In this document: positions 1-64,000 of the stretch, one piece after another
Numbering within the stretch: position 1 is the first letter of the stretch
How the letters are laid out: each line of letters opens with the position of its first letter
Origin: Shigella phage SGF2
Length of the DNA stretch: 64,000 nt
Reading direction: 5' to 3' (one strand)
Sequence record: MN148435
Made by a program: the position numbers and the translations under genes
Notes under the pieces: model-generated
Seen by the model: the letters and a program-made list of their open reading frames with translations, nothing else
Database searches by the model: none
Told to the model about the DNA's origin: nothing

Positions 1-4
1 TGAG

Positions 5-1840
5 ATGGTAATGTTTCCTTATGACCCAACGAAGAATATCTCATATCCGGGGGTTCTTCCTGCCGATGGTCGTTTGGTGTCAAAAGAGTCTGCTCTAGAC
101 TTAGGCCCATCTCTAGTCAGTGGTCAGCTTCCTGTGGTCTCTGAAACAGAATGGCAGGGTGGTGCTCGTCAGTATTTCTCTTGGGGTAAGTTAGCAGATG
201 GGGTCACTGATGCGGATTCTACTAACTTCACTAGTATCCGACTTCCTGATTGGACTGGCGGTGAGGCTATTAGATCTCCTGATTCAAATAAAGATGCTAA
301 TTACAAAGGTCGTGTTCAATCTCAGATCCCTTACATTGTAACCGTAAACGGAAAAGCTCCTGATGATACTAATGGTAACGTAGTCCTCACAGCTGCTAAT
401 GTTGGGGCCTTTAGTATATCTAATAACTTGTCTGAGATTACGAACACAAGTCAAGCTATCAAGAACATAGGACTTGCTGATCATGGTATAGCAACCGCCT
501 CCTTGGTTAAGTTAAGCTCTTTTGATTGGCAGACGTTCGTTTTTACTAACTCAGCCAGATATTATGTGGACTACTCTGCCATGACTAACCGGCCAGAAGG
601 ATTGACCTACTCTTCTGATACAGGTCTTTTTATTGAAGTTATAGGGGTTGCTGGTTCAGCTTTAGAGGTTCGAATTGTCCCATTTACTAACACAAACGCA
701 AAGTACATTACTTACGCTGTTAGGGCAAGTGGCGCCATAGGTAGTCGCACATTTATAGTACGAGAAGAGCTGTCTTCCGCACTCCCTGTGACTGTTTCTC
801 AGGGCGGAACTGGAGCAACCACTGCTGATGATGCTCGATTGGCACTTATTGCAGCTAAAAGTGGGGATAACTATGATATCACATCCCTCCACAATCTCAC
901 TACAGCACTATCAATGGAACAGGGTGGCACAGGAGCTACTTCAGAAACAGCAGCTCGTGTTAATTTGAAAGTTGATAAACTTGTTCAGAGTTCAACTGAT
1001 ACTAAGCTCTTAGATGGCTCAGGGGATCATACGTTCTTTATTACAGACACTGATTGGGGGTATTTCAGTAATTCAGATTCTTCTCGAATTGCTCTACCGA
1101 TAATAAGCGGGGGTACGGGAGGGAAGACTCCAGCAGAAGCTTCTGAAAAACTAGCAGCAATGCACTATCAGTATGATTCCTCAGTCTACTACGGTGGTGA
1201 TGATTTACCAACTGGTATTGGATTCTACAGCGGGGACACGTCACCCTTTCCGGGAGGTAATGGGGCACCCTTCACATATGCAGAGATAATGACTATTTCT
1301 GAAGGTGGTCGTGGAGGTAACTGGTCCCAAATAGGGTTCTCTACTATCACGTATGAAGCCCCTCGCTACAGACAAAGGACTAGTAACCCTTCTTTAATCA
1401 CAAACTGGCGTGAGTTCTTAATAAGGGATTTGAACACTACCGTAGATGTTAATGGTTTTGTTAAGATTGCATCGCCTATAGTCAAACTAAAATCTGATGG
1501 TTCTTCTGAAGTTAATGACCAAGCCCAAGGAGTAACAACCGAAAGATTAGATGTTGGTGTTTACAAGATATCTGGGACTTTAGGGTTTAACTCGGATGCA
1601 TCTTGGGGCGGTATCGAAGGTGGTTTTTCTATTCCACAAAACTCCAATGGGTTACCTCTTCTTTGGGTTGATTATGAAGTTGATGAAGAAGGTGATATTA
1701 CTCTGAAAACTTACCATCGAACTCATGAGGGAGTTCCTTCTTTTGCCAGTAATGTAATAGAGGGTGTGACAGATGGAGAACCTATCGATATTCCTGTTGG
1801 AAGATGGATTGACCTACGTGTTGAAATGCCTTCTAAATGA
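5..1840 (+). CDS. tail fibre protein (5' end may lie upstream of window)
   Basis: 611-aa ORF with repeated GGTGA-type fibre motifs (SQGGTGATTADDARLAL, MEQGGTGATSETAARVNL, ISGGTGGKTPAEASEKL); hairpin terminator follows. Confidence 0.6.
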   Translation: MVMFPYDPTKNISYPGVLPADGRLVSKESALDLGPSLVSGQLPVVSETEWQGGARQYFSWGKLADGVTDADSTNFTSIRLPDWTGGEAIRSPDSNKDANYKGRVQSQIPYIVTVNGKAPDDTNGNVVLTAANVGAFSISNNLSEITNTSQAIKNIGLADHGIATASLVKLSSFDWQTFVFTNSARYYVDYSAMTNRPEGLTYSSDTGLFIEVIGVAGSALEVRIVPFTNTNAKYITYAVRASGAIGSRTFIVREELSSALPVTVSQGGTGATTADDARLALIAAKSGDNYDITSLHNLTTALSMEQGGTGATSETAARVNLKVDKLVQSSTDTKLLDGSGDHTFFITDTDWGYFSNSDSSRIALPIISGGTGGKTPAEASEKLAAMHYQYDSSVYYGGDDLPTGIGFYSGDTSPFPGGNGAPFTYAEIMTISEGGRGGNWSQIGFSTITYEAPRYRQRTSNPSLITNWREFLIRDLNTTVDVNGFVKIASPIVKLKSDGSSEVNDQAQGVTTERLDVGVYKISGTLGFNSDASWGGIEGGFSIPQNSNGLPLLWVDYEVDEEGDITLKTYHRTHEGVPSFASNVIEGVTDGEPIDIPVGRWIDLRVEMPSK

Positions 1841-1849
1841 AACAAGAAT

Positions 1850-1868
1850 GCTCCCTTCGGGGAGCTTT
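1850..1868 (+). terminator. hairpin terminator GCTCCC-TTCG-GGGAGC followed by TTT
   Basis: perfect 6-bp stem with UUCG tetraloop directly after stop of first fibre gene; short T tract. Confidence 0.45.
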
Positions 1869-1880
1869 AAGGAGAAATAA

Positions 1881-4073
1881 ATGTCTAGAGAATTAATGCC
1901 CAAATCTGGCATAATGATGCCCCACGTAGTTGTAACCAGAGATGCGGCTGTTGTTGGTGTTTCTACTGTAGATGGACAGGCCGGGGCTATTGACCTCACT
2001 GGAAAGTATTTACAGAAAACCGATGCAGCTGCTACATATCAGACTAAAGTGGAAGGTGCGTCTAAAGATTTTGTACTGGATTCAATTCAACCTATTATGT
2101 CTGGTGCCCTATTCAGGGAAGACCCTTGGGTTGTGAATGATACACCTTTCCGTTCTACTGGAGCTAATGGTGTAGAGTCAGTAGATATGATGAAAGTTAC
2201 TACTGATAACTCAATTAAGATTGGCAGTTATGCTTCTTCTGTTCAGGGGGTAGAGATTCACTCTGCTGGTCGTCTTCAAGTAGTAGACCAGAATGACTCT
2301 GGAGTAGAAACTAAGTATCCAGTTTATTCTAAACGGTATCGTCCAGAGATTGAGGATTTGCCTTTTGCTGCAATTGGTTCTTATGTCAAAGATTCCAAAG
2401 GCCGCACTATTGGGGTTAATCGTACAGGTATTAACTCTGATATCAAACAACTTACTCAGAAGGTAACGTTTACTCAGCCAGTAACTGTTGCTGATGCTGT
2501 TGGTGATTATGATGCAGTCACTTTGAGGCAGCTTCGAAACAGTGGTGGTGGTTCTGGTGGTCCTACAATGAGTGGCATTTCTAACTTTGGGATTGGGGAT
2601 TTTCACCTACGGGATAGTCGAGCTTTCATTCCAGCTTTTGAAGTGACATCTGATGGTCAGCTTCTTAATCGTGCTGACTACCCAGACCTTTGGGCATACG
2701 CTCAACTACTATCCCCAATTGAAGACTCTCTTTGGTTGTCTAATATCTATCAGAGAGGTAGATACTCTACAGGTGATGGCACCACCACTTTCCGTGTCCC
2801 TGACCGAAATGGTATTCAGCCTAACTCTCTTTCAGCTCTTTATGGACGAGGTGATGGGGGTGCTTCCGCAGCTAACGGTCAAGTGTTTGACTCTGCGGCC
2901 CCAGACATTATAGGCTCTGTTGCAGCATACTCTGCTGGAACTTATGCCCAGGTTTTTGGGTTAGCTACTAATGCCTTTGAGTCTAACAATGCCCTCTTTC
3001 CTGAGGGTTCAGGTGATACAATACCTCCGGGGTCTGGGCCAGTTACTGGTCGAAACAACACCCTTGAGTTCAAAGCTTCCAGATATAATGGAATTTATGG
3101 TCGTAGTAATACAGAGATTATGGGTCGTAACTTTGTTGGTGTTTGGACTATTCGTGCTAATGGTGGGTTTGTCGCTGCTAATACTTCTTGGAGTGTCATT
3201 AACAGTGATAGCGCAGCTCCGGCTTTAAATACTTCTGTGGTTGGTGGTAAGGTAGAATCTAAATATACTAACCCAACCTCTTCCCAATATGCTCGTATGT
3301 ATATTTCCTCTTCTTGGGGAAGTGTTTGCTCTGCCGTGATCGAAGCACAGGGTGCAAGTACTCACGCTTATAAGTTTTATGAGGATGGCACTGTTGATTT
3401 TAGGCAGTCTGGTAAGACAAACCCATTCCGCATGTACACACCAACTGGAACTTGGACTGGACTGACGGATGCGGGGTCAAACAATTTAACCACCAATGGA
3501 ATGGATAGGGTGGCGATTTCTAGTGGCTCTGACACAGTGGTGCGTGGGTACTCTATTGGAGGATCTAAACCTAATGGTTATCCAACCAAGGTTGGGTATC
3601 ATATGTATTTGCCGGGAAGTAACGCCTTTGGTATCGCCTGTACAACTATTGGAGGAGACAACGGAAAGTTCTGTCGATATTTTTACGACATAGACGGGCA
3701 GATGTATGGCTCAACTGATTATGGAAACTTTAGCTATACAAAGAGTGGTGTCTCGGATGAAAACCTGAAACATAACATTGTTGATATTGATGCAGAAAGA
3801 GCTATTGAAGTAATAAAAGGACTGAAGTTCAAATCCTTTGTTTACAACGATGATGAGAGGAATCGATCTCGTCGTGGTATCATTGCACAGCAGGCAGAGA
3901 CGGTAGAACCTCTGTATGTCAAGACTCGCAAATACCCAGGAATGGAGAAAGGCTCTCCAGAAATTGAGCAGAAAGAGCTAGATACTACTCCAATGCTCCT
4001 TGACACTATGCAAGTAGTTCAAGATCTTCTGAAGCGTATTGAGATTCTAGAATCAAAACTAGCAGAGAAGTAA
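1881..4073 (+). CDS. tail fibre protein with collar-like domain and C-terminal intramolecular chaperone (peptidase S74-like)
   Basis: RBS AAGGAG before ATG; collar-like motif DGQLLNRADYPDLWAYAQ...GDGTTTFRVPDRNG; C-terminus NIVDIDAERAIEVIKGLKFKSFVYNDDERNRSRRGIIAQQ typical of self-cleaving fibre chaperone domains. Confidence 0.8.
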   Translation: MSRELMPKSGIMMPHVVVTRDAAVVGVSTVDGQAGAIDLTGKYLQKTDAAATYQTKVEGASKDFVLDSIQPIMSGALFREDPWVVNDTPFRSTGANGVESVDMMKVTTDNSIKIGSYASSVQGVEIHSAGRLQVVDQNDSGVETKYPVYSKRYRPEIEDLPFAAIGSYVKDSKGRTIGVNRTGINSDIKQLTQKVTFTQPVTVADAVGDYDAVTLRQLRNSGGGSGGPTMSGISNFGIGDFHLRDSRAFIPAFEVTSDGQLLNRADYPDLWAYAQLLSPIEDSLWLSNIYQRGRYSTGDGTTTFRVPDRNGIQPNSLSALYGRGDGGASAANGQVFDSAAPDIIGSVAAYSAGTYAQVFGLATNAFESNNALFPEGSGDTIPPGSGPVTGRNNTLEFKASRYNGIYGRSNTEIMGRNFVGVWTIRANGGFVAANTSWSVINSDSAAPALNTSVVGGKVESKYTNPTSSQYARMYISSSWGSVCSAVIEAQGASTHAYKFYEDGTVDFRQSGKTNPFRMYTPTGTWTGLTDAGSNNLTTNGMDRVAISSGSDTVVRGYSIGGSKPNGYPTKVGYHMYLPGSNAFGIACTTIGGDNGKFCRYFYDIDGQMYGSTDYGNFSYTKSGVSDENLKHNIVDIDAERAIEVIKGLKFKSFVYNDDERNRSRRGIIAQQAETVEPLYVKTRKYPGMEKGSPEIEQKELDTTPMLLDTMQVVQDLLKRIEILESKLAEK

Positions 4074-4077
4074 TATA

Positions 4078-4095
4078 AGCCCCTTCGGGGGCTTT
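4078..4095 (+). terminator. hairpin terminator AGCCCC-TTCG-GGGGCT followed by TT
   Basis: perfect stem with UUCG loop immediately after fibre gene stop. Confidence 0.45.
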
Positions 4096-4165
4096 AGTAG
4101 TAAGTACCCTTAGTAAGTAATGAAACTAATATATCCCAAGAGGTTAATATATAGGAGACACTTAA

Positions 4166-4384
4166 ATGAAAATGATGAAACAAGCTGCATATGGTTTAAT
4201 CTGTTTAGGCGCAGGTGTTGTGGTATCAACCGCAGTTCCTGTAAGCGCAGTTCATCCATTAGTAACTGTCCCTGCTCCAGTAGAGAAGCTTAGCTCTCAA
4301 TGCAAGCAGAGAACAATTCAAAATAACCTAGTTGTTATTTGTCCTGATGCTGAATCTAACGCTCTGAGAAAGATACTACCTTAA
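4166..4384 (+). CDS. small single-TMD/signal-peptide protein directly upstream of lysozyme (holin candidate)
   Basis: 72 aa; hydrophobic stretch AAYGLICLGAGVVVSTAVPVSAV; RBS GGAGA; position next to endolysin. Confidence 0.3.
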   Translation: MKMMKQAAYGLICLGAGVVVSTAVPVSAVHPLVTVPAPVEKLSSQCKQRTIQNNLVVICPDAESNALRKILP

Positions 4385-4412
4385 TTTAAAGGGACCACAA
4401 AGGAGGTTAGAA

Positions 4413-4904
4413 ATGGATAACGCCGCATTGCCACCTGTACAACTAAACTTAAGCCCAGCTGGAATGGAATTCATCATGAAGCACGAGGGTATGAGAACCA
4501 AGGCTTATAAAGATTCCGCAGGTATCTGGACTATATGTGTAGGGGCTACGCGCGATATGAATGGTTATCCGGTTAGACAAGGATTAACGTATTCTATAGA
4601 GGATTGTCTAGCTCTGCTAGATAGAGACACACAAGACTCTGTTCGTGCTACTCAGAAGAACATAAAGATTCCTTTGCTAGTTCATGAGTTTGATGCACTC
4701 ACTTCTTTCAACTTCAACGTTGGCAGTGGGGCTTTGAGCACATCTAAGTTAAGGAAGGTTATCAATGGAGAAGTGAAAGGGGATGTTTATTCCGAATTTC
4801 TTCGTTGGGATAAAATAACGGTCAGGGGAGAAAAGCAGAGAAGTCAGGGTCTTCATAACAGAAGGGTTGCAGAAGCTGATCTTTACACTGAAGGTAAATA
4901 TTAA
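4413..4904 (+). CDS. endolysin, T4/lambda-type lysozyme (GH24)
   Basis: RBS AAAGGAGG; EG...KAYKDSAGIWTICVGATRD... catalytic-region pattern of GH24 lysozymes; 163 aa. Confidence 0.85.
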   Translation: MDNAALPPVQLNLSPAGMEFIMKHEGMRTKAYKDSAGIWTICVGATRDMNGYPVRQGLTYSIEDCLALLDRDTQDSVRATQKNIKIPLLVHEFDALTSFNFNVGSGALSTSKLRKVINGEVKGDVYSEFLRWDKITVRGEKQRSQGLHNRRVAEADLYTEGKY

Positions 4905-4916
4905 TGGAGGTGCCTT

Positions 4917-5720
4917 TTGGCTATCGAAACTAATGCGGTAGTTGTTACCGATTTAAACCCACTCTATCCTAGAGATAGGGATTATATCTATGAAGGGGCG
5001 GCTCAAATCCGCCTCATTAAACAAACACTACAGAACACATTCCCCAATGTCACAGAACCAGTTGATATTGATTCTGACACTTTTAAGATTATGTCAGAGA
5101 AGCTCAAGTTTACTGGTGATGCAATGGATGTTGGTGGTCTGATGATTAAGAACGTCACTCCGGGGACTGGTGACAAAGATGTTGTTACTAAGGGTCAGAT
5201 GGAAGCGTTCATGAAGAACTGGATGGAGAATAAACTCTATCGAATTGGCTCTTACTACATCACTGAAGAAGATATTAACCCCGGTGATTCTATCTCCTTA
5301 GGGTTTGGCTCTTGGGCTAAAGTGACTGGTGTTATCATGGGTACTGGTGTTGTAAACCCTGATGGTTCTGTTCCTAATGCTCAGAGAGTTGAGTTCCAAG
5401 CAGGCGGTACAGGTGGTCGTGTCTTTAATACCATTCGTACAGAGAACGTACCTTTGATGACAGTTAATGGCTCCAGCTTCTCCTTATCCAGTAACACCCA
5501 CAGTCACAACATGGTGTTTGGTCGTGGGGATGCTAGCGGTCATAACAGCTCACCTAACTGGTACAGTCCGGGTAGTGGTTATAGTCAGAGAACAGAGAAT
5601 GACACACACTCTCATACAATCTCTGGTAGTGTGAGTCTTGGTCGTGATGACATTTCTCGTCAACCTATTAACACTTTGCCACCATTCAGAGCGGCTCACA
5701 TTTGGAGACGTATTAGCTAA
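4917..5720 (+). CDS. virion/tail-associated protein (TTG start)
   Basis: GGAGG 6 nt upstream of TTG; 267 aa; His-rich THSH repeats; sits between lysozyme and large structural gene. Confidence 0.4.
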   Translation: MAIETNAVVVTDLNPLYPRDRDYIYEGAAQIRLIKQTLQNTFPNVTEPVDIDSDTFKIMSEKLKFTGDAMDVGGLMIKNVTPGTGDKDVVTKGQMEAFMKNWMENKLYRIGSYYITEEDINPGDSISLGFGSWAKVTGVIMGTGVVNPDGSVPNAQRVEFQAGGTGGRVFNTIRTENVPLMTVNGSSFSLSSNTHSHNMVFGRGDASGHNSSPNWYSPGSGYSQRTENDTHSHTISGSVSLGRDDISRQPINTLPPFRAAHIWRRIS

Positions 5721-5729
5721 GGAGGAATT

Positions 5730-8700
5730 ATGGCGCTGTATCCAATAAAGTCGTTAGGTGCTGTAGGCGTTATCGCTGATCAGGCTCCGACAGACTTAGC
5801 TCCTAATGCTTTCACTAATGCTATAAATGCTCGATTTGTTGAGCAGAGAGTATTTAAGACGGGGGGCAATGCCCCTCTTTCTTATGTAGATGAAGATAAG
5901 GATTTAACCCCTCTGTCTTTCGTTTCTATGCCTTTCGATTATTATAGCGCAGGTAATAGCTTTCTTGTTGTAGGTACGGATAAGAAGTTATATAAACTGA
6001 CAGATGAAAGCTTGACTGATATTAGCCGTAAGGTTGCTACAGTCACTAAGAAGGCTTCTGCCTCAATTAAGATTTATCCAGTTGTTTCTCAGATCGTTCC
6101 TAAAGAATCAACTATCTCAATGAACTTCAATCAGACCAAGAATCTAGAGGTTTCTCTTCTCCCTGCTGATGCTAACAATACTGATCTTATTTGGGAGGTT
6201 AGTAACTCGGCCTATGGAAGTGTTACGGTAGACCCTAGTGACTCTAAACTTGCTACTCTAACATCTTTTGAGAAAGAGGGTAATCTTGTAGTAACTATCT
6301 CTACTGCTAATGAATCAGTAGTGGCTCAGATTGCTGTTAATATCATCGATGGTGATTCAGGCATCTTCTTGAGTCAAGATACTGTTACAATTCGTAAAGG
6401 AGGGACTACTACTCTCACGGCTGTTACTGGCAAGACTCCTGTAACTTGGTCCAGCAATAACGCTTCTATTGTATCTGTAACTCCTAACGCCAACTCTTTA
6501 ACTGCTGTCATTACAGCGAATGGAGAAGGTAATGTAACAATCACTGCTGATAACGGAACTAAGACTGCTTCTTGTGAGATTGTTTCCATTCCTCAGATTG
6601 ATAGTATCTCTTTAAGCCAGTCAGATGTTATTGTGAGTAGGGGTTCTCAGTATATCTTAACTGCTACCCTTTCTCCTACTAATGCTCCTAATCAAAATAT
6701 TACTTGGACCTCTTCTAATCCAAATATTGCAACAGTATCAGGGACTAGCACACAAGGGACAGTAAATGCTCTACTTGCTGGTTTTACTGAGATTACAGCT
6801 ACCACTGAAGAAGGTAACAGAGTTGCTGTCTGTACTGTACGTGTAGATTTAGCTGGAAGGACAATGAGAACAAGTGCTATGGCATTTGCTGCTCCTATGT
6901 CAGAGTCAGTAGAAACTCAAGAGGAAGAAGTAGTAACTCCTCCTGAAAGCGAAGAGACGGTTTATTTTGCTGAGCCTACATCCGGTATTGATACGTCAGG
7001 GATGTATGAAGGTAACAACTTCTATGACTACTCTAACGTGAATGACATTGAAGGTTTTGCAAGAGCTTCTTTACTGGCAACCCCTCTGTCATCTGTAACC
7101 TTAGATATTGTCAGCGCTTCTCTTGATGTTGGTGAAGAGATTGTCATTACAGCCACAGCTTCTCCAGAAGGTGAGTACTCTTATCAGTGGTCTGTTGATA
7201 AAACTGGTTATGTTTCTACAACTTCAGTCACTGGTAAATCTATCAAACTGGTTGCTCTTCGTAAAGGGGAGATTAACGTAACCTGTACTGTCAGTCAGAT
7301 GACTCAGAAAGATTACGATGCTTTTGATGACTATCCTTGGTATCACGCTGTTATCTCTAACTGTGCAGTTGCTACAACTCACTATGAAATTCCTCAGGTA
7401 AAAGAATTCGAATCAGAATACTTTGTAGACCTTCCGGGGTGGGGTGAGCAAACAGTTGTTGATAACGATGGAAACCCTTCAGTCAAGAAGTTTAACTGGA
7501 AATGTGAAAGAGTAAGATCTTTTAACAACCGTCTTTTTGCTCTGAATATGAGAGAGGCTAATGCTTCTGGTGTTACCACTAACTATCCACTTCGTCTTCG
7601 TTGGTCTAACTTTGCCAATGAGAACAAAGCTCCTACACTGTGGGATGACTTTGCCTATGATCGAGTTGTGTCTTCGGACTTGGCTTCTAACATCGTAGGA
7701 CAGACTCAGGCTTTAGAGAATGGGTATGCTGGTTACATTGACCTAGCGGATTCTAATGGTAGTTTGATTGATATCCTACCTCTTAAAGATTACTTGTTCG
7801 TTTATACAGAGTTTGAAACGTATATTGGCTCTCCTACTAATAACACGTACCAACCTCTAATGTTCAAGAAGCTCTTTAACGACTCTGGTATCCTTGCTCC
7901 TGAGTGTGTGGTTGAAGTAGAAGGTAGTCACTTCGTAGTTACTCAGAACGATGTAATCTTACACAATGGTGCAACCAAGAAGTCAATTGCATCTAACCGT
8001 GTCAAGAACATGTTGATTAACGAGGTGTGTCTGGTTAACCCTCTAGCAACTCGAGTACACTTGCATCAGGATAAGAAAGAAGTTTGGGTTCTCTATGTAG
8101 GTCCGGGAGAGCCGAAAGAAAGCTTCGCTTGCACTAAAGCTGCTGTATGGAACTACGAGTTTGATACTTGGTCTTTCCGTACTATCCCTTATGCTCAGTG
8201 TATCGGTCTGGTTGATCCTCCTGTTTTAGAGAGAGGTCCAATCTGGTCTGACTTCCAAGAGATCACTTGGGATGATCCATCTATCAAAGAACTTGTTTGG
8301 AGAAAGGATGCAACAAACTTTAGACAGAGGGTTACAATAGTAGGTTCATTCTTGAGGGGATTCTATCAAGTGGATGTTGGTGCTTTGGATTACTTCTATG
8401 ATAGGCTTAATGATAAGGTTATAGAAAAACCACTGGAGATGAGGTTAGAAAGAACTGGTATGGATTTTGATAACATCACTAACGAATGGAATCAGAAACA
8501 TATCAACAGGTTCCGACCTCAGACAACTGGCTCAGGCACTTATACATTTGAAGCTGGAGGTAGTCAATTCTCAAATGAATATGGACACCCACACACATCT
8601 AAGACTTATACAATCGGTGTTGACAGGCATGTCTCGGTGAGACTGAACCATCCATACCTTTTCTATAATGTTATAGATAATGATGTTAACAGTAATGCTG

Positions 8701-8747
8701 CTATCAATGGGTTAACGATAGAGTTTGCTGTTGGCGGACGGAGATAA
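5730..8747 (+). CDS. large virion structural protein with bacterial Ig-like (Big_2-type) domains, probable tail/host-recognition protein
   Basis: RBS AAGGAGG; 1005 aa; several ~80-aa Ig-like repeats (e.g. TLTAVTGKTPVTWSSNNASIVSVTPNANSLTAVITANGEGNVTITADNG). Confidence 0.5.
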   Translation: MALYPIKSLGAVGVIADQAPTDLAPNAFTNAINARFVEQRVFKTGGNAPLSYVDEDKDLTPLSFVSMPFDYYSAGNSFLVVGTDKKLYKLTDESLTDISRKVATVTKKASASIKIYPVVSQIVPKESTISMNFNQTKNLEVSLLPADANNTDLIWEVSNSAYGSVTVDPSDSKLATLTSFEKEGNLVVTISTANESVVAQIAVNIIDGDSGIFLSQDTVTIRKGGTTTLTAVTGKTPVTWSSNNASIVSVTPNANSLTAVITANGEGNVTITADNGTKTASCEIVSIPQIDSISLSQSDVIVSRGSQYILTATLSPTNAPNQNITWTSSNPNIATVSGTSTQGTVNALLAGFTEITATTEEGNRVAVCTVRVDLAGRTMRTSAMAFAAPMSESVETQEEEVVTPPESEETVYFAEPTSGIDTSGMYEGNNFYDYSNVNDIEGFARASLLATPLSSVTLDIVSASLDVGEEIVITATASPEGEYSYQWSVDKTGYVSTTSVTGKSIKLVALRKGEINVTCTVSQMTQKDYDAFDDYPWYHAVISNCAVATTHYEIPQVKEFESEYFVDLPGWGEQTVVDNDGNPSVKKFNWKCERVRSFNNRLFALNMREANASGVTTNYPLRLRWSNFANENKAPTLWDDFAYDRVVSSDLASNIVGQTQALENGYAGYIDLADSNGSLIDILPLKDYLFVYTEFETYIGSPTNNTYQPLMFKKLFNDSGILAPECVVEVEGSHFVVTQNDVILHNGATKKSIASNRVKNMLINEVCLVNPLATRVHLHQDKKEVWVLYVGPGEPKESFACTKAAVWNYEFDTWSFRTIPYAQCIGLVDPPVLERGPIWSDFQEITWDDPSIKELVWRKDATNFRQRVTIVGSFLRGFYQVDVGALDYFYDRLNDKVIEKPLEMRLERTGMDFDNITNEWNQKHINRFRPQTTGSGTYTFEAGGSQFSNEYGHPHTSKTYTIGVDRHVSVRLNHPYLFYNVIDNDVNSNAAINGLTIEFAVGGRR

Positions 8748-8751
8748 CAAC

Positions 8752-8780
8752 AAGGGGCTTCGTGCCCCTTTTATTGTTTT
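8752..8780 (+). terminator. rho-independent terminator
   Basis: AAGGGGC-TTCGT-GCCCCTT followed by TTATTGTTTT right after stop of 5730-8747. Confidence 0.55.
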
Positions 8781-8790
8781 GGAGGAACTT

Positions 8791-9759
8791 ATGGGTGCAG
8801 GTGGTTTTCGTAAGAACACTGGTCGTAATAACACCACACTCCCGTACAACGTTGGGTTTCTCAATAATGTACAGGACACAGAAACATATAACGTAGCCGT
8901 ATATGACGAGCTACAGAAAGTCAGCACAGCTACTAACCAAATGTTCCAAGCTATTGATGAGATTCACGATGAGATTGATGTTCGTATCAAAGCTCTTCAC
9001 GCGATGAACTTACAATTTGATGAGCTTGAGAATAGGATTACTACAGAGATAGAGACAGCTATTGCAGATATTCAAACACAGATGGGGAATCTTTCCACTG
9101 AAGATATTTGGGATAATTCTGTTCAACCTCCTGTAAAATTAGAAAGCACTGTATCTGGCTTTAAAACAAGTATTGAGGGTAACACAACTAAGATTCAAAC
9201 GGTAGAAGGGATTGTTAATGACCAAGGTCAAGAGATTGCTTTAGTTCAAACAGAGATTCAAAATATTAATGGAAGCCTCTCTCAGTATATGAAGCTTTCT
9301 GAGTATGAAGCTACGTGGGGTGTTAACTCTACAGTCAACGGAAGGTATGCTGGGGTCAAGTTAACTAACAACGGAACAAATAGCCAATTCCAAGTAACAG
9401 CTAACAAGTTTATTGTTGGTGATGGAAGCTCTGGTAACACCCCTTTTGTATTTGAGGGCGGAAGGGCTAGGATGGAGTTCGCTGACATAAAGAACGTCAA
9501 CATCACAACAGCTCAAATTGCCAATGCTAGAATCCAATGGGCACAGATAGATAACGTATCTATTTCTAATGCTCAGATTCAGAATTTATCAGCGGATAAA
9601 ATCACTGCTGGTTCTATGTGGGGTTCTAACTGGAGACTTACTGTTGGTGGTGATTTTGTTATGGGTGGTACAGGTGGGGCACAGTTATGGATGAATGGAA
9701 ACAGAATAGACTTCTACGATGGAAGTGGTGCTCTAAGAATTAGAATAGGGAGTTGGTAA
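8791..9759 (+). CDS. tail fibre-like protein with N-terminal coiled coil
   Basis: ATG at 8791 preceded by GGAGG (the track ORF from 8725 spans the terminator); C-terminal repeat-rich fibre-like region (NVNITTAQIANARIQWAQIDNVSISNAQIQNL). Confidence 0.4.
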   Translation: MGAGGFRKNTGRNNTTLPYNVGFLNNVQDTETYNVAVYDELQKVSTATNQMFQAIDEIHDEIDVRIKALHAMNLQFDELENRITTEIETAIADIQTQMGNLSTEDIWDNSVQPPVKLESTVSGFKTSIEGNTTKIQTVEGIVNDQGQEIALVQTEIQNINGSLSQYMKLSEYEATWGVNSTVNGRYAGVKLTNNGTNSQFQVTANKFIVGDGSSGNTPFVFEGGRARMEFADIKNVNITTAQIANARIQWAQIDNVSISNAQIQNLSADKITAGSMWGSNWRLTVGGDFVMGGTGGAQLWMNGNRIDFYDGSGALRIRIGSW

Positions 9760-9760
9760 T

Positions 9761-10792
9761 ATGGCATATGGAATATGGACACAACCAGTAGGGCCGGGGC
9801 CAGCAACCCCCGCTCCCTTGTTTATTGATAGCGGAAGTACTTTCCCTCAGTTCAAGAACAGTATAAGAGGGAGCTTTAACTTTAATGGAGCTGGGAGATC
9901 TTTCCCTATTAGTGGATGGGATGGTAGTGGTCAGATAGTTATTGTTCCCACTGGTTCTCTGTGCTGGCAATGGGAAGTCCCTCCTAACTTAGTCCCTGAT
10001 GTTTATTGTGTAAATAACATCTATGTAGAAAATGCCTCATCTTTTAGGGTTACTCTGAACCAGAATCCCGGCGGCAATCCTTTATTTGACTGTGGATTCA
10101 ACGTCTACCAGATTTGGCCTAGAGCTGATAGAAACTATGGGATAACTTTCTCAAATACAGCAGACTACTTTTCCATATCAGATGCTGGGGTTGTTGGTCA
10201 ATGCATTTGGGCTTGGCAGGGGGTCATAAACAATGCCCTTCAGATACCAAATATCGGTGGGTTCAATATGACCAATGCTGTTGTATTTGCTAATTGGTCT
10301 GATGGAGGACTCGGGCTGTCTTATACCTCTGATGACAGAGTTATTCGTGTCTACCAGAACAGACCTTACGTAAACGGCAACACTAATGAGGGTGGTTCTG
10401 TGTTTGCTAGAATTGCAGTATTCTGCAATGGGGCAGGTGTTCCGGAACATAATGGAGGTTTAAATATCTACTCTCCGGGAACCACTCAATGTGTATTTTC
10501 TACTAACAGAACACCTTTCACTGTGGATACTTTTATAGGCTCAGGAGGTGGTAACACTGGAATGGCGTACCCTATGATACCTCTTACTTCTGGAATAGGT
10601 GCAATAAAAGGCCAAGGTAGTGGGTGGAGATACCAGCAAATGAGATCTCACACAATGAGTGGCTCTAGTATAGGAACTGGTTATGGAAGGTACTTATTTC
10701 AGTGGAATCAAAATTACGATCTAGGGGCTGACACTGTTGTTAACTTATCAGTTCCTGTAATAAACGCAGCTAAGGTTTTTGCTGGACTATAA
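9761..10792 (+). CDS. virion protein, function unknown
   Basis: 343-aa ORF tightly packed in late operon; Gly/Asn-rich. Confidence 0.35.
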   Translation: MAYGIWTQPVGPGPATPAPLFIDSGSTFPQFKNSIRGSFNFNGAGRSFPISGWDGSGQIVIVPTGSLCWQWEVPPNLVPDVYCVNNIYVENASSFRVTLNQNPGGNPLFDCGFNVYQIWPRADRNYGITFSNTADYFSISDAGVVGQCIWAWQGVINNALQIPNIGGFNMTNAVVFANWSDGGLGLSYTSDDRVIRVYQNRPYVNGNTNEGGSVFARIAVFCNGAGVPEHNGGLNIYSPGTTQCVFSTNRTPFTVDTFIGSGGGNTGMAYPMIPLTSGIGAIKGQGSGWRYQQMRSHTMSGSSIGTGYGRYLFQWNQNYDLGADTVVNLSVPVINAAKVFAGL

Positions 10793-10804
10793 CAAGGAGA
10801 TATT

Positions 10805-11587
10805 ATGGCAATTAAAATGGGTATTGAAGAACTAGACCCAATGGTGCAACAGGCTTCAAAGAAGTATGGAATACCAGCTGCTTTGATTCATGCTGTAATC
10901 CAAAGAGAGTCTAGTGGACGTCCTAAAGTAGCCTCTGGAACTGGTCCTGTAGGTTTAATGCAGATCAGTAAAGGATTGGCTAAAGACTATGGATACAAAC
11001 TAGAAGATAGACTGGACCCAGCAAAGAATATTGACATGGGTGCTCGTTATATCAGAGATAACTTAAAAGCTTTTAATGGTGATGTTAAGAAAGCGATGGT
11101 TGGTTACTCTGAAGGGACAGGGGGTGCTAGGCAGATGTTTGCTGGTAAGAAAGGGTTTACTCCTCAGGCGCTTGACTCAATGAACAACAAACATTTTCTC
11201 CCTTTCTATGGTGATGCTGCTTCTCAGATTGCTAACCCTGTTGGAGCTTTGCAAGCTGTTCAACCAGTTAACCAATTTAGTCCGGATACCCTTGATAGGG
11301 AGAAGGCTGCTCAAGCTCCGACTCAGGCAGAAATTGCTGCTTCTAAGACTGGTGCTTTAGGTGGCAATCCAGTAGAGTTTTACTCTGATGAAGTTCAGGA
11401 AGGTGAGGACCAGAAGCCTCAACAGAACTTTGGTAATGCAGTATTAGGGGTAGCTGCTATGCTTGCTGGTAAACCTCCTACTTCTCAAACAGTTCAGAGA
11501 GTGAGTACACCTCATGCAGCAGGTTCTCAGTACAGTCCACAAACACAAGCAGTGCTTAGACGTTTGGCTAGCATTGGTGTTAAGTAA
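10805..11587 (+). CDS. virion-associated lytic transglycosylase (SLT domain)
   Basis: motifs IHAVIQRESSGRP...GLMQIS characteristic of SLT/GH23 catalytic region; RBS AAGGAG. Confidence 0.75.
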   Translation: MAIKMGIEELDPMVQQASKKYGIPAALIHAVIQRESSGRPKVASGTGPVGLMQISKGLAKDYGYKLEDRLDPAKNIDMGARYIRDNLKAFNGDVKKAMVGYSEGTGGARQMFAGKKGFTPQALDSMNNKHFLPFYGDAASQIANPVGALQAVQPVNQFSPDTLDREKAAQAPTQAEIAASKTGALGGNPVEFYSDEVQEGEDQKPQQNFGNAVLGVAAMLAGKPPTSQTVQRVSTPHAAGSQYSPQTQAVLRRLASIGVK

Positions 11588-11606
11588 TAATCGTTAAGGA
11601 GGACTT

Positions 11607-12659
11607 ATGTCTTTATTTGGAAAATCAGCTTCTAGCAAAACCACAGTGGCTCCTTCCTCTCAGGTTGATGCCCTGCTGAAGCAGATTGTTGCTAATGCTC
11701 AGAATATGCAGAACAACGATCAGGGATTTATTTCCCAACAGCTGGCTGGGTTTAACGGCAACCAACAAGGTGCTCTGAATAACTTAGCAGCTTCTACTAC
11801 TCAAAAGCAATTGGCTAATATGTACACACCTCGTACACAGCAAGGTTTGGACCAACTGAACTCCCTTGCTCAACAGTATCAGAATATTGTTAATGGTGGT
11901 GGTTTAACTGCTGATGGTGTTAACAACTTCAGTAAAGGGTTAAACAACTCGGCTCTTGCTCAGGCTACTAGTAAGGCAGCTTCTAATGTATCTCTTGGAA
12001 ATGGTTCTGATTCAGGTTCCCTCCGTAGAGCTGCTGCTCAAGGTGCTGCTCTGAATGGCGCTAATACAAATCTATCTCGTACCATCAACGGTAAGAACAT
12101 GGGAATCAGTGCTCTTCAACAAGACCAGAACTTCCAGAGAGGTTTGCTTGGTGCTCAGTCTGGTTTAGCTGGACAGAACCTCAACCTTGGTGCACAAGGT
12201 GTTCAGGCAACTCAGCAAGCTATCCAGAATCAACTCATGGCTGGTAATCTACAACAGCAACAAGCTCAAGCTCAAGCAGATATCAATTGGCAGAATGCTA
12301 TTGGCTCTCAGCAGTATGGATGGAATCAGCTTAACAACCAGCTTAATGTATTAAACAGTGTAAGCCCTATGGCTGGATACACGATTAAGAATGCTGCTCC
12401 GGGAGTTAATACTGGACAACAGCTCCTAGGTGCTGGTATCACTGGCTTGGGTATTGCAGGTCGTATGGGTGCTTTCTCTCCTAACCAACAGACTCAGAAT
12501 GCTTGGAGTTCCTATAACAACTCAGGTGGGCAGTCTGGTATGGCTGGTCCTATGATTGGAGGTTCTAATCTTTCTCAACAGAAAGGTCAGTCTAACTGGT
12601 TATCCACAACGGGTAATAATATCTTAGGCGGTGTCTTAGGGGCATTCGGAGCAAACTAA
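11607..12659 (+). CDS. Q/N/G-rich low-complexity virion protein
   Basis: 350 aa, starts MSLFGK; paralogous to next gene. Confidence 0.4.
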   Translation: MSLFGKSASSKTTVAPSSQVDALLKQIVANAQNMQNNDQGFISQQLAGFNGNQQGALNNLAASTTQKQLANMYTPRTQQGLDQLNSLAQQYQNIVNGGGLTADGVNNFSKGLNNSALAQATSKAASNVSLGNGSDSGSLRRAAAQGAALNGANTNLSRTINGKNMGISALQQDQNFQRGLLGAQSGLAGQNLNLGAQGVQATQQAIQNQLMAGNLQQQQAQAQADINWQNAIGSQQYGWNQLNNQLNVLNSVSPMAGYTIKNAAPGVNTGQQLLGAGITGLGIAGRMGAFSPNQQTQNAWSSYNNSGGQSGMAGPMIGGSNLSQQKGQSNWLSTTGNNILGGVLGAFGAN

Positions 12660-12671
12660 AGGAGATTTGAT

Positions 12672-13640
12672 ATGGCTTTATTTGGAGGAGGGAATAGTAA
12701 AACTACTTCCCAAATGATTCGCCCTGAATACATTCAACAGTATATTGACCAGCTTAACCAACAGATTGGTAATACTAGTTCAGGGGATTATGTTTATCGT
12801 GACAATGTAGGGTTTAATAACAACCAGACAGAAGCTCTTAACAACTTGGCACAGTCTGGTGCTCTAGGGACTCTCTCGCAGCAATACATGGATGCAGCAG
12901 GTCAAGGGTTAGGTTATCTGGATAATGCCTATAAAGGCTACCAGAGCCTCTCTGGACAAGGTGGTATTACTGGAGAACAGATTGGTGCTCTCGCTGGTCA
13001 GCTGTATGATGACGATGTTGTGCAAGCAGCCATTACAGCTAATAATGAACAAGTTCAACAGAACCTAGCACGTAATGCTTTGCCTCAGTTAGCTCAACAG
13101 TATGCTGGTCAACAGGGTTCAGGTGCTCGTATGGCTAAGTCCTTTGCCCAAGGTGATGCTCTGAATCAGATGCAAGGCCAAGCAACAGATATTACCAATA
13201 GCGCCTATAACTCAGCTATTAGTCAAGCTGAAAGCATCCTATCTGGTAACAGACAGAATCAGGCAGCTGCTCTCTCAGGTCTTTCTACTATCGGTTCTAA
13301 CCTTTCTAACTTAGGTCAGCAAGGTGCTAATTTGTCTCAGCAGCAAATAATGAATCAATGGAATGCAGGGTTGCAGCAACAACAGCAACAACAGAATGAA
13401 TATGATAATGCCTACCAGAATGCTCAGAACGCAGCTAATTGGGGATGGCAAGATATCAACAACCAACTCGGTGCAGCAGGTGTACTTAACGGCGCTCTCG
13501 GACAAACTACAACTACTAAAACATCTGGTGGCAAAGGTGGTTTCCTTGGTGGAGCTATGAGTGGTGCAGCAGCAGGTTCTTCCTTTGGGCCTTGGGGTGC
13601 ATTGGCTGGAGGTGTAATCGGTGGGTTGGCTAGTACTTAA
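12672..13640 (+). CDS. Q/N/G-rich low-complexity virion protein (paralogue of 11607-12659)
   Basis: 322 aa, starts MALFGG; shared N-terminal pattern and QQQQ runs; RBS AAGGAG. Confidence 0.4.
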   Translation: MALFGGGNSKTTSQMIRPEYIQQYIDQLNQQIGNTSSGDYVYRDNVGFNNNQTEALNNLAQSGALGTLSQQYMDAAGQGLGYLDNAYKGYQSLSGQGGITGEQIGALAGQLYDDDVVQAAITANNEQVQQNLARNALPQLAQQYAGQQGSGARMAKSFAQGDALNQMQGQATDITNSAYNSAISQAESILSGNRQNQAAALSGLSTIGSNLSNLGQQGANLSQQQIMNQWNAGLQQQQQQQNEYDNAYQNAQNAANWGWQDINNQLGAAGVLNGALGQTTTTKTSGGKGGFLGGAMSGAAAGSSFGPWGALAGGVIGGLAST

Positions 13641-13653
13641 TTAGGAGACAAAT

Positions 13654-15309
13654 ATGCAACAGACAACTTACGCTCAGGTCAGAAGTCGTGATCCGAGAAA
13701 TACTTTTTATGGTGTTAATCCGGGAGCGGCTTCGGCCTCTCCTTATATGGCTAGACCTACTCAGACAGCTGATGTTTCTATGTACCAACGTCCTGCTGTA
13801 CCTTCATCTCTCGCAGGTCTTGTCTCTCAGGCAGAAGAAGATCAGAATGCTATGGTGAATCCGGGATTCCAGCAACGTCTTATGGAACAACAGAATCAAG
13901 GAACTCCAACAAGCCTTCAGGGTATTAATATTGGAGAGCCAGCTCCTGTAGCAGCTAATCCTAATTTATCCACTGATCAAGGTTTGCAGGATGCTGGACT
14001 TATGCCTAGTGACCCTCTTCCGGTAACACCTCCTACTAAACCACTAGAAGCTGGTCCTATGGAGTTTACTCCTTCTCAGGTGGAACAGGCACAAGGTGTG
14101 ATTAACACTCTTGCTCAAGGACAAGACACCGGTGACGGAATGACTGCTGCTACTCGCACTAAAGATCAAGAGCGTGTTAACAATGATATCATGCAGGTTG
14201 CTAAAGCTAAAGACCCTTCAGAAGCTTGGAATAAACTACAGAAAGAACCTTTCTATCAGAACTCCAGTTTCTATACAGGTTTGATGGGTGTAGGTCTTTC
14301 TATCATGTCAGGTAAGTCTCCTATCGAAGCGTTTCAGATTGGTCAGGGAATGGCTAATCAAGATGAGACTAAGAAGCAACTGGAAGCTAACCGTGATGCA
14401 TTAGTTGAACAGGGTTTCTCTCAAGACTCTATTGCTGCTGCTATTGCAAGTGGTGATCCTTCTCTTCTGAAGATGAGAGCTAAAAATCCTCTTCAACAGG
14501 AAGCTCTGTATGCTGCTCGTGAAGAACGTCAGAATGCTGAGTGGGATAGACGTCAACAGATTCAAGAGCAGTCTATGCGTGAACGTGCTGAGGAAACTCG
14601 TCGTGCTGCTGAAAAGAGAACTGACATGAACTTTGAACGTCAGAAAGAGTTGATTGGCTATCGTGATAAGGTTAAGGCTGAACGTGCTGAACAAGCTGCT
14701 CAGAGTTTTAACTTTAACCCGAAAGAAGTTCGTCTTGCTCAGAACACAGCTGAAGGTACAGTTGCTAAGCAGTGGGCGGAGAAAGGTGGTCTGTTTAACC
14801 AGTCCAACAAAGACTTGGATTTGGCTGACAAAGCAGTTAAAGATAAAGACTACCAGACAGCTCGTTCTGCTTACATGCAGGCTATCATGAACTCCGCAAG
14901 GGCTGAAATCGGTGCTACCCGTTCTCTTACTGAAGAAGACTTGGGACACTTCGCAGAAGACCCATCAATCTTCGTTCGTGTTGGCAACAAGTTTGCACTG
15001 AAATCTGGATGGCGTCCTACTGATGCTGCTCTTTCTTATGCTCGTAAGCAGGCTAATGTTGGTCACACCTCTGCAATGAAGGGTGTTGCTGATGCTAAGA
15101 AGGCTACTATCGAAGCATACATCGGTTCTGGTATGGATAAGAAGAGAGCTACTGCATTGGTTAACCGTGCAATCCCTTCTGGTGGTTTCTATGACCCTCT
15201 AGGTGTTTTCTCTGAACAAGCAGAAGAAGCAGTTGGTGGTGCAGCAACCAATCCTAAGCTTAATGGTGCTTTATCAGCTGTCGAAGACACTAGCTGGTTT
15301 ACTCAATAA
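13654..15309 (+). CDS. internal virion protein, function unknown
   Basis: 551 aa; RBS AGGAGA; coiled-coil C-terminal half. Confidence 0.4.
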   Translation: MQQTTYAQVRSRDPRNTFYGVNPGAASASPYMARPTQTADVSMYQRPAVPSSLAGLVSQAEEDQNAMVNPGFQQRLMEQQNQGTPTSLQGINIGEPAPVAANPNLSTDQGLQDAGLMPSDPLPVTPPTKPLEAGPMEFTPSQVEQAQGVINTLAQGQDTGDGMTAATRTKDQERVNNDIMQVAKAKDPSEAWNKLQKEPFYQNSSFYTGLMGVGLSIMSGKSPIEAFQIGQGMANQDETKKQLEANRDALVEQGFSQDSIAAAIASGDPSLLKMRAKNPLQQEALYAAREERQNAEWDRRQQIQEQSMRERAEETRRAAEKRTDMNFERQKELIGYRDKVKAERAEQAAQSFNFNPKEVRLAQNTAEGTVAKQWAEKGGLFNQSNKDLDLADKAVKDKDYQTARSAYMQAIMNSARAEIGATRSLTEEDLGHFAEDPSIFVRVGNKFALKSGWRPTDAALSYARKQANVGHTSAMKGVADAKKATIEAYIGSGMDKKRATALVNRAIPSGGFYDPLGVFSEQAEEAVGGAATNPKLNGALSAVEDTSWFTQ

Positions 15310-15376
15310 GACCTAAGTCCTGCCTTCTATAATGTATATAGGGGGTAGGACATTTTTATTTATAAAAGGAGACGTT

Positions 15377-18300
15377 ATGGCTAACATTAAACCGTGGGAA
15401 GAAGCTTCCAAAGCTCCTGCGTATCTGAATGCCTCTCCGGAGCAACAAGCTCAAATGAGAGAACAATATAAGGCAGCAGGTGGCTCTATTCCTGAGGAAC
15501 AACCAGTAGCACAACCACAACAAGAAGAACGTGGTGCTATAGGTGAGTTTGCTCAAGGTGTGTCAAATGCTCTTCAATCTGGTGGTGCAAATATTGCAGC
15601 TAGTGCTGCTAAAGGTATTGGTGGTTTAGTTGAGATTGGTGAGAATCTAGCTGGAGCACAAACTAGTTATGGTAAGCGTATACAAGAGAACTCTCAGAAC
15701 CTTCTGAAAGAACGTATGGATAAGATTGAGGATGGGATTGGTAAAACTGTCGGTCAGTATGCTGGTGTTGCTGGTGATATCGGTTTGACAGTTGCTAACC
15801 CATTGGCTGCTGCTGCTATCATCGCAGGTCGTGAGACAGGTCGTGCATATGCAGACCAAACCCCTGAAGAGGGAGAAGATAAGTCTATTCTAGATGCAGC
15901 CTTAGTTGGTGGTGCTAACTATGCGGCTCAGAGAATCCTTCCGGGTGCTGTCGGTACAGCTGAATCCACACTTGGACGTATTGGTCAGAACGTTGCTAGT
16001 AACGCAGTGGCTGGTGCTAAAGGTGGTGCTCTTGTGGGTGCTGCTGAAGCTCAGAATAAGCACGGAGATGACACAACCTTTGCTAATGTATTAGAAGGTG
16101 CTATCGAAGAAGGTGCTATGGGTGCTGCATTTGGTGGTGCAGTTGGTGGGGTTCATGGTTTGATTAGCCGTCCGGGTTCTGCTGTCTTCAAGAATACTCC
16201 AGAGTATGCGAAGACTGATATTGCTGCTGATGATGAACTAATTCGTAGTGCTAAGAACATTGATGAACTGAAAGAAGCTTACTCTAAAGCTGAAACTGCT
16301 AACGCTGCTTCTGCTCTGAATCTTCTGGATGAGAATGGATTCCGTATTACAGATGCTGTTGCTGTGGATTCTCCTGCCGCTCAGCGTATTCTTAATACAG
16401 ACCAAGCCCGTGCTGAGAAAGCTGCTTCTGTTCAGAAAGAACATTCTAACATTCCGGGCCTTAACCCTTTGGCTTCTCCTGCTAAAGTTCGTGGTAAAGC
16501 ATTCGCTGATAATGAGCACAACCAGAAGCAAGCTGTCGCTATGAAAGACGCAATGGCTGATTACACAAAGGATAACACTAAAGCTCTTACAGATGTTCTG
16601 GATAATCTTGATCGTGAGTTAGTCTCTCTCCGAGCTTCTGGTGACTTTACTGGCAGTCCGATTGATATTAAGAATCGCACACAAGCTGACCGTGATTTCA
16701 TTGATGCTTACAAGACTTTCTATAATGAAGCAAATCGATTCAAAGCTCGTGATGGTGAAGACTTTAACAACTTCGTAGAGAAAGCTACTGAACTACAGAA
16801 GATGGCTGATAATGTTTCTCCAGAGATGAAACAAGCTATTGGTGGGTTGAAGAAACTGAAAGGTATGCCTGAAGGTTTTAATCCTATTCAAGATGCTTAT
16901 ACTCTGAACAATACAGCTAAGTTCATGAGCAACCAAGACCGTGGTTGGACTTCCCTGACTGATGATGGCTTCCGTGAGGCTTCTTCTCCTAGTCTGGTTA
17001 TGAATACACTTGGTGCTGCTAAGTATGCTCTGAATCGCTTCTCTTCTCAGCGTGCTCGCTCTCAACGTGTTAAACAACAAGAATCCAACAGTGAAGCTAT
17101 CCGCTCTCTAGCTCGTGGTGATTTGGAAGTTGCTCGTGCTAAATCTACTGCTGATGAAGCTCGTGCTAAAATGGAAGAAGAACCAGTTGTTGATGACATT
17201 AAATTTAAGACGCAAAATGACGTGGAAACCGAACCGGTTCGGGAGCCTTCTTCTAGTACTGTGACGGAAGAAAATCTTCCTTCTTCTGCTCCTCAAGAAA
17301 CTCCTCTTACAGCTCGAGATTTAGTTGCGCAAAGACGCGCTATCCGTCAGGCTGAACAGCGTCGCGCTGAAGAAGAGGCATTGGCTGCTCAAGAAGCTCC
17401 GGTCGAACAAACTCCACAGGCTGAACCTCTCCCTGCTCGTAACCCTCTAGAGGAGCGTCGTGCAATGGAACAGCAACGTGCTCAAGAAGAGGCCGCACAG
17501 GCTCCAGAACCAACCGTAGAGGAACCAACAGTCAAAGCTGAGCCATTACCTGCCCGTGCTCCTAAAGCTCCTAAGGAAGCTGTACAGGACGTTAAACCGG
17601 CAAGTGGTGTAGAACGTTTAGCTGCTATGTCCAGTGCTGCTCGTCAGGCTACTAAAGATCGTGCAGAACGTTTTGCTCGTTCTCTGTATTCCAAGGCTGC
17701 TAAGGCTAAAGCTACTGCTGAAAACTTCTTGGCTTACAAGGGTGATCCTAAAGAGTTGATGCGTCGTATTCGTCAGGAAGATAATGCTATCAACACTGAA
17801 CGTCATGAAGAGATGGCTCGTAATCAGCTAGCTTCTCAGCAAGGTATTGCTACTGCTAAGAACAACACTGTACGAACTAATTTTGCTGAATGGGTTAAGG
17901 AACGTGGTCTGCCAGAAGACATTGCTACTAAGGCATTACGTGCTGAAGAAAAAGGTTTAGGTGGGAACGTTACTAACTTGGATAGTCTGAAACGTCGTGC
18001 TGAAAGATTGTATCAGAAGCAGCGTGAGGATGAGTTTGATAGGTTGTATCAACAAGCTCTAGAAGAGAACAAAGCTTTCGATAAGAAGGATGCTCCTAAA
18101 CTGGTTGACCAGAAGAAAGAGCTTCAGTCTGAGATTGATACTTTGATTGATTCAGAACCTTTACGTCCTGCTCAGAAAGATGCTATGCGTAAGCTGATGA
18201 ATGATTATGTAGATGGGAAGTTTAAATCTTCAGAGAAGGCTGGTAGGGAAGAGGCTTTGGAAGTGGGTCAGATGAAGGATATTTGGGATGGGTTTATTAA

Positions 18301-19798
18301 CACCTATAACAGAGAAGTGAATGCCTTCAACAAAGCTAACAAGAACTCTCAATACGAAGCTGCTGCTAAACACTTGCAGGCTCGTGAAGAACGTCTTGCT
18401 ACTCTGAGAAATAAAGCTCAGGCTCGTTCAGATGCTAAGGCTGCTGTTGAGAATGAACGTAAAACTCTAGAGGCTATTGCAGCTCAGAAGAGTGAGATTG
18501 AGAAGATGATGGAAGGCTTACCTAAGTCTGTTCGTGAAGCTCAGGAATCTCGTACATTGAAACAGTTGGCTGCTCACCATGATAAGAACTCTCCAGTTCC
18601 TCCAGAGAAGTTCCGTAGCTATATCGAACGTATCCATAACGCCGAGTCAGATTACCTTGATCGTCAGCGTCGTTTAACTGATGCAGAGGAAGATGCTCGT
18701 CAGGCTAAATGGAACAGGATGTATGAGCAAGCGGAAGAGATGGACCGTAAGTTTGATATAGACAAAAAGGTTAAGCGTAGTGAAGCGCTTAAAGAGGCCC
18801 AAAAGCGTGAGAATGACCTTATGGCAGTACAACGTCAACGTGACGACATTCATCGTCGACTGATGCACACTTTGGAAGATAAGGGCATATCTAGAGAGGA
18901 TGCTGAAGCATTTGCTGGTTCCTACATGGATAACCGTTATGCACTTCTTGATAAGCCTATGACTCCTACTGAACATCAGAATGCTCGTTCTCGTATTGAG
19001 GCTGATGTTGAGAAGTTTGCTAAGAAGTACGAATCAATGACTCCTATCGAGAAAGAGATTGTTAAGGTTACTGGAGATACTGAAGGTAAGCTTGATAACT
19101 TGGATGCGGATACTAGGAAGGCTGTTGAGGAGGCTCAGAAGGTTGACTCTGATATTAAGAAACTGCAAGAGGAAGAGTTGGAGATGGAGAAGGTTCGTTC
19201 TGCTCTGCCTGACGATGAAAGATCTCAAGCAAGTTCTGATATCTTGGAAAGTATCAAACAGCAGGAAGAAGCCTTTGCTGATAAAGCAGAGAAAGCTTTC
19301 TTGAATGGGAAGAGCTTGGATGAGTTAGCTAGTGTGGCTGAAGTTTTAGACAGGGTTCATGGTGCAGATAAGGCTGGTAACAACCGTCGCTTTGTACGTG
19401 CATTGCAGACTGCTGCTGAAAACAAGAAGAAGTATGGTGATAATCCGGTAGCTTGGTTTAGTGCTGATGATTATTCTGCCATTGCTAAACTTGGTGCTTC
19501 TTCCGCAGGTGGTAACAAATCCAGAGCACTGGAGAAGATCTTTGGTTCTACAGCTGAACAAGCTAAGAGTAAGTTGCTTGGCAGGGATGATGTAGCGAAG
19601 ATGAGACGTGTAATTGAAGAGAACCCTGATATTAAGATTCCTTCTTACAAGACAACGAATCGTACTGAGTACTTGCAGTTCTTGGAGAAGTTTAATGACG
19701 AAGGGAAGCCGAAGATTAAACGTGGCTCATTGTCAGAGAAGCTTGAACGCAGTAAGCGTCAATCGAGACTCCGTGTAAGAGTTCGACCTAAGGAGTGA
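15377..19798 (+). CDS. large coiled-coil-rich internal virion/ejection protein (tape-measure-like)
   Basis: ATG at 15377 preceded by AAGGAG (track ORF starts 15332); ~1473 aa; Gly/Ala-rich hydrophobic N-terminal segments then highly charged helical repeats. Confidence 0.5.
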   Translation: MANIKPWEEASKAPAYLNASPEQQAQMREQYKAAGGSIPEEQPVAQPQQEERGAIGEFAQGVSNALQSGGANIAASAAKGIGGLVEIGENLAGAQTSYGKRIQENSQNLLKERMDKIEDGIGKTVGQYAGVAGDIGLTVANPLAAAAIIAGRETGRAYADQTPEEGEDKSILDAALVGGANYAAQRILPGAVGTAESTLGRIGQNVASNAVAGAKGGALVGAAEAQNKHGDDTTFANVLEGAIEEGAMGAAFGGAVGGVHGLISRPGSAVFKNTPEYAKTDIAADDELIRSAKNIDELKEAYSKAETANAASALNLLDENGFRITDAVAVDSPAAQRILNTDQARAEKAASVQKEHSNIPGLNPLASPAKVRGKAFADNEHNQKQAVAMKDAMADYTKDNTKALTDVLDNLDRELVSLRASGDFTGSPIDIKNRTQADRDFIDAYKTFYNEANRFKARDGEDFNNFVEKATELQKMADNVSPEMKQAIGGLKKLKGMPEGFNPIQDAYTLNNTAKFMSNQDRGWTSLTDDGFREASSPSLVMNTLGAAKYALNRFSSQRARSQRVKQQESNSEAIRSLARGDLEVARAKSTADEARAKMEEEPVVDDIKFKTQNDVETEPVREPSSSTVTEENLPSSAPQETPLTARDLVAQRRAIRQAEQRRAEEEALAAQEAPVEQTPQAEPLPARNPLEERRAMEQQRAQEEAAQAPEPTVEEPTVKAEPLPARAPKAPKEAVQDVKPASGVERLAAMSSAARQATKDRAERFARSLYSKAAKAKATAENFLAYKGDPKELMRRIRQEDNAINTERHEEMARNQLASQQGIATAKNNTVRTNFAEWVKERGLPEDIATKALRAEEKGLGGNVTNLDSLKRRAERLYQKQREDEFDRLYQQALEENKAFDKKDAPKLVDQKKELQSEIDTLIDSEPLRPAQKDAMRKLMNDYVDGKFKSSEKAGREEALEVGQMKDIWDGFINTYNREVNAFNKANKNSQYEAAAKHLQAREERLATLRNKAQARSDAKAAVENERKTLEAIAAQKSEIEKMMEGLPKSVREAQESRTLKQLAAHHDKNSPVPPEKFRSYIERIHNAESDYLDRQRRLTDAEEDARQAKWNRMYEQAEEMDRKFDIDKKVKRSEALKEAQKRENDLMAVQRQRDDIHRRLMHTLEDKGISREDAEAFAGSYMDNRYALLDKPMTPTEHQNARSRIEADVEKFAKKYESMTPIEKEIVKVTGDTEGKLDNLDADTRKAVEEAQKVDSDIKKLQEEELEMEKVRSALPDDERSQASSDILESIKQQEEAFADKAEKAFLNGKSLDELASVAEVLDRVHGADKAGNNRRFVRALQTAAENKKKYGDNPVAWFSADDYSAIAKLGASSAGGNKSRALEKIFGSTAEQAKSKLLGRDDVAKMRRVIEENPDIKIPSYKTTNRTEYLQFLEKFNDEGKPKIKRGSLSEKLERSKRQSRLRVRVRPKE

Positions 19799-19802
19799 TA
19801 AA

Positions 19803-19846
19803 AGAAAAGCCCTCAAGGAGAAATCCAAGAGGGCTTTATTTGTTTC
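19803..19846. terminator. bidirectional rho-independent terminator between convergent modules
   Basis: AAAGCCCTC...GAGGGCTTT hairpin flanked by A-run upstream and TATTTGTTT downstream; gene orientation switches here. Confidence 0.55.
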
Positions 19847-19991
19847 TAAGTTTTAAAAACCATCAAATTCGTCATACATCCCAATTCTCTTCAGAAGTCT
19901 GGATGTTCATCTTCAAAGCATCCTGAGATGCCTCCATAGAACCAATCTGATTTACTGCCAAGGATAACAACTTCTTCATTCATATACCCTC

Positions 19992-20219
19992 CTAGATTAA
20001 ATCGTAATACTGAATAATGTCAGAGAGTTTGAACTCTCGAATCTCATCTTTCTCTACATCTATCGCTGTCATAATCCAACAAGGTTTGCCACCGTTATGA
20101 AAACGGGAGCTAGCAACGGAGGTTCGGAGTGGAATAACGGACCGGTCAGCAACCTCGCCTCTCCAATTGCGATAGCGAAAGCGAAGCACTTGTTGCGTAG
20201 ATTTTTGATCATCACTCAT
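19992..20219 (-). CDS. hypothetical protein
   Basis: start MSDDQKS 5 nt after HNH stop; the longer track ORF overlaps the HNH gene. Confidence 0.35.
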   Translation of the reverse strand: MSDDQKSTQQVLRFRYRNWRGEVADRSVIPLRTSVASSRFHNGGKPCWIMTAIDVEKDEIREFKLSDIIQYYDLI

Positions 20220-20613
20220 TTCCTTTTTTGAATTGTTTTCTTGCATCATTCTCTTCTTTTGTTTTAATCTTATGACAAGGGTCTTTACATAGAACCTGAA
20301 AACCTTCTTTCTCACACAGAGCACGAGAGATGATTTCATCCCAAGTTGCTTCATGGTCAAGAGGAACTATAGGCTCTATGTGGTCAATAGCCATATCCTT
20401 TACAGGGTGGTCAGAGCCACACATGGCACACTTAAAGTGCATTGCCAGTCTACCTGTCTTTGGATTAATCTTCTGCTCTGTCTTGGCGTCTGCTAGTGCA
20501 TCGAACATGGGCTTCCACTTTCTAGTCAGAGAACGAATCCCTGACTTGATGAAAGAGTTATAACGAGCTTCAGTCCACATGCCGGAGCATCTAGTCTTCT
20601 CAGACTTCGCCAT
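20212..20613 (-). CDS. HNH endonuclease
   Basis: CAMCGSDHPVKDMAIDHIEP ... CKDPCHKIKT: Cys/His HNH motif. Confidence 0.7.
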   Translation of the reverse strand: MAKSEKTRCSGMWTEARYNSFIKSGIRSLTRKWKPMFDALADAKTEQKINPKTGRLAMHFKCAMCGSDHPVKDMAIDHIEPIVPLDHEATWDEIISRALCEKEGFQVLCKDPCHKIKTKEENDARKQFKKGNE

Positions 20614-20780
20614 AATCAGCTTCTTCCCATACGCGCTTACCTACTCGATGTGATACTTTTTCACGCTTTTCTTTAATATAGCGATTGCCTAATTCATGAC
20701 TATATTTAATACGCTGCTCTTTACGAGATTCACGATTGGAGGAGTTTTCATCATATGAACGATAATCAAATTTACCCATT
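20601..20780 (-). CDS. small basic hypothetical protein (59 aa)
   Basis: ORF below track cut-off (MGKFDYRSYDENSSNRESRKEQRIKY...); fills gap between FEN and HNH genes. Confidence 0.25.
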
Positions 20781-20792
20781 ATAATATCCTTA

Positions 20793-21620
20793 TTACCAAG
20801 ATTTATCTAACCATGTCCAGTCGAACAGGTCTTCCGGAGTCTGACCAACAAAGAGCAGCCGAGCATTCTCAAGCATTTTCTCTTCATCTTCAGTATCGAA
20901 CTTCTTATAATATTCCATTCGTACTATATGATACATGGTCCACTTGTCTGTAACACCAGCCAACAACTTAGCTGCTGCTTTCTTCCCTATTCCTTGACGT
21001 CGAAGCTGGAGCTTGCCACCCCACATAACTTCTTTACGTTCTCCACATCCGGGGATATTATCTGTACCATCTCCAATCAACATCTGATAGAAGAAGTTTT
21101 GCCATGAAACTAAATCAGATACATAGTGAGGAGGAACCTCTTTCTGCCTTTCTCCACAAGCCCAACGGTAATGCCATCCGGGGGTTATCAACAAATCCTT
21201 GTCTCTAGTACAGATGATAGTGTTCTTATCCCTACGTTGCCTTTCAGCTAGTGCATCATCAGCCTCTCTCCCAAATACATCTATGTATTCATACTTACCT
21301 TTAATGTAATCACCAACGTTTTGCCAGTGAAAAGGTCTTTCTCCGGGAGGCCTGTTTGCTTTGTAGTCTTGCTGCTTAGCAACATCAAAACGGAAGTTAC
21401 CACCTTCGCTGAAGTAGAACACAACCTTGCTGCAACCCGATCGAGCTATGATTGTATCAATCTTATATTGAAGTCGTTCAATCATAAAGTTGTAGTCAAC
21501 TGGAACACGTCCTGTGTCAAGGAATGGATGCTCTTGAGTAAGAGCACCTACTTCATATCGAAGAACGTCAGCGTCCACTATAGCTACTTCAGGGAGCTTA
21601 ACTTCTTCCATAAATATCAT
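20793..21620 (-). CDS. 5'-3' exonuclease / flap endonuclease (FEN family)
   Basis: motifs AIVDADVLRY, DYKANRP, ICTRDKDLL, LIGDGTDNIPG match 5'-nuclease N and H3TH regions. Confidence 0.85.
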   Translation of the reverse strand: MIFMEEVKLPEVAIVDADVLRYEVGALTQEHPFLDTGRVPVDYNFMIERLQYKIDTIIARSGCSKVVFYFSEGGNFRFDVAKQQDYKANRPPGERPFHWQNVGDYIKGKYEYIDVFGREADDALAERQRRDKNTIICTRDKDLLITPGWHYRWACGERQKEVPPHYVSDLVSWQNFFYQMLIGDGTDNIPGCGERKEVMWGGKLQLRRQGIGKKAAAKLLAGVTDKWTMYHIVRMEYYKKFDTEDEEKMLENARLLFVGQTPEDLFDWTWLDKSW

Positions 21621-22199
21621 CCTGAGCTTGAGCGATAATCCAATCTAGATCTAACACTGCTGATTCAATAGTTGAGTCGTTAAACAGCAGATATGTTTTT
21701 CTCTGCTCCCCTTCAATGTATGAACGAGAATCTCCATTAAAAGAGCAACCATCTCTAAGCACTTGGACAACTTGGACATGGAAATTCTTTTCTAGTTCTC
21801 GTACCTCTGCATCAAAACCTCCGTCAGTAAAAACAATAATGTCATCCTGACCTAACTCCTCTTGTTTGATACTCTTTACAGCGAGGTTCCCCATATGATT
21901 GTTGCCAAACATAGGTTTTAAGAAGTCTTCACTTGTAGAAATCATCAAATCTCTTACAGACTTCCCTCCCCACTCTGGTCTAGATTTTTCTTTCCATTCA
22001 CGATCTTCATAGCGTGCTAGGAAGTTTTCTAGAGGCATTCCTAGTGCAGCAGCAGCCACTCTATACATCGGCTCCTTGAAGGATTTGGTTAAATGATTGT
22101 GATGGTATGAATGTGCATTAACCCAAGCACTAGCTATTGTATCTTTCCCACAACCCGGAGGTCCATTAAGAATTACTACTAAAGGTTTAGACTCACCAT

Positions 22200-22209
<10 letters not shown>
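21598..22209 (-). CDS. P-loop kinase, deoxynucleoside monophosphate kinase-like
   Basis: Walker A LNGPPGCGKDT; overall pattern resembles phage dNMP kinases. Confidence 0.55.
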
Positions 22210-23695
<1,486 letters not shown>

Positions 23696-23696
<1 letters not shown>

Positions 23697-23956
23697 TACT
23701 CTATTCCACGCTCTTTCAGAGCTTCTAACAATCCATTGTGATTAGCAGCACATTCTGTGTACTGATCCTGATACCACTCCAACGTAGTGGCTAGTGCCTT
23801 TCCTTGAGCACTCTCTAAAAGAGGTAGGTCAACCCTACATTCAGCTTTTAGGTTTGTTGGTAAGGGCATTGATTGCCTGCTGTTGTCGCTCGTTGAACAA
23901 GCTGACATACTCATCACTAGCGCAGACATTATAAAAAACTGGTTTAGTTTTCTCAT
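23696..23956 (-). CDS. o-spanin (Rz1-like outer-membrane lipoprotein)
   Basis: start MRKLNQFF...; lipobox-like MSAC then Pro-rich periplasmic part; embedded out of frame in 3' end of i-spanin gene. Confidence 0.6.
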
Positions 23957-24191
23957 AATGCATCTCTTTATAAACGGTTTCCGTGTTCTTCTTCCAGCTA
24001 GATAAACCGGTAAGAACTCTCTGGGCAACTTCATCAGCTGCCTTGCTTCTTTCAATCTCTAACTCTTGCTGGTGCTTCTCTTTGTCCAGATTACTACTGT
24101 CTGTTTGATATTCGTTAAACTTCATACCACCAAAGAATACAAGAGCCGAGAAAATGATAAACCCTAAGTTATCACTTAACGTGTTTTGCAT
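23841..24191 (-). CDS. i-spanin (Rz-like)
   Basis: start MQNTLSDN after GGAGA RBS; N-terminal TMD LGFIIFSALVFFGG; coiled-coil periplasmic domain; overlaps o-spanin. Confidence 0.6.
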   Translation of the reverse strand: MQNTLSDNLGFIIFSALVFFGGMKFNEYQTDSSNLDKEKHQQELEIERSKAADEVAQRVLTGLSSWKKNTETVYKEMHYEKTKPVFYNVCASDEYVSLFNERQQQAINALTNKPKS

Positions 24192-24203
24192 GTTGTCTCC
24201 AAC

Positions 24204-24227
24204 GAAAAAAGCCACCCGAAGGTGGCT
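24204..24227 (-). terminator. rho-independent terminator (minus strand)
   Basis: minus-strand AGCCACC-TTCG-GGTGGCT followed by TTTTTTC; between SSB and spanin genes. Confidence 0.55.
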
Positions 24228-24248
24228 AAGCTATAACAAGGAGAGTTA

Positions 24249-24995
24249 TTAGAATGGGCTATCGTTGTCGTCTTCGTAAGTAGAAGCAGGCTCTTTATCA
24301 ATCGTAGGGATTGAAGGAGTAGCTTCTTTCTGTTCTGTTTCAGAAGCACGAGTAATTTCACGACCAGCCAGAGGCATGTTCTTAGCGTCATTAGCTTGGG
24401 TAAGCAGGTTGCGCTGGAACGGGAACATCAGTTGATAGGATGCTACGTTCTCATCGGTTTCCGCATACGGTTCGAAGAATACCAGAGGACTACGAGCTTC
24501 ACCAACTGCTGCACGATATTTAGTTGGGATTGGAGAAATGGTCTTGATGGAGTTTTTAACTTCACCAGCTTTGTTAGTGTAAGAGTTAACCAGAATGTTA
24601 ACAGGCTGACCTAACAGCACATCCTTAAACCAAGACAGATCACCTTTCAGTGCTTGAATGCTTGGGTCAATCATCTTGCAGAGATCAAGGATACCAGAGT
24701 TCTTAGCTCGCGGGTTTACATCATAACTCTTGAACTGGCAAGCAGGACGTGGCTCTAATGCCTTACCATCGGAATCTTTACCAGTAGCATCAACACCAAT
24801 TAGCTCGAAAGCCAAATCCATACGGAAAGCCGGATTCTTAGGGGTTACTGCTTTGGTCTTCGGGTCAATCCAAGGGTCACGATTGTGAACACCCAAACCT
24901 ACTACACGAACGATACGTGCTTCGTATTCACCATCAGGGATTACATCGTAGTTGGATTTACGGGAAGCAGTTGCGATAGTTGGAATCATAGACAT
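24249..24995 (-). CDS. single-stranded DNA-binding protein (T7 gp2.5-like size, acidic C-terminal tail)
   Basis: 248 aa ending YEDDNDSPF (acidic tail with terminal Phe typical of SSBs); strong AT-rich upstream region. Confidence 0.5.
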   Translation of the reverse strand: MSMIPTIATASRKSNYDVIPDGEYEARIVRVVGLGVHNRDPWIDPKTKAVTPKNPAFRMDLAFELIGVDATGKDSDGKALEPRPACQFKSYDVNPRAKNSGILDLCKMIDPSIQALKGDLSWFKDVLLGQPVNILVNSYTNKAGEVKNSIKTISPIPTKYRAAVGEARSPLVFFEPYAETDENVASYQLMFPFQRNLLTQANDAKNMPLAGREITRASETEQKEATPSIPTIDKEPASTYEDDNDSPF

Positions 24996-25412
24996 ATTTT
25001 AACTTCCTTATTTAATTTGAAAGATTGTTGCTCTCTTTGAGCGGTTATGTATAGTATACATTACGCTTATACCGATAAGAGTACTATATAATATAAGTAT
25101 CTTTGGTAGTAGATATAACACACTAGTAATGTATATATTGTATAGCTGATAAAGCTATTGCAGGCTTGTATATTGGGCAATTCACAGAATCCCTTGCAAG
25201 TACCGAAGGGCAGGAGCCACCTGCGAGATAAAAATAGAGAATTAAGGAATCCTTGATTTAGGTTGTAGGGACTCCTAGGGACTTTGATTCTCTATTTAAA
25301 AAGAATATTAATTACTTACTACCTAAATAATTAACTAACTTACTTAAACCAAATTCAATAAGAATAGATAAAAAGATTATTCCTAAGAAAGCTAAAAAGT
25401 ATAGAATATAAG
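24996..25412. promoter_or_regulatory. AT-rich structured intergenic region upstream of SSB gene
   Basis: 417 bp without ORF; palindrome ATGTATAGTATACAT (25047-25061), TAATGTATATATTGTATAGC (25127-25146), long inverted repeat AAAAATAGAGAAT...ATTCTCTATTT (25232-25300). Confidence 0.4.
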
Positions 25413-25595
25413 TTACCATTCAAGTAAACCTTTAAAGTTAGATTTTTCTACTATTCGCTGATAGTGAAGATTAGAATCAGCTTGTTTCTTTAACATCTCA
25501 TTATGTTGATCTCTGATATAATCCCTATAAACCATACGTTCTTTGAGTAACGAAATTTTCTTTCTTTCAGAGCTTAAATAGTACATCCTAGACAT
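25413..25595 (-). CDS. hypothetical protein
   Basis: 60-aa ORF in co-directional early cluster. Confidence 0.3.
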   Translation of the reverse strand: MSRMYYLSSERKKISLLKERMVYRDYIRDQHNEMLKKQADSNLHYQRIVEKSNFKGLLEW

Positions 25596-25768
25596 TCAAA
25601 GTCTCCACTGAGAGATTCCTGTAACAAATGACTCTGTTCATCAGAGACTAATTGATTCACTACTTTCTGTAATTCTAATAAATCATCAAAATCGATCATC
25701 ATACCTTCATCGAGTTTATCTGTATCAACCGACCAGAAAGGGTTATCTCCTAGCATTTTACTAATCAT
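25574..25768 (-). CDS. hypothetical protein
   Basis: 64-aa ORF, overlapping arrangement with neighbours. Confidence 0.3.
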   Translation of the reverse strand: MISKMLGDNPFWSVDTDKLDEGMMIDFDDLLELQKVVNQLVSDEQSHLLQESLSGDFECLGCTI

Positions 25769-26007
25769 TCTACATCTCCTTGTTTATTGTTAATAACATC
25801 CAGTGCTGTATAAGCTTTACCTGTTCCTAGATATTCTAGAACTGGAGGATTCTTCTTTTCTTCAGCGACTACATAAGGTGTGATCTTCCCTTTCAGTACA
25901 GCCTGAGATGCCTTAGCACTGGCTTCAGACGTGTGAACAGTAGTAAGCCCTTTCTTTCCTATTCTATAAGTGTGAATCCAAATCATGCTTCTTCCTCGTA
26001 TTCCCAA
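25765..26007 (-). CDS. hypothetical protein
   Basis: 80-aa ORF with ATGA-type overlap to next gene. Confidence 0.3.
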   Translation of the reverse strand: MGIRGRSMIWIHTYRIGKKGLTTVHTSEASAKASQAVLKGKITPYVVAEEKKNPPVLEYLGTGKAYTALDVINNKQGDVE

Positions 26008-26183
26008 TTTCTTTCATAATATCCAGAGTTATAGTTTAGGGCGCACTTCTCGGCCTCTTCTATATCGTCAGTGTTTAGGATATTAACCCATCCACCAACT
26101 TCATCAAAACCTTCTTCTACCTCGTTAAACCATACACTATACTTTTTCATCGAGAAGTTCTTCCCCAATCTTTTACATAGCAT
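25983..26183 (-). CDS. hypothetical protein
   Basis: 66-aa acidic ORF. Confidence 0.3.
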   Translation of the reverse strand: MLCKRLGKNFSMKKYSVWFNEVEEGFDEVGGWVNILNTDDIEEAEKCALNYNSGYYERNWEYEEEA

Positions 26184-26319
26184 CGACCATTAACCCACTT
26201 TGTCTCTGATTTAAATTCCTGAGACATTCGTACTTCGCAGTCTTCTCTACTGGCATCTCCTCCGATATCAATCAGATACAGGAATAGAGCTATACCTAAA
26301 GCCCAAAGAATTATCTTCT

Positions 26320-26712
26320 TCATCGAATCACCAGAGGCTCTTCAGAGTACACAGGAGCGGCTATTTCTACAGGAGGTGCTGCCCTAAGGTCGTTAAGTCT
26401 TACGCCCTTCAGCATCCCATCTAGGTGGTCCTTTTTGGGGATTCCAACAGGGAAGTCGTCAATCCAGATATCTACAAAGAAACCTAGTTGTCGACATACA
26501 TCATCCTTCTGAACGCCATTGCAAAAGATGATAGGAATCTGCAAACACTCTGCATCAATCTTAATGTCGTGGTTATCGTACCCGTTAGGCTCGGCAAAGC
26601 GATAAGTTACAAAACGTACATCATAACCCTTCGCTTGCATTAATGTCACCACAGACCGCCACAGCTCCTTATCTGAGGTGTAAGTATCATCATAATCTAA
26701 ACCAATATTCAT
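26320..26712 (-). CDS. HAD-like phosphatase (5'-nucleotidase candidate)
   Basis: ATG at 26712 with AAGGA RBS; N-terminal MNIGLDYDDT = DxDxT motif I of HAD phosphatases. Confidence 0.4.
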   Translation of the reverse strand: MNIGLDYDDTYTSDKELWRSVVTLMQAKGYDVRFVTYRFAEPNGYDNHDIKIDAECLQIPIIFCNGVQKDDVCRQLGFFVDIWIDDFPVGIPKKDHLDGMLKGVRLNDLRAAPPVEIAAPVYSEEPLVIR

Positions 26713-26728
26713 GTCAAATCCTTTAGAC

Positions 26729-26754
26729 AAGAAAAGCCGCCCGAAGGCAGCTTC
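26729..26754 (-). terminator. rho-independent terminator (minus strand)
   Basis: minus-strand AAGCTGCC-TTCG-GGCGGCTT then TTTCTTG. Confidence 0.45.
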
Positions 26755-26761
26755 TTATTTA

Positions 26762-26938
26762 ACCGTTCACTTTAGCTTCAAGTGTTTCATTTTCAATACT
26801 CAAGTCAATCACTACACCAGTAAGCTCAACGACTGCTTGGCGAAGGGCATCTTTACCCATAGAGTGTACTTGAGATAAGAAGAAAGCTTTACCTTCTTCA
26901 GTGGATAGGGTTTCTTTTAATTCAGAAGCAGTCATTGA
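26762..26938 (-). CDS. small hypothetical protein (58 aa)
   Basis: ORF below track cut-off (MTASELKETLSTEEGKAF...) ending just before the terminator. Confidence 0.25.
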
Positions 26939-26944
26939 TATTCC

Positions 26945-27139
26945 TTATGTTATGTTATAAATTCGCATGATTGTACCACCATTGGCTTCAATAGCAGCAA
27001 CCATTTGGTTTCGTTCTTCATCCGTGTAAACTAACACACTTCTAAATTCACCTGTTGCATCAGTATAAAGGATGTTGTATTTCGGAGGTGGCTTACGGTA
27101 AATACCTTCCATCACTCTTTCTCCTCTCGTTCTTTCCAC
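26945..27139 (-). CDS. hypothetical protein
   Basis: 64-aa ORF. Confidence 0.3.
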   Translation of the reverse strand: MERTRGERVMEGIYRKPPPKYNILYTDATGEFRSVLVYTDEERNQMVAAIEANGGTIMRIYNIT

Positions 27140-27295
27140 AGTTCGGCTAGCTCTAGATAGAACTCAGCCTCATCAGGACGACCTTGTTCATTACAGATGG
27201 CGCTCTGACGATAACACCAATCCGATGGCATCTCTTCCACTTCAATCTCCTTATTACGAACTAATCAATAAGAATAGTTCATTCGTCTTATTTAT

Positions 27296-27487
27296 TCACT
27301 CTACCAATGCAGGTACTTCTATCCGTTTAACTGTGAATGTCTTGTTTGGAAACTTTCGAACTAGCTCTGCTGATTTGGTTATTGCTAAGTTCTCTGTCTC
27401 AAAGATACACAATTGACCATTTAATGCTATGAGGGTAGAGCCACCGCTGAAGATGGCCCAAGATTCATAATAGCCTTTAACACTCAT
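27296..27487 (-). CDS. hypothetical protein
   Basis: 63-aa ORF. Confidence 0.3.
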   Translation of the reverse strand: MSVKGYYESWAIFSGGSTLIALNGQLCIFETENLAITKSAELVRKFPNKTFTVKRIEVPALVE

Positions 27488-27849
27488 TATTTAACCTCAA
27501 TATTATATCTACTTTTCAGTGTATCTCTTACCCAAGCTACACGTTTTGGGTTTTTATGATGAGATCTAGTGTAACTATCCATGTGATACCGATCACACCC
27601 AAAAGGGTAAACCGGATCTTCAAAGTCAGTAAACATATTCTTTATATCATCTGCATCTAAATGCTTAGTGAAGTAATAGTGAGATTTATAACAACGAAAA
27701 TTAAAACACAAACCACGGCCTTCATCAAACCAAGGAGGGCACTCCTCTGTTTGAGTTATGTGATAATACTGTAGGAGGAAATCTTCCATCCCCCTCTCCT
27801 TGAATAAACACCTAAGTGTTCTATAAACTATATTAGTTTCTTTCATCAC
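27487..27849 (-). CDS. hypothetical Cys/His-containing protein
   Basis: 120-aa ORF directly downstream of polymerase gene. Confidence 0.35.
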   Translation of the reverse strand: MMKETNIVYRTLRCLFKERGMEDFLLQYYHITQTEECPPWFDEGRGLCFNFRCYKSHYYFTKHLDADDIKNMFTDFEDPVYPFGCDRYHMDSYTRSHHKNPKRVAWVRDTLKSRYNIEVK

Positions 27850-27854
27850 CTACC

Positions 27855-29699
27855 TCAATGGGTATGCATCCAGTTAAGTCCAATCTGACAATCAGAAGCC
27901 AGAGGACATTCCATGTTCAAATATTCACCAGCCTTCTTAACACAAAGCTCGGTGTGTTCTTTGAGTTTCTGTACATCATTACGGTTCACTGAGAACTGGC
28001 CCTCATCGTGCATATCAATTACCTTAGCACAACGAACCTTATCTTTCTCAATCCACTTGTTAAGGAACATCATAGCATATTTCATAACAACAGCACCAGC
28101 ACATTGAAGGAGAGTATTAAGAGCTTTATGAACCATAACTTTACCAGTGGCATCTCGTCTCATTGTAATCTTACGACCATCAACACCAATCAAGTATCCT
28201 TGAGCAGCTTTCTCTGTCATACGATCAATGAGGATTGCAATACATGGATTCTCTGCCAAGAAACGTGCTCGCATCACTGAACCTTCGTCAGCCCCACCAC
28301 CTACAATTGAACCAAGCTTAGCATCACCAGCACCATAGTTGAATGCGTAGATAAACGTCTTAGCGTTGTCACGAGTAGGAAGACCAGCAAGTTTCTGGTT
28401 GTGGGAGTGGATATCACCTTCAAGGAGAATATCACGATACATAATAGCAGAAGCTAAACCACGCTCTGCCAGAGCTTTCTTAGCTGGATTATTCTCTTCG
28501 ATTGCTTCAGCAAGCATATCCCTACACTCTTTAATGAGGTAGTGTGCGAGCATACGCAATTCTAATCCAGAACCATCATACCCTAAGAATACTTCTTTAC
28601 CAGCGGGTATGTAATATTTGTAAGCACCTACAGGTTTATCTTTCTTCCCCGGCTTACCTTTCTCATAAATTACGTTAGTACCTTTTCGTATATAACAACC
28701 ATCAGGAACAACGTTAGTAATAATGAAAGGACGAGAGTGATCATCATCTGAGTTATAGTCAGACTCAAACAAACCGCGACACTCATGACCAAACAAACCA
28801 CGGGAGGGAATATTAACCACGATACGATGTTTGAATCGAAAAGTCGGCGTAGCGCAGCTGTTAGCTTCTGCCGAAAGTTTACCATCTTCGCGTTCCTTTG
28901 CTATGAGTCCACTGATAAGACCTAGCCTGTGAGCCGCTACAACGCGTCTCTTAAGCAAACTTCCGACACTCCCTAGCTCACCCCCTAACCCTTCTTCAAG
29001 AGTCTCCTCGAGGTTTGTAGGAGCTGTAGGCCACTTGTTTGAGGTAGCTAGTGCTATCTTAATCTCATCAAAAGTGATAGGTCTACGTCGGTTAGGATTT
29101 AAACCTAAACCAAACACATAAGCCTTCATATAGTTCTTAGTTTTAAACCGAAAATGCTTCTCTAAGAACTTTCTAATATCAGCGTCAACCATCTCGGCTG
29201 TCTGCTTCTGTTTAGCATTACCTCGCATCCAAGCTGAATACCACGCTTGGTATGTTCCATACTTTCGCATATCTTTCTTGATTTCAAAAGTATTCCAAGG
29301 TTTCTTTGATACGTTAAACTCTGGAGGAAGAAAGCCCTCATCCATAAGGGCTTCTTTAACTCGTGCATCTTTCGATGGGTCAAAGTCTACATATTCAACA
29401 CAGGTGAATGCTCCACCAATGTCTTCTCTCTTAAGACCAACTCTATCACAATAGGCTTGAGGCCACTTCTGTAAAGCTCCAGACTTCTTAAATGGCTTCA
29501 TATAAGTAGAGCCATCTAGTCTCATCTTAGGTAAGAGAGGAATCAATTCTTTATCAATATTAACAATAATCTCTTTAAGGAGGTGAACATACCACCGAGC
29601 ATTTCTTCGGTTGAAACTCACTCCGTGCTTCGCTTGCTTAGAGATTATATCAGCGACAGTCATCTCTGTCAAAAATGGGAGAGCGTCCGGGTTGCTCAC
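27855..29699 (-). CDS. family A DNA polymerase, polymerase (palm/fingers) domain only
   Basis: motif A LGYDGSGLELRMLAHY, motif B RDNAKTFIYAFNYGAG, motif C VIDMHDEGQF; no exonuclease motifs in this ORF. Confidence 0.85.
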   Translation of the reverse strand: MSNPDALPFLTEMTVADIISKQAKHGVSFNRRNARWYVHLLKEIIVNIDKELIPLLPKMRLDGSTYMKPFKKSGALQKWPQAYCDRVGLKREDIGGAFTCVEYVDFDPSKDARVKEALMDEGFLPPEFNVSKKPWNTFEIKKDMRKYGTYQAWYSAWMRGNAKQKQTAEMVDADIRKFLEKHFRFKTKNYMKAYVFGLGLNPNRRRPITFDEIKIALATSNKWPTAPTNLEETLEEGLGGELGSVGSLLKRRVVAAHRLGLISGLIAKEREDGKLSAEANSCATPTFRFKHRIVVNIPSRGLFGHECRGLFESDYNSDDDHSRPFIITNVVPDGCYIRKGTNVIYEKGKPGKKDKPVGAYKYYIPAGKEVFLGYDGSGLELRMLAHYLIKECRDMLAEAIEENNPAKKALAERGLASAIMYRDILLEGDIHSHNQKLAGLPTRDNAKTFIYAFNYGAGDAKLGSIVGGGADEGSVMRARFLAENPCIAILIDRMTEKAAQGYLIGVDGRKITMRRDATGKVMVHKALNTLLQCAGAVVMKYAMMFLNKWIEKDKVRCAKVIDMHDEGQFSVNRNDVQKLKEHTELCVKKAGEYLNMECPLASDCQIGLNWMHTH

Positions 29700-29715
29700 T
29701 TTATACTCCTTTAAA

Positions 29716-30138
29716 TTATCGGTAAAGTAAATCTGTGAATGCTTGGTTATCTTCTACTACATCTAGCATGGTAGCTTCATCACTGTAAGCCCTAACCGTC
29801 CCGTTGACAACTGTCCAAGGAGGTGGTGGAGGTGGTGCATGGTTAGCCCTAGCTTCACGAGGTTGCTCTCGTACTAAATGAGCCACAACCCTTTGGTTAG
29901 CGACTTCTTCTCTTTCTCGGATAGCTCTCTGAATGTAAGCCAACTTCATACCCCAAGCTTCTTCAAACTCTTGAGGGTGCTTATCACTGATAACCACATA
30001 CTGACGTTCAGGGATACCAGAGCGAATCTCTGACAGTAGTTCATGGAACAAATCAAGTTCATGTTCAGTGAGATTCATTTCGATATCATCCCACTTAAGA
30101 ACTAAGAAACGGTTTTGGTGTCTAGCTGGTAATGGCAT
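29716..30138 (-). CDS. hypothetical protein
   Basis: 140-aa ORF with proline run PPPPPPW. Confidence 0.35.
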   Translation of the reverse strand: MPLPARHQNRFLVLKWDDIEMNLTEHELDLFHELLSEIRSGIPERQYVVISDKHPQEFEEAWGMKLAYIQRAIREREEVANQRVVAHLVREQPREARANHAPPPPPPWTVVNGTVRAYSDEATMLDVVEDNQAFTDLLYR

Positions 30139-30301
30139 TCTACTCCACCTCTACTTCAATGTAAGTTCTCTCGCCAACGTCATCTTTTAAGACCCATGCC
30201 TTGGCATCTTCTTCAGACTTAAAAGCTTTCACAACGCTGTACCCACCTTCCCATTCATCACCGAACCACCGCTGACCAACGTAAATATACTCTTTCATAG
30301 C

Positions 30302-30586
30302 TTAACCTTTTGGGAACGGCATTAAAAATTCCATAGCAGATTTAATTTCGTTATTGATTCGTGCATCGCGATAAGAGATAAATTTACCTTTGCTATCTCG
30401 TAACATCACATGAGTTCTGGCTGTTTTGTGAGGAAGCAAAGTAATACTGGTTGGGATAGTATCAATCCCCACAGAGAACGAATTAATAGTCTTACTCTCA
30501 ACTAGCAGGTAAGACCAAGTACGTGGTTTCTGCTCTGGGCGATTAGGGTATGTGTCTCGAATCTGAACCATAGCTAACTTATTCAT
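30302..30586 (-). CDS. small protein, PFPKG-ending paralogue 1
   Basis: 94 aa ending FLMPFPKG; shares KFISY...PFPKG pattern with adjacent gene. Confidence 0.4.
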   Translation of the reverse strand: MNKLAMVQIRDTYPNRPEQKPRTWSYLLVESKTINSFSVGIDTIPTSITLLPHKTARTHVMLRDSKGKFISYRDARINNEIKSAMEFLMPFPKG

Positions 30587-30587
30587 T

Positions 30588-30842
30588 TTAAACTCCTTTA
30601 GGGAAAGGGATGAGATTTTCTACTGCAACACGGAAAGATTTTTCTACGTTCTTATTCTTATAAGAGATAAATTTTCCATCAGCTCCGCGAAGGAGTACGT
30701 TAGTGCGAGCTGTTTTTGGGTTAATCTCAATCATCCGTTCGATGATCTTGTTTGATTTGTTGTGGTGGTTAGCGAAAGCCCACTTAACAACCTTGCCATC
30801 TCTGGTTACATCAAAAATATTTACGATTTTTACAATAGACAT
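30588..30842 (-). CDS. small protein, PFPKG-ending paralogue 2
   Basis: 84 aa ending LIPFPKGV; tandem duplicate. Confidence 0.4.
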   Translation of the reverse strand: MSIVKIVNIFDVTRDGKVVKWAFANHHNKSNKIIERMIEINPKTARTNVLLRGADGKFISYKNKNVEKSFRVAVENLIPFPKGV

Positions 30843-30876
30843 ATTTATTACCTAAGAAGTTTATTTTGGTTTATAT

Positions 30877-30905
30877 AAAAGAAAAGGCCACCCATTTGGG
30901 TAGCC
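30877..30905 (-). terminator. rho-independent terminator (minus strand)
   Basis: minus-strand GGCTACCC-AAAT-GGGTGGCC then TTTTCTTTT. Confidence 0.45.
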
Positions 30906-30921
30906 TCATATTACGATGAGC

Positions 30922-31413
30922 TTAAAGCTCCTTTAAAGCATGGAGTATAGCTGTATGGCTCACGCCAAACAACTTACCAAGACCTCTAGAGCCAAAATCC
31001 CTAGAACCCTTCACATACATCTGTTTAATCTTTACAACATCTCCAGAGGATAATTTGGTCATTCCGTTATTGTCACGAGTATGCCCTTTATTCAACCCTG
31101 TATCAAAGGAATGTTGTATGTTTTCAGAAGCGGATACCCATTCAAGATTCTCCAGTCGATTATCGTCTTTTATCCCATTGATGTGGTTGACTTCTGGATA
31201 ATTGTTAGGGTTTGGTATAAAGTGCGTAGCTATAAGTCGGTGCGCTCTCCATCGTCTTCCTTGGAAATACACACCGATATAGCCTTTCGATATCATACAT
31301 CCAGCTATCTTTCCGGGGTGGCTTTTGTTCCACATCACTCCTTTGCTAGGAGATTTTGTGTAATATAGGTTACCTGTGACCGCATCGTAAGATAAGGTGT
31401 CATCAAGAACCAC
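30922..31413 (-). CDS. HNH homing endonuclease
   Basis: YPEVNHINGIKDDNRLENLEWVSASENIQH = HNH_3-type motif preceded by NUMOD-like region. Confidence 0.8.
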   Translation of the reverse strand: MVLDDTLSYDAVTGNLYYTKSPSKGVMWNKSHPGKIAGCMISKGYIGVYFQGRRWRAHRLIATHFIPNPNNYPEVNHINGIKDDNRLENLEWVSASENIQHSFDTGLNKGHTRDNNGMTKLSSGDVVKIKQMYVKGSRDFGSRGLGKLFGVSHTAILHALKEL

Positions 31414-31720
31414 TCAACGCCCCCTTCCTAGCTCCGTTTGCTTTTCCAGCTCGATCACCACTTTTGCCGCCGTTTGAACGGTTTGAGCTGACTGATTCAA
31501 CACGTAAGTTGCTTGACGCATTAGAGCCTCCAGACTTGACAGCTCGTTTGTGTCCAACATCTTTACCTCTGACAGCAGCTTTTCCATCGCGCTTTTCAAC
31601 GATGCGACGTGCACGGTGGCGCTGAGCATCTCCGCTCTTGCTCCCAATGCCTGTCTCACCACGGGCAATTGCGGTACGTCTTTCTTGTGCATAATCTCTC
31701 TTTCCTACATGATCTGCCAT
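31403..31720 (-). CDS. basic Gly/Lys/Arg-rich low-complexity protein
   Basis: strong RBS AAGGAG 7 nt before ATG at 31720; 105 aa. Confidence 0.4.
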   Translation of the reverse strand: MADHVGKRDYAQERRTAIARGETGIGSKSGDAQRHRARRIVEKRDGKAAVRGKDVGHKRAVKSGGSNASSNLRVESVSSNRSNGGKSGDRAGKANGARKGALSGS

Positions 31721-31776
31721 TTAGAACTCCTTAATATATCAGTGTACACTAAGGAGTATACATTATAAGTTACTGT

Positions 31777-32514
31777 TTAAGCTTTCTTTTCCATTGCTTT
31801 AACAATCGCCTTACAGAAACCAGAACGAACAATATCATCTGATTCACCATCTACAATCTCAGCAAACTCATACAGATCGTGTTCATCAATAAAGTTAGTA
31901 GCCCAAGTTAGACCACTCTCACGACCACGCATGTCATGCTGGTTTGTATCACCCATGCAGAACAGCTGAGAGGTTTCCCCCAATCGAGTCATGATGGAGA
32001 AGGCTTCATCTTTAGTTGTGTTCTGGAACTCATCAACAATAACAATAGCATCATTGAAAGAACGACCACGGAGATATTCCAGAGGTACGAACTCAATGTT
32101 ACTATTACCGAGCTGGCATTCATAGAACCCCTTACCGTACCGCTGAGTAATAACATCAATGATAGGCATCAGGTAAGGTTCAAACTTCTCACGCATTCCT
32201 CCCGGAAGCAACCCAAGAGAGTTGCCCATTCCAACTGAAGGACGACTCAGGATAATCTTCTGAATCTTACCACTCTTCAATGCATCAATAACTGTGGAAG
32301 TGATTACAAAGGTCTTACCACAGCCCGCAGGAGCGTCTGTGAACACAACTTGCTTAGTCTTGATAGCGTTGAGTAGCTCAGACTGAAACTGGTTCTGAGG
32401 GACTACAGGCTTTGCTAAAACCACCTCTTCAAACTCTCGCTTACCCTTACGAGTGACAAGTGCTTCCCGACGAAGGTCTTTCCGTGATTCTTTCCGTGAT
32501 TGACGACGACTCAT
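31777..32514 (-). CDS. phoH: PhoH-like ATPase
   Basis: Walker A DAPAGCGKT and PhoH signature IVIVDEFQNTT...MGDTNQHD. Confidence 0.85.
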   Translation of the reverse strand: MSRRQSRKESRKDLRREALVTRKGKREFEEVVLAKPVVPQNQFQSELLNAIKTKQVVFTDAPAGCGKTFVITSTVIDALKSGKIQKIILSRPSVGMGNSLGLLPGGMREKFEPYLMPIIDVITQRYGKGFYECQLGNSNIEFVPLEYLRGRSFNDAIVIVDEFQNTTKDEAFSIMTRLGETSQLFCMGDTNQHDMRGRESGLTWATNFIDEHDLYEFAEIVDGESDDIVRSGFCKAIVKAMEKKA

Positions 32515-32696
32515 TTACGCTCTCCAATTTCTTCGTAATGACATTCAGTAGTTAAACAATCTTTACAGATTGCTGTATAAACCCTGACGTTAGTAAATCG
32601 TTTGTTCTTCCCTTTGGTTGGAGAGCCTTTGGCAAGCTCTCTGATAACCTTGTTACTTAAGTGAAGGTTTGTTCCTTCACATTTAGAGCACTTCAT
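32511..32696 (-). CDS. small zinc-ribbon protein
   Basis: 61 aa with CSKCEG...CKDC. Confidence 0.35.
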   Translation of the reverse strand: MKCSKCEGTNLHLSNKVIRELAKGSPTKGKNKRFTNVRVYTAICKDCLTTECHYEEIGERK

Positions 32697-42165: not shown

Positions 42166-42171
42166 ATATCC

Positions 42172-43374
42172 TTAGTAGTTTACAACAGTACCATCATTCA
42201 GGGTAAGGCTATTAATCTGCAACACACGACCAAGCTGACGATCGCTAATCGGTGCGTTCCAGCCAGAGCGGTAGAAGTTACGACCACAGAAGAACAAGAT
42301 CACATTACTTGCTACAGTCGAACCGTTTTCAGGATGCTTGATGTTAGCGATATAATAACCACGACGCAGATTACGACGGGTTACCGGGTTGATCTCTAAC
42401 CCTTGTTCTTCAACTTGCATTGTTTCAGGGACAGGCTCCGAAGATTCTTCAGCAACTGGCTCGGAGCTTTCCGCTGACAGTGCGTAATCCTCATCACCTG
42501 CTGGTGAAAATGTTTCTTCCACTTCTTCAACAGGGAGTTCGTATGCAACACGATAGTCAGGCTCAACACCAGAGAAGCTCTTAACAAACTCAACGATATT
42601 GTGAGTGTAAGTTTCCAGAGTTGTTCCAGTCAGTCCCGGAGCTGTGTTAACTTCCAGAACCCAAGCGTTAGTATTTTTACTAATCAGGTCAACAGCACCG
42701 AAGTTCAAACCCAGAGCAGATACAGCTTTGTGAGCTTGAATCAGAACTTGATCAGGAGGTGCATCTTGGAAGTTTGAGGAATAAACCCAACCAGTATGAT
42801 GGTTACGAATATCTTCACGATAGCTTTCCAGTTCACGATAACCGTTACGACGAATCTTCTTCTGAACGTAAGTGATAACACCCTCAAACACATGGACACG
42901 CCATTCACGACGTGGGCCTTGGATGCCTTTGGTGTACAGAGGAGCATCCGCAACACCTTCTCGCGTAAGACGAACAGTAATACCTTCTCCAGAGTGACCA
43001 GTTAAGGTTCCACGTTCATAAACAATTTCATTCCGGTTCCAGTTCTGAGCTACTTCACGATCGACGGTGTATTCAACAGTTTTGACTTCAGCTAAACGCA
43101 GTGCGTTAAATGCTGCAACTTTGTTAGCCGCTCGGTTCAAGGCAACCACAGAGTTCAACACAGTTGCGCCACCGAAGAAAGAATCATTGTATCGACGGTT
43201 TCCGTAGTTGACAACAATATCACCAACACGAGAACGGTAACGAGAACCCTCTGATACCAGAGACATTACGTTAGCATTTAAGCGAAGTTCCTGAATCTTA
43301 GTGTTAATTGCAGAAGTAAGTTCACGAACTGAATCAGAAGGGCCATAAGGAAGAATACGGATACGAGTAGTCAT
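42172..43374 (-). CDS. ATP-grasp family ligase
   Basis: GAVDLISKNTNAWVLEVNTAPGLTG = ATP-grasp C-terminal catalytic motif; acidic insert SAESSEPVAEESSEPV. Confidence 0.65.
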   Translation of the reverse strand: MTTRIRILPYGPSDSVRELTSAINTKIQELRLNANVMSLVSEGSRYRSRVGDIVVNYGNRRYNDSFFGGATVLNSVVALNRAANKVAAFNALRLAEVKTVEYTVDREVAQNWNRNEIVYERGTLTGHSGEGITVRLTREGVADAPLYTKGIQGPRREWRVHVFEGVITYVQKKIRRNGYRELESYREDIRNHHTGWVYSSNFQDAPPDQVLIQAHKAVSALGLNFGAVDLISKNTNAWVLEVNTAPGLTGTTLETYTHNIVEFVKSFSGVEPDYRVAYELPVEEVEETFSPAGDEDYALSAESSEPVAEESSEPVPETMQVEEQGLEINPVTRRNLRRGYYIANIKHPENGSTVASNVILFFCGRNFYRSGWNAPISDRQLGRVLQINSLTLNDGTVVNY

Positions 43375-43376
43375 TG

Positions 43377-43601
43377 TTAGATACCTTTAAGTTTAAGAAT
43401 TTCGTTACGAGTTTTTTGAATCTGAGCTTCAATTTCGAAGTAGTCGTTGAACGCATCGTTCTCTACTTCATCGGATGGTGCATCAATCAGACCGAAAGCG
43501 AACGGATACAGCTTTCGCTGCTCCGTTACTAATTCGATATGAACTCCTATGTAATACTGTAGGAGAGTGATCTTCGGTTTCTTAGGAACCAGATTTGACA
43601 T
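43377..43601 (-). CDS. hypothetical protein
   Basis: 74-aa ORF between ATP-grasp and amidotransferase genes. Confidence 0.3.
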   Translation of the reverse strand: MSNLVPKKPKITLLQYYIGVHIELVTEQRKLYPFAFGLIDAPSDEVENDAFNDYFEIEAQIQKTRNEILKLKGI

Positions 43602-43815
43602 GAGGTTCTACCTTAATGCCTTTGATTTTTACATAATCAGCAAGCACGTTGTTGATCACCGTTGGGAAAGGAACCTCAACCTGTGTCTCAAGTACTTGAC
43701 CAATACCAGCTTGCATCCACTTCTGGATTGCACGAAGGTTATCACATCCTGTGCTCGTCATCGGGATACGTCGAGTAGTTACAACGTTATCCAGCATCAT
43801 CTTACGAATTTCCAT
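43582..43815 (-). CDS. hypothetical protein
   Basis: 77-aa ORF. Confidence 0.3.
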   Translation of the reverse strand: MEIRKMMLDNVVTTRRIPMTSTGCDNLRAIQKWMQAGIGQVLETQVEVPFPTVINNVLADYVKIKGIKVEPHVKSGS

Positions 43816-43817
43816 AC

Positions 43818-45848
43818 TTAACCTCTATTCAATGAACATTTAGGAGAATTACAATAAACTTGATTCATAGAACCAAGCGTACAACTTTCAGCATCGCGCC
43901 ACGGAATCTGCTTAAAACACTCTGAGCAGTAGCCGAGGGTTGACCACATGGCTTTGGTGAAGTCAGTGCTTCGGTTTCCGTCGAAGCTGACAACAGTTTT
44001 GCGGAGAGCTGTTCGTGATTCAGGAAACACACCTGCTTTCTCAGCAGGTTCCTCCTTTTTTGGCTTAGTTGAGATTGCAAAAATACTGTTGCTACGTTTC
44101 TCAACATAAGCATCAACAACATCCTCCAGAGTGATGCCTGTCTGTTTCGCTGAGGAAGGTAATACAGTCATACGACCAATCATATCTTCAGTTACACGTA
44201 AAGCAAATTCAGGACGACGGGCGTTTGTTGTATCTGTTGCTTTAATCCAGACATAACCATCTTTGATCGTAGCATTAGATACTTTCTTCTTTACATCTAC
44301 AGCGCAGACTTTACAGATATCTTCACCACGAAGACGACTAAGTTCATCATCGAACTCGTTCTCTGTTTTAACTTCACCGCAGATTTCACAAACACCAATA
44401 GGAGTTTCCTCCTCTTCTTCATCTTTAGGTTTAGTCAAACCTTCCAGACATTCAGGGTGCCAGTAGCACTGATATGCGAAGACTGCTTTAGGTGCATCCT
44501 TCCAATCAATGTGTTTGTCACAACCACCGCAATCACCATGAGAGTGTGCTTCCCAGAATTTACGAGTGATAGTAACGCCATTCTTATTGACGAAACTATC
44601 ATTCATGTCAAAAGGGATATCATCATCGAAGTCAGCGGTAGTAGACTCAGGCTCCTTTTTCTCCAGAGATGGGTCAACAAAACGACCTGCTGTGATCACT
44701 AAACGAACCATAGCATTAACTTCGGAGATGCAGGATACTGTCCCACGGTAAACAATTTTAGGGTCTTTCAGGGCATCCTGATAAGCCTTAATGTCTACGT
44801 TATGAACATCACCTTCGATATACTCTTGAGACTTCTCATCGTAGATATAACCAATCATCTTACCACGAGAAGGAACAGCACCAGCTGTTGCATAAGGAAC
44901 AAACTCATGTGGTGTGATTTCCACAGTCATATCGCGGCGAATGTCAATGTTTCGATCGCTTGCGATTTTGTTTTGACTTACCACTGCGTTTCTTCGACGA
45001 ACGTCTGCCGCTGTCACTCCCGGCTTCGTGTCGTAAGGATTGCTTGTACTGCTTTTTGAGGAACTTTGATAATTGCTTTGGCTGTAGTTGTTCGAGTAGT
45101 AATTGCCCCAACGATTGATTACCGTAAAAACCGGAAGCTCGTGGGCGACCTCTTCAACTAGAGTCATACTGTTGTTTGACATGTCAAAGATATACTCTGT
45201 ACCAACTTTACATTCAAAGTGCTCATCAATACGGTTCTTGTGAGACTTAGAACGCTTCAGAATCCACATCAACATGTCTTCTTCAGAAGCACCAAACCAA
45301 TCTCTGTTACAACGTGCGAGATGGAATGGACGCTCTTCGTTACGGATGATATGAAGACGGTTGTCAGAAGCATCATGCCAGATTAAGGTGAAAGCACCAT
45401 CCAGCTTTTGAATAGTCTCTGCTGCACCAATAGTGTTAATAGAGTGGCAGATGTTCTCACTGTCTACCTCGAAGTTTTTGCTGTCAGGTAACAGATCTTG
45501 GTCCATCAAGGTTCCGTTATGAACCAGAGTGATGTTACCATGTTGGAAAGGATGGGCGTTCTTGGCGTTAACTGCACCTTTCGTTGCATGACGGCTATGA
45601 CCAACAATCCATGAAGGTGCTACAGTGTAAGCTGTTTCACCAGTGGTGTGCTTCTTGTACTCATCTTGAAGGATGAATGCGAAAGAAGGAAGGGCTTCTT
45701 TATAGGTGAAGACTTCCTTAGTGCTCTTACGCTGACCAAAGATACCAGAGGAATGTTGTCCTCGGAACACTCCAGCATAAAAGAGTTGGTTGAATACGTC
45801 TAAATCAGTGCTTGACAGATTACCGCCAGCTAATACGATGCCACAAAT
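43818..45848 (-). CDS. class-II (Ntn) glutamine amidotransferase-like protein with C-terminal Cys-rich Zn-ribbon region
   Basis: reading frame extends upstream of track start to I-CGIVLAGGNLSS... (Ntn Cys nucleophile pattern); AGGTGG RBS; no in-frame ATG after a TAG, so ATT start or readthrough implied; C-terminal CxxC clusters. Confidence 0.55.
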   Translation of the reverse strand: MCGIVLAGGNLSSTDLDVFNQLFYAGVFRGQHSSGIFGQRKSTKEVFTYKEALPSFAFILQDEYKKHTTGETAYTVAPSWIVGHSRHATKGAVNAKNAHPFQHGNITLVHNGTLMDQDLLPDSKNFEVDSENICHSINTIGAAETIQKLDGAFTLIWHDASDNRLHIIRNEERPFHLARCNRDWFGASEEDMLMWILKRSKSHKNRIDEHFECKVGTEYIFDMSNNSMTLVEEVAHELPVFTVINRWGNYYSNNYSQSNYQSSSKSSTSNPYDTKPGVTAADVRRRNAVVSQNKIASDRNIDIRRDMTVEITPHEFVPYATAGAVPSRGKMIGYIYDEKSQEYIEGDVHNVDIKAYQDALKDPKIVYRGTVSCISEVNAMVRLVITAGRFVDPSLEKKEPESTTADFDDDIPFDMNDSFVNKNGVTITRKFWEAHSHGDCGGCDKHIDWKDAPKAVFAYQCYWHPECLEGLTKPKDEEEEETPIGVCEICGEVKTENEFDDELSRLRGEDICKVCAVDVKKKVSNATIKDGYVWIKATDTTNARRPEFALRVTEDMIGRMTVLPSSAKQTGITLEDVVDAYVEKRSNSIFAISTKPKKEEPAEKAGVFPESRTALRKTVVSFDGNRSTDFTKAMWSTLGYCSECFKQIPWRDAESCTLGSMNQVYCNSPKCSLNRG

Positions 45849-45927
45849 TTTCTAATCCACCTGAAGGGTAAACCCTTTCATCTAATTAACCTTTAAATTG
45901 TGCCCCTTTATCAGAGGCACCCATTGA

Positions 45928-47031
45928 TTACAGCGCTTGCTCTAACTGATTTTCCAGATGATCTGGAATGTACCCTGTGATATTGCTATCACTGTGACCT
46001 GACTCACGCAGTAAGTCAAAAATAGCACGGATACGTTGCTCTGGTGCAGATCGTACAGTAGATAGATCAGTTGTACGAAGCATAACCAGAATCTCTTGGT
46101 ACAAGTTGTTAGCGTTCCCTCGGACATATCCAAGGAATCCGTAGAAGTCTGAGATATGACGTAGATCAACAAGAACTTCTCCGTTGGAGTTGGTTCGACG
46201 TAAACGAATACGACCAGACTGTTCTACTTCATGAGAACGACAATACAAAACATCACGGGCCATACAATAACCTGAATGCAAATCCGATTCATCCAGATTG
46301 TAATCCAGAGGAAGGTAAGGAAGCATTGGGGCAAATCGTACAGTATTTAAATGCTCAATAAACTGATCATTGCTCATCTCTGCGTTATCTAAAGCCAGCT
46401 TCTTCAACATCAAGAAGCGGTTAACCAGATTGAGAAGTTGACCACGTTTCCACTTAGGCTCACTGATACGGAACTCGATCGAACCGTATTGGGCAAGTGG
46501 CAGAAGATTCAGGGATGTATACTTATCCCATGAACGAACCAGACGGTTGAAGAATTCTTCATCGTCGTAGTTAAATGCGTCAGAGGCATTCATTACCTGT
46601 GCTTGTACCACTGCGAAAGCAGGGCAGAAGTTGCTACGGTAACGATGATAGCCTGAACACTTGAACAACATCTTTTCATAGAAGGTCCAAGCGAGAATGG
46701 TTTTCTTGAGGATATTACTATCAGCATCCCTCATATCCATATGAACGTGAGTAGAGCAACGCCAAGTCCCCTCGGCGTGCGATTCAGCTACTGCTTCACT
46801 CAGGTTGTTGATAGCGTCTAACAACTCCTGTCCGTTGTAAGGTCGTGAACATACCATTTCACAGCCATTACGCAGGGAACCATCCTCTGTACAATCCCAC
46901 ATATCTGCTTCGATATGGTCGGAGCCTTCGAGTTCTAGTTCGATACCGACACCGCACTGAAGTGCAATTGAACTATGCGCCTCAGTTAAACGACCTTCTC
47001 GATATCCAAAAGTTTGCGCTACAGTTGTCAT
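45928..47031 (-). CDS. glutamine-synthetase-like amidoligase (carboxylate-amine ligase fold)
   Basis: VGIELELEG...EDGSLRNGCEMV...GTWRCSTHVHMD resembles GS-like amidoligase motifs. Confidence 0.5.
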   Translation of the reverse strand: MTTVAQTFGYREGRLTEAHSSIALQCGVGIELELEGSDHIEADMWDCTEDGSLRNGCEMVCSRPYNGQELLDAINNLSEAVAESHAEGTWRCSTHVHMDMRDADSNILKKTILAWTFYEKMLFKCSGYHRYRSNFCPAFAVVQAQVMNASDAFNYDDEEFFNRLVRSWDKYTSLNLLPLAQYGSIEFRISEPKWKRGQLLNLVNRFLMLKKLALDNAEMSNDQFIEHLNTVRFAPMLPYLPLDYNLDESDLHSGYCMARDVLYCRSHEVEQSGRIRLRRTNSNGEVLVDLRHISDFYGFLGYVRGNANNLYQEILVMLRTTDLSTVRSAPEQRIRAIFDLLRESGHSDSNITGYIPDHLENQLEQAL

Positions 47032-47645
47032 AACGAATCCACCAACGTAATATTATAATTGCTAAGGTTTTCAGAAATGTGATGAAAGTGTTCCAGAAGT
47101 CGCATCGGTTGCTGACCATAAGAGTCACGAGGCGCTTCCAGATCTACTTGCCCTACCAGTGCACCTTTATAATGCACCTTACCATCCGTAGGGTTGATGT
47201 AAATATAACGAGTGACCAATCCATCAAACTCTGGATTGAATAGACTGTAAACCATCTCCCCAGAGATAGAACGACCAATCCCAGGAGCATTTCGAATCTT
47301 GTTACCCATCAAACCCTTTGCTCTCTGACGAACAGGGTTAATGTGAGTCCAGCTTACAGTGTTACCGTTATGGAACAGATAACCAACATCAGGTGATTCA
47401 AGAATCAAGGTTGGGTCGAACACTGGAATATTCATCGTAGTGTTTCGAAGGTGCCCTTGCTCATTCTTGTACCACTGCTCTACAACAAAATACAGAGCCT
47501 GTTCTGCTTCGTGAGAGAAGTCATCGCTGCGGAAGTTACCGCTCTGCTCGACACCAATCACAAAACATGGAAGGTTGATATTACCTGCTCGTTTAGCAAT
47601 CCATGTACCATTATAGTAATGAGAAAAATCAGCTACTAAGCTCAC
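47028..47645 (-). CDS. hypothetical protein
   Basis: 205-aa ORF, translationally coupled to neighbours. Confidence 0.35.
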   Translation of the reverse strand: MSLVADFSHYYNGTWIAKRAGNINLPCFVIGVEQSGNFRSDDFSHEAEQALYFVVEQWYKNEQGHLRNTTMNIPVFDPTLILESPDVGYLFHNGNTVSWTHINPVRQRAKGLMGNKIRNAPGIGRSISGEMVYSLFNPEFDGLVTRYIYINPTDGKVHYKGALVGQVDLEAPRDSYGQQPMRLLEHFHHISENLSNYNITLVDSL

Positions 47646-47654
47646 GATAACCTC

Positions 47655-48461
47655 TTATGCTACCTGAAGGAGTTTGATCTGCTGGTCCGCTTCTTTAACG
47701 TTGTTGCCGTTAATGATTTCATGAAGCTTCTCAATCGGAAGGCGAGAGTGTAATGCCATCAGAGTGGACATATCACACTGCTGAACAACTTTGTCAACCT
47801 GATCGTAAACAAACTTACGGTTTTCACGATCGCTAATCCAGAAGTTAGACAGTGAACGGTATTCGATACCATAGTCTTTATAACGGATTGCAGACGCTTT
47901 ACCGTAGAGTTCTTTACGGCGAGTATCTTTATCCATAATAACTGCTGGGAGGGACAGGAAGTAGTCACACAGCACACCCAACATCATCTGAGTTTGCAGG
48001 GTGATATCCAAAGCACCAACTACGCCGAGATGTACGTGACCACCGGCAGTACGAAGCCCTTTATTCTGAGAAGTCGGGGATGGATTCTTCTGACCAGTGA
48101 AAGCGTTGAAATCAGGAGTACATCCGAAGATGAACGCTGATTCATTGAAAGTCTTCATCTCTTCTTCAGTGAAGATGTGAGAGCTAACACCCGGAGCTGT
48201 TTCCATGTCCAGTTTGTTCAGGACATTGTTGGTGAGATCGATACCACGTTGCATGTTATCGTTAAACGCTTCAAAGCCGCTCTGTGGGTCAATATCAAAC
48301 TCAGCCAGTACGTTGTCCTCTTGAAGACGAACATCCTTAGCCAGAGTGATCTTATCGTCCTTAGAACAACCTAACAGACCAGCTACAGAGGTGATAATAC
48401 CATTGCTGGTACGAACAAACATTTCAGGGTCAGAGCCGATAAGGAATTTGCGCTTAGTCAT
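47655..48461 (-). CDS. hypothetical protein, possibly second divergent GS-like ligase
   Basis: N-terminal FLIGSDPEMFV loosely resembles GxExE strand of amidoligases; weak. Confidence 0.3.
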   Translation of the reverse strand: MTKRKFLIGSDPEMFVRTSNGIITSVAGLLGCSKDDKITLAKDVRLQEDNVLAEFDIDPQSGFEAFNDNMQRGIDLTNNVLNKLDMETAPGVSSHIFTEEEMKTFNESAFIFGCTPDFNAFTGQKNPSPTSQNKGLRTAGGHVHLGVVGALDITLQTQMMLGVLCDYFLSLPAVIMDKDTRRKELYGKASAIRYKDYGIEYRSLSNFWISDRENRKFVYDQVDKVVQQCDMSTLMALHSRLPIEKLHEIINGNNVKEADQQIKLLQVA

Positions 48462-49425
48462 TGTAATACTCCACTAGTTCAGAAAAGAGAGATGAGATTG
48501 TGTTACCAACTTCTTCAGTAGTAAGGCCAGAGCTTGGACCAGTACGCTGAATTAGTCGGGCTGTAAAGTTTTGTACTGTAATGTTTCCCAACTTGTCGTC
48601 TATTGATTCACGTTTGTGACCATAACAGTTGGACCAGAGTCTTAACCACTCTGACATTGTTTCATACTCGTCCGGGTCTTGATCTTTAGCACGAGCAAAT
48701 CTTCGTAAGGCATCTTGGTTATGGTTACGAACATAACCGTCCTTGTTGTCACCAACACCGAAGGGGTTTTGCACCCATACTTGTTTCGTGTATTCATCAG
48801 AGTCTACAACCAAAGGAAGGAATGCTGCTGCTGACATATTGTTATTAACAACAATAGAGGTGCTCTCGCTACTCCCATTGGCTCTTCCTCGTTGAGACCA
48901 TCCACCGAAGAAGTCACGACCCAACCCAGCTAACACTAGAGCGATGCCGATGCGCTTACGCTTCAGCCACTCTTCCCTGTCTTCAATTCCTTCTGCTAGG
49001 AAATCCATTCCACGATACTGCCCTTCCAGAATGCTACGGAAGAGCATAAGTCCTGTGAAGATTTGATCTGCTGGATGCTCACGGAGGTTGACAGCAACAC
49101 TATTCGCTGAAGTGATCGTAAATATACCACGATAGCAAGACATAGAGTTCATAATGTCTGCTGTTTCAACCAAGTTCTTTTCAATGTCAGATGCAGCGAG
49201 ACCATGAAAAGAGTGAGTCCAGTAATTCAACATCTCCAATTGCAAGTTAATGTCACGGTTGAAGCGTTTATGACGCCCTTCTTCCATGACACATTCGTCA
49301 TTAACATCATATACGACTTGACCTTGCATGTAGTTGTGAATACCGAAGCACCCACGACCTAAGAACTTCTGTTCCCCTAAATCCTGTTGAAGATTAAGAG
49401 GTACGATCGTTGTGGAGATTGCCAT
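48454..49425 (-). CDS. hypothetical protein
   Basis: 323-aa ORF. Confidence 0.35.
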   Translation of the reverse strand: MAISTTIVPLNLQQDLGEQKFLGRGCFGIHNYMQGQVVYDVNDECVMEEGRHKRFNRDINLQLEMLNYWTHSFHGLAASDIEKNLVETADIMNSMSCYRGIFTITSANSVAVNLREHPADQIFTGLMLFRSILEGQYRGMDFLAEGIEDREEWLKRKRIGIALVLAGLGRDFFGGWSQRGRANGSSESTSIVVNNNMSAAAFLPLVVDSDEYTKQVWVQNPFGVGDNKDGYVRNHNQDALRRFARAKDQDPDEYETMSEWLRLWSNCYGHKRESIDDKLGNITVQNFTARLIQRTGPSSGLTTEEVGNTISSLFSELVEYYND

Positions 49426-49435
49426 AACTAACCTT

Positions 49436-50632
49436 TTATTTTCCTAAAAATAATCCGCTCATAATACCATCCCATTCAGAGGATGGAAACACCGAATACT
49501 CTGAACTTTGGTCCAGAGTTCCGCTACTGAATCGCTGAACAATATTATAAATATTGAACATATCTTTAGTCTCAGCGCGATAAGCGTAGACTAATCTGTC
49601 AGCTGTTCTTTCATCTTTAGATACCCGACGAGCAAAGGTAACCAGAAGGTTGTCACCTTTGAGTATTTCTGACTCATCTTTTACTAGATCAGGGTGCATA
49701 ACCGGCAAGAACATCGAGTTATTAACTCGTAATTCTGCTGTTTCATCATTCTCATAATGAATCCACTTAAAGTCTTCATCACGGAAGTGACCGCATCCAT
49801 CTCTGTACGACTGCTGACGCCAAGGCACTTTAAACGCTTCAGTATACTTATCAGCCATACCAACTGTAAATAGCGACGCTGGGAAGATACAAGCATCCCA
49901 ATCATTACCGACCAGAGTTGCTTTCGTTTCACCCAAGAGGTTAGTGTAAGTGCTAACCATTCGTGAGTAAACGTAAGCCTGAAGAATTGTCCAGCCTTCA
50001 ACCAACCATTTATGAAGGAAGGTTTCAACTTGACTCTCTTCATCTTCACAATAGAAGGTTCGATCTAACATCAAATAGAACAGACAACGATCAGCAGGAA
50101 CATTCTCAGTTGCTACCCCCATAAAACCTTTCTCGTGCCAGCGTAAACAGGAGGGACGATCTTTGTCCACAAATGCTTCCATAGCTTCCAGTACAGCACG
50201 AGGTGTGGTTTGATGTTCAGGATTTTTATTATTCCAACGATCAATGTTATTCTTAGGAGGTGTGTCTTCATCTTCATACGAACACCAACTTAAAGCTTCA
50301 GCTACGTGCTTTTCATCACGCCAGCGTCTAAAACCTAACATCTTCATGTGAGTTCCGGAGTTCCAGATATGCTTGATTTTACACATATCCATCTCTCGGC
50401 TTAACAGGAACTCTTCCCCATCAGCACTACGAACGTTAGCTTCTTCATGCCACACTCGAACGTGCATATTCCACCCATGAGTTGCCTCATACATGTTAGG
50501 GTCGAAGTATTCATCTTCGTCATCGTCTTCATCAACGCCACCGTTATAGTTGCGAAGCTGAAGGAACCCATAACAAGGAGGGTTGACCGTTAAAACATTA
50601 CCTTCAGTATCTTCTAATGTTACTGGAAACAT
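49436..50632 (-). CDS. hypothetical protein
   Basis: 398-aa ORF, Trp/acidic-rich. Confidence 0.35.
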   Translation of the reverse strand: MFPVTLEDTEGNVLTVNPPCYGFLQLRNYNGGVDEDDDEDEYFDPNMYEATHGWNMHVRVWHEEANVRSADGEEFLLSREMDMCKIKHIWNSGTHMKMLGFRRWRDEKHVAEALSWCSYEDEDTPPKNNIDRWNNKNPEHQTTPRAVLEAMEAFVDKDRPSCLRWHEKGFMGVATENVPADRCLFYLMLDRTFYCEDEESQVETFLHKWLVEGWTILQAYVYSRMVSTYTNLLGETKATLVGNDWDACIFPASLFTVGMADKYTEAFKVPWRQQSYRDGCGHFRDEDFKWIHYENDETAELRVNNSMFLPVMHPDLVKDESEILKGDNLLVTFARRVSKDERTADRLVYAYRAETKDMFNIYNIVQRFSSGTLDQSSEYSVFPSSEWDGIMSGLFLGK

Positions 50633-50643
50633 TATACCAACCT

Positions 50644-51006
50644 CTATTGGTTTTTAATCAACTCGATCGACTTACGGATATAAAGAATATCTCGGAAGTT
50701 TCGATAGTTGTTCATAAATTGGTGCTTCTGGAAAGTAGCTTCTTCCAGAGATTTCTTTGCTTCTGCGTAGTTTTTACGGGCAAGATGTACAACCCGCTCT
50801 GGTAACACATTTGCACGACGGATGATATACTTGTGAGCCTTCATGTTGCTTTGCTCACGAGCAATCTTACCTTTAGCAACTTTGATACCATTTGCAATCC
50901 AAGCAAGTTCTTGCTCAAGCTCATCGTTGGACATTCCACCGAGATTTGATGCAACCTTGTTCAGAGTTTCAATATTAACGTTGCCCTTAATGGGACGTGT
51001 ATTCAT
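50644..51006 (-). CDS. hypothetical helical protein
   Basis: 120-aa ORF. Confidence 0.35.
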   Translation of the reverse strand: MNTRPIKGNVNIETLNKVASNLGGMSNDELEQELAWIANGIKVAKGKIAREQSNMKAHKYIIRRANVLPERVVHLARKNYAEAKKSLEEATFQKHQFMNNYRNFRDILYIRKSIELIKNQ

Positions 51007-51007
51007 A

Positions 51008-51163
51008 CTTACTCCTGTTGTTTACACTCGTCAATAACCCACTGATAAGTGGATTGCCCAGAAAAGAAACACTGAATAAATCCAGATGTTCTCTGCGTTA
51101 CCAGTGCTAGTGCACAAATCACTACCGCTGCTGCTAGCAGTTTTAAATCTAATTTAGACATAT
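51008..51163 (-). CDS. small membrane protein (50 aa)
   Basis: ORF below cut-off MSKLDLKLLAAAVVICALALVTQ...; RBS GAGAGG; directly after terminator. Confidence 0.3.
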
Positions 51164-51180
51164 TTCCTCTCATTGAATTT

Positions 51181-51206
51181 AAAAAAGGACTCTCCGAAAA
51201 GAGTCA
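51181..51206 (-). terminator. rho-independent terminator (minus strand)
   Basis: minus-strand GACTCTT-TTCGG-AGAGTCC then TTTTTT. Confidence 0.55.
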
Positions 51207-51234
51207 AGCTTTAAATCCAAAAAGATATTACCCA

Positions 51235-51390
51235 ATATCTGTGGATAACCTGCTCTTAAAATATCTATCCGACGGATGTTTGAGGAACATTCCTCGCCCT
51301 AGCATCGGCCCCATACGGGAAATATATTAAGATTAGGTTAGTTGAGTCAGAATAACTCACATAGCCCTCAGAAGAAGGCTATAGATGTTA
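51235..51390. repeat. repeated non-coding element R1 (3' of small-protein family gene)
   Basis: shares GGATGTT.GAGGAACA...CCTAGC...CACATAGCCCTC..hairpin..GGCTATA...GTTAC blocks with element at 56290-56425. Confidence 0.4.
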
Positions 51391-51392
51391 CT

Positions 51393-51635
51393 CTACTTAT
51401 CCCCACCAAAGGCGAGGTAGGCATCTTTGATTTCAGTAACCTGTGAATCAGGTTTGAATGCAGACAGGTGTCCTGTGTTCAGGTTAACTGCGTTGGCAGG
51501 GATGATGCAACCCTCAACTTTAGTGTCAGGGATTCTCATGTAGTAACTTGAAAAGTGCTCAGCTGAGAAAACTTCCCCAATAGAGATATCACCAATCTTC
51601 GCTAGAACATCCTTAGCTGGTTTCCCTATTTTCAT
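51393..51635 (-). CDS. small paralogous-family protein (member A)
   Basis: 80 aa; family pattern IGDISIGEVF...YYMR...AVNLNTGHL. Confidence 0.45.
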   Translation of the reverse strand: MKIGKPAKDVLAKIGDISIGEVFSAEHFSSYYMRIPDTKVEGCIIPANAVNLNTGHLSAFKPDSQVTEIKDAYLAFGGDK

Positions 51636-51868
51636 TACTCACCTTTCTTAGCACGATCTTTGGCAGTTTTGCCAGTGCGGATACGATGGGAAACGTTAAC
51701 CAGAGTGCCACCATCAATTACAGTAACGCTCTTGTTTTTAGCCAGATCAAACACAGTCTTCTCTGTGCCACCCAAGCGAATTTGCTTAGGCTCACTGAAG
51801 GTTTGGGTTGATTTGGATTGGAACTGGAACGGTTGACGGATTGCATCGATTGCGCTTACTTTAGACAT
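51635..51868 (-). CDS. small basic hypothetical protein
   Basis: 77-aa ORF; not obviously a family member. Confidence 0.35.
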   Translation of the reverse strand: MSKVSAIDAIRQPFQFQSKSTQTFSEPKQIRLGGTEKTVFDLAKNKSVTVIDGGTLVNVSHRIRTGKTAKDRAKKGE

Positions 51869-52099
51869 AGGGGAAATTCCTTAAAAAGTTATGGCTGCGT
51901 AGAGGGAATTCCCTACGCAAATTGGGCCGCCCACAGAGAGGCGTCATAGTACTAAAAGGAGGAGAGAAGAGGGCTTATTTAGCTACCTTTTTCTGTCCGT
52001 TTACGAACCAGATAATTGAACCGTCAGGCTGTCGTTGACCGAAGCCTTTCATGTTGGTCATTTCTTCTGTAGAATCATTAAATGTGATCACTTGTTTTC

Positions 52100-52348
52100 C
52101 TATGGAGTTAAGATAATTTCAGCCTTACTAAACTTCTCACCAACAACCATATCTCCAGAGATAACACGCAGTTCTCCAGTGCCCAAATTAACAGCTCCAG
52201 CAGGTTGACAACCCCTGCTCTTAGCTGTCAGCATGTAAATCTTTTGAAGATGGCACTCTTGGAGAGTGAACACATCTGACATATTTAGATCTTTAACACG
52301 GAGGACTGTTTCCTCTTTGCTCTTAACTTTAATATGAATAGTGCCCAT
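52100..52348 (-). CDS. small paralogous-family protein (member C)
   Basis: LRVKDLNMSDVF...IYML...AVNLGTGEL. Confidence 0.45.
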   Translation of the reverse strand: MGTIHIKVKSKEETVLRVKDLNMSDVFTLQECHLQKIYMLTAKSRGCQPAGAVNLGTGELRVISGDMVVGEKFSKAEIILTP

Positions 52349-52350
52349 AA

Positions 52351-52596
52351 TTACTCCTGAATCACTGACATACGAATCATTTCTACCTGATCATCAAGAC
52401 CTTTAACAGATAGTACACCTGTGGAAAGGTTTACCACAGGAACCCAGCCACTGGCTATACGGATATTACCAGAAGCATTTTCAACCCTCATATAATATTG
52501 AGGAGAGGCACTTCCGTGCTGTACCACAAAGGGGTTTCCGGGAATGATCGTTTCCAACCGTACCGTATTATCCTTTTTCTTTGGGATGATTTTCAT
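52351..52596 (-). CDS. small paralogous-family protein (member D)
   Basis: LETIIPGNPF...YYMRV...VVNLSTGVL. Confidence 0.45.
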   Translation of the reverse strand: MKIIPKKKDNTVRLETIIPGNPFVVQHGSASPQYYMRVENASGNIRIASGWVPVVNLSTGVLSVKGLDDQVEMIRMSVIQE

Positions 52597-52847
52597 TTAG
52601 AACCCTTAATAACGTTAGCTTCAACTTTAACAGGGATAACAGGAATACCCTCGACCGGACCACTCAGATTACCATCTTCCAGCCTGACACACACTACTCG
52701 ATCTCGTGCAACTTCCACCCAATTAGTAGATGCATCAGTGCAGACCATGTGTATTGGTCCATTCTCCTCTAAACGAAATGTATCACCCTTCTTCAGAGTA
52801 TGGAGTTTCACAGTCTTGGTAGTTCTATTTAATTCGTTAACTTTCAT
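52593..52847 (-). CDS. small paralogous-family protein (member E)
   Basis: LHTLKKGDTF...VRLEDGNLSG. Confidence 0.4.
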   Translation of the reverse strand: MKVNELNRTTKTVKLHTLKKGDTFRLEENGPIHMVCTDASTNWVEVARDRVVCVRLEDGNLSGPVEGIPVIPVKVEANVIKGSK

Positions 52848-52855
52848 ATTGATTC

Positions 52856-53167
52856 CTATTTAAGTTTGAGGCTAATGTTAAGGTGCATACATGCCCTGTT
52901 CTGTACAGCAGCATAACTTCTACCGAGCATGTCAGCCATTCTCTGAATAGACATGAACCCAGCATTACGGATAAGGAACTGATCTTCTTCTTTAGACCAC
53001 TTAACTCGGATTACAGCTCTAGAGATACCGAACTTAGTGCAAGCTGTATTAACTGCATTCTCCGTTACATTCATAATCTGAGCAACCTCTTGAACCGAGT
53101 ACTCTTTGATTAGTCTCCGAAGATTTTCAATCTGCATCGGAGTCCATATAGTTCTTCGTGCTTTCAT
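52856..53167 (-). CDS. DNA-binding protein with two tandem HTH (SANT/Myb-like) repeats
   Basis: internal repeats WTPMQIENLRRLIKEYSVQEVAQIMNVTENAV / WSKEEDQFLIRNAGFMSIQRMADMLGRSYAAV. Confidence 0.4.
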   Translation of the reverse strand: MKARRTIWTPMQIENLRRLIKEYSVQEVAQIMNVTENAVNTACTKFGISRAVIRVKWSKEEDQFLIRNAGFMSIQRMADMLGRSYAAVQNRACMHLNISLKLK

Positions 53168-53474
53168 ACATCCTCCAATTAAACATTTATATAAGACTTG
53201 CTTAGATAAAGATTCAATAAAATAGGGGGAGGGGACGAATCCTCCCTTATCCTATTAGTTAATATTGCATGTAAGATCTAACAATCGGTTGCCTTTGTAG
53301 GAATAAGCGTAAAGCCAATCCAGCACTAAACTCCCGCCCCCCTTAGTGGGCTGGGTTATTAAAGGGTAACGCCCTTATGGGCTAGTTACGTGAATGTTAG
53401 TTTGATAGGAGATCTGAAGTCCTATCTCAAAGGACTCTCGTAAGAATCCTTCACGATATTACTTATCCAGCTCC

Positions 53475-53696
53475 TTAGTAGACCAAACCTATAGCCTTTG
53501 CATCAGGCTGAGGGACTACTTTTGCACTAGGACGATAGCCATCCACTGAACCATTCCAAAGGTTGACACAGGTAATATACCCATCGTTCAAGTAGTCTGT
53601 TTTAATCCAGAAGTGTTTATCATGACCAAAAATACTTCCATTTGGAAGGGTGGACAGTTCAACAGTTTTAAGGGATTGTTTAGAATCTAATTTCAT
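53475..53696 (-). CDS. small paralogous-family protein (member F)
   Basis: LSTLPNGSIF...FWIKTDY...CVNLWNGSV. Confidence 0.45.
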   Translation of the reverse strand: MKLDSKQSLKTVELSTLPNGSIFGHDKHFWIKTDYLNDGYITCVNLWNGSVDGYRPSAKVVPQPDAKAIGLVY

Positions 53697-53705
53697 ATAA
53701 GTTCC

Positions 53706-53903
53706 TTAATACACCAAGCCATGTAAGAGAAACACTCTCTTAGTTAACTCTACTTTAGCTCTGTAATAAGCCTTAGAACCTAACAGTCGGCGTTTAACAA
53801 AGAACTTAATGTCATTGCTAACATCTTGTATTAAACGCTCCTGTACAGCTTCTGAGGAGCCATTAATCGAATCAATTAACACCTTTGTAGATGTGTAATT
53901 CAT
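53706..53903 (-). CDS. hypothetical protein
   Basis: start MNYTSTK 1 nt after lipoprotein stop. Confidence 0.3.
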   Translation of the reverse strand: MNYTSTKVLIDSINGSSEAVQERLIQDVSNDIKFFVKRRLLGSKAYYRAKVELTKRVFLLHGLVY

Positions 53904-53904
53904 A

Positions 53905-54204
53905 TCACCACTCTTTACCGGTTGTAATCGTAGAGCCACCACACCACAACGCTGTATCAATCACAACATTGTCTGGCGTAGACTTCTCTTCGTTGATAGA
54001 AGGGTTAGCATTAGAGCAGGTTGCTCCGTTCCAGCGCATATCAATCTCACCAGAAGGAACCTTCTCACCTTTATGCCAGCGAGATACACAAATACCATCC
54101 ACTGCTACTGCACACCATCCATCAGGACGGCTCTGTACGCAGCCTGTAAGGGCCACACAGACAAGGAAGATACAGATTAAGGATATTACACCACCCCAAC
54201 TCAT
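53905..54204 (-). CDS. Cys-rich lipoprotein (superinfection-exclusion candidate)
   Basis: signal peptide MSWGGVISLICIFLVCVALTGC with lipobox LTGC; 8 further Cys. Confidence 0.5.
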   Translation of the reverse strand: MSWGGVISLICIFLVCVALTGCVQSRPDGWCAVAVDGICVSRWHKGEKVPSGEIDMRWNGATCSNANPSINEEKSTPDNVVIDTALWCGGSTITTGKEW

Positions 54205-54223
54205 AACTATCTCCTATTAGATT

Positions 54224-54299
54224 TGGTGCACCCTACAGGACTCGAACCTGTAACCAACGACTTAGAAGGTCGCTGCTCTGTCCATTGAGCTAAGGGTGC
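54224..54299 (-). tRNA. tRNA-Arg (anticodon UCU), CCA encoded
   Basis: minus-strand GCACCCTTAGCTCAATGGACAGAGCAGCGACCTTCTAAGTCGTTGGTTACAGGTTCGAGTCCTGTAGGGTGCACCA folds as cloverleaf: 7-bp acceptor, D-arm GCTC/GAGC, anticodon loop CTTCTAA, T-loop TTCGAGT. Confidence 0.85.
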
Positions 54300-54308
54300 T
54301 AGATTTGT

Positions 54309-54518
54309 TTAACTAAAGATACGAATGGCTACATCGTGACCGATATGACCGGGAACTTTATGCTGTTCTATTTTCAAACAGTGTTTACAGATACGAGATA
54401 CACGAGATTCTTTTCTCTCGACCGGAGTGTCTTTAGCGTGGGTGATATGTAGGTTCTCAGTGATCACCCACTCGTGTTTACATCCAGAATCTTCGGGCTT
54501 TTTCTTACGAAAGAACAT
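54309..54518 (-). CDS. small zinc-finger protein, paralogue 1 of 3
   Basis: start MFFRKKKPEDSGCKHEW...RICKHCL. Confidence 0.4.
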   Translation of the reverse strand: MFFRKKKPEDSGCKHEWVITENLHITHAKDTPVERKESRVSRICKHCLKIEQHKVPGHIGHDVAIRIFS

Positions 54519-54526
54519 AACACCCC

Positions 54527-54691
54527 TTAGATCAGATCTGTTTTCTTGTGCAGACCACACACTTTACAGCGAGAGTAGATACGCAACCCTTGTCGCTCTC
54601 TGTCAGTAAGTTTATTTGTGATCGTCAGTTCATAAGTATGAAGATCTTCCCACTCATGGAAATGAAAGAAGCGTTTGAACCATTTGATCAT
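54527..54691 (-). CDS. small zinc-finger protein, paralogue 2 of 3 (54 aa)
   Basis: ORF below cut-off MIKWFKRFFHFHEW...RCKVCG. Confidence 0.4.
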   Translation of the reverse strand: MIKWFKRFFHFHEWEDLHTYELTITNKLTDRERQGLRIYSRCKVCGLHKKTDLI

Positions 54692-54700
54692 AATGATTCC

Positions 54701-54862
54701 TTAGATTACATCACGATGACTAACATCACCACACACCTTACACTGAATAACGTAACGTGTGCCCTTGTCATTATTCCCATCTGAATCTGTATAGACCAGA
54801 GGGCGAGTATTAATAATCTTCCAATCATGACAATGAAAGACACGCTTTAGCCACTTGAACAT
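54701..54862 (-). CDS. small zinc-finger protein, paralogue 3 of 3
   Basis: start MFKWLKRVFHCHDW...QCKVCGD (internal Met of track ORF). Confidence 0.4.
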   Translation of the reverse strand: MFKWLKRVFHCHDWKIINTRPLVYTDSDGNNDKGTRYVIQCKVCGDVSHRDVI

Positions 54863-54869
54863 ATTAACC

Positions 54870-55121
54870 TCAAGCACAAGCAGGGAGAGTGATGATTTTA
54901 TACTGACCTTCAAACTCTCCAAACAAACCCAAGAATGTAGGACTGTAAGTACCAGTACAAACAAACTCATCAAACAATTCGTTATAGCTAGGCTTGATCT
55001 TCCAAGCCCATACATAACCCATTTTGTCAATTGCAATGTAACGAGAGTTCAGAGGAACAGTCATCATCACATCATCAACTTCAATCACTTTAGTGATTGG
55101 TGCAGCTTGGAAGTTTTTCAT
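54870..55121 (-). CDS. hypothetical protein
   Basis: 83-aa ORF. Confidence 0.3.
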   Translation of the reverse strand: MKNFQAAPITKVIEVDDVMMTVPLNSRYIAIDKMGYVWAWKIKPSYNELFDEFVCTGTYSPTFLGLFGEFEGQYKIITLPACA

Positions 55122-55303
55122 ACTTTACCTTTGATGAAAATATCATTACCACAGACACAGCATGAACGAACAACAGTAGCGCCACGCTGAACGATACGAA
55201 CCTCTTCTTTAACCAGATTAACACGAGCACCACAGCAAGGAGAGTTAACATAAGAGTAACCAGCTTGTGTATTCTTGATTGTTTGCTTAGACATTTGATT
55301 CAA
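55118..55303 (-). CDS. small zinc-ribbon protein
   Basis: CCGAR...CCVCG. Confidence 0.3.
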   Translation of the reverse strand: MNQMSKQTIKNTQAGYSYVNSPCCGARVNLVKEEVRIVQRGATVVRSCCVCGNDIFIKGKV

Positions 55304-55643
55304 GATCTCTCAGTTGTTTAGCCAATTGTTCGCACTCGTTGATGCAGAACTCTTCTGTTCTTGGAACCCCATTAGGGTTGAACCATGTCTTATCACCTGC
55401 ATGGGCACAATCAAATCCGACTGTATTTAAACCACCCATTTCTTCGAGAGAATCCTGCCACGTAACACCGCCATGGACGTTGACATAACAAACCTCTTCC
55501 TCGTCCCCATTATATCCGGTGAAGTTTTTACTGCTCAGAGTATCTGGCAACTCCACATACCCACATAAGTGTGAGTAGTTCATGTGCATAATCACAGCAC
55601 GAAGACCTGATTTAGTTTCCCAATCTTTAACTATGCGTCTCAT
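55287..55643 (-). CDS. hypothetical protein
   Basis: start MRRIVKDW with AGAGGTG RBS. Confidence 0.35.
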   Translation of the reverse strand: MRRIVKDWETKSGLRAVIMHMNYSHLCGYVELPDTLSSKNFTGYNGDEEEVCYVNVHGGVTWQDSLEEMGGLNTVGFDCAHAGDKTWFNPNGVPRTEEFCINECEQLAKQLRDLESNV

Positions 55644-55694
55644 ATAAGCACCTCTTGTTAGTTTAAGTAAGAGCTGTCCCTTAATTAAAACAAC

Positions 55695-55718
55695 AAAGGC
55701 CACCCGAAGGCAGCCTTT
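55695..55718 (-). terminator. hairpin terminator (possibly bidirectional)
   Basis: AAAGGC..CCCGAAGG..GCCTTT hairpin flanked by T-rich tracts on both strands. Confidence 0.35.
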
Positions 55719-55721
55719 CTT

Positions 55722-55931
55722 TTATTGACTCACGCCACGAATCAGATGATTCTGTAGCGTTTCGTCTTCTGCATTATAAAGGAATGCGAACATCAATTCC
55801 TTAGCCACATCTCTTGAGCAATTAAGACACTTAGAGATTTGCGTTAGTTGCATGTTGCGATCAGTGTGTTCCATCAAGGCAATGCGAATGATCTCTCGCA
55901 TACCTATTACATGGGTTGTTTTAACCGGCAT
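55722..55931 (-). CDS. hypothetical protein
   Basis: start MPVKTTHVIG...; small 46-aa ORF lies upstream. Confidence 0.3.
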   Translation of the reverse strand: MPVKTTHVIGMREIIRIALMEHTDRNMQLTQISKCLNCSRDVAKELMFAFLYNAEDETLQNHLIRGVSQ

Positions 55932-56289
55932 AGGTCCAATTACCTTGCTTATTACGGATGGCTGACATTGCATGAACCCAGAAGCCTTCCAGTTTCAGAG
56001 CACCGTTAGCTACTGCATCCATACGTTCAGGGCGGTTCATACGTTTGGTTGATACTTTCATACCTATCTCTCTTTGTTAGTGGAGGCATTATTGCCAGTT
56101 GATATAAGGGATAGCCCTAGTCAGGAGGCTAACTCTGACCGCGTACTCATTGCCGACCTTCTCTGCCTAAGAGTTCAGGTTCTAGAGCTATCTCTTATTC
56201 CAACTGGTGAAGACTCCCTACCCCTAGGAAGTCTCCTGAATCCCAAACCAATATGTACCCCTACATATCAGAAAGTCTTTCGAAAATTA

Positions 56290-56425
56290 ACAGGTTTTAG
56301 TCTAGCACCGGATGTTCGAGCAAGCTCTCCCTAGCGGTGTGGCATATGCCTGATTAATAAGTTAATGAGGAACACCCTCACATAGCCCTCTGATAAACAC
56401 AAGGGCTATAAGTCGGTGTTACTTT
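56290..56425. repeat. repeated non-coding element R2 (3' of small-protein family gene)
   Basis: GGATGTTCGAGC...CCTAGCGGTG...TGAGGAACACCCTCACATAGCCCT-loop-AGGGCTAT...GTTAC; related to R1. Confidence 0.4.
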
Positions 56426-56637
56426 TGAGATAAACACAGATCAGGACGTGGCATAACAGTGGTTGATAGGCCGAAGACTTCAACAGAACCACTATTCAAG
56501 TCAGCAGCTTTACACAAACCGTCAGGAGTTTTATCTTCTAGCATCAGCCAGAAACGTCTATCGTAAGAGAAAACATCACCGCCCTTAACGTCTTCTGCAT
56601 TTGCATATTTAGGATAATCGACTACTTTAATTTCCAT
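56419..56637 (-). CDS. small paralogous-family protein (member G)
   Basis: VKGGDVF...FWLMLED...ADLNSGSV. Confidence 0.45.
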   Translation of the reverse strand: MEIKVVDYPKYANAEDVKGGDVFSYDRRFWLMLEDKTPDGLCKAADLNSGSVEVFGLSTTVMPRPDLCLSQK

Positions 56638-56641
56638 CTAC

Positions 56642-56896
56642 TTACCCTTTGTTGGTGATTACAACATCATGAAGTACAATAACCTTGCTTTTTGAGCTGA
56701 GCTTAAGGACTTGCTTGTTTGTTAGACTGAGGACGACACAACCACCATCAGAGGGTTTAGTCTCCTCAACCTGCGATCTAAACAGATGAACAACCATGTA
56801 GAAATCTGCTCGTGTTTCCTTGATTTGGAATACATCTCCGAGTTTAAGATCACCAACACACAAAGACGGTTCATTTACTTCAAGATTAATCTTCAT
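56642..56896 (-). CDS. small paralogous-family protein (member H)
   Basis: LKLGDVF...FYMVV...VLSLTNKQV. Confidence 0.45.
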   Translation of the reverse strand: MKINLEVNEPSLCVGDLKLGDVFQIKETRADFYMVVHLFRSQVEETKPSDGGCVVLSLTNKQVLKLSSKSKVIVLHDVVITNKG

Positions 56897-57122
56897 CTTT
56901 AGCCTCTATGTTAGTTATGTGGAGATCACTGCGTACTTGGCAAACTTCATCCCGTTTAAAAGGCATGAGCTTTCCAGTTACCACATCAACACAGTTGACA
57001 TAATTGTCTGCGTACAATGTGTCGGTTCTAATGTAAAGGGACTCTTTACGCTCAAACAGAACTCCCGGCTTCATGTTATTTAAGCGAAGCATGGTATAAT
57101 TAGGTTTAATATTAACTTTCAC
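56886..57122 (-). CDS. small paralogous-family protein (member I)
   Basis: MKPGVLF...YIRTD...CVDVVTGKL. Confidence 0.45.
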   Translation of the reverse strand: MKVNIKPNYTMLRLNNMKPGVLFERKESLYIRTDTLYADNYVNCVDVVTGKLMPFKRDEVCQVRSDLHITNIEAKDED

Positions 57123-57373
57123 TAATCCACCTTATTGGTAAGACGAACGTTATCAATCAACTGGACGTTGGTGTCACTTTTCAGTACGGTAACTTTATCC
57201 GATACTAGATCTAATACAACTCTCCAACTACCCATTAAACTGTACTGTCTAATACTACTCGCATCTAATTTGACAACCAGATAAATCTTCTTTTTAGGTG
57301 GGATAGTTTCAAAAACATCACCAACCTTCAGTTCCTTCAGTTGTTTAACCACAGGCACTGTATTGATATCATG
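57122..57373 (-). CDS. small paralogous-family protein (member J), probable GTG start
   Basis: LKELKVGDVF...YLVVKLD...VVLDLVSDKV; GGAG RBS before in-frame GTG; longer track ORF overlaps upstream gene. Confidence 0.35.
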   Translation of the reverse strand, partial: HDINTVPVVKQLKELKVGDVFETIPPKKKIYLVVKLDASSIRQYSLMGSWRVVLDLVSDKVTVLKSDTNVQLIDNVRLTNKVD

Positions 57374-57665
57374 CTTCACTATTAATCTCCTGCTGCTTAG
57401 CAATAGCCACTCGCAAGTCTTCATTAGCACGAGCAAGGCGCAATACTTCATGGTTGAGATTCTGAAGACGCTTGTTTCTGTCCTCAACTTGCATAATAAG
57501 ATCGTTAAGAGTTGCTTTAACTTTCTCATTATACATCTCATCCACTCGGACTAGAGATTTGTACATTCTCTCCCAGCTTGCTGCTTTGTTTCTTAGAACA
57601 ATAAATCCTAGAACGCTGACAGTTAAACAGCTTACAAAAAGGAATTTATATACTTCTAAAGTCAT
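57369..57665 (-). CDS. membrane-anchored coiled-coil protein
   Basis: N-terminal TMD FLFVSCLTVSVLGFIVL then heptad-like helix. Confidence 0.35.
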   Translation of the reverse strand: MTLEVYKFLFVSCLTVSVLGFIVLRNKAASWERMYKSLVRVDEMYNEKVKATLNDLIMQVEDRNKRLQNLNHEVLRLARANEDLRVAIAKQQEINSEA

Positions 57666-57864
57666 ATTATTTACCCTTTATCAGAGATTAAAAGTAATAT
57701 TATTTAAGTAAGTTATATTTAGTAAACTTATTTTCTAAGAAATTTTCAAAGGGTCTATATACAGAGCATTACCCATAGTCCCAGAATACTACCATCTTTT
57801 TCAATAAATTTACTAAGTGGTTGGTTTATAAAGGAATTTAGTTTGTCAAATCTGGCACTAGTGA

Positions 57865-58254
57865 TTACTCCATAGAGCTATTATCAAACACTAAATCACC
57901 ACAATACATAGGATTGGCATACCATTTTGGCACCCCTTCGCTCTTACTCTGAAAGTAAGTCCCACTGTACAGCGGAACATAATTCTTCTTAAGGGCACGT
58001 TTAGCAAGTCGCTCGCTTTCTCCAATGGCTTGCTTAGTCATCGGATTTTTATCACGAATCAGCTTTACATAACGTTTATAAGGTTTCTCCTGTTTTAATA
58101 GTACCGGAATCCACTCAAACTGGTTCTTTTGTCTTATCACCTGTTCAGCGGTCAGTTTTCGTTGAGCCATTCTATTTATCACGGTATCCGCAACTAAAGC
58201 CTTACATGCGGTTGGCTGGTTCCCTGCCTCATAATAAATAGTCAATGTCAACAT
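57865..58254 (-). CDS. SleB-like cell-wall hydrolase domain protein
   Basis: TIYYEAGNQPTACKALVADTVINRM...KNQFEW resembles SleB/Hydrolase_2 core. Confidence 0.5.
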   Translation of the reverse strand: MLTLTIYYEAGNQPTACKALVADTVINRMAQRKLTAEQVIRQKNQFEWIPVLLKQEKPYKRYVKLIRDKNPMTKQAIGESERLAKRALKKNYVPLYSGTYFQSKSEGVPKWYANPMYCGDLVFDNSSME

Positions 58255-58386
58255 TAGCTGGGCCGTTGTTATCAGAACTTGCTACCTCCTGTTTTGTTGT
58301 TTCCATAAACACCCTCGAAAAGATGCTTATAGAAACACCCCTCCCTTTCGGAATAGGTGTTATCTTACTATTTGTAACTTACACCA

Positions 58387-58686
58387 TTACTTTTTTACAT
58401 ATATTGCCAGTGGCGACTTGGTGTTTAGTGGAGTGAAGTTCATGTCCAGTTTATACCCCATCTTGAAAACCATTTCCAACAACATATCGACGGAGAACTT
58501 TGAAAGCTGTCCATTCATAAGGTTACTAATCCTTGGCTGGCTAACACCTAGCTTCTCTGCGGCAACACACTGCGACCAACCCTGATCACGAATTAACTTC
58601 GTAAGAATGATGATCAGCTTGGACTTCAATGAAAGCACGTTGACCTCTACAGGGTCTGTACTTATTAGCTCGAATGGGTTTTTCAT
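58387..58686 (-). CDS. HTH XRE-family DNA-binding protein (antitoxin/repressor-like)
   Basis: DQGWSQCVAAEKLGVSQPRISNLMNGQLSKFSVDMLLEM. Confidence 0.6.
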   Translation of the reverse strand: MKNPFELISTDPVEVNVLSLKSKLIIILTKLIRDQGWSQCVAAEKLGVSQPRISNLMNGQLSKFSVDMLLEMVFKMGYKLDMNFTPLNTKSPLAIYVKK

Positions 58687-58709
58687 AGAAAATTCCTATA
58701 CAATAGACA

Positions 58710-58736
58710 TAAAAAGCCCCAGCCGTAGCCGGGGCA
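58710..58736 (-). terminator. rho-independent terminator (minus strand)
   Basis: minus-strand GCCCCGGC-TAC-GGCTGGGGC then TTTTTATG. Confidence 0.45.
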
Positions 58737-58797
58737 AACCTGAAAGCAACACATGACCGTTGCTATAAATACACTCGCAAATGCACTTACAGCAACG

Positions 58798-58821
58798 CAA
58801 AAAGCCGCTCAAAGGCGGCTA
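58798..58821 (-). terminator. second hairpin terminator (minus strand)
   Basis: minus-strand AGCCGCC-TTTGA-GCGGCT then TTTTTGCG. Confidence 0.4.
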
Positions 58822-58900
58822 TGCGGAAGCTTCAAATGGGGAGAGGGCACGACGCTACAGAAAGAGCGTCATAGTACTAAAAGAGGGGGCTATATTCCTA

Positions 58901-59344
58901 CTACTTAACCCTTGCCTCTTTGATGGGGTCAATGTATTTTTCAACGCCCCACTTGTGTTTACTATCTGCGTAGAAAACATCAGGTGCACACTGGCTTGTC
59001 TTAGGGAAAGCCTGCGGGTCTTTCGTGCTACCTTTAAACTTCTGTTTACCACGGGTGCGACCATTACAGAGGATTTCTAACTTCTTCTCTTCTTCTGTTT
59101 TAGCTCCCCCGCTCTGTAACAAAGAACGTTTATGATCGGCTAACAATAACGCATCAGCACGATGAACACGATGGCCTACACGTTTTGCCACACTGGAAGG
59201 AATATGGGATTCAGCCTCAGTTTTTGCAGCGCGACGTTTTAAACTGCGCTTGCTGACGTGATTGGTTGCCTTTGGCTTCTCTTTCTCCAGTTCAGAGATA
59301 GAAAAACAACGCCCGCCCTTCATGCTGATTTTAGATTTAGCCAC
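58901..59344 (-). CDS. basic hypothetical protein
   Basis: 147-aa Lys/Arg-rich ORF. Confidence 0.35.
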   Translation of the reverse strand: MAKSKISMKGGRCFSISELEKEKPKATNHVSKRSLKRRAAKTEAESHIPSSVAKRVGHRVHRADALLLADHKRSLLQSGGAKTEEEKKLEILCNGRTRGKQKFKGSTKDPQAFPKTSQCAPDVFYADSKHKWGVEKYIDPIKEARVK

Positions 59345-59413
59345 AATCTTATTCCTTTTAGTGATAAGTTATATCGGGCAAGCCCATCAAGGTGACAGGC
59401 TTGAACAAATAAC

Positions 59414-59623
59414 TTAATCAAGTAAACTAAACGATTTCCAACTGCGTAGCAGGATTGTACCGTCATCCATAGCTACGCATAACTTTAACAGTTTCTTGTT
59501 AGCACTACTCACCGTTGTAATTCGTCCAGTTGTACATTTACCTTTATTGCTGTAAAGATATACAACACGACGGCCTAACAAGCGGGAAGGTGCTTTCTTA
59601 AATTCTGAAATGTTAGTGATCAT
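59414..59623 (-). CDS. hypothetical protein
   Basis: 69 aa; ATGA-type coupling with upstream gene. Confidence 0.3.
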   Translation of the reverse strand: MITNISEFKKAPSRLLGRRVVYLYSNKGKCTTGRITTVSSANKKLLKLCVAMDDGTILLRSWKSFSLLD

Positions 59624-59844
59624 AATGCTTGATACCTTTGAATGTGTTCAATACGGGTGGATTGAGCAAATGACGCTTTAACAGCCATTTTCCTAACTTC
59701 TTCTTTACGCTGGTTAGTGTGTACAGTATCCCAATGTTTGTTATCACGTTGGCGCTGTAATATCTTACTACATTTGCGATGGTTTCCCGTGCTGCGATGT
59801 TTCTCACAAATAGGACACTTGCCAAAATTACTACTGAATATCAT
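59620..59844 (-). CDS. small basic zinc-binding protein
   Basis: GKCPICEKH...HRKC; preferred over overlapping alternative frame by coupling to neighbours. Confidence 0.3.
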   Translation of the reverse strand: MIFSSNFGKCPICEKHRSTGNHRKCSKILQRQRDNKHWDTVHTNQRKEEVRKMAVKASFAQSTRIEHIQRYQAL

Positions 59845-60068
59845 TTTCTCAATCCCAGCTTTCTTAAGATACGGCCTAACGTTGTTTCTTGCGTGATAAT
59901 ATAGCTGATTGCTTCACGTTCCAATGTTTCAATCTTCATTGGTGACGGATACCATTCACCGGTAATAACACATTTACATTCAACGCCATACTTTTTAGAT
60001 AGGCGGTAATGTTGACCGTTGACAAGATTCCTATAAATAGTGGTATGCGTAATTAACATGATCATCAC
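59841..60068 (-). CDS. hypothetical protein
   Basis: 75-aa ORF. Confidence 0.3.
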   Translation of the reverse strand: MMIMLITHTTIYRNLVNGQHYRLSKKYGVECKCVITGEWYPSPMKIETLEREAISYIITQETTLGRILRKLGLRK

Positions 60069-60111
60069 CTTTGATTAAATTCTTTGATTAATGCACTGAA
60101 TCAATGCACTG

Positions 60112-60148
60112 ATAAAAGAAAAGGCGCTACCCGTTAAGATAGCGCCTT
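60112..60148 (-). terminator. rho-independent terminator (minus strand)
   Basis: minus-strand AGGCGCTA-loop-TAGCGCCTT then TTCTTTTATC, after stop of 60171-61079. Confidence 0.45.
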
Positions 60149-60170
60149 ATGTTTATTCAAATTGTCTTAC

Positions 60171-61079
60171 TTATGCCGCCTGACGTGCCGCCATAATTTC
60201 AGCCGCTTTACGCAATACTTCTTCCTCTTCTGCTTTCGCCGCTTGTTCGGTACGGGTAGCAACCGTTGAAGAGATACGACCGCGCAGACTTTCTAACTTC
60301 TCCTGCATAGCTGCAACAGTCTTTTCCATTTCATCAGCGTATGAATCGAGTGATTCTAATTCCTTGCTTGATGCGTTCATCAGATAATCATCCGAGATCG
60401 CTACCGTCGAGGCCGTGATTTTCTTGATGAGTGAATCAAAGGACTTTTTAACCTTCCCAACTTCTTCACTCAGGGCGATAGTGTTATCGCTGGTTGCGCC
60501 GTTGCGCTCATCAGCCAGTAATTTGGCTTCAATACGGATTGCATTCAAGCGTTCAACCAAAGCGTAAATATCCTGATTAAAATCTTCCTTGTTTTTCGCC
60601 GGAATTTGCAGGTGTGCCGCCACGTTGTCATTGCAACCTTTGTAGAAGTTAGGATTATCCACTTCAATTGCACGACCTAATGCAAAGTTTTCGAAAGCGT
60701 TTGACCAGCGAGCGCGGTTTTGTTCCATTTTGGCCTTAATTTGCGCTTCTTTCGCATCTTCTTTAGCTTTCGCCTCACCTTCCAGATTAATCCACTTTTT
60801 ACGACCATTTGCCGCATCGGTGTTAAACTTGATAGGAGTTAAGAAAGTAATCGCGGTGGCAATAACATCCATATCGCGGAAACGTTCGGTTAACAGGAAG
60901 TCAACCGCCGCCTGCAATACGTCCAGCTTTTTACCGTTACTGCGGAAGTGCTGTAAGTGCCCTAACAGGAAGTTAGAAACATCTTGTTTGATCGCCGCGT
61001 TATTGCTACGAATGTTGTTAGCCAGTGCGTTAAAACCAGATTCGTTAACCAGAGTAAAAACTTTAGCCATGATATTCAC
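60171..61079 (-). CDS. hypothetical helical protein (first gene downstream of large non-coding region)
   Basis: 302-aa ORF; coiled-coil-rich C-terminal half. Confidence 0.4.
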   Translation of the reverse strand: MNIMAKVFTLVNESGFNALANNIRSNNAAIKQDVSNFLLGHLQHFRSNGKKLDVLQAAVDFLLTERFRDMDVIATAITFLTPIKFNTDAANGRKKWINLEGEAKAKEDAKEAQIKAKMEQNRARWSNAFENFALGRAIEVDNPNFYKGCNDNVAAHLQIPAKNKEDFNQDIYALVERLNAIRIEAKLLADERNGATSDNTIALSEEVGKVKKSFDSLIKKITASTVAISDDYLMNASSKELESLDSYADEMEKTVAAMQEKLESLRGRISSTVATRTEQAAKAEEEEVLRKAAEIMAARQAA

Positions 61080-62858
61080 CTTTCAATTGTAAGGGCACTA
61101 TGCCCCGCTCTCTATGAGCTTGTTTAAGTCACTATTAACTTATCTCTAACCACTCACTTTTTTAAGTAGTTACAGGTAAGCGAGGCGGTCTTATCAGGAG
61201 TTAACCTTGCCGCCTCCTTATCCGTGATGTTTCATCTGGTATCTTTAATTAGTCGCTATAAACGAAGCCGACCTGATAGCGATGATCAATCATCACAATA
61301 AGGCAGTGCGTCCGACTCTAATTAGTTACGTTTATTGTAACCGTCGGCAATATCGTCTACTTTGCTTTCGCTCTCGCCTATCCTTTTGTATCAACTCTCA
61401 ATCACTAGCCATCGCCCACAACGGGATGCTATTGTGAAAGAGTCATTGACCGTCTAATGTTCTGACGTTTTATATCTTTCGGCAAGTTTACTACATAAAC
61501 CGACTATGTACTTTCATCTTGTGATGAATCTCAAGCCGTTCACATCGTAAACGTTCACACTAAACCTTATTGTTAAATAGCAATTTGCCACTTTTTAACC
61601 GCTCCCCGCCGCCCTCAATTGGGCGTTAATTTGTCGGACTTGCCTACCCTGATTAACTTCTTTCACTGTAGCACCATGTTAGCGATGACCGCCGCTACCC
61701 TTAACCGTGGGCGATTAGCTTAAGTCTTTGCGTGTACTCAATGAATCCGTCTATCAGTGGTGACGTTTCCAGTAAGGGAATGTAAGGCTGTTTTCTCTGA
61801 TAGTTTAGAGAGTCTTACACCGTTTTATCTGGTATGCTTTCCGATGGTTATTATCATCAAGCATATTCAACCGATATAGGAGAACGTTTAAATTATTAAA
61901 GAGCGGTAAATCTATCAGTGTACTTTCTCACACTATGCAACTGTTAGCCGTTGTTACGCTTTTCACTGAAGCGATGATTTGCTTAGTGAGTGCTCATTAT
62001 GAATCATGTTGTTTTCGCTGTCAACCGCTTTTTAATCTTTTTCGTCGTTCCCGCTATTGGGAGGATATATCAATCAGCTTTATTTGATTGAAGATTAAGC
62101 GGTGAGGCTTAACTTATGACTCATATTGTTAAAGAGCGTTTAGCCTTTTAAAGTGTCTGCTAATCACTGTCACATTGAAGGCTTACTGATTCATTAACAG
62201 GACGCCTAACCCTGAACTACTCGCCGCACTATGTGCCACCTTTCCCGCGATACGTTGACTTGGGAACTAGTTAACGTTGTTTTGTTAACTTGTGGTTAGT
62301 ATGGACTACCTTAACCACGTTTGCAACTCTTTTTTATCATCTTCTTTTAATTCCTTTCCCTTATCTCGCTTGAATCTTTGCGAAAGGGCAAGATGATAAG
62401 TTTTTAAAGAGCGGAGATATTTTAAGTCATCGCTGACTATGCTCACTATATATCAGGCTTTTTCTGGTGTCAATACTCTTTTTAAGTATTTTCACTTTCT
62501 AGCCTGATTTTTAAAGAGCGGGGCAAGTTTCCTTGCCTTGTATGTTTTTCATCGTACCCGATGAATTGAAGTATACGCCAACCAATGTGTAATGCAATAG
62601 GGTAAAGCAAATTATTTTAAACTTTTTCATAGTGGGATAGGTAAAAGAACGCGCACGCGTGATACATCATAGAAAATAGCTTGTAAAGCATTATTTAACG
62701 GCCTGTAACGCATCACAACGAGCTAAAGGAGGGTAAGGAATACAATCACCTTAGAAATGAGAAAAGCCTCACTAGGAGGCTTACAGGAAGGATTTAAAGC
62801 AACAGATACAGTAGGACCATAGGCATGACTACGGCACAATATAGGAGAAAGATTAAGC
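61080..62858. promoter_or_regulatory. 1.8-kb ORF-free repeat-bearing region (candidate early promoter cluster / origin / terminal region)
   Basis: no ORF of 60 aa or more in six frames; four copies of TTAAAGAGCG at 61896, 62129, 62404, 62511; duplicated TTT(C/T)ATCTGGTAT(C/G)CTTT at ~61226 and ~61820; CACTATA-like elements. Confidence 0.4.
62753..62782 (-). terminator. rho-independent terminator (minus strand)
   Basis: minus-strand AAGCCTCC-TAGT-GAGGCTT then TTTCTCATTTC, after 62859-63230. Confidence 0.45.
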
Positions 62859-63230
62859 CTATGGATTTACACATTGACCTAAACCGGATTCTACTTCATT
62901 CATAGACTCGTCAAAGAGCGTCAACGACGAGCGCATCAAGTGATCGACCGTGATTTGTTTACCAGTGGTTTCATTCACTAGCTGAATAGTTTTATCGTAT
63001 GATTGTACATGATCGAAATCATTTACATGTAAAATAATAACTTTAGGTGACTTTTTACCAGTTTCATAGTTTTCTATCAAATAGGTGCACTGTAAACCGT
63101 CAACCGTAGCAGGGGAGAACGTTGCAGCCTTTACACTACCCATAGCCGATAGCAGGACACCTAACAGGAGAACAACCAGAAAGAAGCCTACAACCGTTTT
63201 AACGACGAATTTAATAAACCACATAGCCAA
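62859..63230 (-). CDS. membrane-anchored protein
   Basis: N-terminal TMD FVVKTVVGFFLVVLLLGVLLSAMG. Confidence 0.35.
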   Translation of the reverse strand: MAMWFIKFVVKTVVGFFLVVLLLGVLLSAMGSVKAATFSPATVDGLQCTYLIENYETGKKSPKVIILHVNDFDHVQSYDKTIQLVNETTGKQITVDHLMRSSLTLFDESMNEVESGLGQCVNP

Positions 63231-63414
63231 TCAACCTTTAATAATGAGATTAATAACATCGAGAGCGGCAACAATCAGTAAATAATTTAAAGAAATGAAG
63301 CCCGCGACAAACAAAAACAAAAACAGCACATCCAGACCTTAGAAAACGTAAGAATACAGCATATCAGTAATGAACAGCAGGAAGGTCGCACCAAACAAGC
63401 AACGCCAAAAATAA

Positions 63415-63696
63415 TCATTCTTCTTCATTGCTACCCTCGCCAAAAAATGCTACGCTAATCTGTTCCACTTCTTCCAGCGACAGGAGAATCCCGCGTTGGG
63501 CTAAATACTTCCCAACAGTTAGATAATCTTGCACTAAACAGACAATAGGAAAGCGTATATTTTGAATCTCACCTTTGGAAAGAAAAGACAAATATCCAAC
63601 GTCGATTGATTCATCAAAGGACAATGTAACGCCACCGTAATTATGCGTATCAATTAACGCAATAGTTTCATTTCCCATAACGTTTCCAATCCTCAT
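63415..63696 (-). CDS. hypothetical protein
   Basis: 93-aa ORF; exact start uncertain. Confidence 0.3.
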   Translation of the reverse strand: MRIGNVMGNETIALIDTHNYGGVTLSFDESIDVGYLSFLSKGEIQNIRFPIVCLVQDYLTVGKYLAQRGILLSLEEVEQISVAFFGEGSNEEE

Positions 63697-63898
63697 AATG
63701 ATTAACTAGTGCCTGATAATCATCAGATGATAACTCACCGCCTAAATAGGCAACGGTTATGCGTGCTTTGTATTCTGACAAACTGCATAGCGCGGGAGCG
63801 GGTAACCTGCTTTCGCCATAACATCCTAGCACTTCAACGATACAACCGTTTAAAGATACTGATTTATTAATCACGATACGGTTAGCCATTAATATCAT
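63668..63898 (-). CDS. hypothetical protein
   Basis: 76-aa ORF with CxxC pairs. Confidence 0.3.
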   Translation of the reverse strand: MILMANRIVINKSVSLNGCIVEVLGCYGESRLPAPALCSLSEYKARITVAYLGGELSSDDYQALVNHYEDWKRYGK

Positions 63899-64000
63899 CC
63901 TTAATCAGTCCATGATTGAGCAGGTTAGCCAGTGACAAGTCACCGTCAATATAGATTGATTTGAAATCTTCACGGGTAATTTCGAAATCAGCAAAGGCTA
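63882..64000 (-). CDS. hypothetical protein, 3' end only (continues beyond window)
   Basis: open frame from window edge ending ...GLIKDDING at TAA 63882-63884. Confidence 0.25.
   Translation of the reverse strand, partial: AFADFEITREDFKSIYIDGDLSLANLLNHGLIKDDING

Follow-up and report, generated by a model that had tools for sequence, protein, structure and literature searches.

A conserved two-copy intergenic element in the early region of Gordonclarkvirinae phages and its possible role as an RNA signal

Why does a phage genome keep the same 18 nucleotides in two distant gaps between its early genes? We searched the window, a 64-kb stretch from a phiEco32-like coliphage (Kuravirus), for exact matches and found GCGTCATAGTACTAAAAG on the plus strand at 51941-51958 and again at 58866-58883, in agreement with a sequence-only reading that had reported the pair. 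The local genes are on the minus strand, so the 18-mer is to be read as CTTTTAGTACTATGACGC, which is the coding-strand sequence of copy 1 (51941..51958, minus strand) and equally of copy 2 (58866..58883, minus strand). With up to 3 mismatches allowed, 0.01 matches were expected from shuffled sequence and none of 100 shuffles gave three matches. The repetition is far beyond chance, and the 18-mer is the sole perfect repeat of at least 18 nt within 45-64 kb. The third match in the window (17250-17267, 3 mismatches) was rejected, as it lies inside a large coding gene and scored at noise level (11.5 bits) with the covariance model described below. Palindromes of the GGGAATTCCC type were considered as a second repeated motif and were not enriched.

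The surroundings of the two copies were largely as first described. Copy 1 had been placed directly after gene 52100-52348, but a conserved 38-codon ORF intervenes (51975..52091, minus strand; 38 aa, a homologue of phiEco32 gene 94), and the copy starts 16 nt past the stop codon of this ORF. Copy 1 does sit next to a hairpin, and copy 2 does lie between a gene stop and two terminators. The gene in question encodes a 147-aa basic protein (58901..59344, minus strand; phrog_11641), a homologue of the product of phiEco32 gene 120. The longer shared context that had been proposed holds insofar as the flanks are similar, but aligning them needs a 1-nt indel (ACAGAGAG-GCGTC versus ACAGAAAGAGCGTC).

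The 18-mer was found to be the core of a longer RNA-type element of about 50 nt, of which it makes up the 5' half. A covariance model of this element detected exactly two sites in the window, site 1 at 51919..51973 (minus strand, 58.9 bits, E 2e-14) and site 2 at 58843..58894 (minus strand, 49.1 bits, E 1.2e-11), the next best hit being the 11.5-bit match. Read along the coding strand, the stop codon of an early ORF is followed by a C/U-rich tract, the invariant single-stranded box UACU(A/G)UGA and a short GC hairpin, with both sites about 16-30 nt past the stop codon. The end of the invariant box forms the 5' arm of the hairpin, and the loop is pyrimidine-rich. At site 1 the tract is GCCCTCTTCTCTCCTC (51959..51974, minus strand), G-poor, located between the stop of the small ORF and the 18-mer, and conserved in Kuravirus and Suseptimavirus. 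Upstream of copy 2 it is the shorter ATAGCCCCCT (58884..58893, minus strand). The site 1 hairpin (51926..51945, minus strand) pairs GACGCC with GGCGGC across the loop TCTCTGTG (predicted -7.4 kcal/mol), and in WFI101126 it is a perfect 6-bp version with GGCGTC. The site 2 hairpin (58851..58870, minus strand) pairs GACGCT with AGCGTC across the loop CTTTCTGT (predicted -11.5 kcal/mol).

Further hairpins follow each site. Site 1 is followed by a second hairpin of 10 bp, TGCGTAGGGAATTCCCTCTACGCA (51896..51919, minus strand), which is present in Kuravirus and KBNP1711 and replaced in Suseptimavirus. It has no T-run directly after it and is therefore not a canonical terminator. About 30 nt past the site 2 hairpin lies the intrinsic terminator T1 (58797..58820, minus strand; AGCCGCC, TTTGAG, CGGCT and TTTTT), which is conserved in all three Gordonclarkvirinae genera, and then a second terminator, T2 (58710..58735, minus strand), with the arms GCCCCGGC and GCTGGGGC around TACG and a final TTTTT.

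A search of relatives found the homologous positions occupied in all three genera. The element occurs at the same two syntenic early-gene sites in 13 phages, each time after a stop codon, and there are exactly two copies per genome. In EcoN5, a third copy was observed that stems from a segmental duplication adjoining site 1. Across the family, the invariant part of the 18-mer is TACT(A/G)TGACG. This core, TACTRTGACG, is identical in 25 of the 26 instances, while loops and flanks vary. In the window it reads TACTATGACG at 51942..51951 (minus strand), which is the same in every site 1 instance of the 13 phages and three genera, and at 58867..58876 (minus strand), where the sole degraded instance is site 2 of E20-1. 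The core includes the stretch UACUAUGA, and its complements are of the type CGUCAUAGUA. In E20-1, damage to the site 2 core goes along with damage to the stop codon before it and to the stem of T1. Without exception across the three genera, site 2 is followed directly by the conserved T1. The flanks on both sides and the neighboring genes have been swapped between phages while the element stays, and homology breaks at its edges, on either side, in myPSH2311, PH444, Suseptimavirus and the WFI101126/Paul type.

The element was absent from phages 7-11 and GAP52, which are more distant phiEco32-like phages. A loose pattern run against other viral contigs matched about 120 times, for the most part by chance or in coding sequence, and the full signature was found only in contigs of Gordonclarkvirinae. 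We also considered whether the element travels with gene 93 and rejected this, as the gp93 homologues of Vequintavirinae are preceded by sigma-70 promoters and tRNA genes and not by the motif. These comparisons support well the view that the element is a discrete unit probably under strong selection, and a functional regulatory element as opposed to a chance repeat. The functional role proposed from the sequence thus gains support from conservation, although two of its details do not. A promoter role appears unlikely, and the palindrome TAGTACTA within the 18-mer is present in Kuravirus only, Suseptimavirus and Nieuwekanaalvirus having AACTACTA or AGCTACTA instead, which argues against a symmetric dimer site centered on the palindrome. 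A dimer binding site of this kind was rejected.

Several features point to a role of the element as RNA. The complementarity of the hairpin arms is kept at loop lengths of 5-10 nt, and such variable spacing with kept pairing is a poor fit to a DNA operator of fixed spacing. The sixth pair of the site 2 hairpin covaries (C:G, U:A and U:G). In Bas88 and TH42 an A-to-G change gives U:G, with a predicted stability of -12.9 kcal/mol on the sense strand versus -7.4 kcal/mol on the antisense strand. The stem changes from C:G to U:A and from U:A to U:G would fit a sense-strand RNA. The covariation is modest, being limited to one pair, whose score was reached by 29 of 500 shuffles. In KBNP1711, site 2 keeps the core and has no hairpin. 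In the versions from Suseptimavirus and KBNP1711, a T-run comes after the hairpin of the element itself, and this hairpin resembles a weak terminator. An RNA processing site or a protein-binding site on RNA is possible. A search against Rfam of positions 51000-60000, with E values up to 5, returned only tRNA-Arg and a sub-threshold Plastid-ycf2 match on the other strand of that tRNA locus, and the early leader gave no Rfam match.

Three other readings of the element were rejected. A mini-ORF starting from the ATG or GTG of the core is open in every instance examined, yet it ranges from 5 to 28 codons, its frame shifts through T-run indels and it has no Shine-Dalgarno sequence. For the C/U tract as a cis anti-Shine-Dalgarno sequence for the next gene, the pairing is predicted in the window (z-score -1.5) but not conserved in KBNP1711 or Suseptimavirus. 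For a replication origin, neither site shows a GC-skew or AT-skew switch.

We then compared the element with boxA, the signal through which NusB/NusE are recruited in antitermination of both the rrn and the lambda N kind, and which in certain contexts favors termination by Rho (PMC12360218). The site 2 hairpin contains the boxA-like octamer CGCTCTTT (58861..58868, minus strand). The hairpin carries the boxA core CGCUCUUU, and site 2 scores 7/8 to the lambda sequence CGCTCTTA and 8/9 to CGCTCTTTA. With its preceding bases, site 2 (RTGACGCTCTT) is identical to lambda nutL across 10-11 nt, namely 10 nt in the window (ATGACGCTCTT versus GTGACGCTCTT) and 11 nt in the phiEco32 copy. In shuffles of the element, a boxA match of at least 7/8 arose by chance in 4% and an exact CGCTCTT in 1%. 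The site 2 boxA core is half buried in the stem. At site 1 the homologous place reads CGCCTCTC, a 6/8 match to boxA occurs only elsewhere, in the C/U tract, and CGCCUCUC is a boxA only if a 1-nt insertion is allowed. Site 2 of KBNP1711, which has no hairpin, reads CGUUUCUC and matches boxA at 5/8. Matches of the element itself to rrnB were only at chance level, and we rejected the idea that it is a mimic of the host rrn signal.

The same octamer leads to the start of the early unit. All 6 coding-strand occurrences of CGCTCTTT in the 64-kb window fall within the first 4 kb of this unit (shuffle mean 0.81, maximum 3). Outside the repeat, the early-promoter leader (61893..62520, minus strand) contains four canonical rrn-type boxA sequences, CGCTCTTTAAAAA at 62520 and 62413, CGCTCTTTAACAA at 62138 and CGCTCTTTAATAA at 61905. 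A promoter scan called strong sigma-70 promoters at 62473-62445 and 62024-61996 (minus strand), and two of the leader boxAs are located about 30 and 90 nt downstream of these two promoters. The leader boxAs are conserved in phiEco32, SU7 and KBNP1711, and one copy in SU7 is identical to the E. coli rrnB leader at 18/18 positions. This suggests that these virulent phages borrow the antitermination machinery of host ribosomal RNA.

The sigma-70 early promoters lie upstream of both sites and share their strand, and about 30 nt separate site 2 from T1, after which comes T2. Our tentative preference, held with less than even confidence, is that the element is a nut-like RNA signal, read from the sense strand, that modulates where host RNA polymerase stops. 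We infer the action at the RNA level, the binding of a factor and any effect on termination. Host RNA polymerase would start the leftward early unit at the sigma-70 promoters at about 62.0-62.5 kb, and the element, on leaving the polymerase, would be bound by a factor. Candidates for the factor are host NusB/NusE, contacting the boxA-like part, and a phage immediate-early protein that recognizes the invariant box, and the two might also act jointly. Once bound, the factor would alter the behavior of the polymerase at downstream hairpins and terminators, which for site 2 are T1 and T2 and for site 1 are other terminators, with either read-through or an enforced stop as the outcome. The element may in this way re-load or modulate a boxA/Nus antitermination state already set at the early promoters. 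Two features of the sequence stand against the nut-like reading, as UACURUGA, the most conserved part, is unlike any known nut, boxA, boxB or put, and the boxA-like stretch is the less conserved part of the element. Moreover, the polymerase has probably been modified by boxA at the leader already, so an internal site may be unnecessary.

A more elaborate form of the nut-like reading, which we regard as speculative and rather unlikely, is a two-layer early antitermination system in Gordonclarkvirinae, with the rrn-type boxAs of the leader and an internal UACURUGA box and hairpin read by a basic protein. The first layer would consist of host rrn-type boxA signals copied into the leader past the early promoters. 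In the second, the box would be read by a small basic immediate-early protein whose gene lies between the promoters and site 2. The box would work as a switch in the manner of lambda N, opening the tandem terminators and dividing immediate-early genes from delayed-early ones. Four of ten neighboring early proteins are small and basic. None of the ten matched an antiterminator family in Pfam, PHROGs or NCBIfam, and since N proteins are poorly conserved, the missing match is weak evidence. More generally, the neighboring proteins gave no informative match in Pfam, PHROG, NCBIfam or PDB. The gp120 homologue was rejected as a recognizable RNA-binding or antiterminator fold, as it had no family or PDB match and an uninformative AlphaFold model (pLDDT 57.6).

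Other explanations at the level of the transcript have to be weighed against the nut-like signal. The two sites could yield sibling small RNAs derived from 3'UTRs, released by cleavage at the 3' ends of the messages of genes 120 and 94, in which the invariant 10-12 nt would be a shared seed pairing with a host or phage mRNA, and the hairpin, U-rich linker and terminator would form an Hfq-type scaffold. We consider this doubtful. The pattern is that of sibling sRNAs, with an invariant single-stranded stretch, a hairpin kept in structure and not in loop sequence, a U-rich stretch and a terminator. Site 2 of Suseptimavirus packs the seed, a 7-bp hairpin, UUUUGUCU, the T1 hairpin and U5 into about 58 nt. 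The only variable core position is A or G, both of which are able to pair with U, and the upstream C/U-rich tract resembles an anti-Shine-Dalgarno sequence. However, site 1 of Kuravirus has no canonical terminator and so no defined poly-U 3' end, the ribosome-binding site of the next gene in Suseptimavirus begins at most 20 nt from the site 1 hairpin, the element has no promoter of its own, and no complementary target was present on either strand of the window. The prophage sRNA svsR/co293 was rejected as a partner, as the Kuraviruses in the study concerned were unaffected. A plainer alternative, which we judge unlikely, is a 3'-end module that would act as an attenuator or weak intrinsic terminator, as a protective hairpin beside an endonuclease (e.g. 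RNase E) site, or as both. Such a module would fix the proportion of upstream and downstream messages and stabilize the upstream message. The position after a stop codon in every case would suit such a module, as would the terminator that the SU7 authors annotated over site 2 and the hairpins followed by a T-run at site 1 of KBNP1711 and both sites of Suseptimavirus (GACGCT, TCTTTT, AGCGTC and GTTTTTG; GACGCTC, TTCTT, GAGCGTC and TTTTGT). Against this, neither terminators nor stabilizer hairpins need an invariant 10 nt upstream, the Kuravirus hairpins, including both copies in the window, have no T-run and were not called by the terminator scan, site 2 of KBNP1711 keeps the core without a hairpin, and the core has no obvious A/U-rich motif of the RNase E type.

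A site acting as DNA could serve a phage DNA-binding protein as operator or roadblock, or be a factor-dependent promoter with a TAnnnT -10 element (TACTAT/TACTGT). The invariant block, asymmetric and 10-12 bp long, is of a kind that suits a monomeric DNA-binding domain, and TACTRT retains the three key -10 positions. Of the several HTH proteins of the early region, two have their genes close by, a D5-like regulator (52856-53167) and an HTH_37 protein next to site 2 (58387-58686). A sigma-70 promoter, with -35 and -10 hexamers spaced 16-18 nt apart, was nevertheless rejected, since a -35 element is missing and the promoter scan reported nothing at the two sites. The sequence 17 nt upstream of TACTAT differs between the copies and is C/T-rich, and the C/T-rich upstream stretch is unlike an UP element. 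A promoter is further made unlikely by the fact that a start downstream of a TACTAT '-10' would leave out the 5' arm of the conserved hairpin. Promoters of gp36, the phage sigma factor, have tAATGTAtA as their only element, located 6-8 nt ahead of the start site, and map upstream of genes 6, 13, 26, 40, 58 and 68, not 93 or 119. The element did not match (3/9 positions for TAGTACTAT versus TAATGTATA; 4/9 for the core-aligned TACTATGAC), and this candidate was rejected too. The spacing of the arms, varying from 5 to 10 nt, and the U:G change favor RNA over a DNA site. There are just two sites, neither at a known promoter nor at a GC-skew switch, and the HTH_37 gene beside site 2 is not conserved, because phiEco32 has a different gene there. 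We regard action as DNA as quite unlikely. It is very improbable that the sequence has no regulatory role and persists as microhomology at the borders of gene cassettes, used in recombination between related phages or between the two copies, in the manner of the T4 PeSL. Mosaic breakpoints at the element edges in several lineages, inserted genes that abut the element and the third copy produced near site 1 by segmental duplication in EcoN5 are in line with such a junction. A junction leaves unexplained, however, both the maintained hairpin and a base-perfect 10 nt across genera that are about 80% identical in adjacent coding sequence. The EcoN5 duplication junction is not at the motif, and recombination between the two direct copies would delete 7 kb of early genes.

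Gordonclarkvirinae are virulent podoviruses. Among them, phiEco32 is a model for the takeover of host transcription, for which it has a sigma factor of its own, gp36, and an inhibitor of sigma-70, gp79. It also poses the question of how host polymerase passes through a leftward cluster of more than 25 kb that is dotted with terminator hairpins. The authors of a study of the related phage 7-11 write that an antitermination strategy for these phages 'remains to be defined' (PMC8948821). The element offers two precise and mutable 10-base targets for this question. If the reading as sibling small RNAs were true, the element would be a conserved regulatory RNA in phages used for therapy. Under either reading it could serve as a compact and portable part for engineered phages or synthetic circuits.

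Set beside known systems, the element resembles gp36 promoters in being a short, conserved, low-copy intergenic motif of the same phage group, but it is unrelated in sequence and lies elsewhere than the mapped gp36 promoters. The promoter-early stem-loop (PeSL) of T4-type phages, which Arbiol and colleagues are said to have described in 2010, reportedly marks cassette borders. It is likewise a short repeated intergenic stem-loop of the early region at the borders of variable gene cassettes, whereas our element has no early-promoter consensus and occurs as two copies per genome at fixed syntenic sites. With intrinsic terminators it shares a short GC-rich hairpin and, in the versions from Suseptimavirus and site 1 of KBNP1711, a T-run, but both window copies have no T-run or scan call and terminators need no conserved upstream 10-mer. 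CpxQ, SroC and OmrA/B represent the Hfq-dependent sRNAs derived from 3'UTRs and the sibling sRNA families. As in sibling sRNAs, two paralogous copies share an invariant stretch directly past a coding gene. The Hfq-type layout fits site 2, best in Suseptimavirus, while site 1 of Kuravirus has no poly-U end.

The closest comparisons are with rrn and lambda. An rrn boxA is a 12-13-mer of the YGCTCTTTAACAA type soon after the promoter, a description that applies to the leader copies at 61.9-62.5 kb and not to the element, which has no AAnAA tail, has its core interrupted at site 1 and lies 3-10 kb from the promoters. E. coli rrn operons, whose leader carries boxB, boxA and boxC, also hold a second, internal boxA, in the 16S-23S spacer, and the site 2 octamer is the core of the phage's own leader boxA. 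Unlike the lambda nut sites, made up of boxA, a spacer and the boxB hairpin, the element has an invariant box, UACURUGA, with no lambda counterpart, and its boxA-like stretch is inside the hairpin and not 5' of it. It lacks a boxB, the 5-bp hairpin with a purine-rich pentaloop 3' of boxA, since its loops are variable, pyrimidine-rich and 5-10 nt long, whereas those of lambda are purine-rich pentaloops (GAAAA in nutR, GAAGA in nutL). Site 1 has no proper boxA, no N homologue was found among the ten neighboring early proteins, and the sites are 3 kb and 10 kb from the promoters, not close to them. Like lambda nut, the element appears to be a short signal in the RNA that host polymerase makes from an early operon, lies just past the stop of an early gene (as nutR does after cro) and ahead of terminators, and combines a conserved linear box with a short hairpin that at site 2 carries the boxA core CGCTCTT.

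The window phage is a phiEco32-like coliphage (genus Kuravirus, subfamily Gordonclarkvirinae); for 50-60 kb, about 100 such phages match at 80-95% identity, and the gene order of phiEco32, whose gene numbers we use for homologues, is kept. The exact 18-mer GCGTCATAGTACTAAAAG was confirmed at both places named by the sequence-only reading, 51941-51958 (site 1) and 58866-58883 (site 2), where shuffles gave a chance expectation of 0.01 matches with three mismatches tolerated. The early region holds no other perfect repeat of at least 18 nt. A third match, with 3 mismatches, at 17250 lies within a large structural gene and has a noise-level covariance-model score.

All genes around both sites are on the minus strand, where the motif reads CTTTTAGTACTATGACGC. 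A conserved 38-codon ORF (gene 94 homologue, 51975-52091) has its stop codon 16 nt before site 1, and downstream of the site come a short hairpin, a 10-bp hairpin and then the gene 93 homologue. Site 2 lies about 20 nt past the stop of the gene 120 homologue (147 aa), with a short hairpin downstream of it and then the strong intrinsic terminators T1 (58797-58820) and T2 (58710-58735). The early sigma-70 promoters (62473-62445 and 62024-61996), counterparts of the SU10 early promoters (Table S2 of the SU10 paper), are upstream of both sites. Early transcription therefore runs leftward: it crosses genes 124 to 120, meets site 2 with its terminators, and arrives at site 1 about 7 kb later. Upstream of site 2, a strong terminator-like hairpin (60121-60148, minus; 12-bp stem plus T-run) directly 3' of the first early gene, the gene 124 homologue, forms an additional barrier within the early unit.

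We took both sites from 13 phages of Kuravirus, Suseptimavirus and Nieuwekanaalvirus, all three genera of the subfamily. Two copies were found per phage, at both syntenic positions, so the motif does occur at homologous positions in relatives; the complete phiEco32 genome has it at these two positions only. The portion invariant across these phages is TACT(A/G)TGACG (the core). The 5' part is variable (TTTTAG, TTTAAC, TTTAGC, GTCAAC, TTCAAC, GCAAC), and because of this the palindrome TAGTACTA is confined to Kuravirus. The similarity between copies extends upstream through a C/U-rich tract as far as the stop codon. A covariance model of the whole element (tract, core and short hairpin) detected two copies per genome at 46-61 bits, with the next best match at 12 bits; Salmonella phage 7-11, Cronobacter phage GAP52 and the large myoviruses with gene 93 had no copy by this model. 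In a loose pattern scan of IMG/VR, the full signature was confined to Gordonclarkvirinae contigs.

With its final bases the core supplies the 5' arm of the short hairpin, which is GACGCT(C) - loop - (G)AGCGTC at site 2 and GACGCC - loop - GGCG(G/T/C)C at site 1, with variable, pyrimidine-rich loops of 5-10 nt. At the sixth pair, site 1 has C:G and site 2 U:A, with U:G in NJ01, Bas88 and TH42. For the last two phages, the folding energy is about -12.9 kcal/mol on the sense strand, compared with -7.4 on the antisense. Formal covariation support for the hairpin is modest: 88.8% of cells were paired with one covarying pair, and the score was reached in 29 of 500 shuffles. At KBNP1711 site 2 the core is kept and the hairpin is absent. 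A T-run follows the hairpin in Suseptimavirus and at KBNP1711 site 1, where it looks like a weak terminator; the Kuravirus hairpins, including those of the window, have no terminator look.

The site 2 element and strong terminator T1 (GCCGCC..GCGGCTTTTT) are kept in all three genera, while the surrounding sequence is swapped. Homology breaks exactly at the element edges in different lineages, starting at motif base 1 in myPSH2311 and stopping just past the hairpin in PH444. Suseptimavirus has a 414-nt gene 3' of site 1, and the large WFI101126/Paul group has an extra gene before site 2 whose stop codon is the TAG within the motif. EcoN5 carries a third element copy through segmental duplication; this tandem duplication of about 1.5 kb (L153, 620-2480) comprises four genes and site 1, with its junction inside the gene 94 homologue, at the 3' end. 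In E20-1 (L029, 6990-7060), site 2 is degraded: two core positions are mutated (CCACTACGACGC), the T1 stem is broken (GGGGC), and the gene 120 stop codon upstream is lost, giving an ORF annotated as 543 nt. Either sequencing error or a natural partial knock-out would account for this.

The neighbouring genes were also found to vary. Across genera, the 3' two-thirds of the 38-aa ORF (51975-52091, minus; KGFGQRQPDGSIIWFVNGQKK) is near-invariant and most changes fall at third codon positions; the 5' third of the ORF is wholly different between the window and phiEco32. For the gene 93 protein (51635-51868; phrog_6662), homologues of 50-64% identity occur in large, unrelated myoviruses, the Vequintavirinae (L024-L027) of Klebsiella, Salmonella, Cronobacter and Erwinia, located among tRNA genes behind strong sigma-70 promoters; gene 93 is a small early gene that is widely exchanged. 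The slot downstream of the site 2 terminators is a variable cassette, with an HTH_37-type DNA-binding protein gene in the window phage (58387-58686) and an 800-900 nt gene annotated 'tail protein' in phiEco32 and SkaterBoy. Downstream of T1 in SU7 (L010, ~7150-7250, minus) is GGTTCAATCCC, followed by another terminator; this stretch, found in Suseptimavirus, looks like a tRNA T-arm remnant.

The comparison shows a strongly constrained, orientation-specific element, putatively of RNA type, in the untranslated sequence 3' of two early ORFs. The sequence-only reading had proposed a candidate regulator binding site, promoter element or processing site that contains the palindrome. This is partly supported: a functional regulatory element is well backed, but the palindrome does not hold as its basis and a promoter is probably not what it is: the element does not match the gp36 promoter (phage sigma, tAATGTAtA; six are mapped, upstream of genes 6, 13, 26, 40, 58 and 68), has no -35 element and received no call in a sigma-70 scan. 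A DNA-level protein site or factor-dependent promoter was also considered and is improbable. ORFs from the core ATG/GTG are 5 to 28 codons long and shift frame with indels. No Rfam family and no strand-composition switch was found at the element, nor any description of it in the phiEco32, SU10 and 7-11 literature searched, which excluded two primary phiEco32 papers. The element belongs to no described family; it would be one of the cis-acting RNA signals for termination control.

Our best reading, held tentatively, is a nut-like co-transcriptional signal. One copy, site 2, is directly before conserved tandem terminators, and the early transcripts of the genome start with canonical boxAs. In this reading the nascent element would be recognised by a factor, through its boxA-like stretch in the case of site 2 and/or through the invariant box, and binding would change how polymerase, probably already Nus-modified on arrival, handles downstream hairpins and terminators. 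Several features count against this: no counterpart is known for the invariant box, conservation is lower in the boxA-like part, which site 1 lacks, and the hairpin is terminator-like in two genera. The last would suit a plain terminator, stabiliser or processing module; the Kuravirus hairpins lack the T-run, and we consider this module quite unlikely. The main rival, two sibling small RNAs derived from 3'UTRs and sharing a seed, fits the conservation pattern and A/G polymorphism but leaves the missing poly-U end at Kuravirus site 1 unexplained; it too is unlikely. A mere recombination junction, for all the breaks at the element edges, is very improbable. No partner protein was found for the nut-like signal among neighbouring small basic proteins, which had no informative matches, and the model of the gp120 homologue was poor. 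The stretch 59620-59844 encodes an immediate-early protein that is small and basic (74 aa, pI 10.3); its CxxC...H...C pattern suggests a zinc ribbon.

The 64-kb window has six coding-strand CGCTCTTT, all of them within the initial 4 kb of the early unit (shuffles: mean 0.81 per strand, maximum 3). Four are canonical rrn-type boxAs in a 1.8-kb non-coding leader, CGCTCTTTAAAAA (twice), CGCTCTTTAACAATA and CGCTCTTTAATAATT (CGCTCTTTAA[A/C/T]AA; 61893-62520, minus). Two of these are about 30 and 90 nt downstream of two strong sigma-70 promoters, and small hairpins precede some. The same four were found in phiEco32 (L003, 33620-34274), SU7 (L155, 1840-2616) and KBNP1711 (L156, 1816-2615), representing all three genera; 7-11 and GAP52 have no such cluster. 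The leader (61080-62858, ~1.8 kb), flanked by the homologues of genes 125 and 124, has no coding-strand ORF of at least 50 aa and no Rfam hit; besides the promoters and boxAs it contains a degenerate boxA (TGCTATTTAACAAT near 61581) and several hairpins, and it might encode a non-coding RNA. Just upstream of the 61905 boxA, a hairpin (61925-61942, minus; GTGTgagaaagtACAC) has counterparts in KBNP1711 (ACGTG..CACGT; L156 ~1835-1855) and phiEco32 (GTGTG..CACAC), covariation that fits a putative boxB-like stem preceding boxA. Within ORF 62859-63230, another hairpin (CTCGTC..GACGAG; 62905-62935, minus) has a further TGACGCTCTTT in its loop. In phiEco32 the stem reads CTCATC..GATGAG, a two-sided change that keeps pairing; GAC-to-GAT is synonymous and GTC-to-ATC conservative (Val to Ile).

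The element gains interest because it led to these leader boxAs. They imply that early transcription probably uses host Nus-factor antitermination, and they make antitermination in this phage group directly testable. BoxA recruits NusB/NusE in rrn as well as lambda N antitermination; in some contexts it promotes Rho termination instead (PMC12360218). No boxA-phiEco32 link was found in the literature searched. The layout of stop codon, C/U tract, box, short hairpin and terminator recalls lambda nutR, and we therefore aligned the lambda nut sites. The boxA of lambda nutL (GGTGACGCTCTTA) with its three preceding bases is identical to window site 2 (ATGACGCTCTT) over 10 nt, and with its preceding bases to phiEco32 site 2 over 11 nt. 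The AAAAAT-type leader boxA matches the E. coli rrnB spacer boxA, and one SU7 copy, preceded by a TTGACA-17-TAAGAT promoter and a hairpin, agrees at 18/18 positions with the boxA region of the E. coli rrnB leader.

What the first reader, a model, noticed from the sequence alone, without database searches (positions are those of the whole stretch)
53905..54299. Cys-rich lipoprotein gene immediately upstream of tRNA-Arg(UCU)
The 99-aa ORF has a lipoprotein signal peptide and lipobox (VALTGC) followed by a Cys-rich mature domain. Small phage lipoproteins of this kind are classically superinfection-exclusion or receptor-masking factors. The adjacent tRNA reads rare AGA codons. Both are typical accessory cargo embedded in the small-gene array.
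Basis: partly seen in the sequence, partly recalled or inferred. Interest (0 to 1): 0.45.

Follow-up and report, generated by a model that had tools for sequence, protein, structure and literature searches.

The report
Phage lipoprotein that likely blocks LptD
This small gene of a phiEco32-like (Kuravirus) E. coli phage encodes an outer-membrane lipoprotein related to Rtp45, a protein shown to clamp the essential LPS exporter LptD from the inside so that phages cannot dock on it, which hints that these O-antigen-dependent phages also deal with LptD; the adjacent tRNA is an ordinary, already published codon-usage helper.

Summary
A 99-aa ORF lies at 53905-54204 on the minus strand, with a signal peptide, the lipobox LTGC (Cys22) and a good ribosome-binding site. 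A tRNA-Arg(UCU) lies 19 nt away at 54224-54299. On the coding strand the tRNA is upstream of the ORF, not downstream.

The window is a Kuravirus (phiEco32-like podophage). The protein is a full-length member of Pfam PF24052. It is a clear homologue of Rtp45, the superinfection-exclusion lipoprotein solved bound to the periplasmic face of LptDE (PDB 9RPS). The Rtp45 disulfide, hairpin core and C-terminal KEW motif are conserved. Kuravirus copies add a hypervariable loop flanked by two cysteines.

The same window also encodes a homologue of the LptD-binding receptor-binding proteins Rtp44 and RBP-Oekolampad, at 9761-10792. It sits directly after the J-like tail-needle gene. Its predicted fold matches only 9RPT chain C.

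No paper in the searchable library links Kuravirus to LptD. The orthologous SU10 gp19 was not detected in virions by two mass-spectrometry studies.

The tRNA/AGA story is already published, and both genes are conserved across the genus.

The parts
53905..54204 (-). Lipoprotein gene (99 aa including signal peptide; stop TGA at 53905-53907). Rtp45-family (Pfam PF24052) putative LptDE-binding superinfection-exclusion lipoprotein, orthologue of phiEco32 gene 106.
   Evidence: ORF list. Pfam PF24052 E = 3.4e-34, 117 bits against a cut-off of 27. PDB 9rps_D (Rtp45) E = 1.2e-13. Foldseek hits only 9rps_D, prob 1.0, TMt 0.74. 100% identical to the KBNP1711 protein and 74% to phiEco32 gp106, which is annotated 'putative phage lipoprotein'.
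54142..54204 (-). Signal peptide, aa 1-21 (MSWGGVISLICIFLVCVALTG). The n-region has no Lys or Arg and the h-region is long.
   Evidence: Sequence. The feature is identical in all Kuravirus copies, whereas siphophage relatives start MTNLIK or MKK.
54139..54150 (-). Lipobox L-T-G-C (aa 19-22). Cys22 is the predicted acylated first residue of the mature protein.
   Evidence: Rule-based scan. Cys22 is invariant across the whole family.
54025..54138 (-). Conserved Rtp45-like core, aa 23-60: the RPDGWC motif, C31 and C39 (equivalent to the Rtp45 Cys30-Cys38 disulfide), and the VPSGEID-R-G strand.
   Evidence: Alignments A1 and A6. The Rtp45 structure is described in PMC12685063. Core identity is 47/50 to phiEco32-type proteins and 26-29/50 to siphophage proteins.
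53941..54024 (-). Hypervariable inserted loop, aa 61-88, bracketed by C63 and C88. I infer these form a second disulfide and that the loop sits at the tip of the C-terminal beta-hairpin.
   Evidence: The loop is 12-37 aa and always carries 2 Cys in Kuravirus copies. It is 4-9 aa without Cys in Rtp45-like siphophage copies. Loop dN is 0.68-0.87 against core dN of 0.05-0.155. In the AF2 model the flanking strands are 52-64 and 87-98, with low pLDDT between them.
53908..53940 (-). Conserved C-terminal strand, aa 89-99 (GGSTITTGKEW), equivalent to the Rtp45 C-terminus GSVRDYGSKEWN.
   Evidence: Alignment A1: G90, E98 and W99 are invariant among 17 sequences.
54211..54215 (-). Shine-Dalgarno AGGAG, 6 nt before the ATG, inside the 19-nt spacer after the tRNA.
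   Evidence: Sequence.
54224..54299 (-). tRNA-Arg(UCU), argU-like, with encoded CCA, directly 5' of the lipoprotein gene on the same strand.
   Evidence: ARAGORN. Rfam 71.9 bits. About 84% identical to E. coli argU, with paired changes in the stems. Same position in phiEco32, EcoN5 and Bas88.
9761..10792 (+). gp19-like protein (343 aa, Pfam DUF6453), homologue of the LptD-binding receptor-binding proteins Rtp44 and RBP-Oekolampad. Candidate cognate partner of the lipoprotein, about 43 kb away.
   Evidence: tblastn with Rtp44 E = 1.3e-9 over 307 aa. PDB 9rpt_C E = 2.1e-9. Pfam PF20051 E = 6e-23 over the full length, and Rtp44 itself scores 1e-113. AF2 model pLDDT 84.7, and the only significant PDB fold hit is 9rpt_C: E = 8.7e-13, TMt 0.81. 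96.8% identical to SU10 gp19.
8791..9759 (+). Tail-needle protein (SU10 gp18 orthologue, 322 aa) with a lambda-J-like tail-tip fibre domain. It is encoded immediately before the DUF6453 gene, as J is in siphophages.
   Evidence: Pfam PF09327 Phage_Tail_Tip E = 3.6e-27. blastp to the C-terminal parts of T1 J (E = 7e-8) and Rtp43 (E = 1e-5). SU10 assignment from PMC9509320. Same gene order in divergent metagenomic relatives.

Best explanation
The ORF encodes an outer-membrane lipoprotein of the Rtp45 family, made from the host-sigma70-transcribed early gene block of a Kuravirus.

Proposed pathway. The protein is exported by Sec, acylated at Cys22, cleaved by signal peptidase II, and sorted by Lol to the inner leaflet of the outer membrane. 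There it docks on the periplasmic rim of the LPS translocon LptDE. By analogy with Rtp45, a strand just after the first disulfide pairs with the base of an LptD barrel strand. A long beta-hairpin rises through the LptD lumen and pushes extracellular loop 4 outwards. That holds LptD in a shape that LptD-dependent phage receptor-binding proteins cannot enter.

Expected result. Superinfection exclusion, and protection of progeny from being wasted on debris.

Kuravirus-specific feature. The hairpin tip carries a hypervariable loop flanked by two cysteines, which would reach further into the lumen.

What is shown and what is inferred. Shown here: gene, lipobox, family membership, conservation of the disulfide, hairpin and C-terminus, purifying selection, and co-occurrence with a DUF6453 RBP homologue. 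Shown by others for Rtp45 only: LptDE binding and loop-4 displacement. Inferred: processing, LptDE binding by this protein, the position of the loop at the hairpin tip, early timing, and who is excluded.

Who is excluded. I rate exclusion of the phage's own kind through its gp19-like protein at about 0.4-0.45. Exclusion of competing LptD-dependent siphophages would follow either way.
For: - Family: Pfam PF24052 E = 3.4e-34 over the full length, and Rtp45 is in the same family at 1e-37.
- Direct homology to the solved Rtp45 chain 9rps_D: E = 1.2e-13, about 40% identity over residues 6-66. It is the only PDB fold hit of the AF2 model.
- The whole mature Rtp45 chain is represented. C22, G29, W30, C31, C39, G46, G52, D55, R57, G60, G90, E98 and W99 are invariant in A1. 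C31 and C39 match the Rtp45 Cys30-Cys38 disulfide described in PMC12685063.
- The core has dN/dS 0.15-0.22.
- The family is tiny, about 16 clusters at 50% identity among 1.84 billion representatives. It is confined to enterobacterial phages that also carry DUF6453 RBP homologues: Rtp, Dhillonvirus, Rogunavirus, Webervirus and Kuravirus.
- T1, which uses FhuA, has neither protein.
- The window itself encodes a DUF6453 protein whose only fold match is the LptDE-bound RBP 9rpt_C. It lies directly after a J-like tail-needle gene.
- For both proteins the nearest non-Kuravirus relatives are in Klebsiella Webervirus, where the two genes are also unlinked.
- Location: the gene lies in the block homologous to the phiEco32 early genes. 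There is no phage-sigma promoter consensus within 50-64 kb, and there are two 11/12 sigma70-like promoters upstream at about 62.0 and 62.5 kb.
- Precedent for a podophage using O-antigen plus LptD: Pseudomonas phage DEV.
Against: - No experiment exists for any Kuravirus lipoprotein.
- Kuraviruses are described as O-antigen dependent, with the terminal receptor unassigned and thought to be cell-surface or LPS-related. Resistant mutants lose O-antigen.
- The 28-aa insertion sits in the part that, if my placement is right, contacts the LptD lumen and loop 4. It could change or abolish that interaction.
- SU10 gp19 was not detected in virions, either by gel-band MS or by shotgun Orbitrap MS that found gp16-18 and gp20-24. 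Its paucity of Lys/Arg (16 in 343 aa, mostly long tryptic peptides) only partly excuses this.
- Lipoprotein alleles and gp19 alleles assort independently among six Kuravirus genomes, Spearman about -0.26 computed by hand.
- The two genes are about 43 kb apart, unlike the adjacent rtp45-rtp44 pair.
- The signal peptide lacks a basic n-region.
- The lipoprotein AF2 model has modest confidence, pLDDT 72.
- The authors of 9RPS report that AF3 mispredicts these complexes.
Confidence: 0.68

Rival explanations
1. It is an Rtp45-fold lipoprotein that has been retargeted. The inserted hypervariable loop lets it bind a different outer-membrane protein or envelope component, so it has nothing to do with LptD in Kuravirus.
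For: The 12-37-aa loop flanked by two cysteines is absent from Rtp45 and other LptD-associated siphophage copies and evolves very fast. Kuravirus has no documented LptD dependence.
Against: All core positions, including the strand after the first disulfide that pairs with LptD in 9RPS, are conserved. The genome also keeps a homologue of the LptD-binding RBP. The family is otherwise found only with DUF6453 RBP homologues.
Confidence: 0.14
2. It binds LptDE, but its purpose is host takeover rather than exclusion. By holding LptD closed it would stop insertion of new LPS and O-antigen, or weaken the outer membrane, during infection.
For: Rtp45 binds the closed state and blocks the loop-4 movement seen in the open state that is thought to be needed for LPS insertion. 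The gene sits among early genes thought to serve host takeover. The phage's primary receptor is O-antigen, the cargo of LptD.
Against: Rtp45 could be co-overexpressed with LptDE to good yield, so it is not acutely toxic. Existing surface O-antigen would not disappear within one lytic cycle (inference). Exclusion is the demonstrated role of the only studied member.
Confidence: 0.1
3. It is the outer-membrane spanin (Rz1-type lysis lipoprotein) of the phage.
For: It is a small phage lipoprotein with cysteines.
Against: The phage's real overlapped spanin pair is elsewhere in the window: i-spanin at 23844-24191 (-) and o-spanin at 23699-23956 (-). These are 94-98% identical to the pairs catalogued by Kongari et al. 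2018. The neighbours here are a tRNA and a 66-aa protein without a membrane segment. The gene lies in the early block, not with lysis genes, and is homologous to Rtp45.
Confidence: 0.01
4. It is a chance ORF or a mis-called signal peptide, so the protein is not made or not lipidated.
For: The n-region has no positive charge. No SignalP or LipoP run was possible.
Against: Pfam E = 3.4e-34. Core dN/dS is 0.15-0.22. The SD is at optimal distance. Cys22 is invariant in every family member. Established work on Lpp signal peptides shows that a long hydrophobic core can compensate for a missing basic n-region (my knowledge, not tested here).
Confidence: 0.02

Closest known systems
Rtp45 of coliphage Rtp (PDB 9RPS chain D; Dunbar & van den Berg, PNAS 2025, PMC12685063). 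Superinfection-exclusion lipoprotein bound to LptDE-LptM.
   Same: Same Pfam family, PF24052. About 40% identity over the core. Shared features: lipobox Cys, the RPDGWC...C disulfide, the VP-GE-D-R-G hairpin strand and the C-terminal G-KEW. The genome also carries a DUF6453 RBP homologue.
   Different: A 28-aa hypervariable loop flanked by two cysteines is inserted where Rtp45 has 4 residues. The signal peptide has no basic residue. The gene sits in the early small-gene block of a podophage, after a tRNA and about 43 kb from the RBP homologue, rather than directly upstream of the RBP gene next to J. No functional data exist.
Lipoproteins of Klebsiella Webervirus (Drexlerviridae), for example vB_KpnS_ZX2 QTH79929 and Domnhall
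   Same: These are the closest non-Kuravirus relatives: 37-46% identity, and the same TTG-KEW end without the extra Ser. Here too the lipoprotein gene is unlinked, about 10 kb from the DUF6453 gene that follows J.
   Different: Short loop without cysteines, canonical MK signal peptide, siphophage background. Function and receptor untested.
Llp of phage T5 (FhuA-binding superinfection-exclusion lipoprotein; van den Berg 2022, PMC9586334)
   Same: The same kind of job. It is a small, early-expressed outer-membrane lipoprotein that binds the periplasmic face of the phage's receptor and changes its extracellular loops.
   Different: No detectable sequence or fold relation: no Llp chain appeared in the PDB searches at E <= 10. 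Llp acts by long-range allostery on a TonB-dependent transporter, whereas Rtp45 acts by direct steric displacement.
Cor of T1, phi80 and N15 (FhuA-directed exclusion lipoprotein)
   Same: A small phage lipoprotein encoded beside the host-recognition genes of T1-like phages, used for exclusion.
   Different: Only a marginal profile score, E = 0.015, probably signal-peptide similarity. Different receptor.
Pseudomonas podophage DEV: O-antigen as primary and LptD as secondary receptor (mBio 2026, PMC12892993)
   Same: A precedent for the receptor logic proposed here: a short-tailed phage that needs O-antigen and then engages the O-antigen/LPS exporter LptD.
   Different: Different phage family (Schitoviridae) and a different receptor-binding fibre (gp54-56). 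No Rtp45-like lipoprotein is described. Relatedness was not tested here.
Phage-encoded tRNA-Arg(UCU) of Kuravirus-like phages (YF01 study, PMC9965538)
   Same: Same tRNA, same anticodon and same codon-usage rationale. AGA is 20.2% of Arg codons in YF01 and 19.7% here.
   Different: Nothing of note. This part of the finding is already published.

Membership tests
Rtp45-type superinfection-exclusion lipoproteins (Pfam PF24052 'Phage_lipoprotein') | Sequence matches the family profile above the curated threshold over the full length | tested here: met
   117.1 bits against a cut-off of 27, E = 3.4e-34, profile positions 1-80 of 80. Rtp45 scores 128 bits.
Rtp45-type superinfection-exclusion lipoproteins (Pfam PF24052 'Phage_lipoprotein') | Signal peptidase II signal with a lipobox Cys as first mature residue, and no Asp at +2 (outer-membrane sorting) | tested here: met
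   LTG-C22 follows a 15-aa hydrophobic stretch, and +2 is Val. The Cys is invariant in the family. This is a rule-based test only. The n-region lacks Lys/Arg.
Rtp45-type superinfection-exclusion lipoproteins (Pfam PF24052 'Phage_lipoprotein') | Conserved intramolecular disulfide (Rtp45 Cys30-Cys38) and the beta-hairpin core | tested here: met
   C31 and C39 align to Cys30 and Cys38 and are invariant. The AF2 model hits only 9rps_D, TMt 0.74.
Rtp45-type superinfection-exclusion lipoproteins (Pfam PF24052 'Phage_lipoprotein') | Co-occurrence with an LptD-type (DUF6453) receptor-binding protein gene in the same genome | tested here: met
   DUF6453 gene at 9761-10792. Thirteen phage records appear in both 60-row samples of hits. 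T1 lacks both.
Rtp45-type superinfection-exclusion lipoproteins (Pfam PF24052 'Phage_lipoprotein') | Gene adjacent to and co-transcribed with the RBP gene downstream of J, as in the typical small-siphophage RBP locus | tested here: not met
   The genes are about 43 kb apart, on opposite strands and in different temporal blocks. Adjacency is also absent in Webervirus, so it is typical rather than defining.
Rtp45-type superinfection-exclusion lipoproteins (Pfam PF24052 'Phage_lipoprotein') | Physical binding to the periplasmic face of LptDE with displacement of extracellular loop 4 | not testable with these tools
   Known only for Rtp45. The authors report that AF3 complex predictions are wrong for this system.
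Rtp45-type superinfection-exclusion lipoproteins (Pfam PF24052 'Phage_lipoprotein') | Expression confers resistance to phages that use the cognate receptor | not testable with these tools
   Requires plating and adsorption assays.
T5 Llp family | Sequence or fold homology to Llp | tested here: not met
   No Llp chain among the PDB sequence hits at E <= 10 or the Foldseek hits.
Cor family (T1/phi80/N15) | Sequence homology to Cor | tested here: not met
   The family profile against T1 Cor gives E = 0.015, 12.6 bits. No Cor family appears in the Pfam output.
Two-component spanin, outer-membrane subunit (Rz1-like) | Lipoprotein gene embedded in, overlapping or adjacent to an i-spanin gene | tested here: not met
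   The neighbours are a tRNA and a soluble 66-aa ORF. The real spanin pair is at 23699-24191 (-).
LptD-binding receptor-binding proteins (Pfam DUF6453; Rtp44, RBP-Oekolampad), tested for the partner gene at 9761-10792 | Profile match and the fold of the solved LptDE-bound RBP | tested here: met
   PF20051 E = 6e-23. 9rpt_C by sequence E = 2.1e-9 and by fold E = 8.7e-13, TMt 0.81, the only significant hit.
LptD-binding receptor-binding proteins (Pfam DUF6453; Rtp44, RBP-Oekolampad), tested for the partner gene at 9761-10792 | Presence in the virion at the distal end of a J-like fibre | tested here: inconclusive
   The gene follows the J-like tail-needle gene. However, SU10 gp19 is listed as not found in two published MS data sets. 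It yields few tryptic peptides of detectable size.

The most novel reading that the evidence does not exclude
Kuraviruses, known only as O-antigen-dependent podophages, may use the essential LPS exporter LptD as their hidden terminal receptor. In this reading the unassigned gp19 (DUF6453) sits at the tip of the J-like tail needle and enters LptD. The early lipoprotein is its cognate exclusion factor. Its hypervariable cysteine-flanked loop projects up the LptD lumen and is a second front of the phage-phage arms race inside an essential transporter. This would extend the 'glycan plus its exporter' receptor logic (N4: NGR and NfrA; DEV: O-antigen and LptD) to a third podophage lineage. It would also show that the J-tip/RBP/exclusion-lipoprotein module moves between siphophages and podophages.
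Probability: 0.38. Interest if true: 0.7.

Novelty: new member of a known kind. Interest (0 to 1): 0.45.

Why it matters
The gene and the tRNA are not new. phiEco32 gene 106 has been annotated 'putative phage lipoprotein' since 2008. The protein is in a Pfam family, and the tRNA/AGA link is published. What the follow-up adds is a named target and a testable hypothesis.

Every component of the LptD-targeting host-recognition module of small siphophages is present in Kuravirus: a J-like tip fibre, a DUF6453 receptor-binding protein and an Rtp45-type exclusion lipoprotein. Members of this genus (SU10, ES17, BASEL Bas86-93) are studied structurally and explored for therapy, and their terminal receptor is unassigned.

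LptD is essential, so knockout collections cannot reveal it, and selection for resistance yields O-antigen loss instead. That could explain why it has been missed.

If confirmed, three things follow:
- The lipoprotein could be used to block LptD-dependent phages.
- The variable loop becomes a natural probe of the LptD lumen, which is a drug target.
- Cocktail design with Kuraviruses and LptD-dependent siphophages would have to allow for cross-exclusion.

Tried and rejected
(1) Spanin hypothesis. Rejected, because the true overlapped spanin pair lies at 23699-24191 (-). My two rule-based lipobox scans missed that o-spanin (lipobox MSAC). 'Only lipoprotein in the window' is therefore wrong and the scans are not exhaustive.

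(2) T5 Llp and Cor membership. No homology.

(3) NCBIfam. No family. PHROG 4281 has no annotated function.

(4) Matched alleles of lipoprotein and gp19 across Kuraviruses. None found. KBNP1711 has a 100% identical lipoprotein but a 63% gp19, phiEco32 has 74% and 96%, and Bas88 has 58% and 88%. Six genomes only.

(5) Whether the tail needle resembles specifically the J proteins of LptD-type phages. It does not. T1 J (FhuA type) scores better than Rtp43, so the similarity is generic J-tip.

(6) Virion presence of gp19. Two published SU10 data sets do not list it, which leaves the receptor hypothesis open.

(7) Primary phiEco32 papers (Savalia 2008, Pavlova 2012). They are not held. 'Early gene' rests on secondary description, promoter scans and synteny.

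(8) The low-scoring armadillo-repeat PDB hits to residues 64-98 have no significant individual domains. I treat them as composition noise.

(9) A full co-occurrence matrix of the two families could not be built, because only 60 rows per search are listed.
Full report
**What is there.**
The coordinates are exact. On the minus strand an ATG at 54204 opens a 99-codon ORF that ends at 53905. AGGAG lies 6 nt upstream of the ATG, and an in-frame stop lies three codons further up, so there is no other start. The product begins MSWGGVISLICIFLVCVALTG-C22: an uncharged n-region, a 15-residue hydrophobic core and the lipobox L-T-G-C, with Val at +2. The mature 78-residue chain has five cysteines, at positions 22, 31, 39, 63 and 88.

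Nineteen nucleotides 5' of the ATG, on the same strand, ends a tRNA-Arg(UCU) at 54224-54299. ARAGORN calls it and Rfam scores it at 71.9 bits. The CCA end is encoded, and the tRNA is about 84% identical to E. coli argU. The next ORF starts one nucleotide after the TGA, so packing is operon-like.

**Where the window comes from.**
The region is 92-96% identical to Kuravirus (Gordonclarkvirinae) phages such as EcoN5, NJ01, MN05, O18-011 and Bas91. In phiEco32 the orthologue is gene 106, annotated 'putative phage lipoprotein' and placed directly after the tRNA-Arg. The same order is found in EcoN5. In Bas88 one extra 46-codon ORF lies between them. tblastn finds the protein in 382 phage records. 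About 85-95 of these are Kuravirus-like, which is roughly every record of the group. The pair is therefore a conserved feature of the genus, not sporadic cargo.

**What the protein is.**
It matches Pfam PF24052 'Phage_lipoprotein' end to end (E = 3.4e-34). NCBIfam has nothing, and PHROG 4281 has no annotated function. A search of PDB sequences gives one real hit: 9rps chain D, E = 1.2e-13, about 40% identity over residues 6-66. That entry is Rtp45, the superinfection-exclusion lipoprotein of phage Rtp, solved in complex with Shigella LptDE and LptM (PMC12685063).

According to that paper, Rtp45 has these properties:
- It binds the periplasmic side of LptD near strands 5-8.
- It is wedged between LptE and LptM.
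- Its residues 30-35 pair with LptD residues 318-323.
- It has a Cys30-Cys38 disulfide.
- It sends a long hairpin up the LptD lumen, which displaces extracellular loop 4 by up to 20 Å, so the phage receptor-binding protein can no longer bind.

In my alignment the whole mature Rtp45 chain has a counterpart in the window protein. C22, G29, W30, C31, C39, G46, G52, D55, R57, G60, G90, E98 and W99 are invariant in 17 sequences. C22, G29, C31, C39 and G60 are invariant across all 16 clusters found in 1.84 billion representative proteins. An AF2 model (pLDDT 72) hits only 9rps_D in the PDB (prob 1.0, TMt 0.74). The core is under purifying selection, with dN/dS 0.15-0.22.

**What is different in Kuravirus.**
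Between G60 and G89, where Rtp45-like siphophage proteins have 4-9 residues and no cysteine, Kuravirus proteins have 12-37 residues that always start and end with a cysteine. In the window these are C63 and C88. This loop is hypervariable. It shares 8 of 22 residues with phiEco32-type proteins, against 47 of 50 for the core, and loop dN is 0.68-0.87 against 0.05-0.155 for the core.

In the model the loop sits between the two long strands 52-64 and 87-98. That would place it at the tip of the C-terminal hairpin. I infer that this is the hairpin which rises through the LptD lumen in 9RPS, but I could not inspect coordinates, so the placement is unproven. The paired presence and absence of the two cysteines suggests a second disulfide.

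**The unexpected partner.**
Because Rtp45 is encoded next to the receptor-binding protein Rtp44, I searched the window with Rtp44. It hits the ORF at 9761-10792 (+) over 307 residues (E = 1.3e-9). The evidence for that 343-aa protein is as follows:
- Pfam DUF6453, E = 6e-23 over the full length. Rtp44 itself scores 1e-113.
- It matches the solved LptDE-bound RBP of phage Oekolampad, 9rpt chain C, by sequence (E = 2.1e-9).
- Its AF2 model (pLDDT 84.7, pTM 0.86) has that chain as its only significant PDB fold match (E = 8.7e-13, TMt 0.81).
- It is the orthologue of SU10 gp19 (96.8% identity).

The gene immediately before it (8791-9759) is the SU10 gp18 tail needle. It carries the lambda-J tail-tip domain (PF09327, E = 3.6e-27) and aligns with the C-terminal fibre part of the J proteins of T1 and Rtp. 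The order nozzle, needle, DUF6453, transglycosylase is kept in metagenomic relatives only 45% identical.

In small siphophages the RBP is thought to hang on the end of J. Alleles of this locus predict the receptor 'without exception', and the Rtp44 type means LptD. As a control, T1 (FhuA) has neither family, while Rtp and the Klebsiella Webervirus ZX2 have both. In ZX2 the two genes are also about 10 kb apart. Webervirus holds the nearest non-Kuravirus relatives of both proteins. That is what co-inheritance of a functional pair would give.

**How it most likely works.**
The gene lies in the block homologous to the phiEco32 early genes, which run opposite to the late genes and are read by host RNA polymerase. 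Two 11/12 sigma70-like promoters lie upstream on the same strand at about 62.0 and 62.5 kb. None of the four matches to the phage-sigma consensus TAATGTATA lies within 50-64 kb.

I therefore propose early synthesis, followed by Sec export, acylation and Lol sorting to the outer membrane. The protein would then dock under LptDE as Rtp45 does and lock loop 4, so that LptD-dependent RBPs are kept out. That would exclude the very common LptD-dependent siphophages. If gp19 is the Kuravirus terminal RBP, it would also exclude the phage's own kind and spare progeny from adsorbing to debris.

A podophage that uses O-antigen first and LptD second has just been described in Pseudomonas (DEV). The BASEL authors note that Kuraviruses depend completely on O-antigen and that the receptor of the later step is not established.

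**What speaks against the stronger reading.**
- SU10 gp19 is listed as not structural and not found after MS of gel bands.
- It is also absent from a shotgun Orbitrap list that contains gp16-18, gp20-24 and even traces of terminase and DNA polymerase.
- The protein has only 16 Lys/Arg and gives mostly 25-69-residue tryptic peptides. That lowers detectability but does not explain the absence fully.
- Lipoprotein and gp19 alleles are reshuffled among Kuraviruses. This is compatible with the two proteins acting on opposite faces of the receptor, but it gives no positive support.
- No paper in the searchable library connects Kuravirus, Gordonclarkvirinae, phiEco32 or SU10 with LptD.

My estimates are about 0.68 that the lipoprotein is an LptDE-directed exclusion factor, and about 0.38 that LptD is the receptor of the phage itself.

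**The tRNA.**
AGA makes up 19.7% of Arg codons (10.8 per 1000) in a greedy ORF set of the window. In annotated genes of a 50-kb E. coli K-12 stretch it is 3.7% (2.35 per 1000). The enrichment is similar on both strands, and the lipoprotein gene uses no AGA. The same analysis is already published for the Kuravirus-like phage YF01, where AGA is 20.2%. This part of the finding is correct and ordinary. The only link between the tRNA and the lipoprotein is physical: tRNA processing would cut the transcript just before the lipoprotein's ribosome-binding site (inference).

**Rivals.**
- The o-spanin idea is excluded. The window's real overlapped spanin pair is at 23699-24191 (-).
- Llp and Cor are functional analogues, not relatives.
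- Retargeting to another envelope protein by means of the new loop cannot be excluded without experiments.
- A role in shutting down LPS export, rather than exclusion, also cannot be excluded without experiments.

**Verdict.**
The gene is a member of a known, structurally characterised family, in a lineage where it has not been studied, and it carries a distinctive variable loop. Interest is moderate. Its main value is the testable suggestion that Kuraviruses engage LptD.

Noticed in passing
window 9761-10792 (+) and 8791-9759 (+): SU10-gp19-like DUF6453 protein, homologous in sequence and predicted fold to the LptD-binding RBPs Rtp44 and RBP-Oekolampad. It is encoded right after the J-like tail-needle gene and is unassigned in the SU10 virion structure papers. 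It is very variable among Kuraviruses (46-99% identity) compared with other structural proteins.
   Followed up: yes
window 54309-54870 (-), directly 5' of the tRNA: Three consecutive small genes (69, 54 and 53 aa from their likely starts) are paralogues. They share an M-F/I-K-W-x-K-R...H-x-W...C-K-x-C-G pattern, a possible zinc-ribbon. PHROGs 13426 and 8294 list the two that were searched as unknown function.
   Followed up: partly
window 23699-24191 (-): Overlapped two-component spanin pair: i-spanin at 23844-24191 and o-spanin at 23699-23956, with lipobox MSAC. It lies far from the lysin gene at 4413-4904. My lipobox scans missed it.
   Followed up: partly
window 54142-54204 (-): The signal peptide of all Kuravirus copies lacks any Lys or Arg (MSWGGV...) and contains two cysteines in its hydrophobic core. 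Related lipoproteins in other phages start with the canonical MK(K). The consequence for export is unknown.
   Followed up: no
window 54224-54299 (-); L002 11128-11201; L008 224-300: The phage tRNA-Arg(UCU) is about 84% identical to host argU. The differences are paired in the acceptor and T stems. The phiEco32 copy has a different anticodon stem that still pairs.
   Followed up: partly
window about 61996-62473 (-), 55695-55718 (-), 53227-53246 (-): Two near-consensus sigma70-type promoters (11/12) lie on the early strand. Terminator-like hairpins bracket a 2.4-kb segment that contains the small genes, the tRNA and the lipoprotein gene. Terminator-like sites are about twice as frequent as in shuffles, 20 against 9.1.
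   Followed up: no
window 15330 (+), 25055 (-), 25127 (+), 31757 (-): Four exact matches to the phiEco32 phage-sigma promoter consensus TAATGTATA, against 0.8 expected. All lie outside the early block.
   Followed up: no
window 52856-53167 (-): The D5-like helix-turn-helix regulator (103 aa, two HTH/Myb-like repeats) has one of the highest AGA densities in the window, 5 in 103 codons.
   Followed up: no
window about 42172-50632 (-): A cluster homologous to phiEco32 genes 83-88: glutamine amidotransferase, amidoligase, COOH-NH2 ligase and ATP-grasp-like enzymes. It is almost devoid of AGA codons, unlike the rest of the genome.
   Followed up: no
L005 (Klebsiella phage ZX2) 11995-12222 and 1440-2396: In Webervirus the Rtp45-family lipoprotein sits between a helicase-associated ORF and the Dam methylase, about 10 kb from the DUF6453 gene that follows J. 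This suggests LptD may also be the unreported secondary receptor of these Klebsiella phages.
   Followed up: partly

Follow-up and report, generated by a model that had tools for sequence, protein, structure and literature searches.

Three short genes on the minus strand of Shigella phage SGF2 (record MN148435), designated A, B and C, lie side by side at positions 54,309–54,862 of the window, i.e. of the whole 64,000-nucleotide stretch analyzed. They are read here as a variable array of small accessory early genes, the products of which would be zinc-ribbon binders for host takeover or counter-defence. The probability of this reading is estimated at about 0.45. Judging by their sequences, the three proteins are related, small and probably metal-binding.

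By sequence, the window is a Kuravirus, a phiEco32-like E. coli podophage of the subfamily Gordonclarkvirinae. The region has 94–99.8% nucleotide identity to Kuravirus genomes, the closest being MN05, 1-6af, EK5 and EcoN5. Synteny places the array in an early, leftward-transcribed cluster and suggests early expression. The homologue in SU10 (SU10_0105) is located within the early genes CDS 69–125 (PMC4281155), and the early genes of YF01 and phiEco32 occupy the rightmost part of the genome (PMC9965538). Most genes of the early cluster have no known function and are likely involved in host takeover (PMC8948821).

Three genes under purifying selection

Gene A (54701..54862, minus strand) encodes 53 amino acids with the N-terminus MFKWLKRVFHCHDW and, further on, the motif QCKVCG (full protein MFKWLKRVFHCHDWKIINTRPLVYTDSDGNNDKGTRYVIQCKVCGDVSHRDVI). 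Gene B (54527..54691, minus strand) encodes 54 amino acids with the N-terminus MIKWFKRFFHFHEW and, further on, the motif RCKVCG (full protein MIKWFKRFFHFHEWEDLHTYELTITNKLTDRERQGLRIYSRCKVCGLHKKTDLI). Gene C (54309..54518, minus strand) encodes 69 amino acids, begins with MFFRKKKPEDSGCKHEW and carries the motif ICKHCL (full protein MFFRKKKPEDSGCKHEWVITENLHITHAKDTPVERKESRVSRICKHCLKIEQHKVPGHIGHDVAIRIFS). A and B are separated by a spacer of 9 nt (54692..54700), B and C by a spacer of 8 nt (54519..54526), each holding a Shine-Dalgarno (SD) sequence. On the minus strand, the stop codon of A, the spacer and the start codon of B read TAAGGAATCATTATG (5'→3') and the corresponding junction from B to C reads TAAGGGGTGTTATG. 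The three adjacent minus-strand ORFs had been described in an earlier note on this DNA, and an ORF and sequence check found them as described. B, with 54 amino acids, is indeed below the 60-aa cut-off of the ORF track, and A and C are internal-ATG forms of longer ORFs (A within 111 aa from a TTG at 55036, C within 83 aa from a GTG at 54560).

The ATG start codons are considered to be the right ones because each is preceded by an SD sequence at a distance of 4–6 nt (GAGG at 5 nt for A, AAGGA for B, AGGGG for C), because the EcoN5 record has the identical three starts, and because family members elsewhere likewise start at the same Met. In EcoN5 the genes are annotated as the hypothetical proteins gp110 (A), gp109 (B) and gp108 (C), followed by the tRNA-Arg. 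Longer upstream starts were rejected, as were the antisense ORFs of the plus strand (54427–54609 and 54548–54784), since homologues and the substitution pattern favor the short minus-strand genes.

pN/pS values of 0.10 (A), 0.29 (B) and 0.10 (C) were obtained by comparing the orthologues of nine related phages, among which synonymous differences reach 0.27 per synonymous site. All three genes are under purifying selection and are thus real genes. The ORFs are also carried as hypothetical-protein CDS in EcoN5, EK010, O18-011 and other GenBank records.

That the ORFs are spurious or translated in part only, their likeness being that of repeated non-coding DNA, is very improbable and is effectively refuted. 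Such an explanation would suit very short ORFs, two of which are embedded in longer mechanical ORFs, and it would suit the proteomic record: the homologue is not mentioned in the SU10 proteomics paper and no mass-spectrometric detection was found. However, purifying selection is observed in the proposed frames, the SD sequence is at the right distance for all members in all phages compared, and about 1400 family clusters of the same length are present in unrelated phages. Furthermore, the metal ligands are invariant, the AlphaFold (AF2) model of A is confident, and Rfam shows no RNA family over the locus beyond the tRNA and a sub-threshold antisense match on the tRNA itself.

Predicted zinc-ribbon fold and the wider family

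Four metal ligands are predicted for each protein: His10, His12, Cys41 and Cys44 in A, His10, His12, Cys42 and Cys45 in B, and Cys13, His15, Cys44 and Cys47 in C. In 158 non-redundant sequences of the A/B family, Cys41 and Cys44 are strictly conserved (100% each), closely followed by His12 and Gly45 (both 99%), His10 (96%, with Cys in 3%) and Trp14 (92%). Gly34, Arg36, Tyr37, Lys48 and Asp51 are moderately conserved. In the C family (8 sequences) Cys13, His15, Cys44 and Cys47 are invariant. The motif which the earlier note had assigned to all three proteins is exact in A and B. C, on the other hand, has just (C)xHEW and CKxC, with Ile in place of Arg or Gln before the Cys and Leu in place of Gly after it.

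The AF2 model of A (pLDDT 84.9) contains a helix (residues 3–8) and the strands 14–25, 31–41 and 47–52. The model of C is of moderate confidence (pLDDT 71.6) and contains the strands 17–27, 35–44 and 50–56 and an extra C-terminal helix (residues 61–68). Both models have the same three-strand core, in which the first ligand pair immediately precedes strand 1 and the CxxC occupies the turn that links strands 2 and 3. The models indicate that the fold is a three-stranded antiparallel zinc ribbon, which would hold one Zn2+. This assignment is based on the ligand pairs (H/C)xH and CxxC, which are about 29 residues apart, together with the three-stranded sheet predicted by AlphaFold. With the ligands split in this manner, the term zinc-knuckle-like used in the earlier note does not describe the proteins. 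Residues 18–33 of the A/B family correspond to the tip of a long hairpin and have column entropies of 3.2–4.0 bits; the spacer from H.W to C..C ranges from 21 to 32 residues.

A Foldseek search with the model of A gave the zinc ribbon of NrdR as the best PDB match, which is not significant (E = 0.23). The N-terminal zinc ribbon of NrdR (PDB entries 9gex, 9fzf and 7p37) resembles the predicted fold of A, B and C in that two knuckles, approximately 25–29 residues apart, are mounted on a three-stranded antiparallel sheet, and the second knuckles are similar in local sequence (QC.VC). In NrdR, however, a CxxC...CxxC ribbon is combined with an ATP-cone, whereas A, B and C have HxH or CxH as the first knuckle, comprise 53–69 amino acids and lack a further domain. 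Profile searches of the PDB with both families yielded chance-level matches only, and no sequence match to NrdR or to other PDB chains was found. The retroviral-type zf-CCHC knuckle (CX2CX4HX4C) shares with A, B and C only a CxxC and His ligands. Its four ligands are confined to about 14 residues, whereas the pairs in A, B and C are about 29 residues apart and flank a β-hairpin. The Pfam zf-CCHC model has no match to A, B or C at E ≤ 10.

Ogr of P2, Delta of P4 and Com of Mu are small zinc-binding regulators of phages (60–75 amino acids) with a single zinc site and exclusively Cys ligands; Ogr and Delta are activators of late genes. Like A, B and C they are phage-encoded and small, and they have a single zinc site and act by binding a host or phage macromolecule, as is predicted for A, B and C. 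They differ in the all-Cys ligands, and Ogr and Delta act on late genes, whereas the array of A, B and C belongs to the early cluster. The Pfam models of Ogr/Delta and Com are absent among the matches of A, B and C at E ≤ 10 and among those of 40 relatives at E ≤ 0.1.

The wider family is large. In a search of 50%-identity clusters derived from 1.84 billion proteins, the A/B-type profile retrieved 1419 cluster representatives at E ≤ 1e-3 and 89 at E ≤ 1e-10. Nearly all A/B-type members are stand-alone proteins of 48–65 amino acids, and 37 of 40 sampled relatives belong to phrog_8294. The C family, for which eight clusters were retrieved, is small. Pfam showed no significant family for A, B, C and the 40 relatives, and the six proteins scanned against NCBIfam and PADLOC had no significant match. 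No publication on these proteins turned up in literature searches that covered phiEco32 gp107, phrog_8294, zinc in Kuravirus and LUZ24 gp12.

Members of the family occur in the early region of Pseudomonas Bruynoghevirus phages (TL gp08), in Pseudomonas phage ventosus and in the Synechococcus phages B3 and B23. One bacterial contig has a prophage-like region with an integrase downstream of the member; a second contig with the same protein has genes for RecT, YqaJ and SSB upstream. A further member adjoins a NusG-like gene in a P22-like contig, and many come from contigs of uncultured phages, where they stand among series of small unannotated ORFs. No annotated neighbor recurs across eight genomic contexts, and guilt by association was therefore discarded as a guide to function.

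Two relatives deviate from the single-domain form. A protein of 182 amino acids from uncultured phage-like contigs (P0096, L021 2917–3465) contains three tandem A/B-family domains in one chain. It is the domain-level counterpart of the three-gene array and hints that multiple copies may act together. In LUZ24, the N-terminus of gp12 (L020 601–1260) is a degenerate A/B-family member without the CxxC knuckle, and its reading frame continues into the following ORF, for which phage TL has a gene of its own (gp09). The cause is a gene fusion, the decay of the gene or a frameshift in the sequencing. For its degeneracy, the lost knuckle and the fusion to the following ORF, LUZ24 gp12 was rejected as an informative homologue.

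Relatedness of the genes and variability of the array

Among Gordonclarkvirinae, one, two or three members fill the slot that is bounded by the conserved upstream gene and the tRNA, so that the array is not fixed. A single member is present in phiEco32 (phi32_107) and SU10. Two members are present in O18-011 and NJ01 (A and C, with B absent), in SU7 (B and C) and in XT73 (an SU10-type member and C), and three in the window, EcoN5, ECBP2, NC-B and EK010. The alleles at position 1 are very different and comprise the window type, a 48-aa type, the phiEco32 type and the SU10 type.

A/B-type genes were found at 138 places in 106 records of the phage collection, so about 32 records have two of them. 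C is present at ≥ 90% identity in 46 records and at least 80% of the three-gene block is covered in 28; these record counts (106, 46 and 28) include GenBank/RefSeq duplicates. A scan of IMG/VR with the three-copy alignment gave two Kuravirus loci only.

All members end with ...GAT.T.ATC TAA GG..TT ATG. In phages without B, the end of A is joined straight to the B-to-C spacer at this microhomology, which suggests that gain and loss of members proceed by exact cassettes at conserved gene junctions. The protein P0005, from a Kuravirus-like contig of 77.9 kb, is a chimera which consists of a B-type N-terminus (MIKWFKRFFHFHEWE) and an SU10-type remainder. This points to recombination between paralogues or alleles.

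A and B are 39% identical over the full length (BLASTP E = 8e-13) and are unmistakable paralogues. For C, the BLASTP E-values are 1e-3 with B and 8e-3 with A. When a family HMM of 183 A/B-type sequences was run against the 1005 stop-to-stop ORFs of the window, C ranked third (E = 2.6e-4) after A (8e-25) and B (3.6e-19), and the next best ORF reached 0.086. In hhalign, the A/B profile and the C family are in register across 39 columns (E = 1.7e-4). None of 200 column-shuffled controls reached the observed score of 24.8 (mean 10.0, standard deviation 2.4, maximum 16.8). Cys at the first ligand position, as in C, occurs in about 3% of A/B-type proteins. The pattern H.W(10–50)C..C is found in the window in A, B and C and in one chance match at 3885–3944.

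In the PHROG database, A and B are assigned to phrog_8294 (A with E = 8.1e-25, residues 1–53 on profile positions 1–56; B with E = 1.5e-17, residues 1–54). C is assigned to phrog_13426 (E = 3.9e-36, residues 2–69 on positions 3–74 of 78) and has no match to the phrog_8294 profile at E ≤ 1. Both entries are labelled 'unknown function' with no fold or name attached. From these comparisons, C is a remote relative of A and B; the link between phrog_8294 and phrog_13426 is drawn only in this report, and weakly.

The A/B pair looks like a local duplication. Direct DNA repeats with a spacing of 171–174 nt connect the two genes: 58 nt at the 5' ends (72% identity), 15 nt encoding CKVCG, and 14 nt (54699–54712 and 54525–54538) that span the gene ends and the junctions. 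The nearest relatives of C outside Gordonclarkvirinae are found, with 44–54% identity, in Certrevirus/Vequintavirinae-type myophages such as CR3, CR8, CR9, POP15 and KaOmega, and C was therefore probably acquired separately, by recombination. Of the tandem triplication proposed in the earlier note, a probable local duplication of A and B is thus left, with their regularly spaced repeats and repeated junctions. Triplication is too strong a term for all three genes, because C is a deeply diverged member in a separate PHROG with its kin in Vequintavirinae-type phages.

It could also be supposed that all three genes were acquired independently and horizontally from the widespread family, each entering the same permissive slot upstream of the tRNA, and that no duplication array exists. 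For the locus as a whole this is unlikely. It is accepted for C, whose separate PHROG and myophage kin are as expected for a separate arrival, and it would accommodate the very different alleles at position 1 and the occurrence of the KW.KR.FH.H subtype outside Kuravirus (P0031 and P0104); trees of such short proteins are, moreover, poorly resolved. It is not accepted for the A/B pair. Here, the DNA repeats at constant spacing include the non-coding junction, the gene-end sequence is the same, and the nearest non-self matches are mostly other Kuravirus alleles, although a few non-Kuravirus members score alike. Local duplication of A and B with separate acquisition of C is therefore the preferred history.

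The downstream boundary of the array is conserved in Gordonclarkvirinae and is formed by the tRNA-Arg (anticodon TCT; 54224..54299, minus strand). This is the sole tRNA in the window (found by ARAGORN, 71.9 bits with the Rfam tRNA model). It starts 9 nt past the stop codon of C on the same strand and is therefore presumably excised from the early polycistronic transcript that also carries C. A functional link of the array to the tRNA was rejected. The two are neighbors only in Gordonclarkvirinae, and there is no tRNA near the members in phages of Pseudomonas, Synechococcus and Cronobacter. The stretch from C to the tRNA is interrupted by an inserted HNH endonuclease gene in O18-011 and by an extra ORF of 309 nt in XT73.

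Directly 3' of the tRNA-Arg, a protein of 99 amino acids is encoded (53908–54204, minus strand). It matches PF24052 (Phage_lipoprotein, E = 3.4e-34), has the lipobox LTGC and is a homologue of phi32_106, the 'putative phage lipoprotein'. It may act in superinfection exclusion or receptor blocking. Two genes upstream of the array (55121–55294, minus strand), a Cys-rich protein of 58 amino acids with the motifs SPCCGARV and, 20 residues further, SCCVCGND belongs to phrog_18461 (unknown function). It shows no significant kinship to the A/B family (HMM E = 0.83), and the early region therefore holds at least four putative mini zinc proteins. The early cluster also contains a terminator-like hairpin (55695–55718, minus strand), some 830 nt upstream of the array. 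It has a 10-bp stem and a UUCG tetraloop and is followed by a T-rich run.

Proposed role and its meaning for Kuraviruses

In the proposed mechanism, each gene would encode a single-domain mini zinc ribbon. One Zn2+ would be gripped at one end of the sheet by two knuckles, the (H/C)xH preceding strand 1 and the CxxC in the turn from strand 2 to strand 3. The long hairpin of strands 1 and 2 at the other end, hypervariable in sequence and length, would be the recognition surface; it could also simply be an unconstrained loop. The proteins would act stoichiometrically: soon after infection they would bind macromolecules of the host (or the phage) and so serve host takeover or counter-defence. Divergent paralogues would widen the target range, with each paralogue directed against a different or differently allelic target. 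Following the local duplication that would have given rise to A and B and the probable arrival of the distant member C via recombination, precise cassettes would come and go as the repeated gene ends and junctions recombine with one another. We infer that an accessory binder of this kind fits the features best, based on the small size, the rigid metal-clamped scaffold, the hypervariable hairpin, the early position, the presence or absence of members as cassettes and the lack of a conserved genomic partner.

The main rival is that the proteins are small nucleic-acid-binding regulators, i.e. zinc-ribbon DNA or RNA binders that tune transcription or translation of the phage or the host, much as small zinc-finger regulators of phages do, and not protein-binding inhibitors. 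This is possible, but considered less probable. A, B and C are net basic (+3 to +5, counted from the sequences), a charge that is compatible with binding to nucleic acids and to proteins alike, and Arg36, Lys48 and Lys42 are frequent in the family. The member beside the NusG-like gene and the weak resemblance to NrdR, whose zinc ribbon binds DNA, point in the same direction. The structural matches, however, are not significant, the Pfam models TFIIB and Rrn7 of zinc-ribbon transcription factors reach only E-values of about 0.03–0.05 in one of 40 members each, and neither a consistent genomic partner nor a target site is present. Furthermore, A and B are without a second DNA-binding or oligomerization domain, and a hypervariable hairpin combined with a copy number in flux would be unusual for a core regulator. 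Thus, the reading as accessory binders for host takeover or counter-defence is preferred.

The locus itself is no discovery, because the genes were already annotated as hypothetical proteins and already included in PHROGs. What appears to be unreported, as far as the literature was searched, is the interpretation of the family as zinc ribbons with (H/C)xH and CxxC pairs, as well as its size (about 1400 clusters at 50% identity), although neither Pfam nor NCBIfam has a model for it and no solved structure matches it significantly. The hypervariable hairpin and the cassette array of one to three copies in Gordonclarkvirinae also appear to be unreported. The weak link between phrog_8294 and phrog_13426 appears to be new as well, and all of these points are modest.

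More speculatively, and with rather low likelihood, these mini zinc ribbons, which form a very large family that has no name (at least about 1400 clusters at 50% identity), may be a natural library of binders. In such a library, a rigid zinc-clamped sheet would present the hypervariable hairpin, and members would be diversified, duplicated and shuffled as cassettes to neutralize variable targets of host defence or takeover. If this is true, the array of one to three members in Gordonclarkvirinae would be an arms-race locus.

Kuraviruses are being developed as therapeutic phages against pathogenic E. coli, and the BASEL phage collection includes them. An accessory array that is easy to delete is therefore handy for experiments on host range or counter-defence. 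Should its members turn out to inhibit host factors, the family would extend the known host-takeover proteins of phages by a compact scaffold.

Follow-up and report, generated by a model that had tools for sequence, protein, structure and literature searches.

Consensus boxA repeats and a large covarying RNA in the early spacer of Shigella phage SGF2 and its relatives

The spacer between gp125 and gp124

The stretch of DNA analysed here (the window; 64,000 nt of sequence record MN148435) comes from Shigella phage SGF2, a Kuravirus (phiEco32-like) phage. Positions 61080-62858 form a gap that corresponds to the known 'spacer' separating the early genes gp125 and gp124; the genes on both sides of it are all encoded on the minus strand. 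The original prediction had described the gap as free of open reading frames of 60 aa or more, and this is correct: none lies within 61093-62858, where the longest internal frame is 51 aa. A plus-strand frame (60730-61092) merely overlaps the left edge of the gap.

On the right, the upstream early operon (gp125-gp128 homologues) ends in an intrinsic terminator (62764..62782, minus strand) with the stem AAGCCTCCTAGTGAGGCTT followed by TTCTCATTTC; the records of phages 4E8 and SU7 annotate terminators at the matching position. On the left lies the gp124 homologue (299 aa, 60171..61070, minus strand), which invariably adjoins, on the downstream side, the structured RNA described below. A scan for hairpins followed by T-runs located a further intrinsic terminator 3' of gp124 (60121..60148, minus strand). 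Flanking terminators had been proposed at 60112-60148 and 62753-62782; these are the hairpin-plus-T-run sites read on the minus strand from 60148 to 60121 and from 62782 to 62764. The gp124 protein has no match in Pfam or the PDB, its single-sequence AlphaFold model (pLDDT 50) is unusable, and searches by phage tblastn, in IMG/VR and in metagenomes yielded no distant relatives beyond the same close family.

Alignment with related phages, which had been put forward as a check, finds the gap in 95-96 independent phage records, where it is syntenic and lacks annotation. No conserved open reading frame is found in it. Across ∼ 96 records the 1.8 kb are either left empty or given spurious small frames. 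The family is narrow (∼ 96 closely related phages, 75-97% identity); Salmonella phage 7-11, a relative, has neither the boxA array nor a comparable gap.

boxA repeats and their promoter cassettes

The decamer TTAAAGAGCG, reported on the plus strand at 61896, 62129, 62404 and 62511, is present at all four positions and has no further exact copy in the 64 kb. When up to one mismatch is allowed there are 10 matches (4.6 expected), a count reached by none of 100 shuffles. Read on the minus strand, the strand of the flanking genes, TTAAAGAGCG becomes CGCTCTTTAA. Exact matches to the gamma-proteobacterial boxA consensus GYTCTTTAANA (Baniulyte 2017, PMC5725501) number four in the window, as against 0.6 expected per 64 kb; all are on the minus strand and in the gap, where they span 626 nt. 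The proposal that the repeats are promoter or sigma-factor sites was a reading of the wrong strand; they are boxA RNA signals downstream of promoters. Promoters of the phage sigma factor are not indicated either, as the gp36 motif TAATGTATA (tAATGTAtA) has no match at up to one mismatch in 61080-62858.

The 21 relatives carry 3-6 boxA copies each (87 in total; 91 across the 22 phages) and none in antisense. The 11-mer is invariant amid 59 distinct upstream contexts, which points to selective conservation of boxA while its flanks diverge. Nearly all 91 sites have a hairpin 2-15 nt upstream; a GU-rich boxC was not seen downstream of the boxA sites in the window. Within 130 nt upstream, 51% of the sites have a match to sigma70 of 10/12 or better (coding background, 2%), and about one third have no good promoter match of their own. 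Every site is in the sense orientation relative to the leftward genes, and the 11/12 sigma70 matches are located 25-90 nt upstream. A boxA copy is usually preceded by a hairpin and a strong sigma70 promoter. We regard the identity of the motif, its strand, enrichment and conservation and its association with promoter-like sites as established by these sequence comparisons.

The suggestion of an early promoter array is borne out by two minus-strand sites that match sigma70 at 11/12 positions, both conserved among relatives. According to the SU10 paper this spacer holds three sigma70 promoters, as does that of phiEco32. In the leftward direction (all features on the minus strand), the array begins with a candidate weak promoter, P1 (62570..62597, TTGCAT-16-TATACT with an A/T-rich upstream stretch), which at 8/12 falls below the scan threshold and is proposed from its sequence. 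It is followed by the hairpin GGCAAG-GAAA-CUUGCC (62522..62537, GNRA loop), 2 nt upstream of boxA-4 (GCTCTTTAAAA, 62509..62519, an exact consensus match and the copy previously listed at 62511). This is the boxB-then-boxA order of rrn leaders; relatives have the hairpin variants GGCAA-GAAA-UUGCC and GGCAC-UUA-GUGCC. The predicted early promoter P2 (62445..62473, TTGACA-17-TATAGT, 11/12) precedes boxA-3 (GCTCTTTAAAA, 62402..62412, consensus match), which lies around +25 relative to the P2 start site, and between them lies the hairpin GUCA-GCGA-UGAC (62426..62437, GNRA loop). The P2 cassette recurs in DE5, ECBP2, KBNP1711 and others, and TCAGCGATGA is repeated in the P2/boxA-3 type of cassette in most relatives.

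boxA-2 (GCTCTTTAACA, 62127..62137, consensus match) has a promoter of its own that is degenerate in SGF2 and reads TTGACA-16-TAGAAT in SU7, NC-B, TH34 and EK010. The predicted early promoter P3 (61996..62024, TTGACA-17-CATAAT, 11/12) is present in all 22 phages compared. Further left, the hairpin AGUGU-GAGAAAGU-ACACU (61917..61934) stands upstream of boxA-1 (GCTCTTTAATA, 61894..61904, consensus match). Its stem covaries in relatives (AACGUG..CACGUU, GAAGUG..CACUUC, GAGGUG..CACCUC) and its loop is similar to GAGAAAAAGC of the rrn boxB (rrnG leader compared). In many relatives boxA-1 reads GCTCTTTAACAATTTA, which over 16 nt is the same as the boxA region of E. coli rrn. Each decamer had been proposed to be followed by a CACT(A/G)T-type element. 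Three of the four copies are indeed so followed, whereas the copy at 62511 is not, and the three elements are not equivalent: only the one at 62444-62449 serves as the -10 hexamer of a promoter (minus-strand TATAGT), and the rest are part of a hairpin or of a degenerate -35 region.

A covarying RNA upstream of gp124

The left ∼ 820 nt of the gap (61904-61080, minus strand) fold across the 22 phages into a model of 225 pairs in 38 helices, in which 98.9% of cells are paired. Compensatory double changes occur at 78 of the 225 pairs; shuffles give 35 ± 3.4 (none of 500 as high) and slid partners 9-11. A caveat is that the family is narrow (75-97% identity), so that many of the changes are inherited and not independent events. 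The identical pipeline gave 5-11 double-change pairs for the gp124 coding sequence and a folding energy of -80 kcal/mol versus -234 kcal/mol for the RNA, whose minimum free energy z-score is -7.2. The pairs include 556 G·U and 20 A·C, which identifies the minus strand as the RNA strand. Seven metagenome homologues that had not been seen by the model retain 217-224 of its 225 pairs. The RNA is 76-97% identical among relatives, compared with 55-93% at the third codon positions of gp124, and its unpaired columns vary to about the same degree as its paired ones (0.082 versus 0.091). Covariation evidence for the non-coding RNA locus that had been listed among several options is thus very strong, and the comparative data establish the predicted minus-strand RNA as structured, non-coding and under purifying selection.

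The model comprises three domains (all minus strand). Domain I (61594..61892, helices 2-15) is followed by the invariant hairpin 16 (61575..61593), which contains a boxA-like GCTATTTAACA with a mismatch at the critical C4. Domain II (61295..61573, helices 17-29) is closed by a 10-bp long-range helix, and domain III (61092..61294) consists of hairpins 30-38. A candidate 9-bp inter-domain helix would join AUCGCCCAC (5' arm, 61707..61715) to GUGGGCGAU (61419-61411), with compensatory changes in NC-B and TH34. The duplicated 17-mer of the original prediction was recovered as two copies 593 nt apart, marked by the invariant motif AUACCAGAUAAAAC at 61823..61836 and 61242-61229. The inverted repeat noted near 61250 exists (7 of 8 positions complementary), but covariation backs a different, overlapping helix at 61273-61251. 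Along most of its length the RNA is richer in G than in C.

Coding by small open reading frames was considered and rejected: 15 of the 22 phages have no sense frame of at least 30 aa, and an antisense frame of 41-55 aa is absent at this place in several phages. Positions 59000-64000, searched on both strands, match no family of Rfam 15 at E ≤ 1 (GOLLD, ROOL, OLE, HEARO, 6S, RNase P, tmRNA and group I/II introns included), and an ARAGORN scan of the gap was negative for tRNA and tmRNA. The RNA has no match in E. coli genomes and plasmids. A specific 24-mer occurs in just 5 IMG/VR contigs and in no bacterial genome; a short conserved pattern, GGTAGCGGCGGNNNNNGCTA, is too unspecific and gave chance matches only in IMG/VR. 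In the literature covered on phiEco32-like phages (Savalia 2008 and Pavlova 2012 on phiEco32 itself at second hand, through the SU10 paper), Kuravirus and Gordonclarkvirinae, neither the boxA nor the RNA element is described, and published transcript, 5'-end or Nus-binding data for the region were not found within the same scope. On this coverage the highly folded ∼ 820-nt RNA is previously undescribed.

A proposed rrn-like early unit

We consider it likely that the gap is an early unit of the rrn type: host RNA polymerase, modified through boxA, would produce a long structured RNA that is not translated and would continue into gp124. That the unit is transcribed, binds Nus factors and resists Rho, and that the RNA itself has any role, is what we infer from the arrangement. 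The unit would be leftward, early and non-coding, read by host RNA polymerase and laid out like a ribosomal RNA operon. Its first part (∼ 62600-61894) would hold the array of sigma70 promoter cassettes, in each of which a small hairpin and then a consensus boxA come after the promoter, and this order would therefore place a boxA near the 5' end of every early transcript. The second part (61904-61080) would be the three-domain RNA, which reaches the ribosome-binding site of gp124. The boxA RNA may bind host NusB-NusE(S10) and, together with NusA, NusG, SuhB and S4, convert the elongating polymerase into an rrn-type antitermination complex. Such a complex would withstand Rho along the long untranslated RNA, in the way that boxA shields long untranslated CRISPR-array transcripts (2020, PMC7665894). 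Tethering of the 5' end to the polymerase may also aid folding of the large RNA; Nus factors favouring rRNA folding are a precedent (PMC5725501; PMC7665894). Because the RNA is mostly G-rich relative to C, Rho loading may be poor even without boxA, which weighs against this reading, as do the lack of a GU-rich boxC after the boxA sites and the third or so of boxA sites that have no good promoter match of their own. Transcription would then proceed into gp124 and possibly further early genes. Intrinsic terminators are poorly overcome by rrn-type antitermination, so that it is uncertain whether transcription would pass the terminator that follows gp124.

We speculate, tentatively, that the RNA acts in trans and belongs to a new class of large early phage RNAs, which the phage would make by borrowing host machinery for rRNA transcription and folding through boxA and would use for host takeover or counter-defence. 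Such an RNA might assemble by itself or as a ribonucleoprotein, perhaps with gp124. The BASEL study reported these phages to be unusually resistant to the defence systems tested.

The RNA always lies directly upstream of gp124, both occur in the same 96 phage records, and no intrinsic terminator was found between them. These observations would also suit a solely cis-acting 5' leader that controls gp124 translation or stability and has no separate RNA function. The gp124 Shine-Dalgarno sequence (GGUG, 61077..61080, minus strand) may pair weakly with 4-7 nt immediately 5' of boxA-1 (UACC at 61908-61905), and suhB provides a precedent for boxA-dependent Shine-Dalgarno occlusion (Baniulyte 2017, PMC5725501). 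However, the Shine-Dalgarno helix has no covariation and is absent from the centroid fold. The 38 helices in three domains, with unpaired columns conserved like paired ones, are well beyond any known bacterial leader, and in several lineages the RNA is conserved above gp124 (91% versus 76% in SU7). We therefore think it unlikely that the RNA is a leader and nothing else.

It is less probable still that the boxA copies mainly act as a sponge, with early transcripts titrating NusB, NusE and SuhB off the rrn operons to shut down host ribosome synthesis. Every genome does place its 3-6 copies of consensus boxA downstream of strong promoters, and in many relatives the flanks of boxA-1 equal the rrn boxA over 16 nt. 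The multiplicity is more simply explained by a need for one downstream boxA per promoter cassette, the variation in number between 3 and 6 does not suggest selection for more, and a sponge leaves the structured RNA unexplained.

We give very little weight to a replication pre-primer at a phage origin that forms an R-loop like ColE1 RNA II, the T4 ori regions or the T7 primary origin, even though strong early promoters lead into a long structured untranslated RNA with a conserved G-rich tract (GGCGGCGGGGAG, ∼ 61612-61598). That tract is base-paired within the covariation-supported helix 2, transcription would continue into a protein gene, an AT-rich unwinding block, a GC-skew switch and iterons are all absent, and phages of the family encode a primase/helicase and a DNA polymerase themselves (the record of 7-11 names phiEco32 homologues). 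A replication origin had been among the original suggestions; the GC content (0.36-0.44) is like that of the flanks, the profile is flat with no skew switch, and boxA is the only multi-copy repeat. Decayed coding sequence, an assembly artefact or a genome-end junction with repeats by chance has practically no probability, having only the lack of open reading frames in its favour, whereas the gap is syntenic in 95-96 independent records, is conserved above neighbouring synonymous sites without a conserved frame and shows higher motif enrichment than every shuffle, and the ∼ 193-bp direct terminal repeat (terminal repeats are described in PMC9965538) lies ∼ 2 kb further right in related records such as that of 4E8 and has no match in the window.

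Large structured RNAs without a known function are rare, and this one belongs to a family of E. coli phages that is well studied and can be cultured. Since isolates able to grow on K-12 exist (BASEL Bas86-94), deletion, probing, pull-down and cryo-EM are immediately feasible. If the rrn-like unit is real, it would be the first case of a virulent phage using several rrn-type boxA signals for a long untranslated RNA, and would extend Nus-factor biology past rRNA, suhB, CRISPR arrays and lambdoid phages. The boxA array suggests how phiEco32-like early transcription may handle Rho; in the 7-11 paper the antitermination strategy of that phage "remains to be defined". The annotation of ∼ 96 records can be corrected at the 1.8 kb gap.

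A close parallel is the E. coli rrn leader, which has tandem strong sigma70 promoters (P1/P2), a hairpin directly 5' of a consensus boxA and then a large multi-domain untranslated structured RNA, and which works with an antitermination complex of Nus factors, SuhB and S4. In the rrnG leader a boxB hairpin precedes GCTCTTTAACAATTTA, an order matching that of the phage cassettes. Unlike rrn, the gap has no GU-rich boxC, its RNA has no similarity to rRNA or any E. coli sequence and is followed by a protein gene, and it has 3-6 boxA cassettes, compared with one boxA per leader and one in the spacer of rrn. Nus binding by the phage boxA is putative. In CRISPR arrays (PMC7665894), too, a boxA precedes an untranslated transcript of unusual length that would be open to Rho without it, but the RNA downstream of the phage boxA is phage-encoded and is one folded molecule rather than an array of repeats and spacers.

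T7 is likewise a virulent coliphage with tandem host-type early promoters (A1, A2, A3) near the genome end, and has a boxA-like CGCTCTTTAACAA in the untranslated leader after A1-A3 and before gene 0.3, a consensus boxA as in the gap. It has one boxA, a short leader and an RNase III site, in contrast to the 4 boxA copies and 820-nt covarying RNA of the gap, and the two regions share no sequence similarity. Lambda-type nut sites (boxA then boxB) have the boxA core CGCTCTT(T)A, which is common to the gap. There, however, the hairpins are 5' of boxA, not 3', and no lambda-like boxB (GAAAA-type or GNRA-like pentaloop) was seen 3' of boxA at the four sites in the window. Lambda nut sites are N-dependent, whereas the phage boxA is the full consensus as in rrn, whose boxA works without N. 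GOLLD, ROOL, OLE and HEARO differ from the RNA described here in that the latter has no Rfam match, is found only in E. coli Gordonclarkvirinae, is not tRNA-adjacent and would be boxA-controlled; it resembles them in its length of several hundred nucleotides, its many covarying helices, its conserved unpaired stretches and its carriage by phages.

The gap and the genes beside it

The region 61080–62858, between the gp125 and gp124 homologues, contains no ORF of at least 60 aa; the original prediction is confirmed in this and as an observation overall. It matches, at 75–96% identity, 95–96 records of Escherichia and Shigella phages from the phiEco32 group (Gordonclarkvirinae: Kuravirus, Suseptimavirus, Nieuwekanaalvirus), and it has been left without annotation in nearly all of them. 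The phiEco32 counterpart is the 1.9-kb spacer from phi32_125 to phi32_124. Every flanking gene is carried by the minus strand and belongs to the early, leftward-transcribed class that is read by host sigma70 polymerase. Decay, artefact and a junction of the genome ends, the last having been proposed for the gap, are excluded as explanations; the direct terminal repeat lies ∼ 2 kb farther right in related records.

The gp124 homologue (60171–61070, minus strand, 299 aa) has a basic, almost invariant N-terminal part of 130 aa (pI 9.5) and an acidic, helical or coiled-coil C-terminal part, and has no relative in Pfam or PDB. On the other side of the gap, PHROG 13168 and several GenBank records label a 123-aa early protein (62859–63230, minus strand) ‘terminase’. 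Pfam gives no support for this label and the protein is located in the early host-takeover region; the label therefore looks like a propagated annotation error. The sole tRNA of the window is a tRNA-Arg (anticodon TCT; 54224–54299, minus strand).

boxA repeats and promoter cassettes

The decamer TTAAAGAGCG occurs in four exact copies, as had been noted, and the 64 kb holds no other. Since the minus strand carries the genes, the repeat is to be read there, as CGCTCTTTAA, and all four copies (boxA-4, 62519–62509; boxA-3, 62412–62402; boxA-2, 62137–62127; boxA-1, 61904–61894) match GYTCTTTAANA, the gamma-proteobacterial boxA consensus derived by Baniulyte et al. The window has only these four matches, confined to 626 nt of the minus strand, against an expectation of 0.6, and no shuffle reached four. 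In each of 21 related loci the spacer carries three to six exact boxA copies, always in the orientation of the early genes and never antisense; no sense-strand boxA was found outside the spacer in those flanks that were scanned. The 91 sites of the 22 phages stand in 59 distinct 30-nt upstream contexts, thus the conserved unit is the boxA 11-mer itself. Nearly all sites have a hairpin 2–15 nt upstream, some of these being GNRA-looped, and some stems covary among phages.

Half of the boxA sites have a sigma70 match of 10/12 or better within 130 nt upstream, versus 2% in the coding background. Two strong promoters lie on the minus strand, TTGACA-17-TATAGT (62473–62445) and TTGACA-17-CATAAT (62024–61996). 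The latter and boxA-1 are constant in 22/22 phages; the cassettes to their right differ in number and spacing. Across the 22 loci (equivalent of ∼ 61905–62860), promoter–hairpin–boxA cassettes vary in number (three to six), type and spacing between close relatives, with the last cassette and the RNA downstream constant, and they apparently behave as modules that can be gained, lost and shuffled. Read on the plus strand, the boxB-like hairpin upstream of boxA-4 resembles a terminator (62518–62541; stem, then T-rich tract) and could keep antisense rightward transcription out of the array. Between boxA-3 and boxA-2 (62180–62400, minus strand) a block of ∼ 220 nt, found only in some relatives, contains three further candidate hairpins, such as CUUAUCAUCUU...AAGAUGAUAA and GUGGUUAAGG...CUAACCAC.

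Two of the four options originally offered for the region were right, but the strand and role assigned to the repeats were wrong. The CACT(A/G)T element expected 25–31 nt after each decamer follows three of the four, in non-equivalent forms that do not constitute a common element, and the phage sigma motif is absent from the gap. Both terminators were confirmed, as was the small inverted repeat.

A large covarying RNA

The left 820 nt of the gap, which reach from the last boxA up to the ribosome-binding site of gp124, are as conserved as coding DNA. No sense-strand ORF of at least 30 aa exists here in 15/22 phages, and several phages lack, at the corresponding place, an antisense ORF of 41–55 aa. 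Relative to the window, the RNA is 76–97% identical, versus 55–93% for gp124 third codon positions, and Suseptimavirus-like lineages show clearly stronger conservation of the RNA than of gp124.

Folding of the MAFFT alignment of 22 phages (A1) with RNAalifold gave a consensus of 225 pairs in 38 helices and three domains (I, 61594–61892; II, 61295–61573; III, 61092–61294), a model that will include some wrong helices. Standard pairs fill 98.9% of sequence-by-pair cells. Changes on both sides maintain 78 pairs, compared with 35 ± 3.4 in column shuffles (0/500 reach 78) and 9–11 with slid partners. Because structure and test share one alignment, the identical pipeline was run on the adjacent gp124 coding sequence from these 22 phages, a more divergent alignment (mean identity 83% versus 87%); it yielded 5 (sense) and 11 (antisense) double-change pairs and consensus energies of −80 and −75 kcal/mol, versus −234 for the RNA. 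In this narrow family many compensatory changes reflect common descent, a point that the gp124 and slid-partner controls address as an overall comparison rather than as per-pair statistics. The reverse-complemented alignment scores worse (49 pairs, −152) and G·U outnumbers A·C in the model cells (556 versus 20), therefore the folded strand is the minus strand. Folded as a single sequence, the RNA has a minimum free energy of −255.6 kcal/mol (z = −7.2), and seven metagenome homologues left out of model building retain 217–224 of the 225 pairs.

A perfect 9-bp complementarity joins domains I and II (61715–61707 with 61419–61411, minus strand; AUCGCCCAC/GUGGGCGAU) and NC-B and TH34 preserve it through compensatory changes. 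It competes with at least two local helices in the model and probably represents a long-range helix or pseudoknot. Unpaired columns are conserved to the same degree as paired ones. The duplicated 17-mer reported earlier, with copies 593 nt apart, corresponds to the motif AUACCAGAU(A/G)AAAC, which is invariant and has one copy in each of domains I and III. A boxA-like GCTATTTAACA (61582–61572, minus strand), invariant in 22/22 phages, mismatches the consensus at position 4; its location in hairpin 16 and helix 17 means that structure, and not Nus binding, may account for the conservation. At suhB, a C4T/T6C double mutation, of which C4T is one half, abolished SuhB association. Within the RNA 3′ end, a weak sigma70-like site (TAGAGA-17-TACAAT, 9/12; 61086–61114, minus strand) closely precedes the ribosome-binding site of gp124, and the SU7 record has a promoter annotated there; such a site could permit gp124 expression independent of the RNA.

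The RNA has no match in Rfam 15 (E ≤ 1, either strand), nothing similar to it occurs in 5,426 E. coli genomes or 72,556 plasmids, and an RNA-specific 24-mer is not in 185,579 species genomes. Only five IMG/VR contigs and eight metagenome contigs carry the locus, and Salmonella phage 7-11, which is more distant, lacks both the boxA array and a comparable gap. Searches of full-text literature other than the primary phiEco32 transcription papers turned up neither boxA nor a non-coding RNA for these phages, and an extensive survey of structured RNAs from viruses lists motifs of 29–151 nt only. The boxA/promoter array adds a further example to a recognised kind of signal; the RNA that it would drive has no known relatives.

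Proposed function and known boxA systems

Promoter-like sites, boxA, hairpins and the large covarying RNA follow one another on the same strand. boxA RNA binds NusB–NusE and nucleates a complex with NusA, NusG, SuhB and S4, which protects untranslated RNA from Rho-dependent termination and aids the folding of rRNA. We propose that each early promoter cassette gives its transcript a boxA, which would render host polymerase Rho-resistant and let it complete ∼ 0.9–1.4 kb of untranslated, highly folded RNA before gp124. The RNA 5′ end, tethered to polymerase, may assist folding of the three domains, as proposed for rRNA. Intrinsic terminators are only weakly affected by rrn-type antitermination; one follows gp124 (60148–60121).

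The most serious alternative is that the RNA serves gp124 as a giant cis leader. RNA and gene are never apart: gp124 is restricted to RNA-carrying phages, directly downstream of the RNA, and the same 96 records contain both. The Shine–Dalgarno sequence may also pair with the 5′ flank of boxA-1, but this helix lacks covariation. The size, domain architecture and conserved single-stranded stretches of the RNA lead us to regard a trans-acting RNA or ribonucleoprotein as more likely than a pure leader. It is possible that the boxA copies act as a sponge for Nus factors, although their number is explicable without one. An RNA-primed replication origin finds no support in composition or repeats. The system as a whole is of high interest, since a tractable phage allows it to be tested directly.

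The arrangement resembles the E. coli rrn leader, present in 5,426/5,426 genomes at a median of seven places per genome, upstream of 16S rRNA. There the order is promoter, boxB hairpin and ACU-GCUCUUUAACAAUUUAUCAG; the constant phage boxA is GCTCTTTAACAATTTA in many relatives, with 16 nt identical to that leader. The T7 early region, as printed in PMC11863960, has GACGCTCTTTAACAATCTGG after promoters A1–A3, and thus provides a precedent in a virulent coliphage for boxA behind tandem early promoters.
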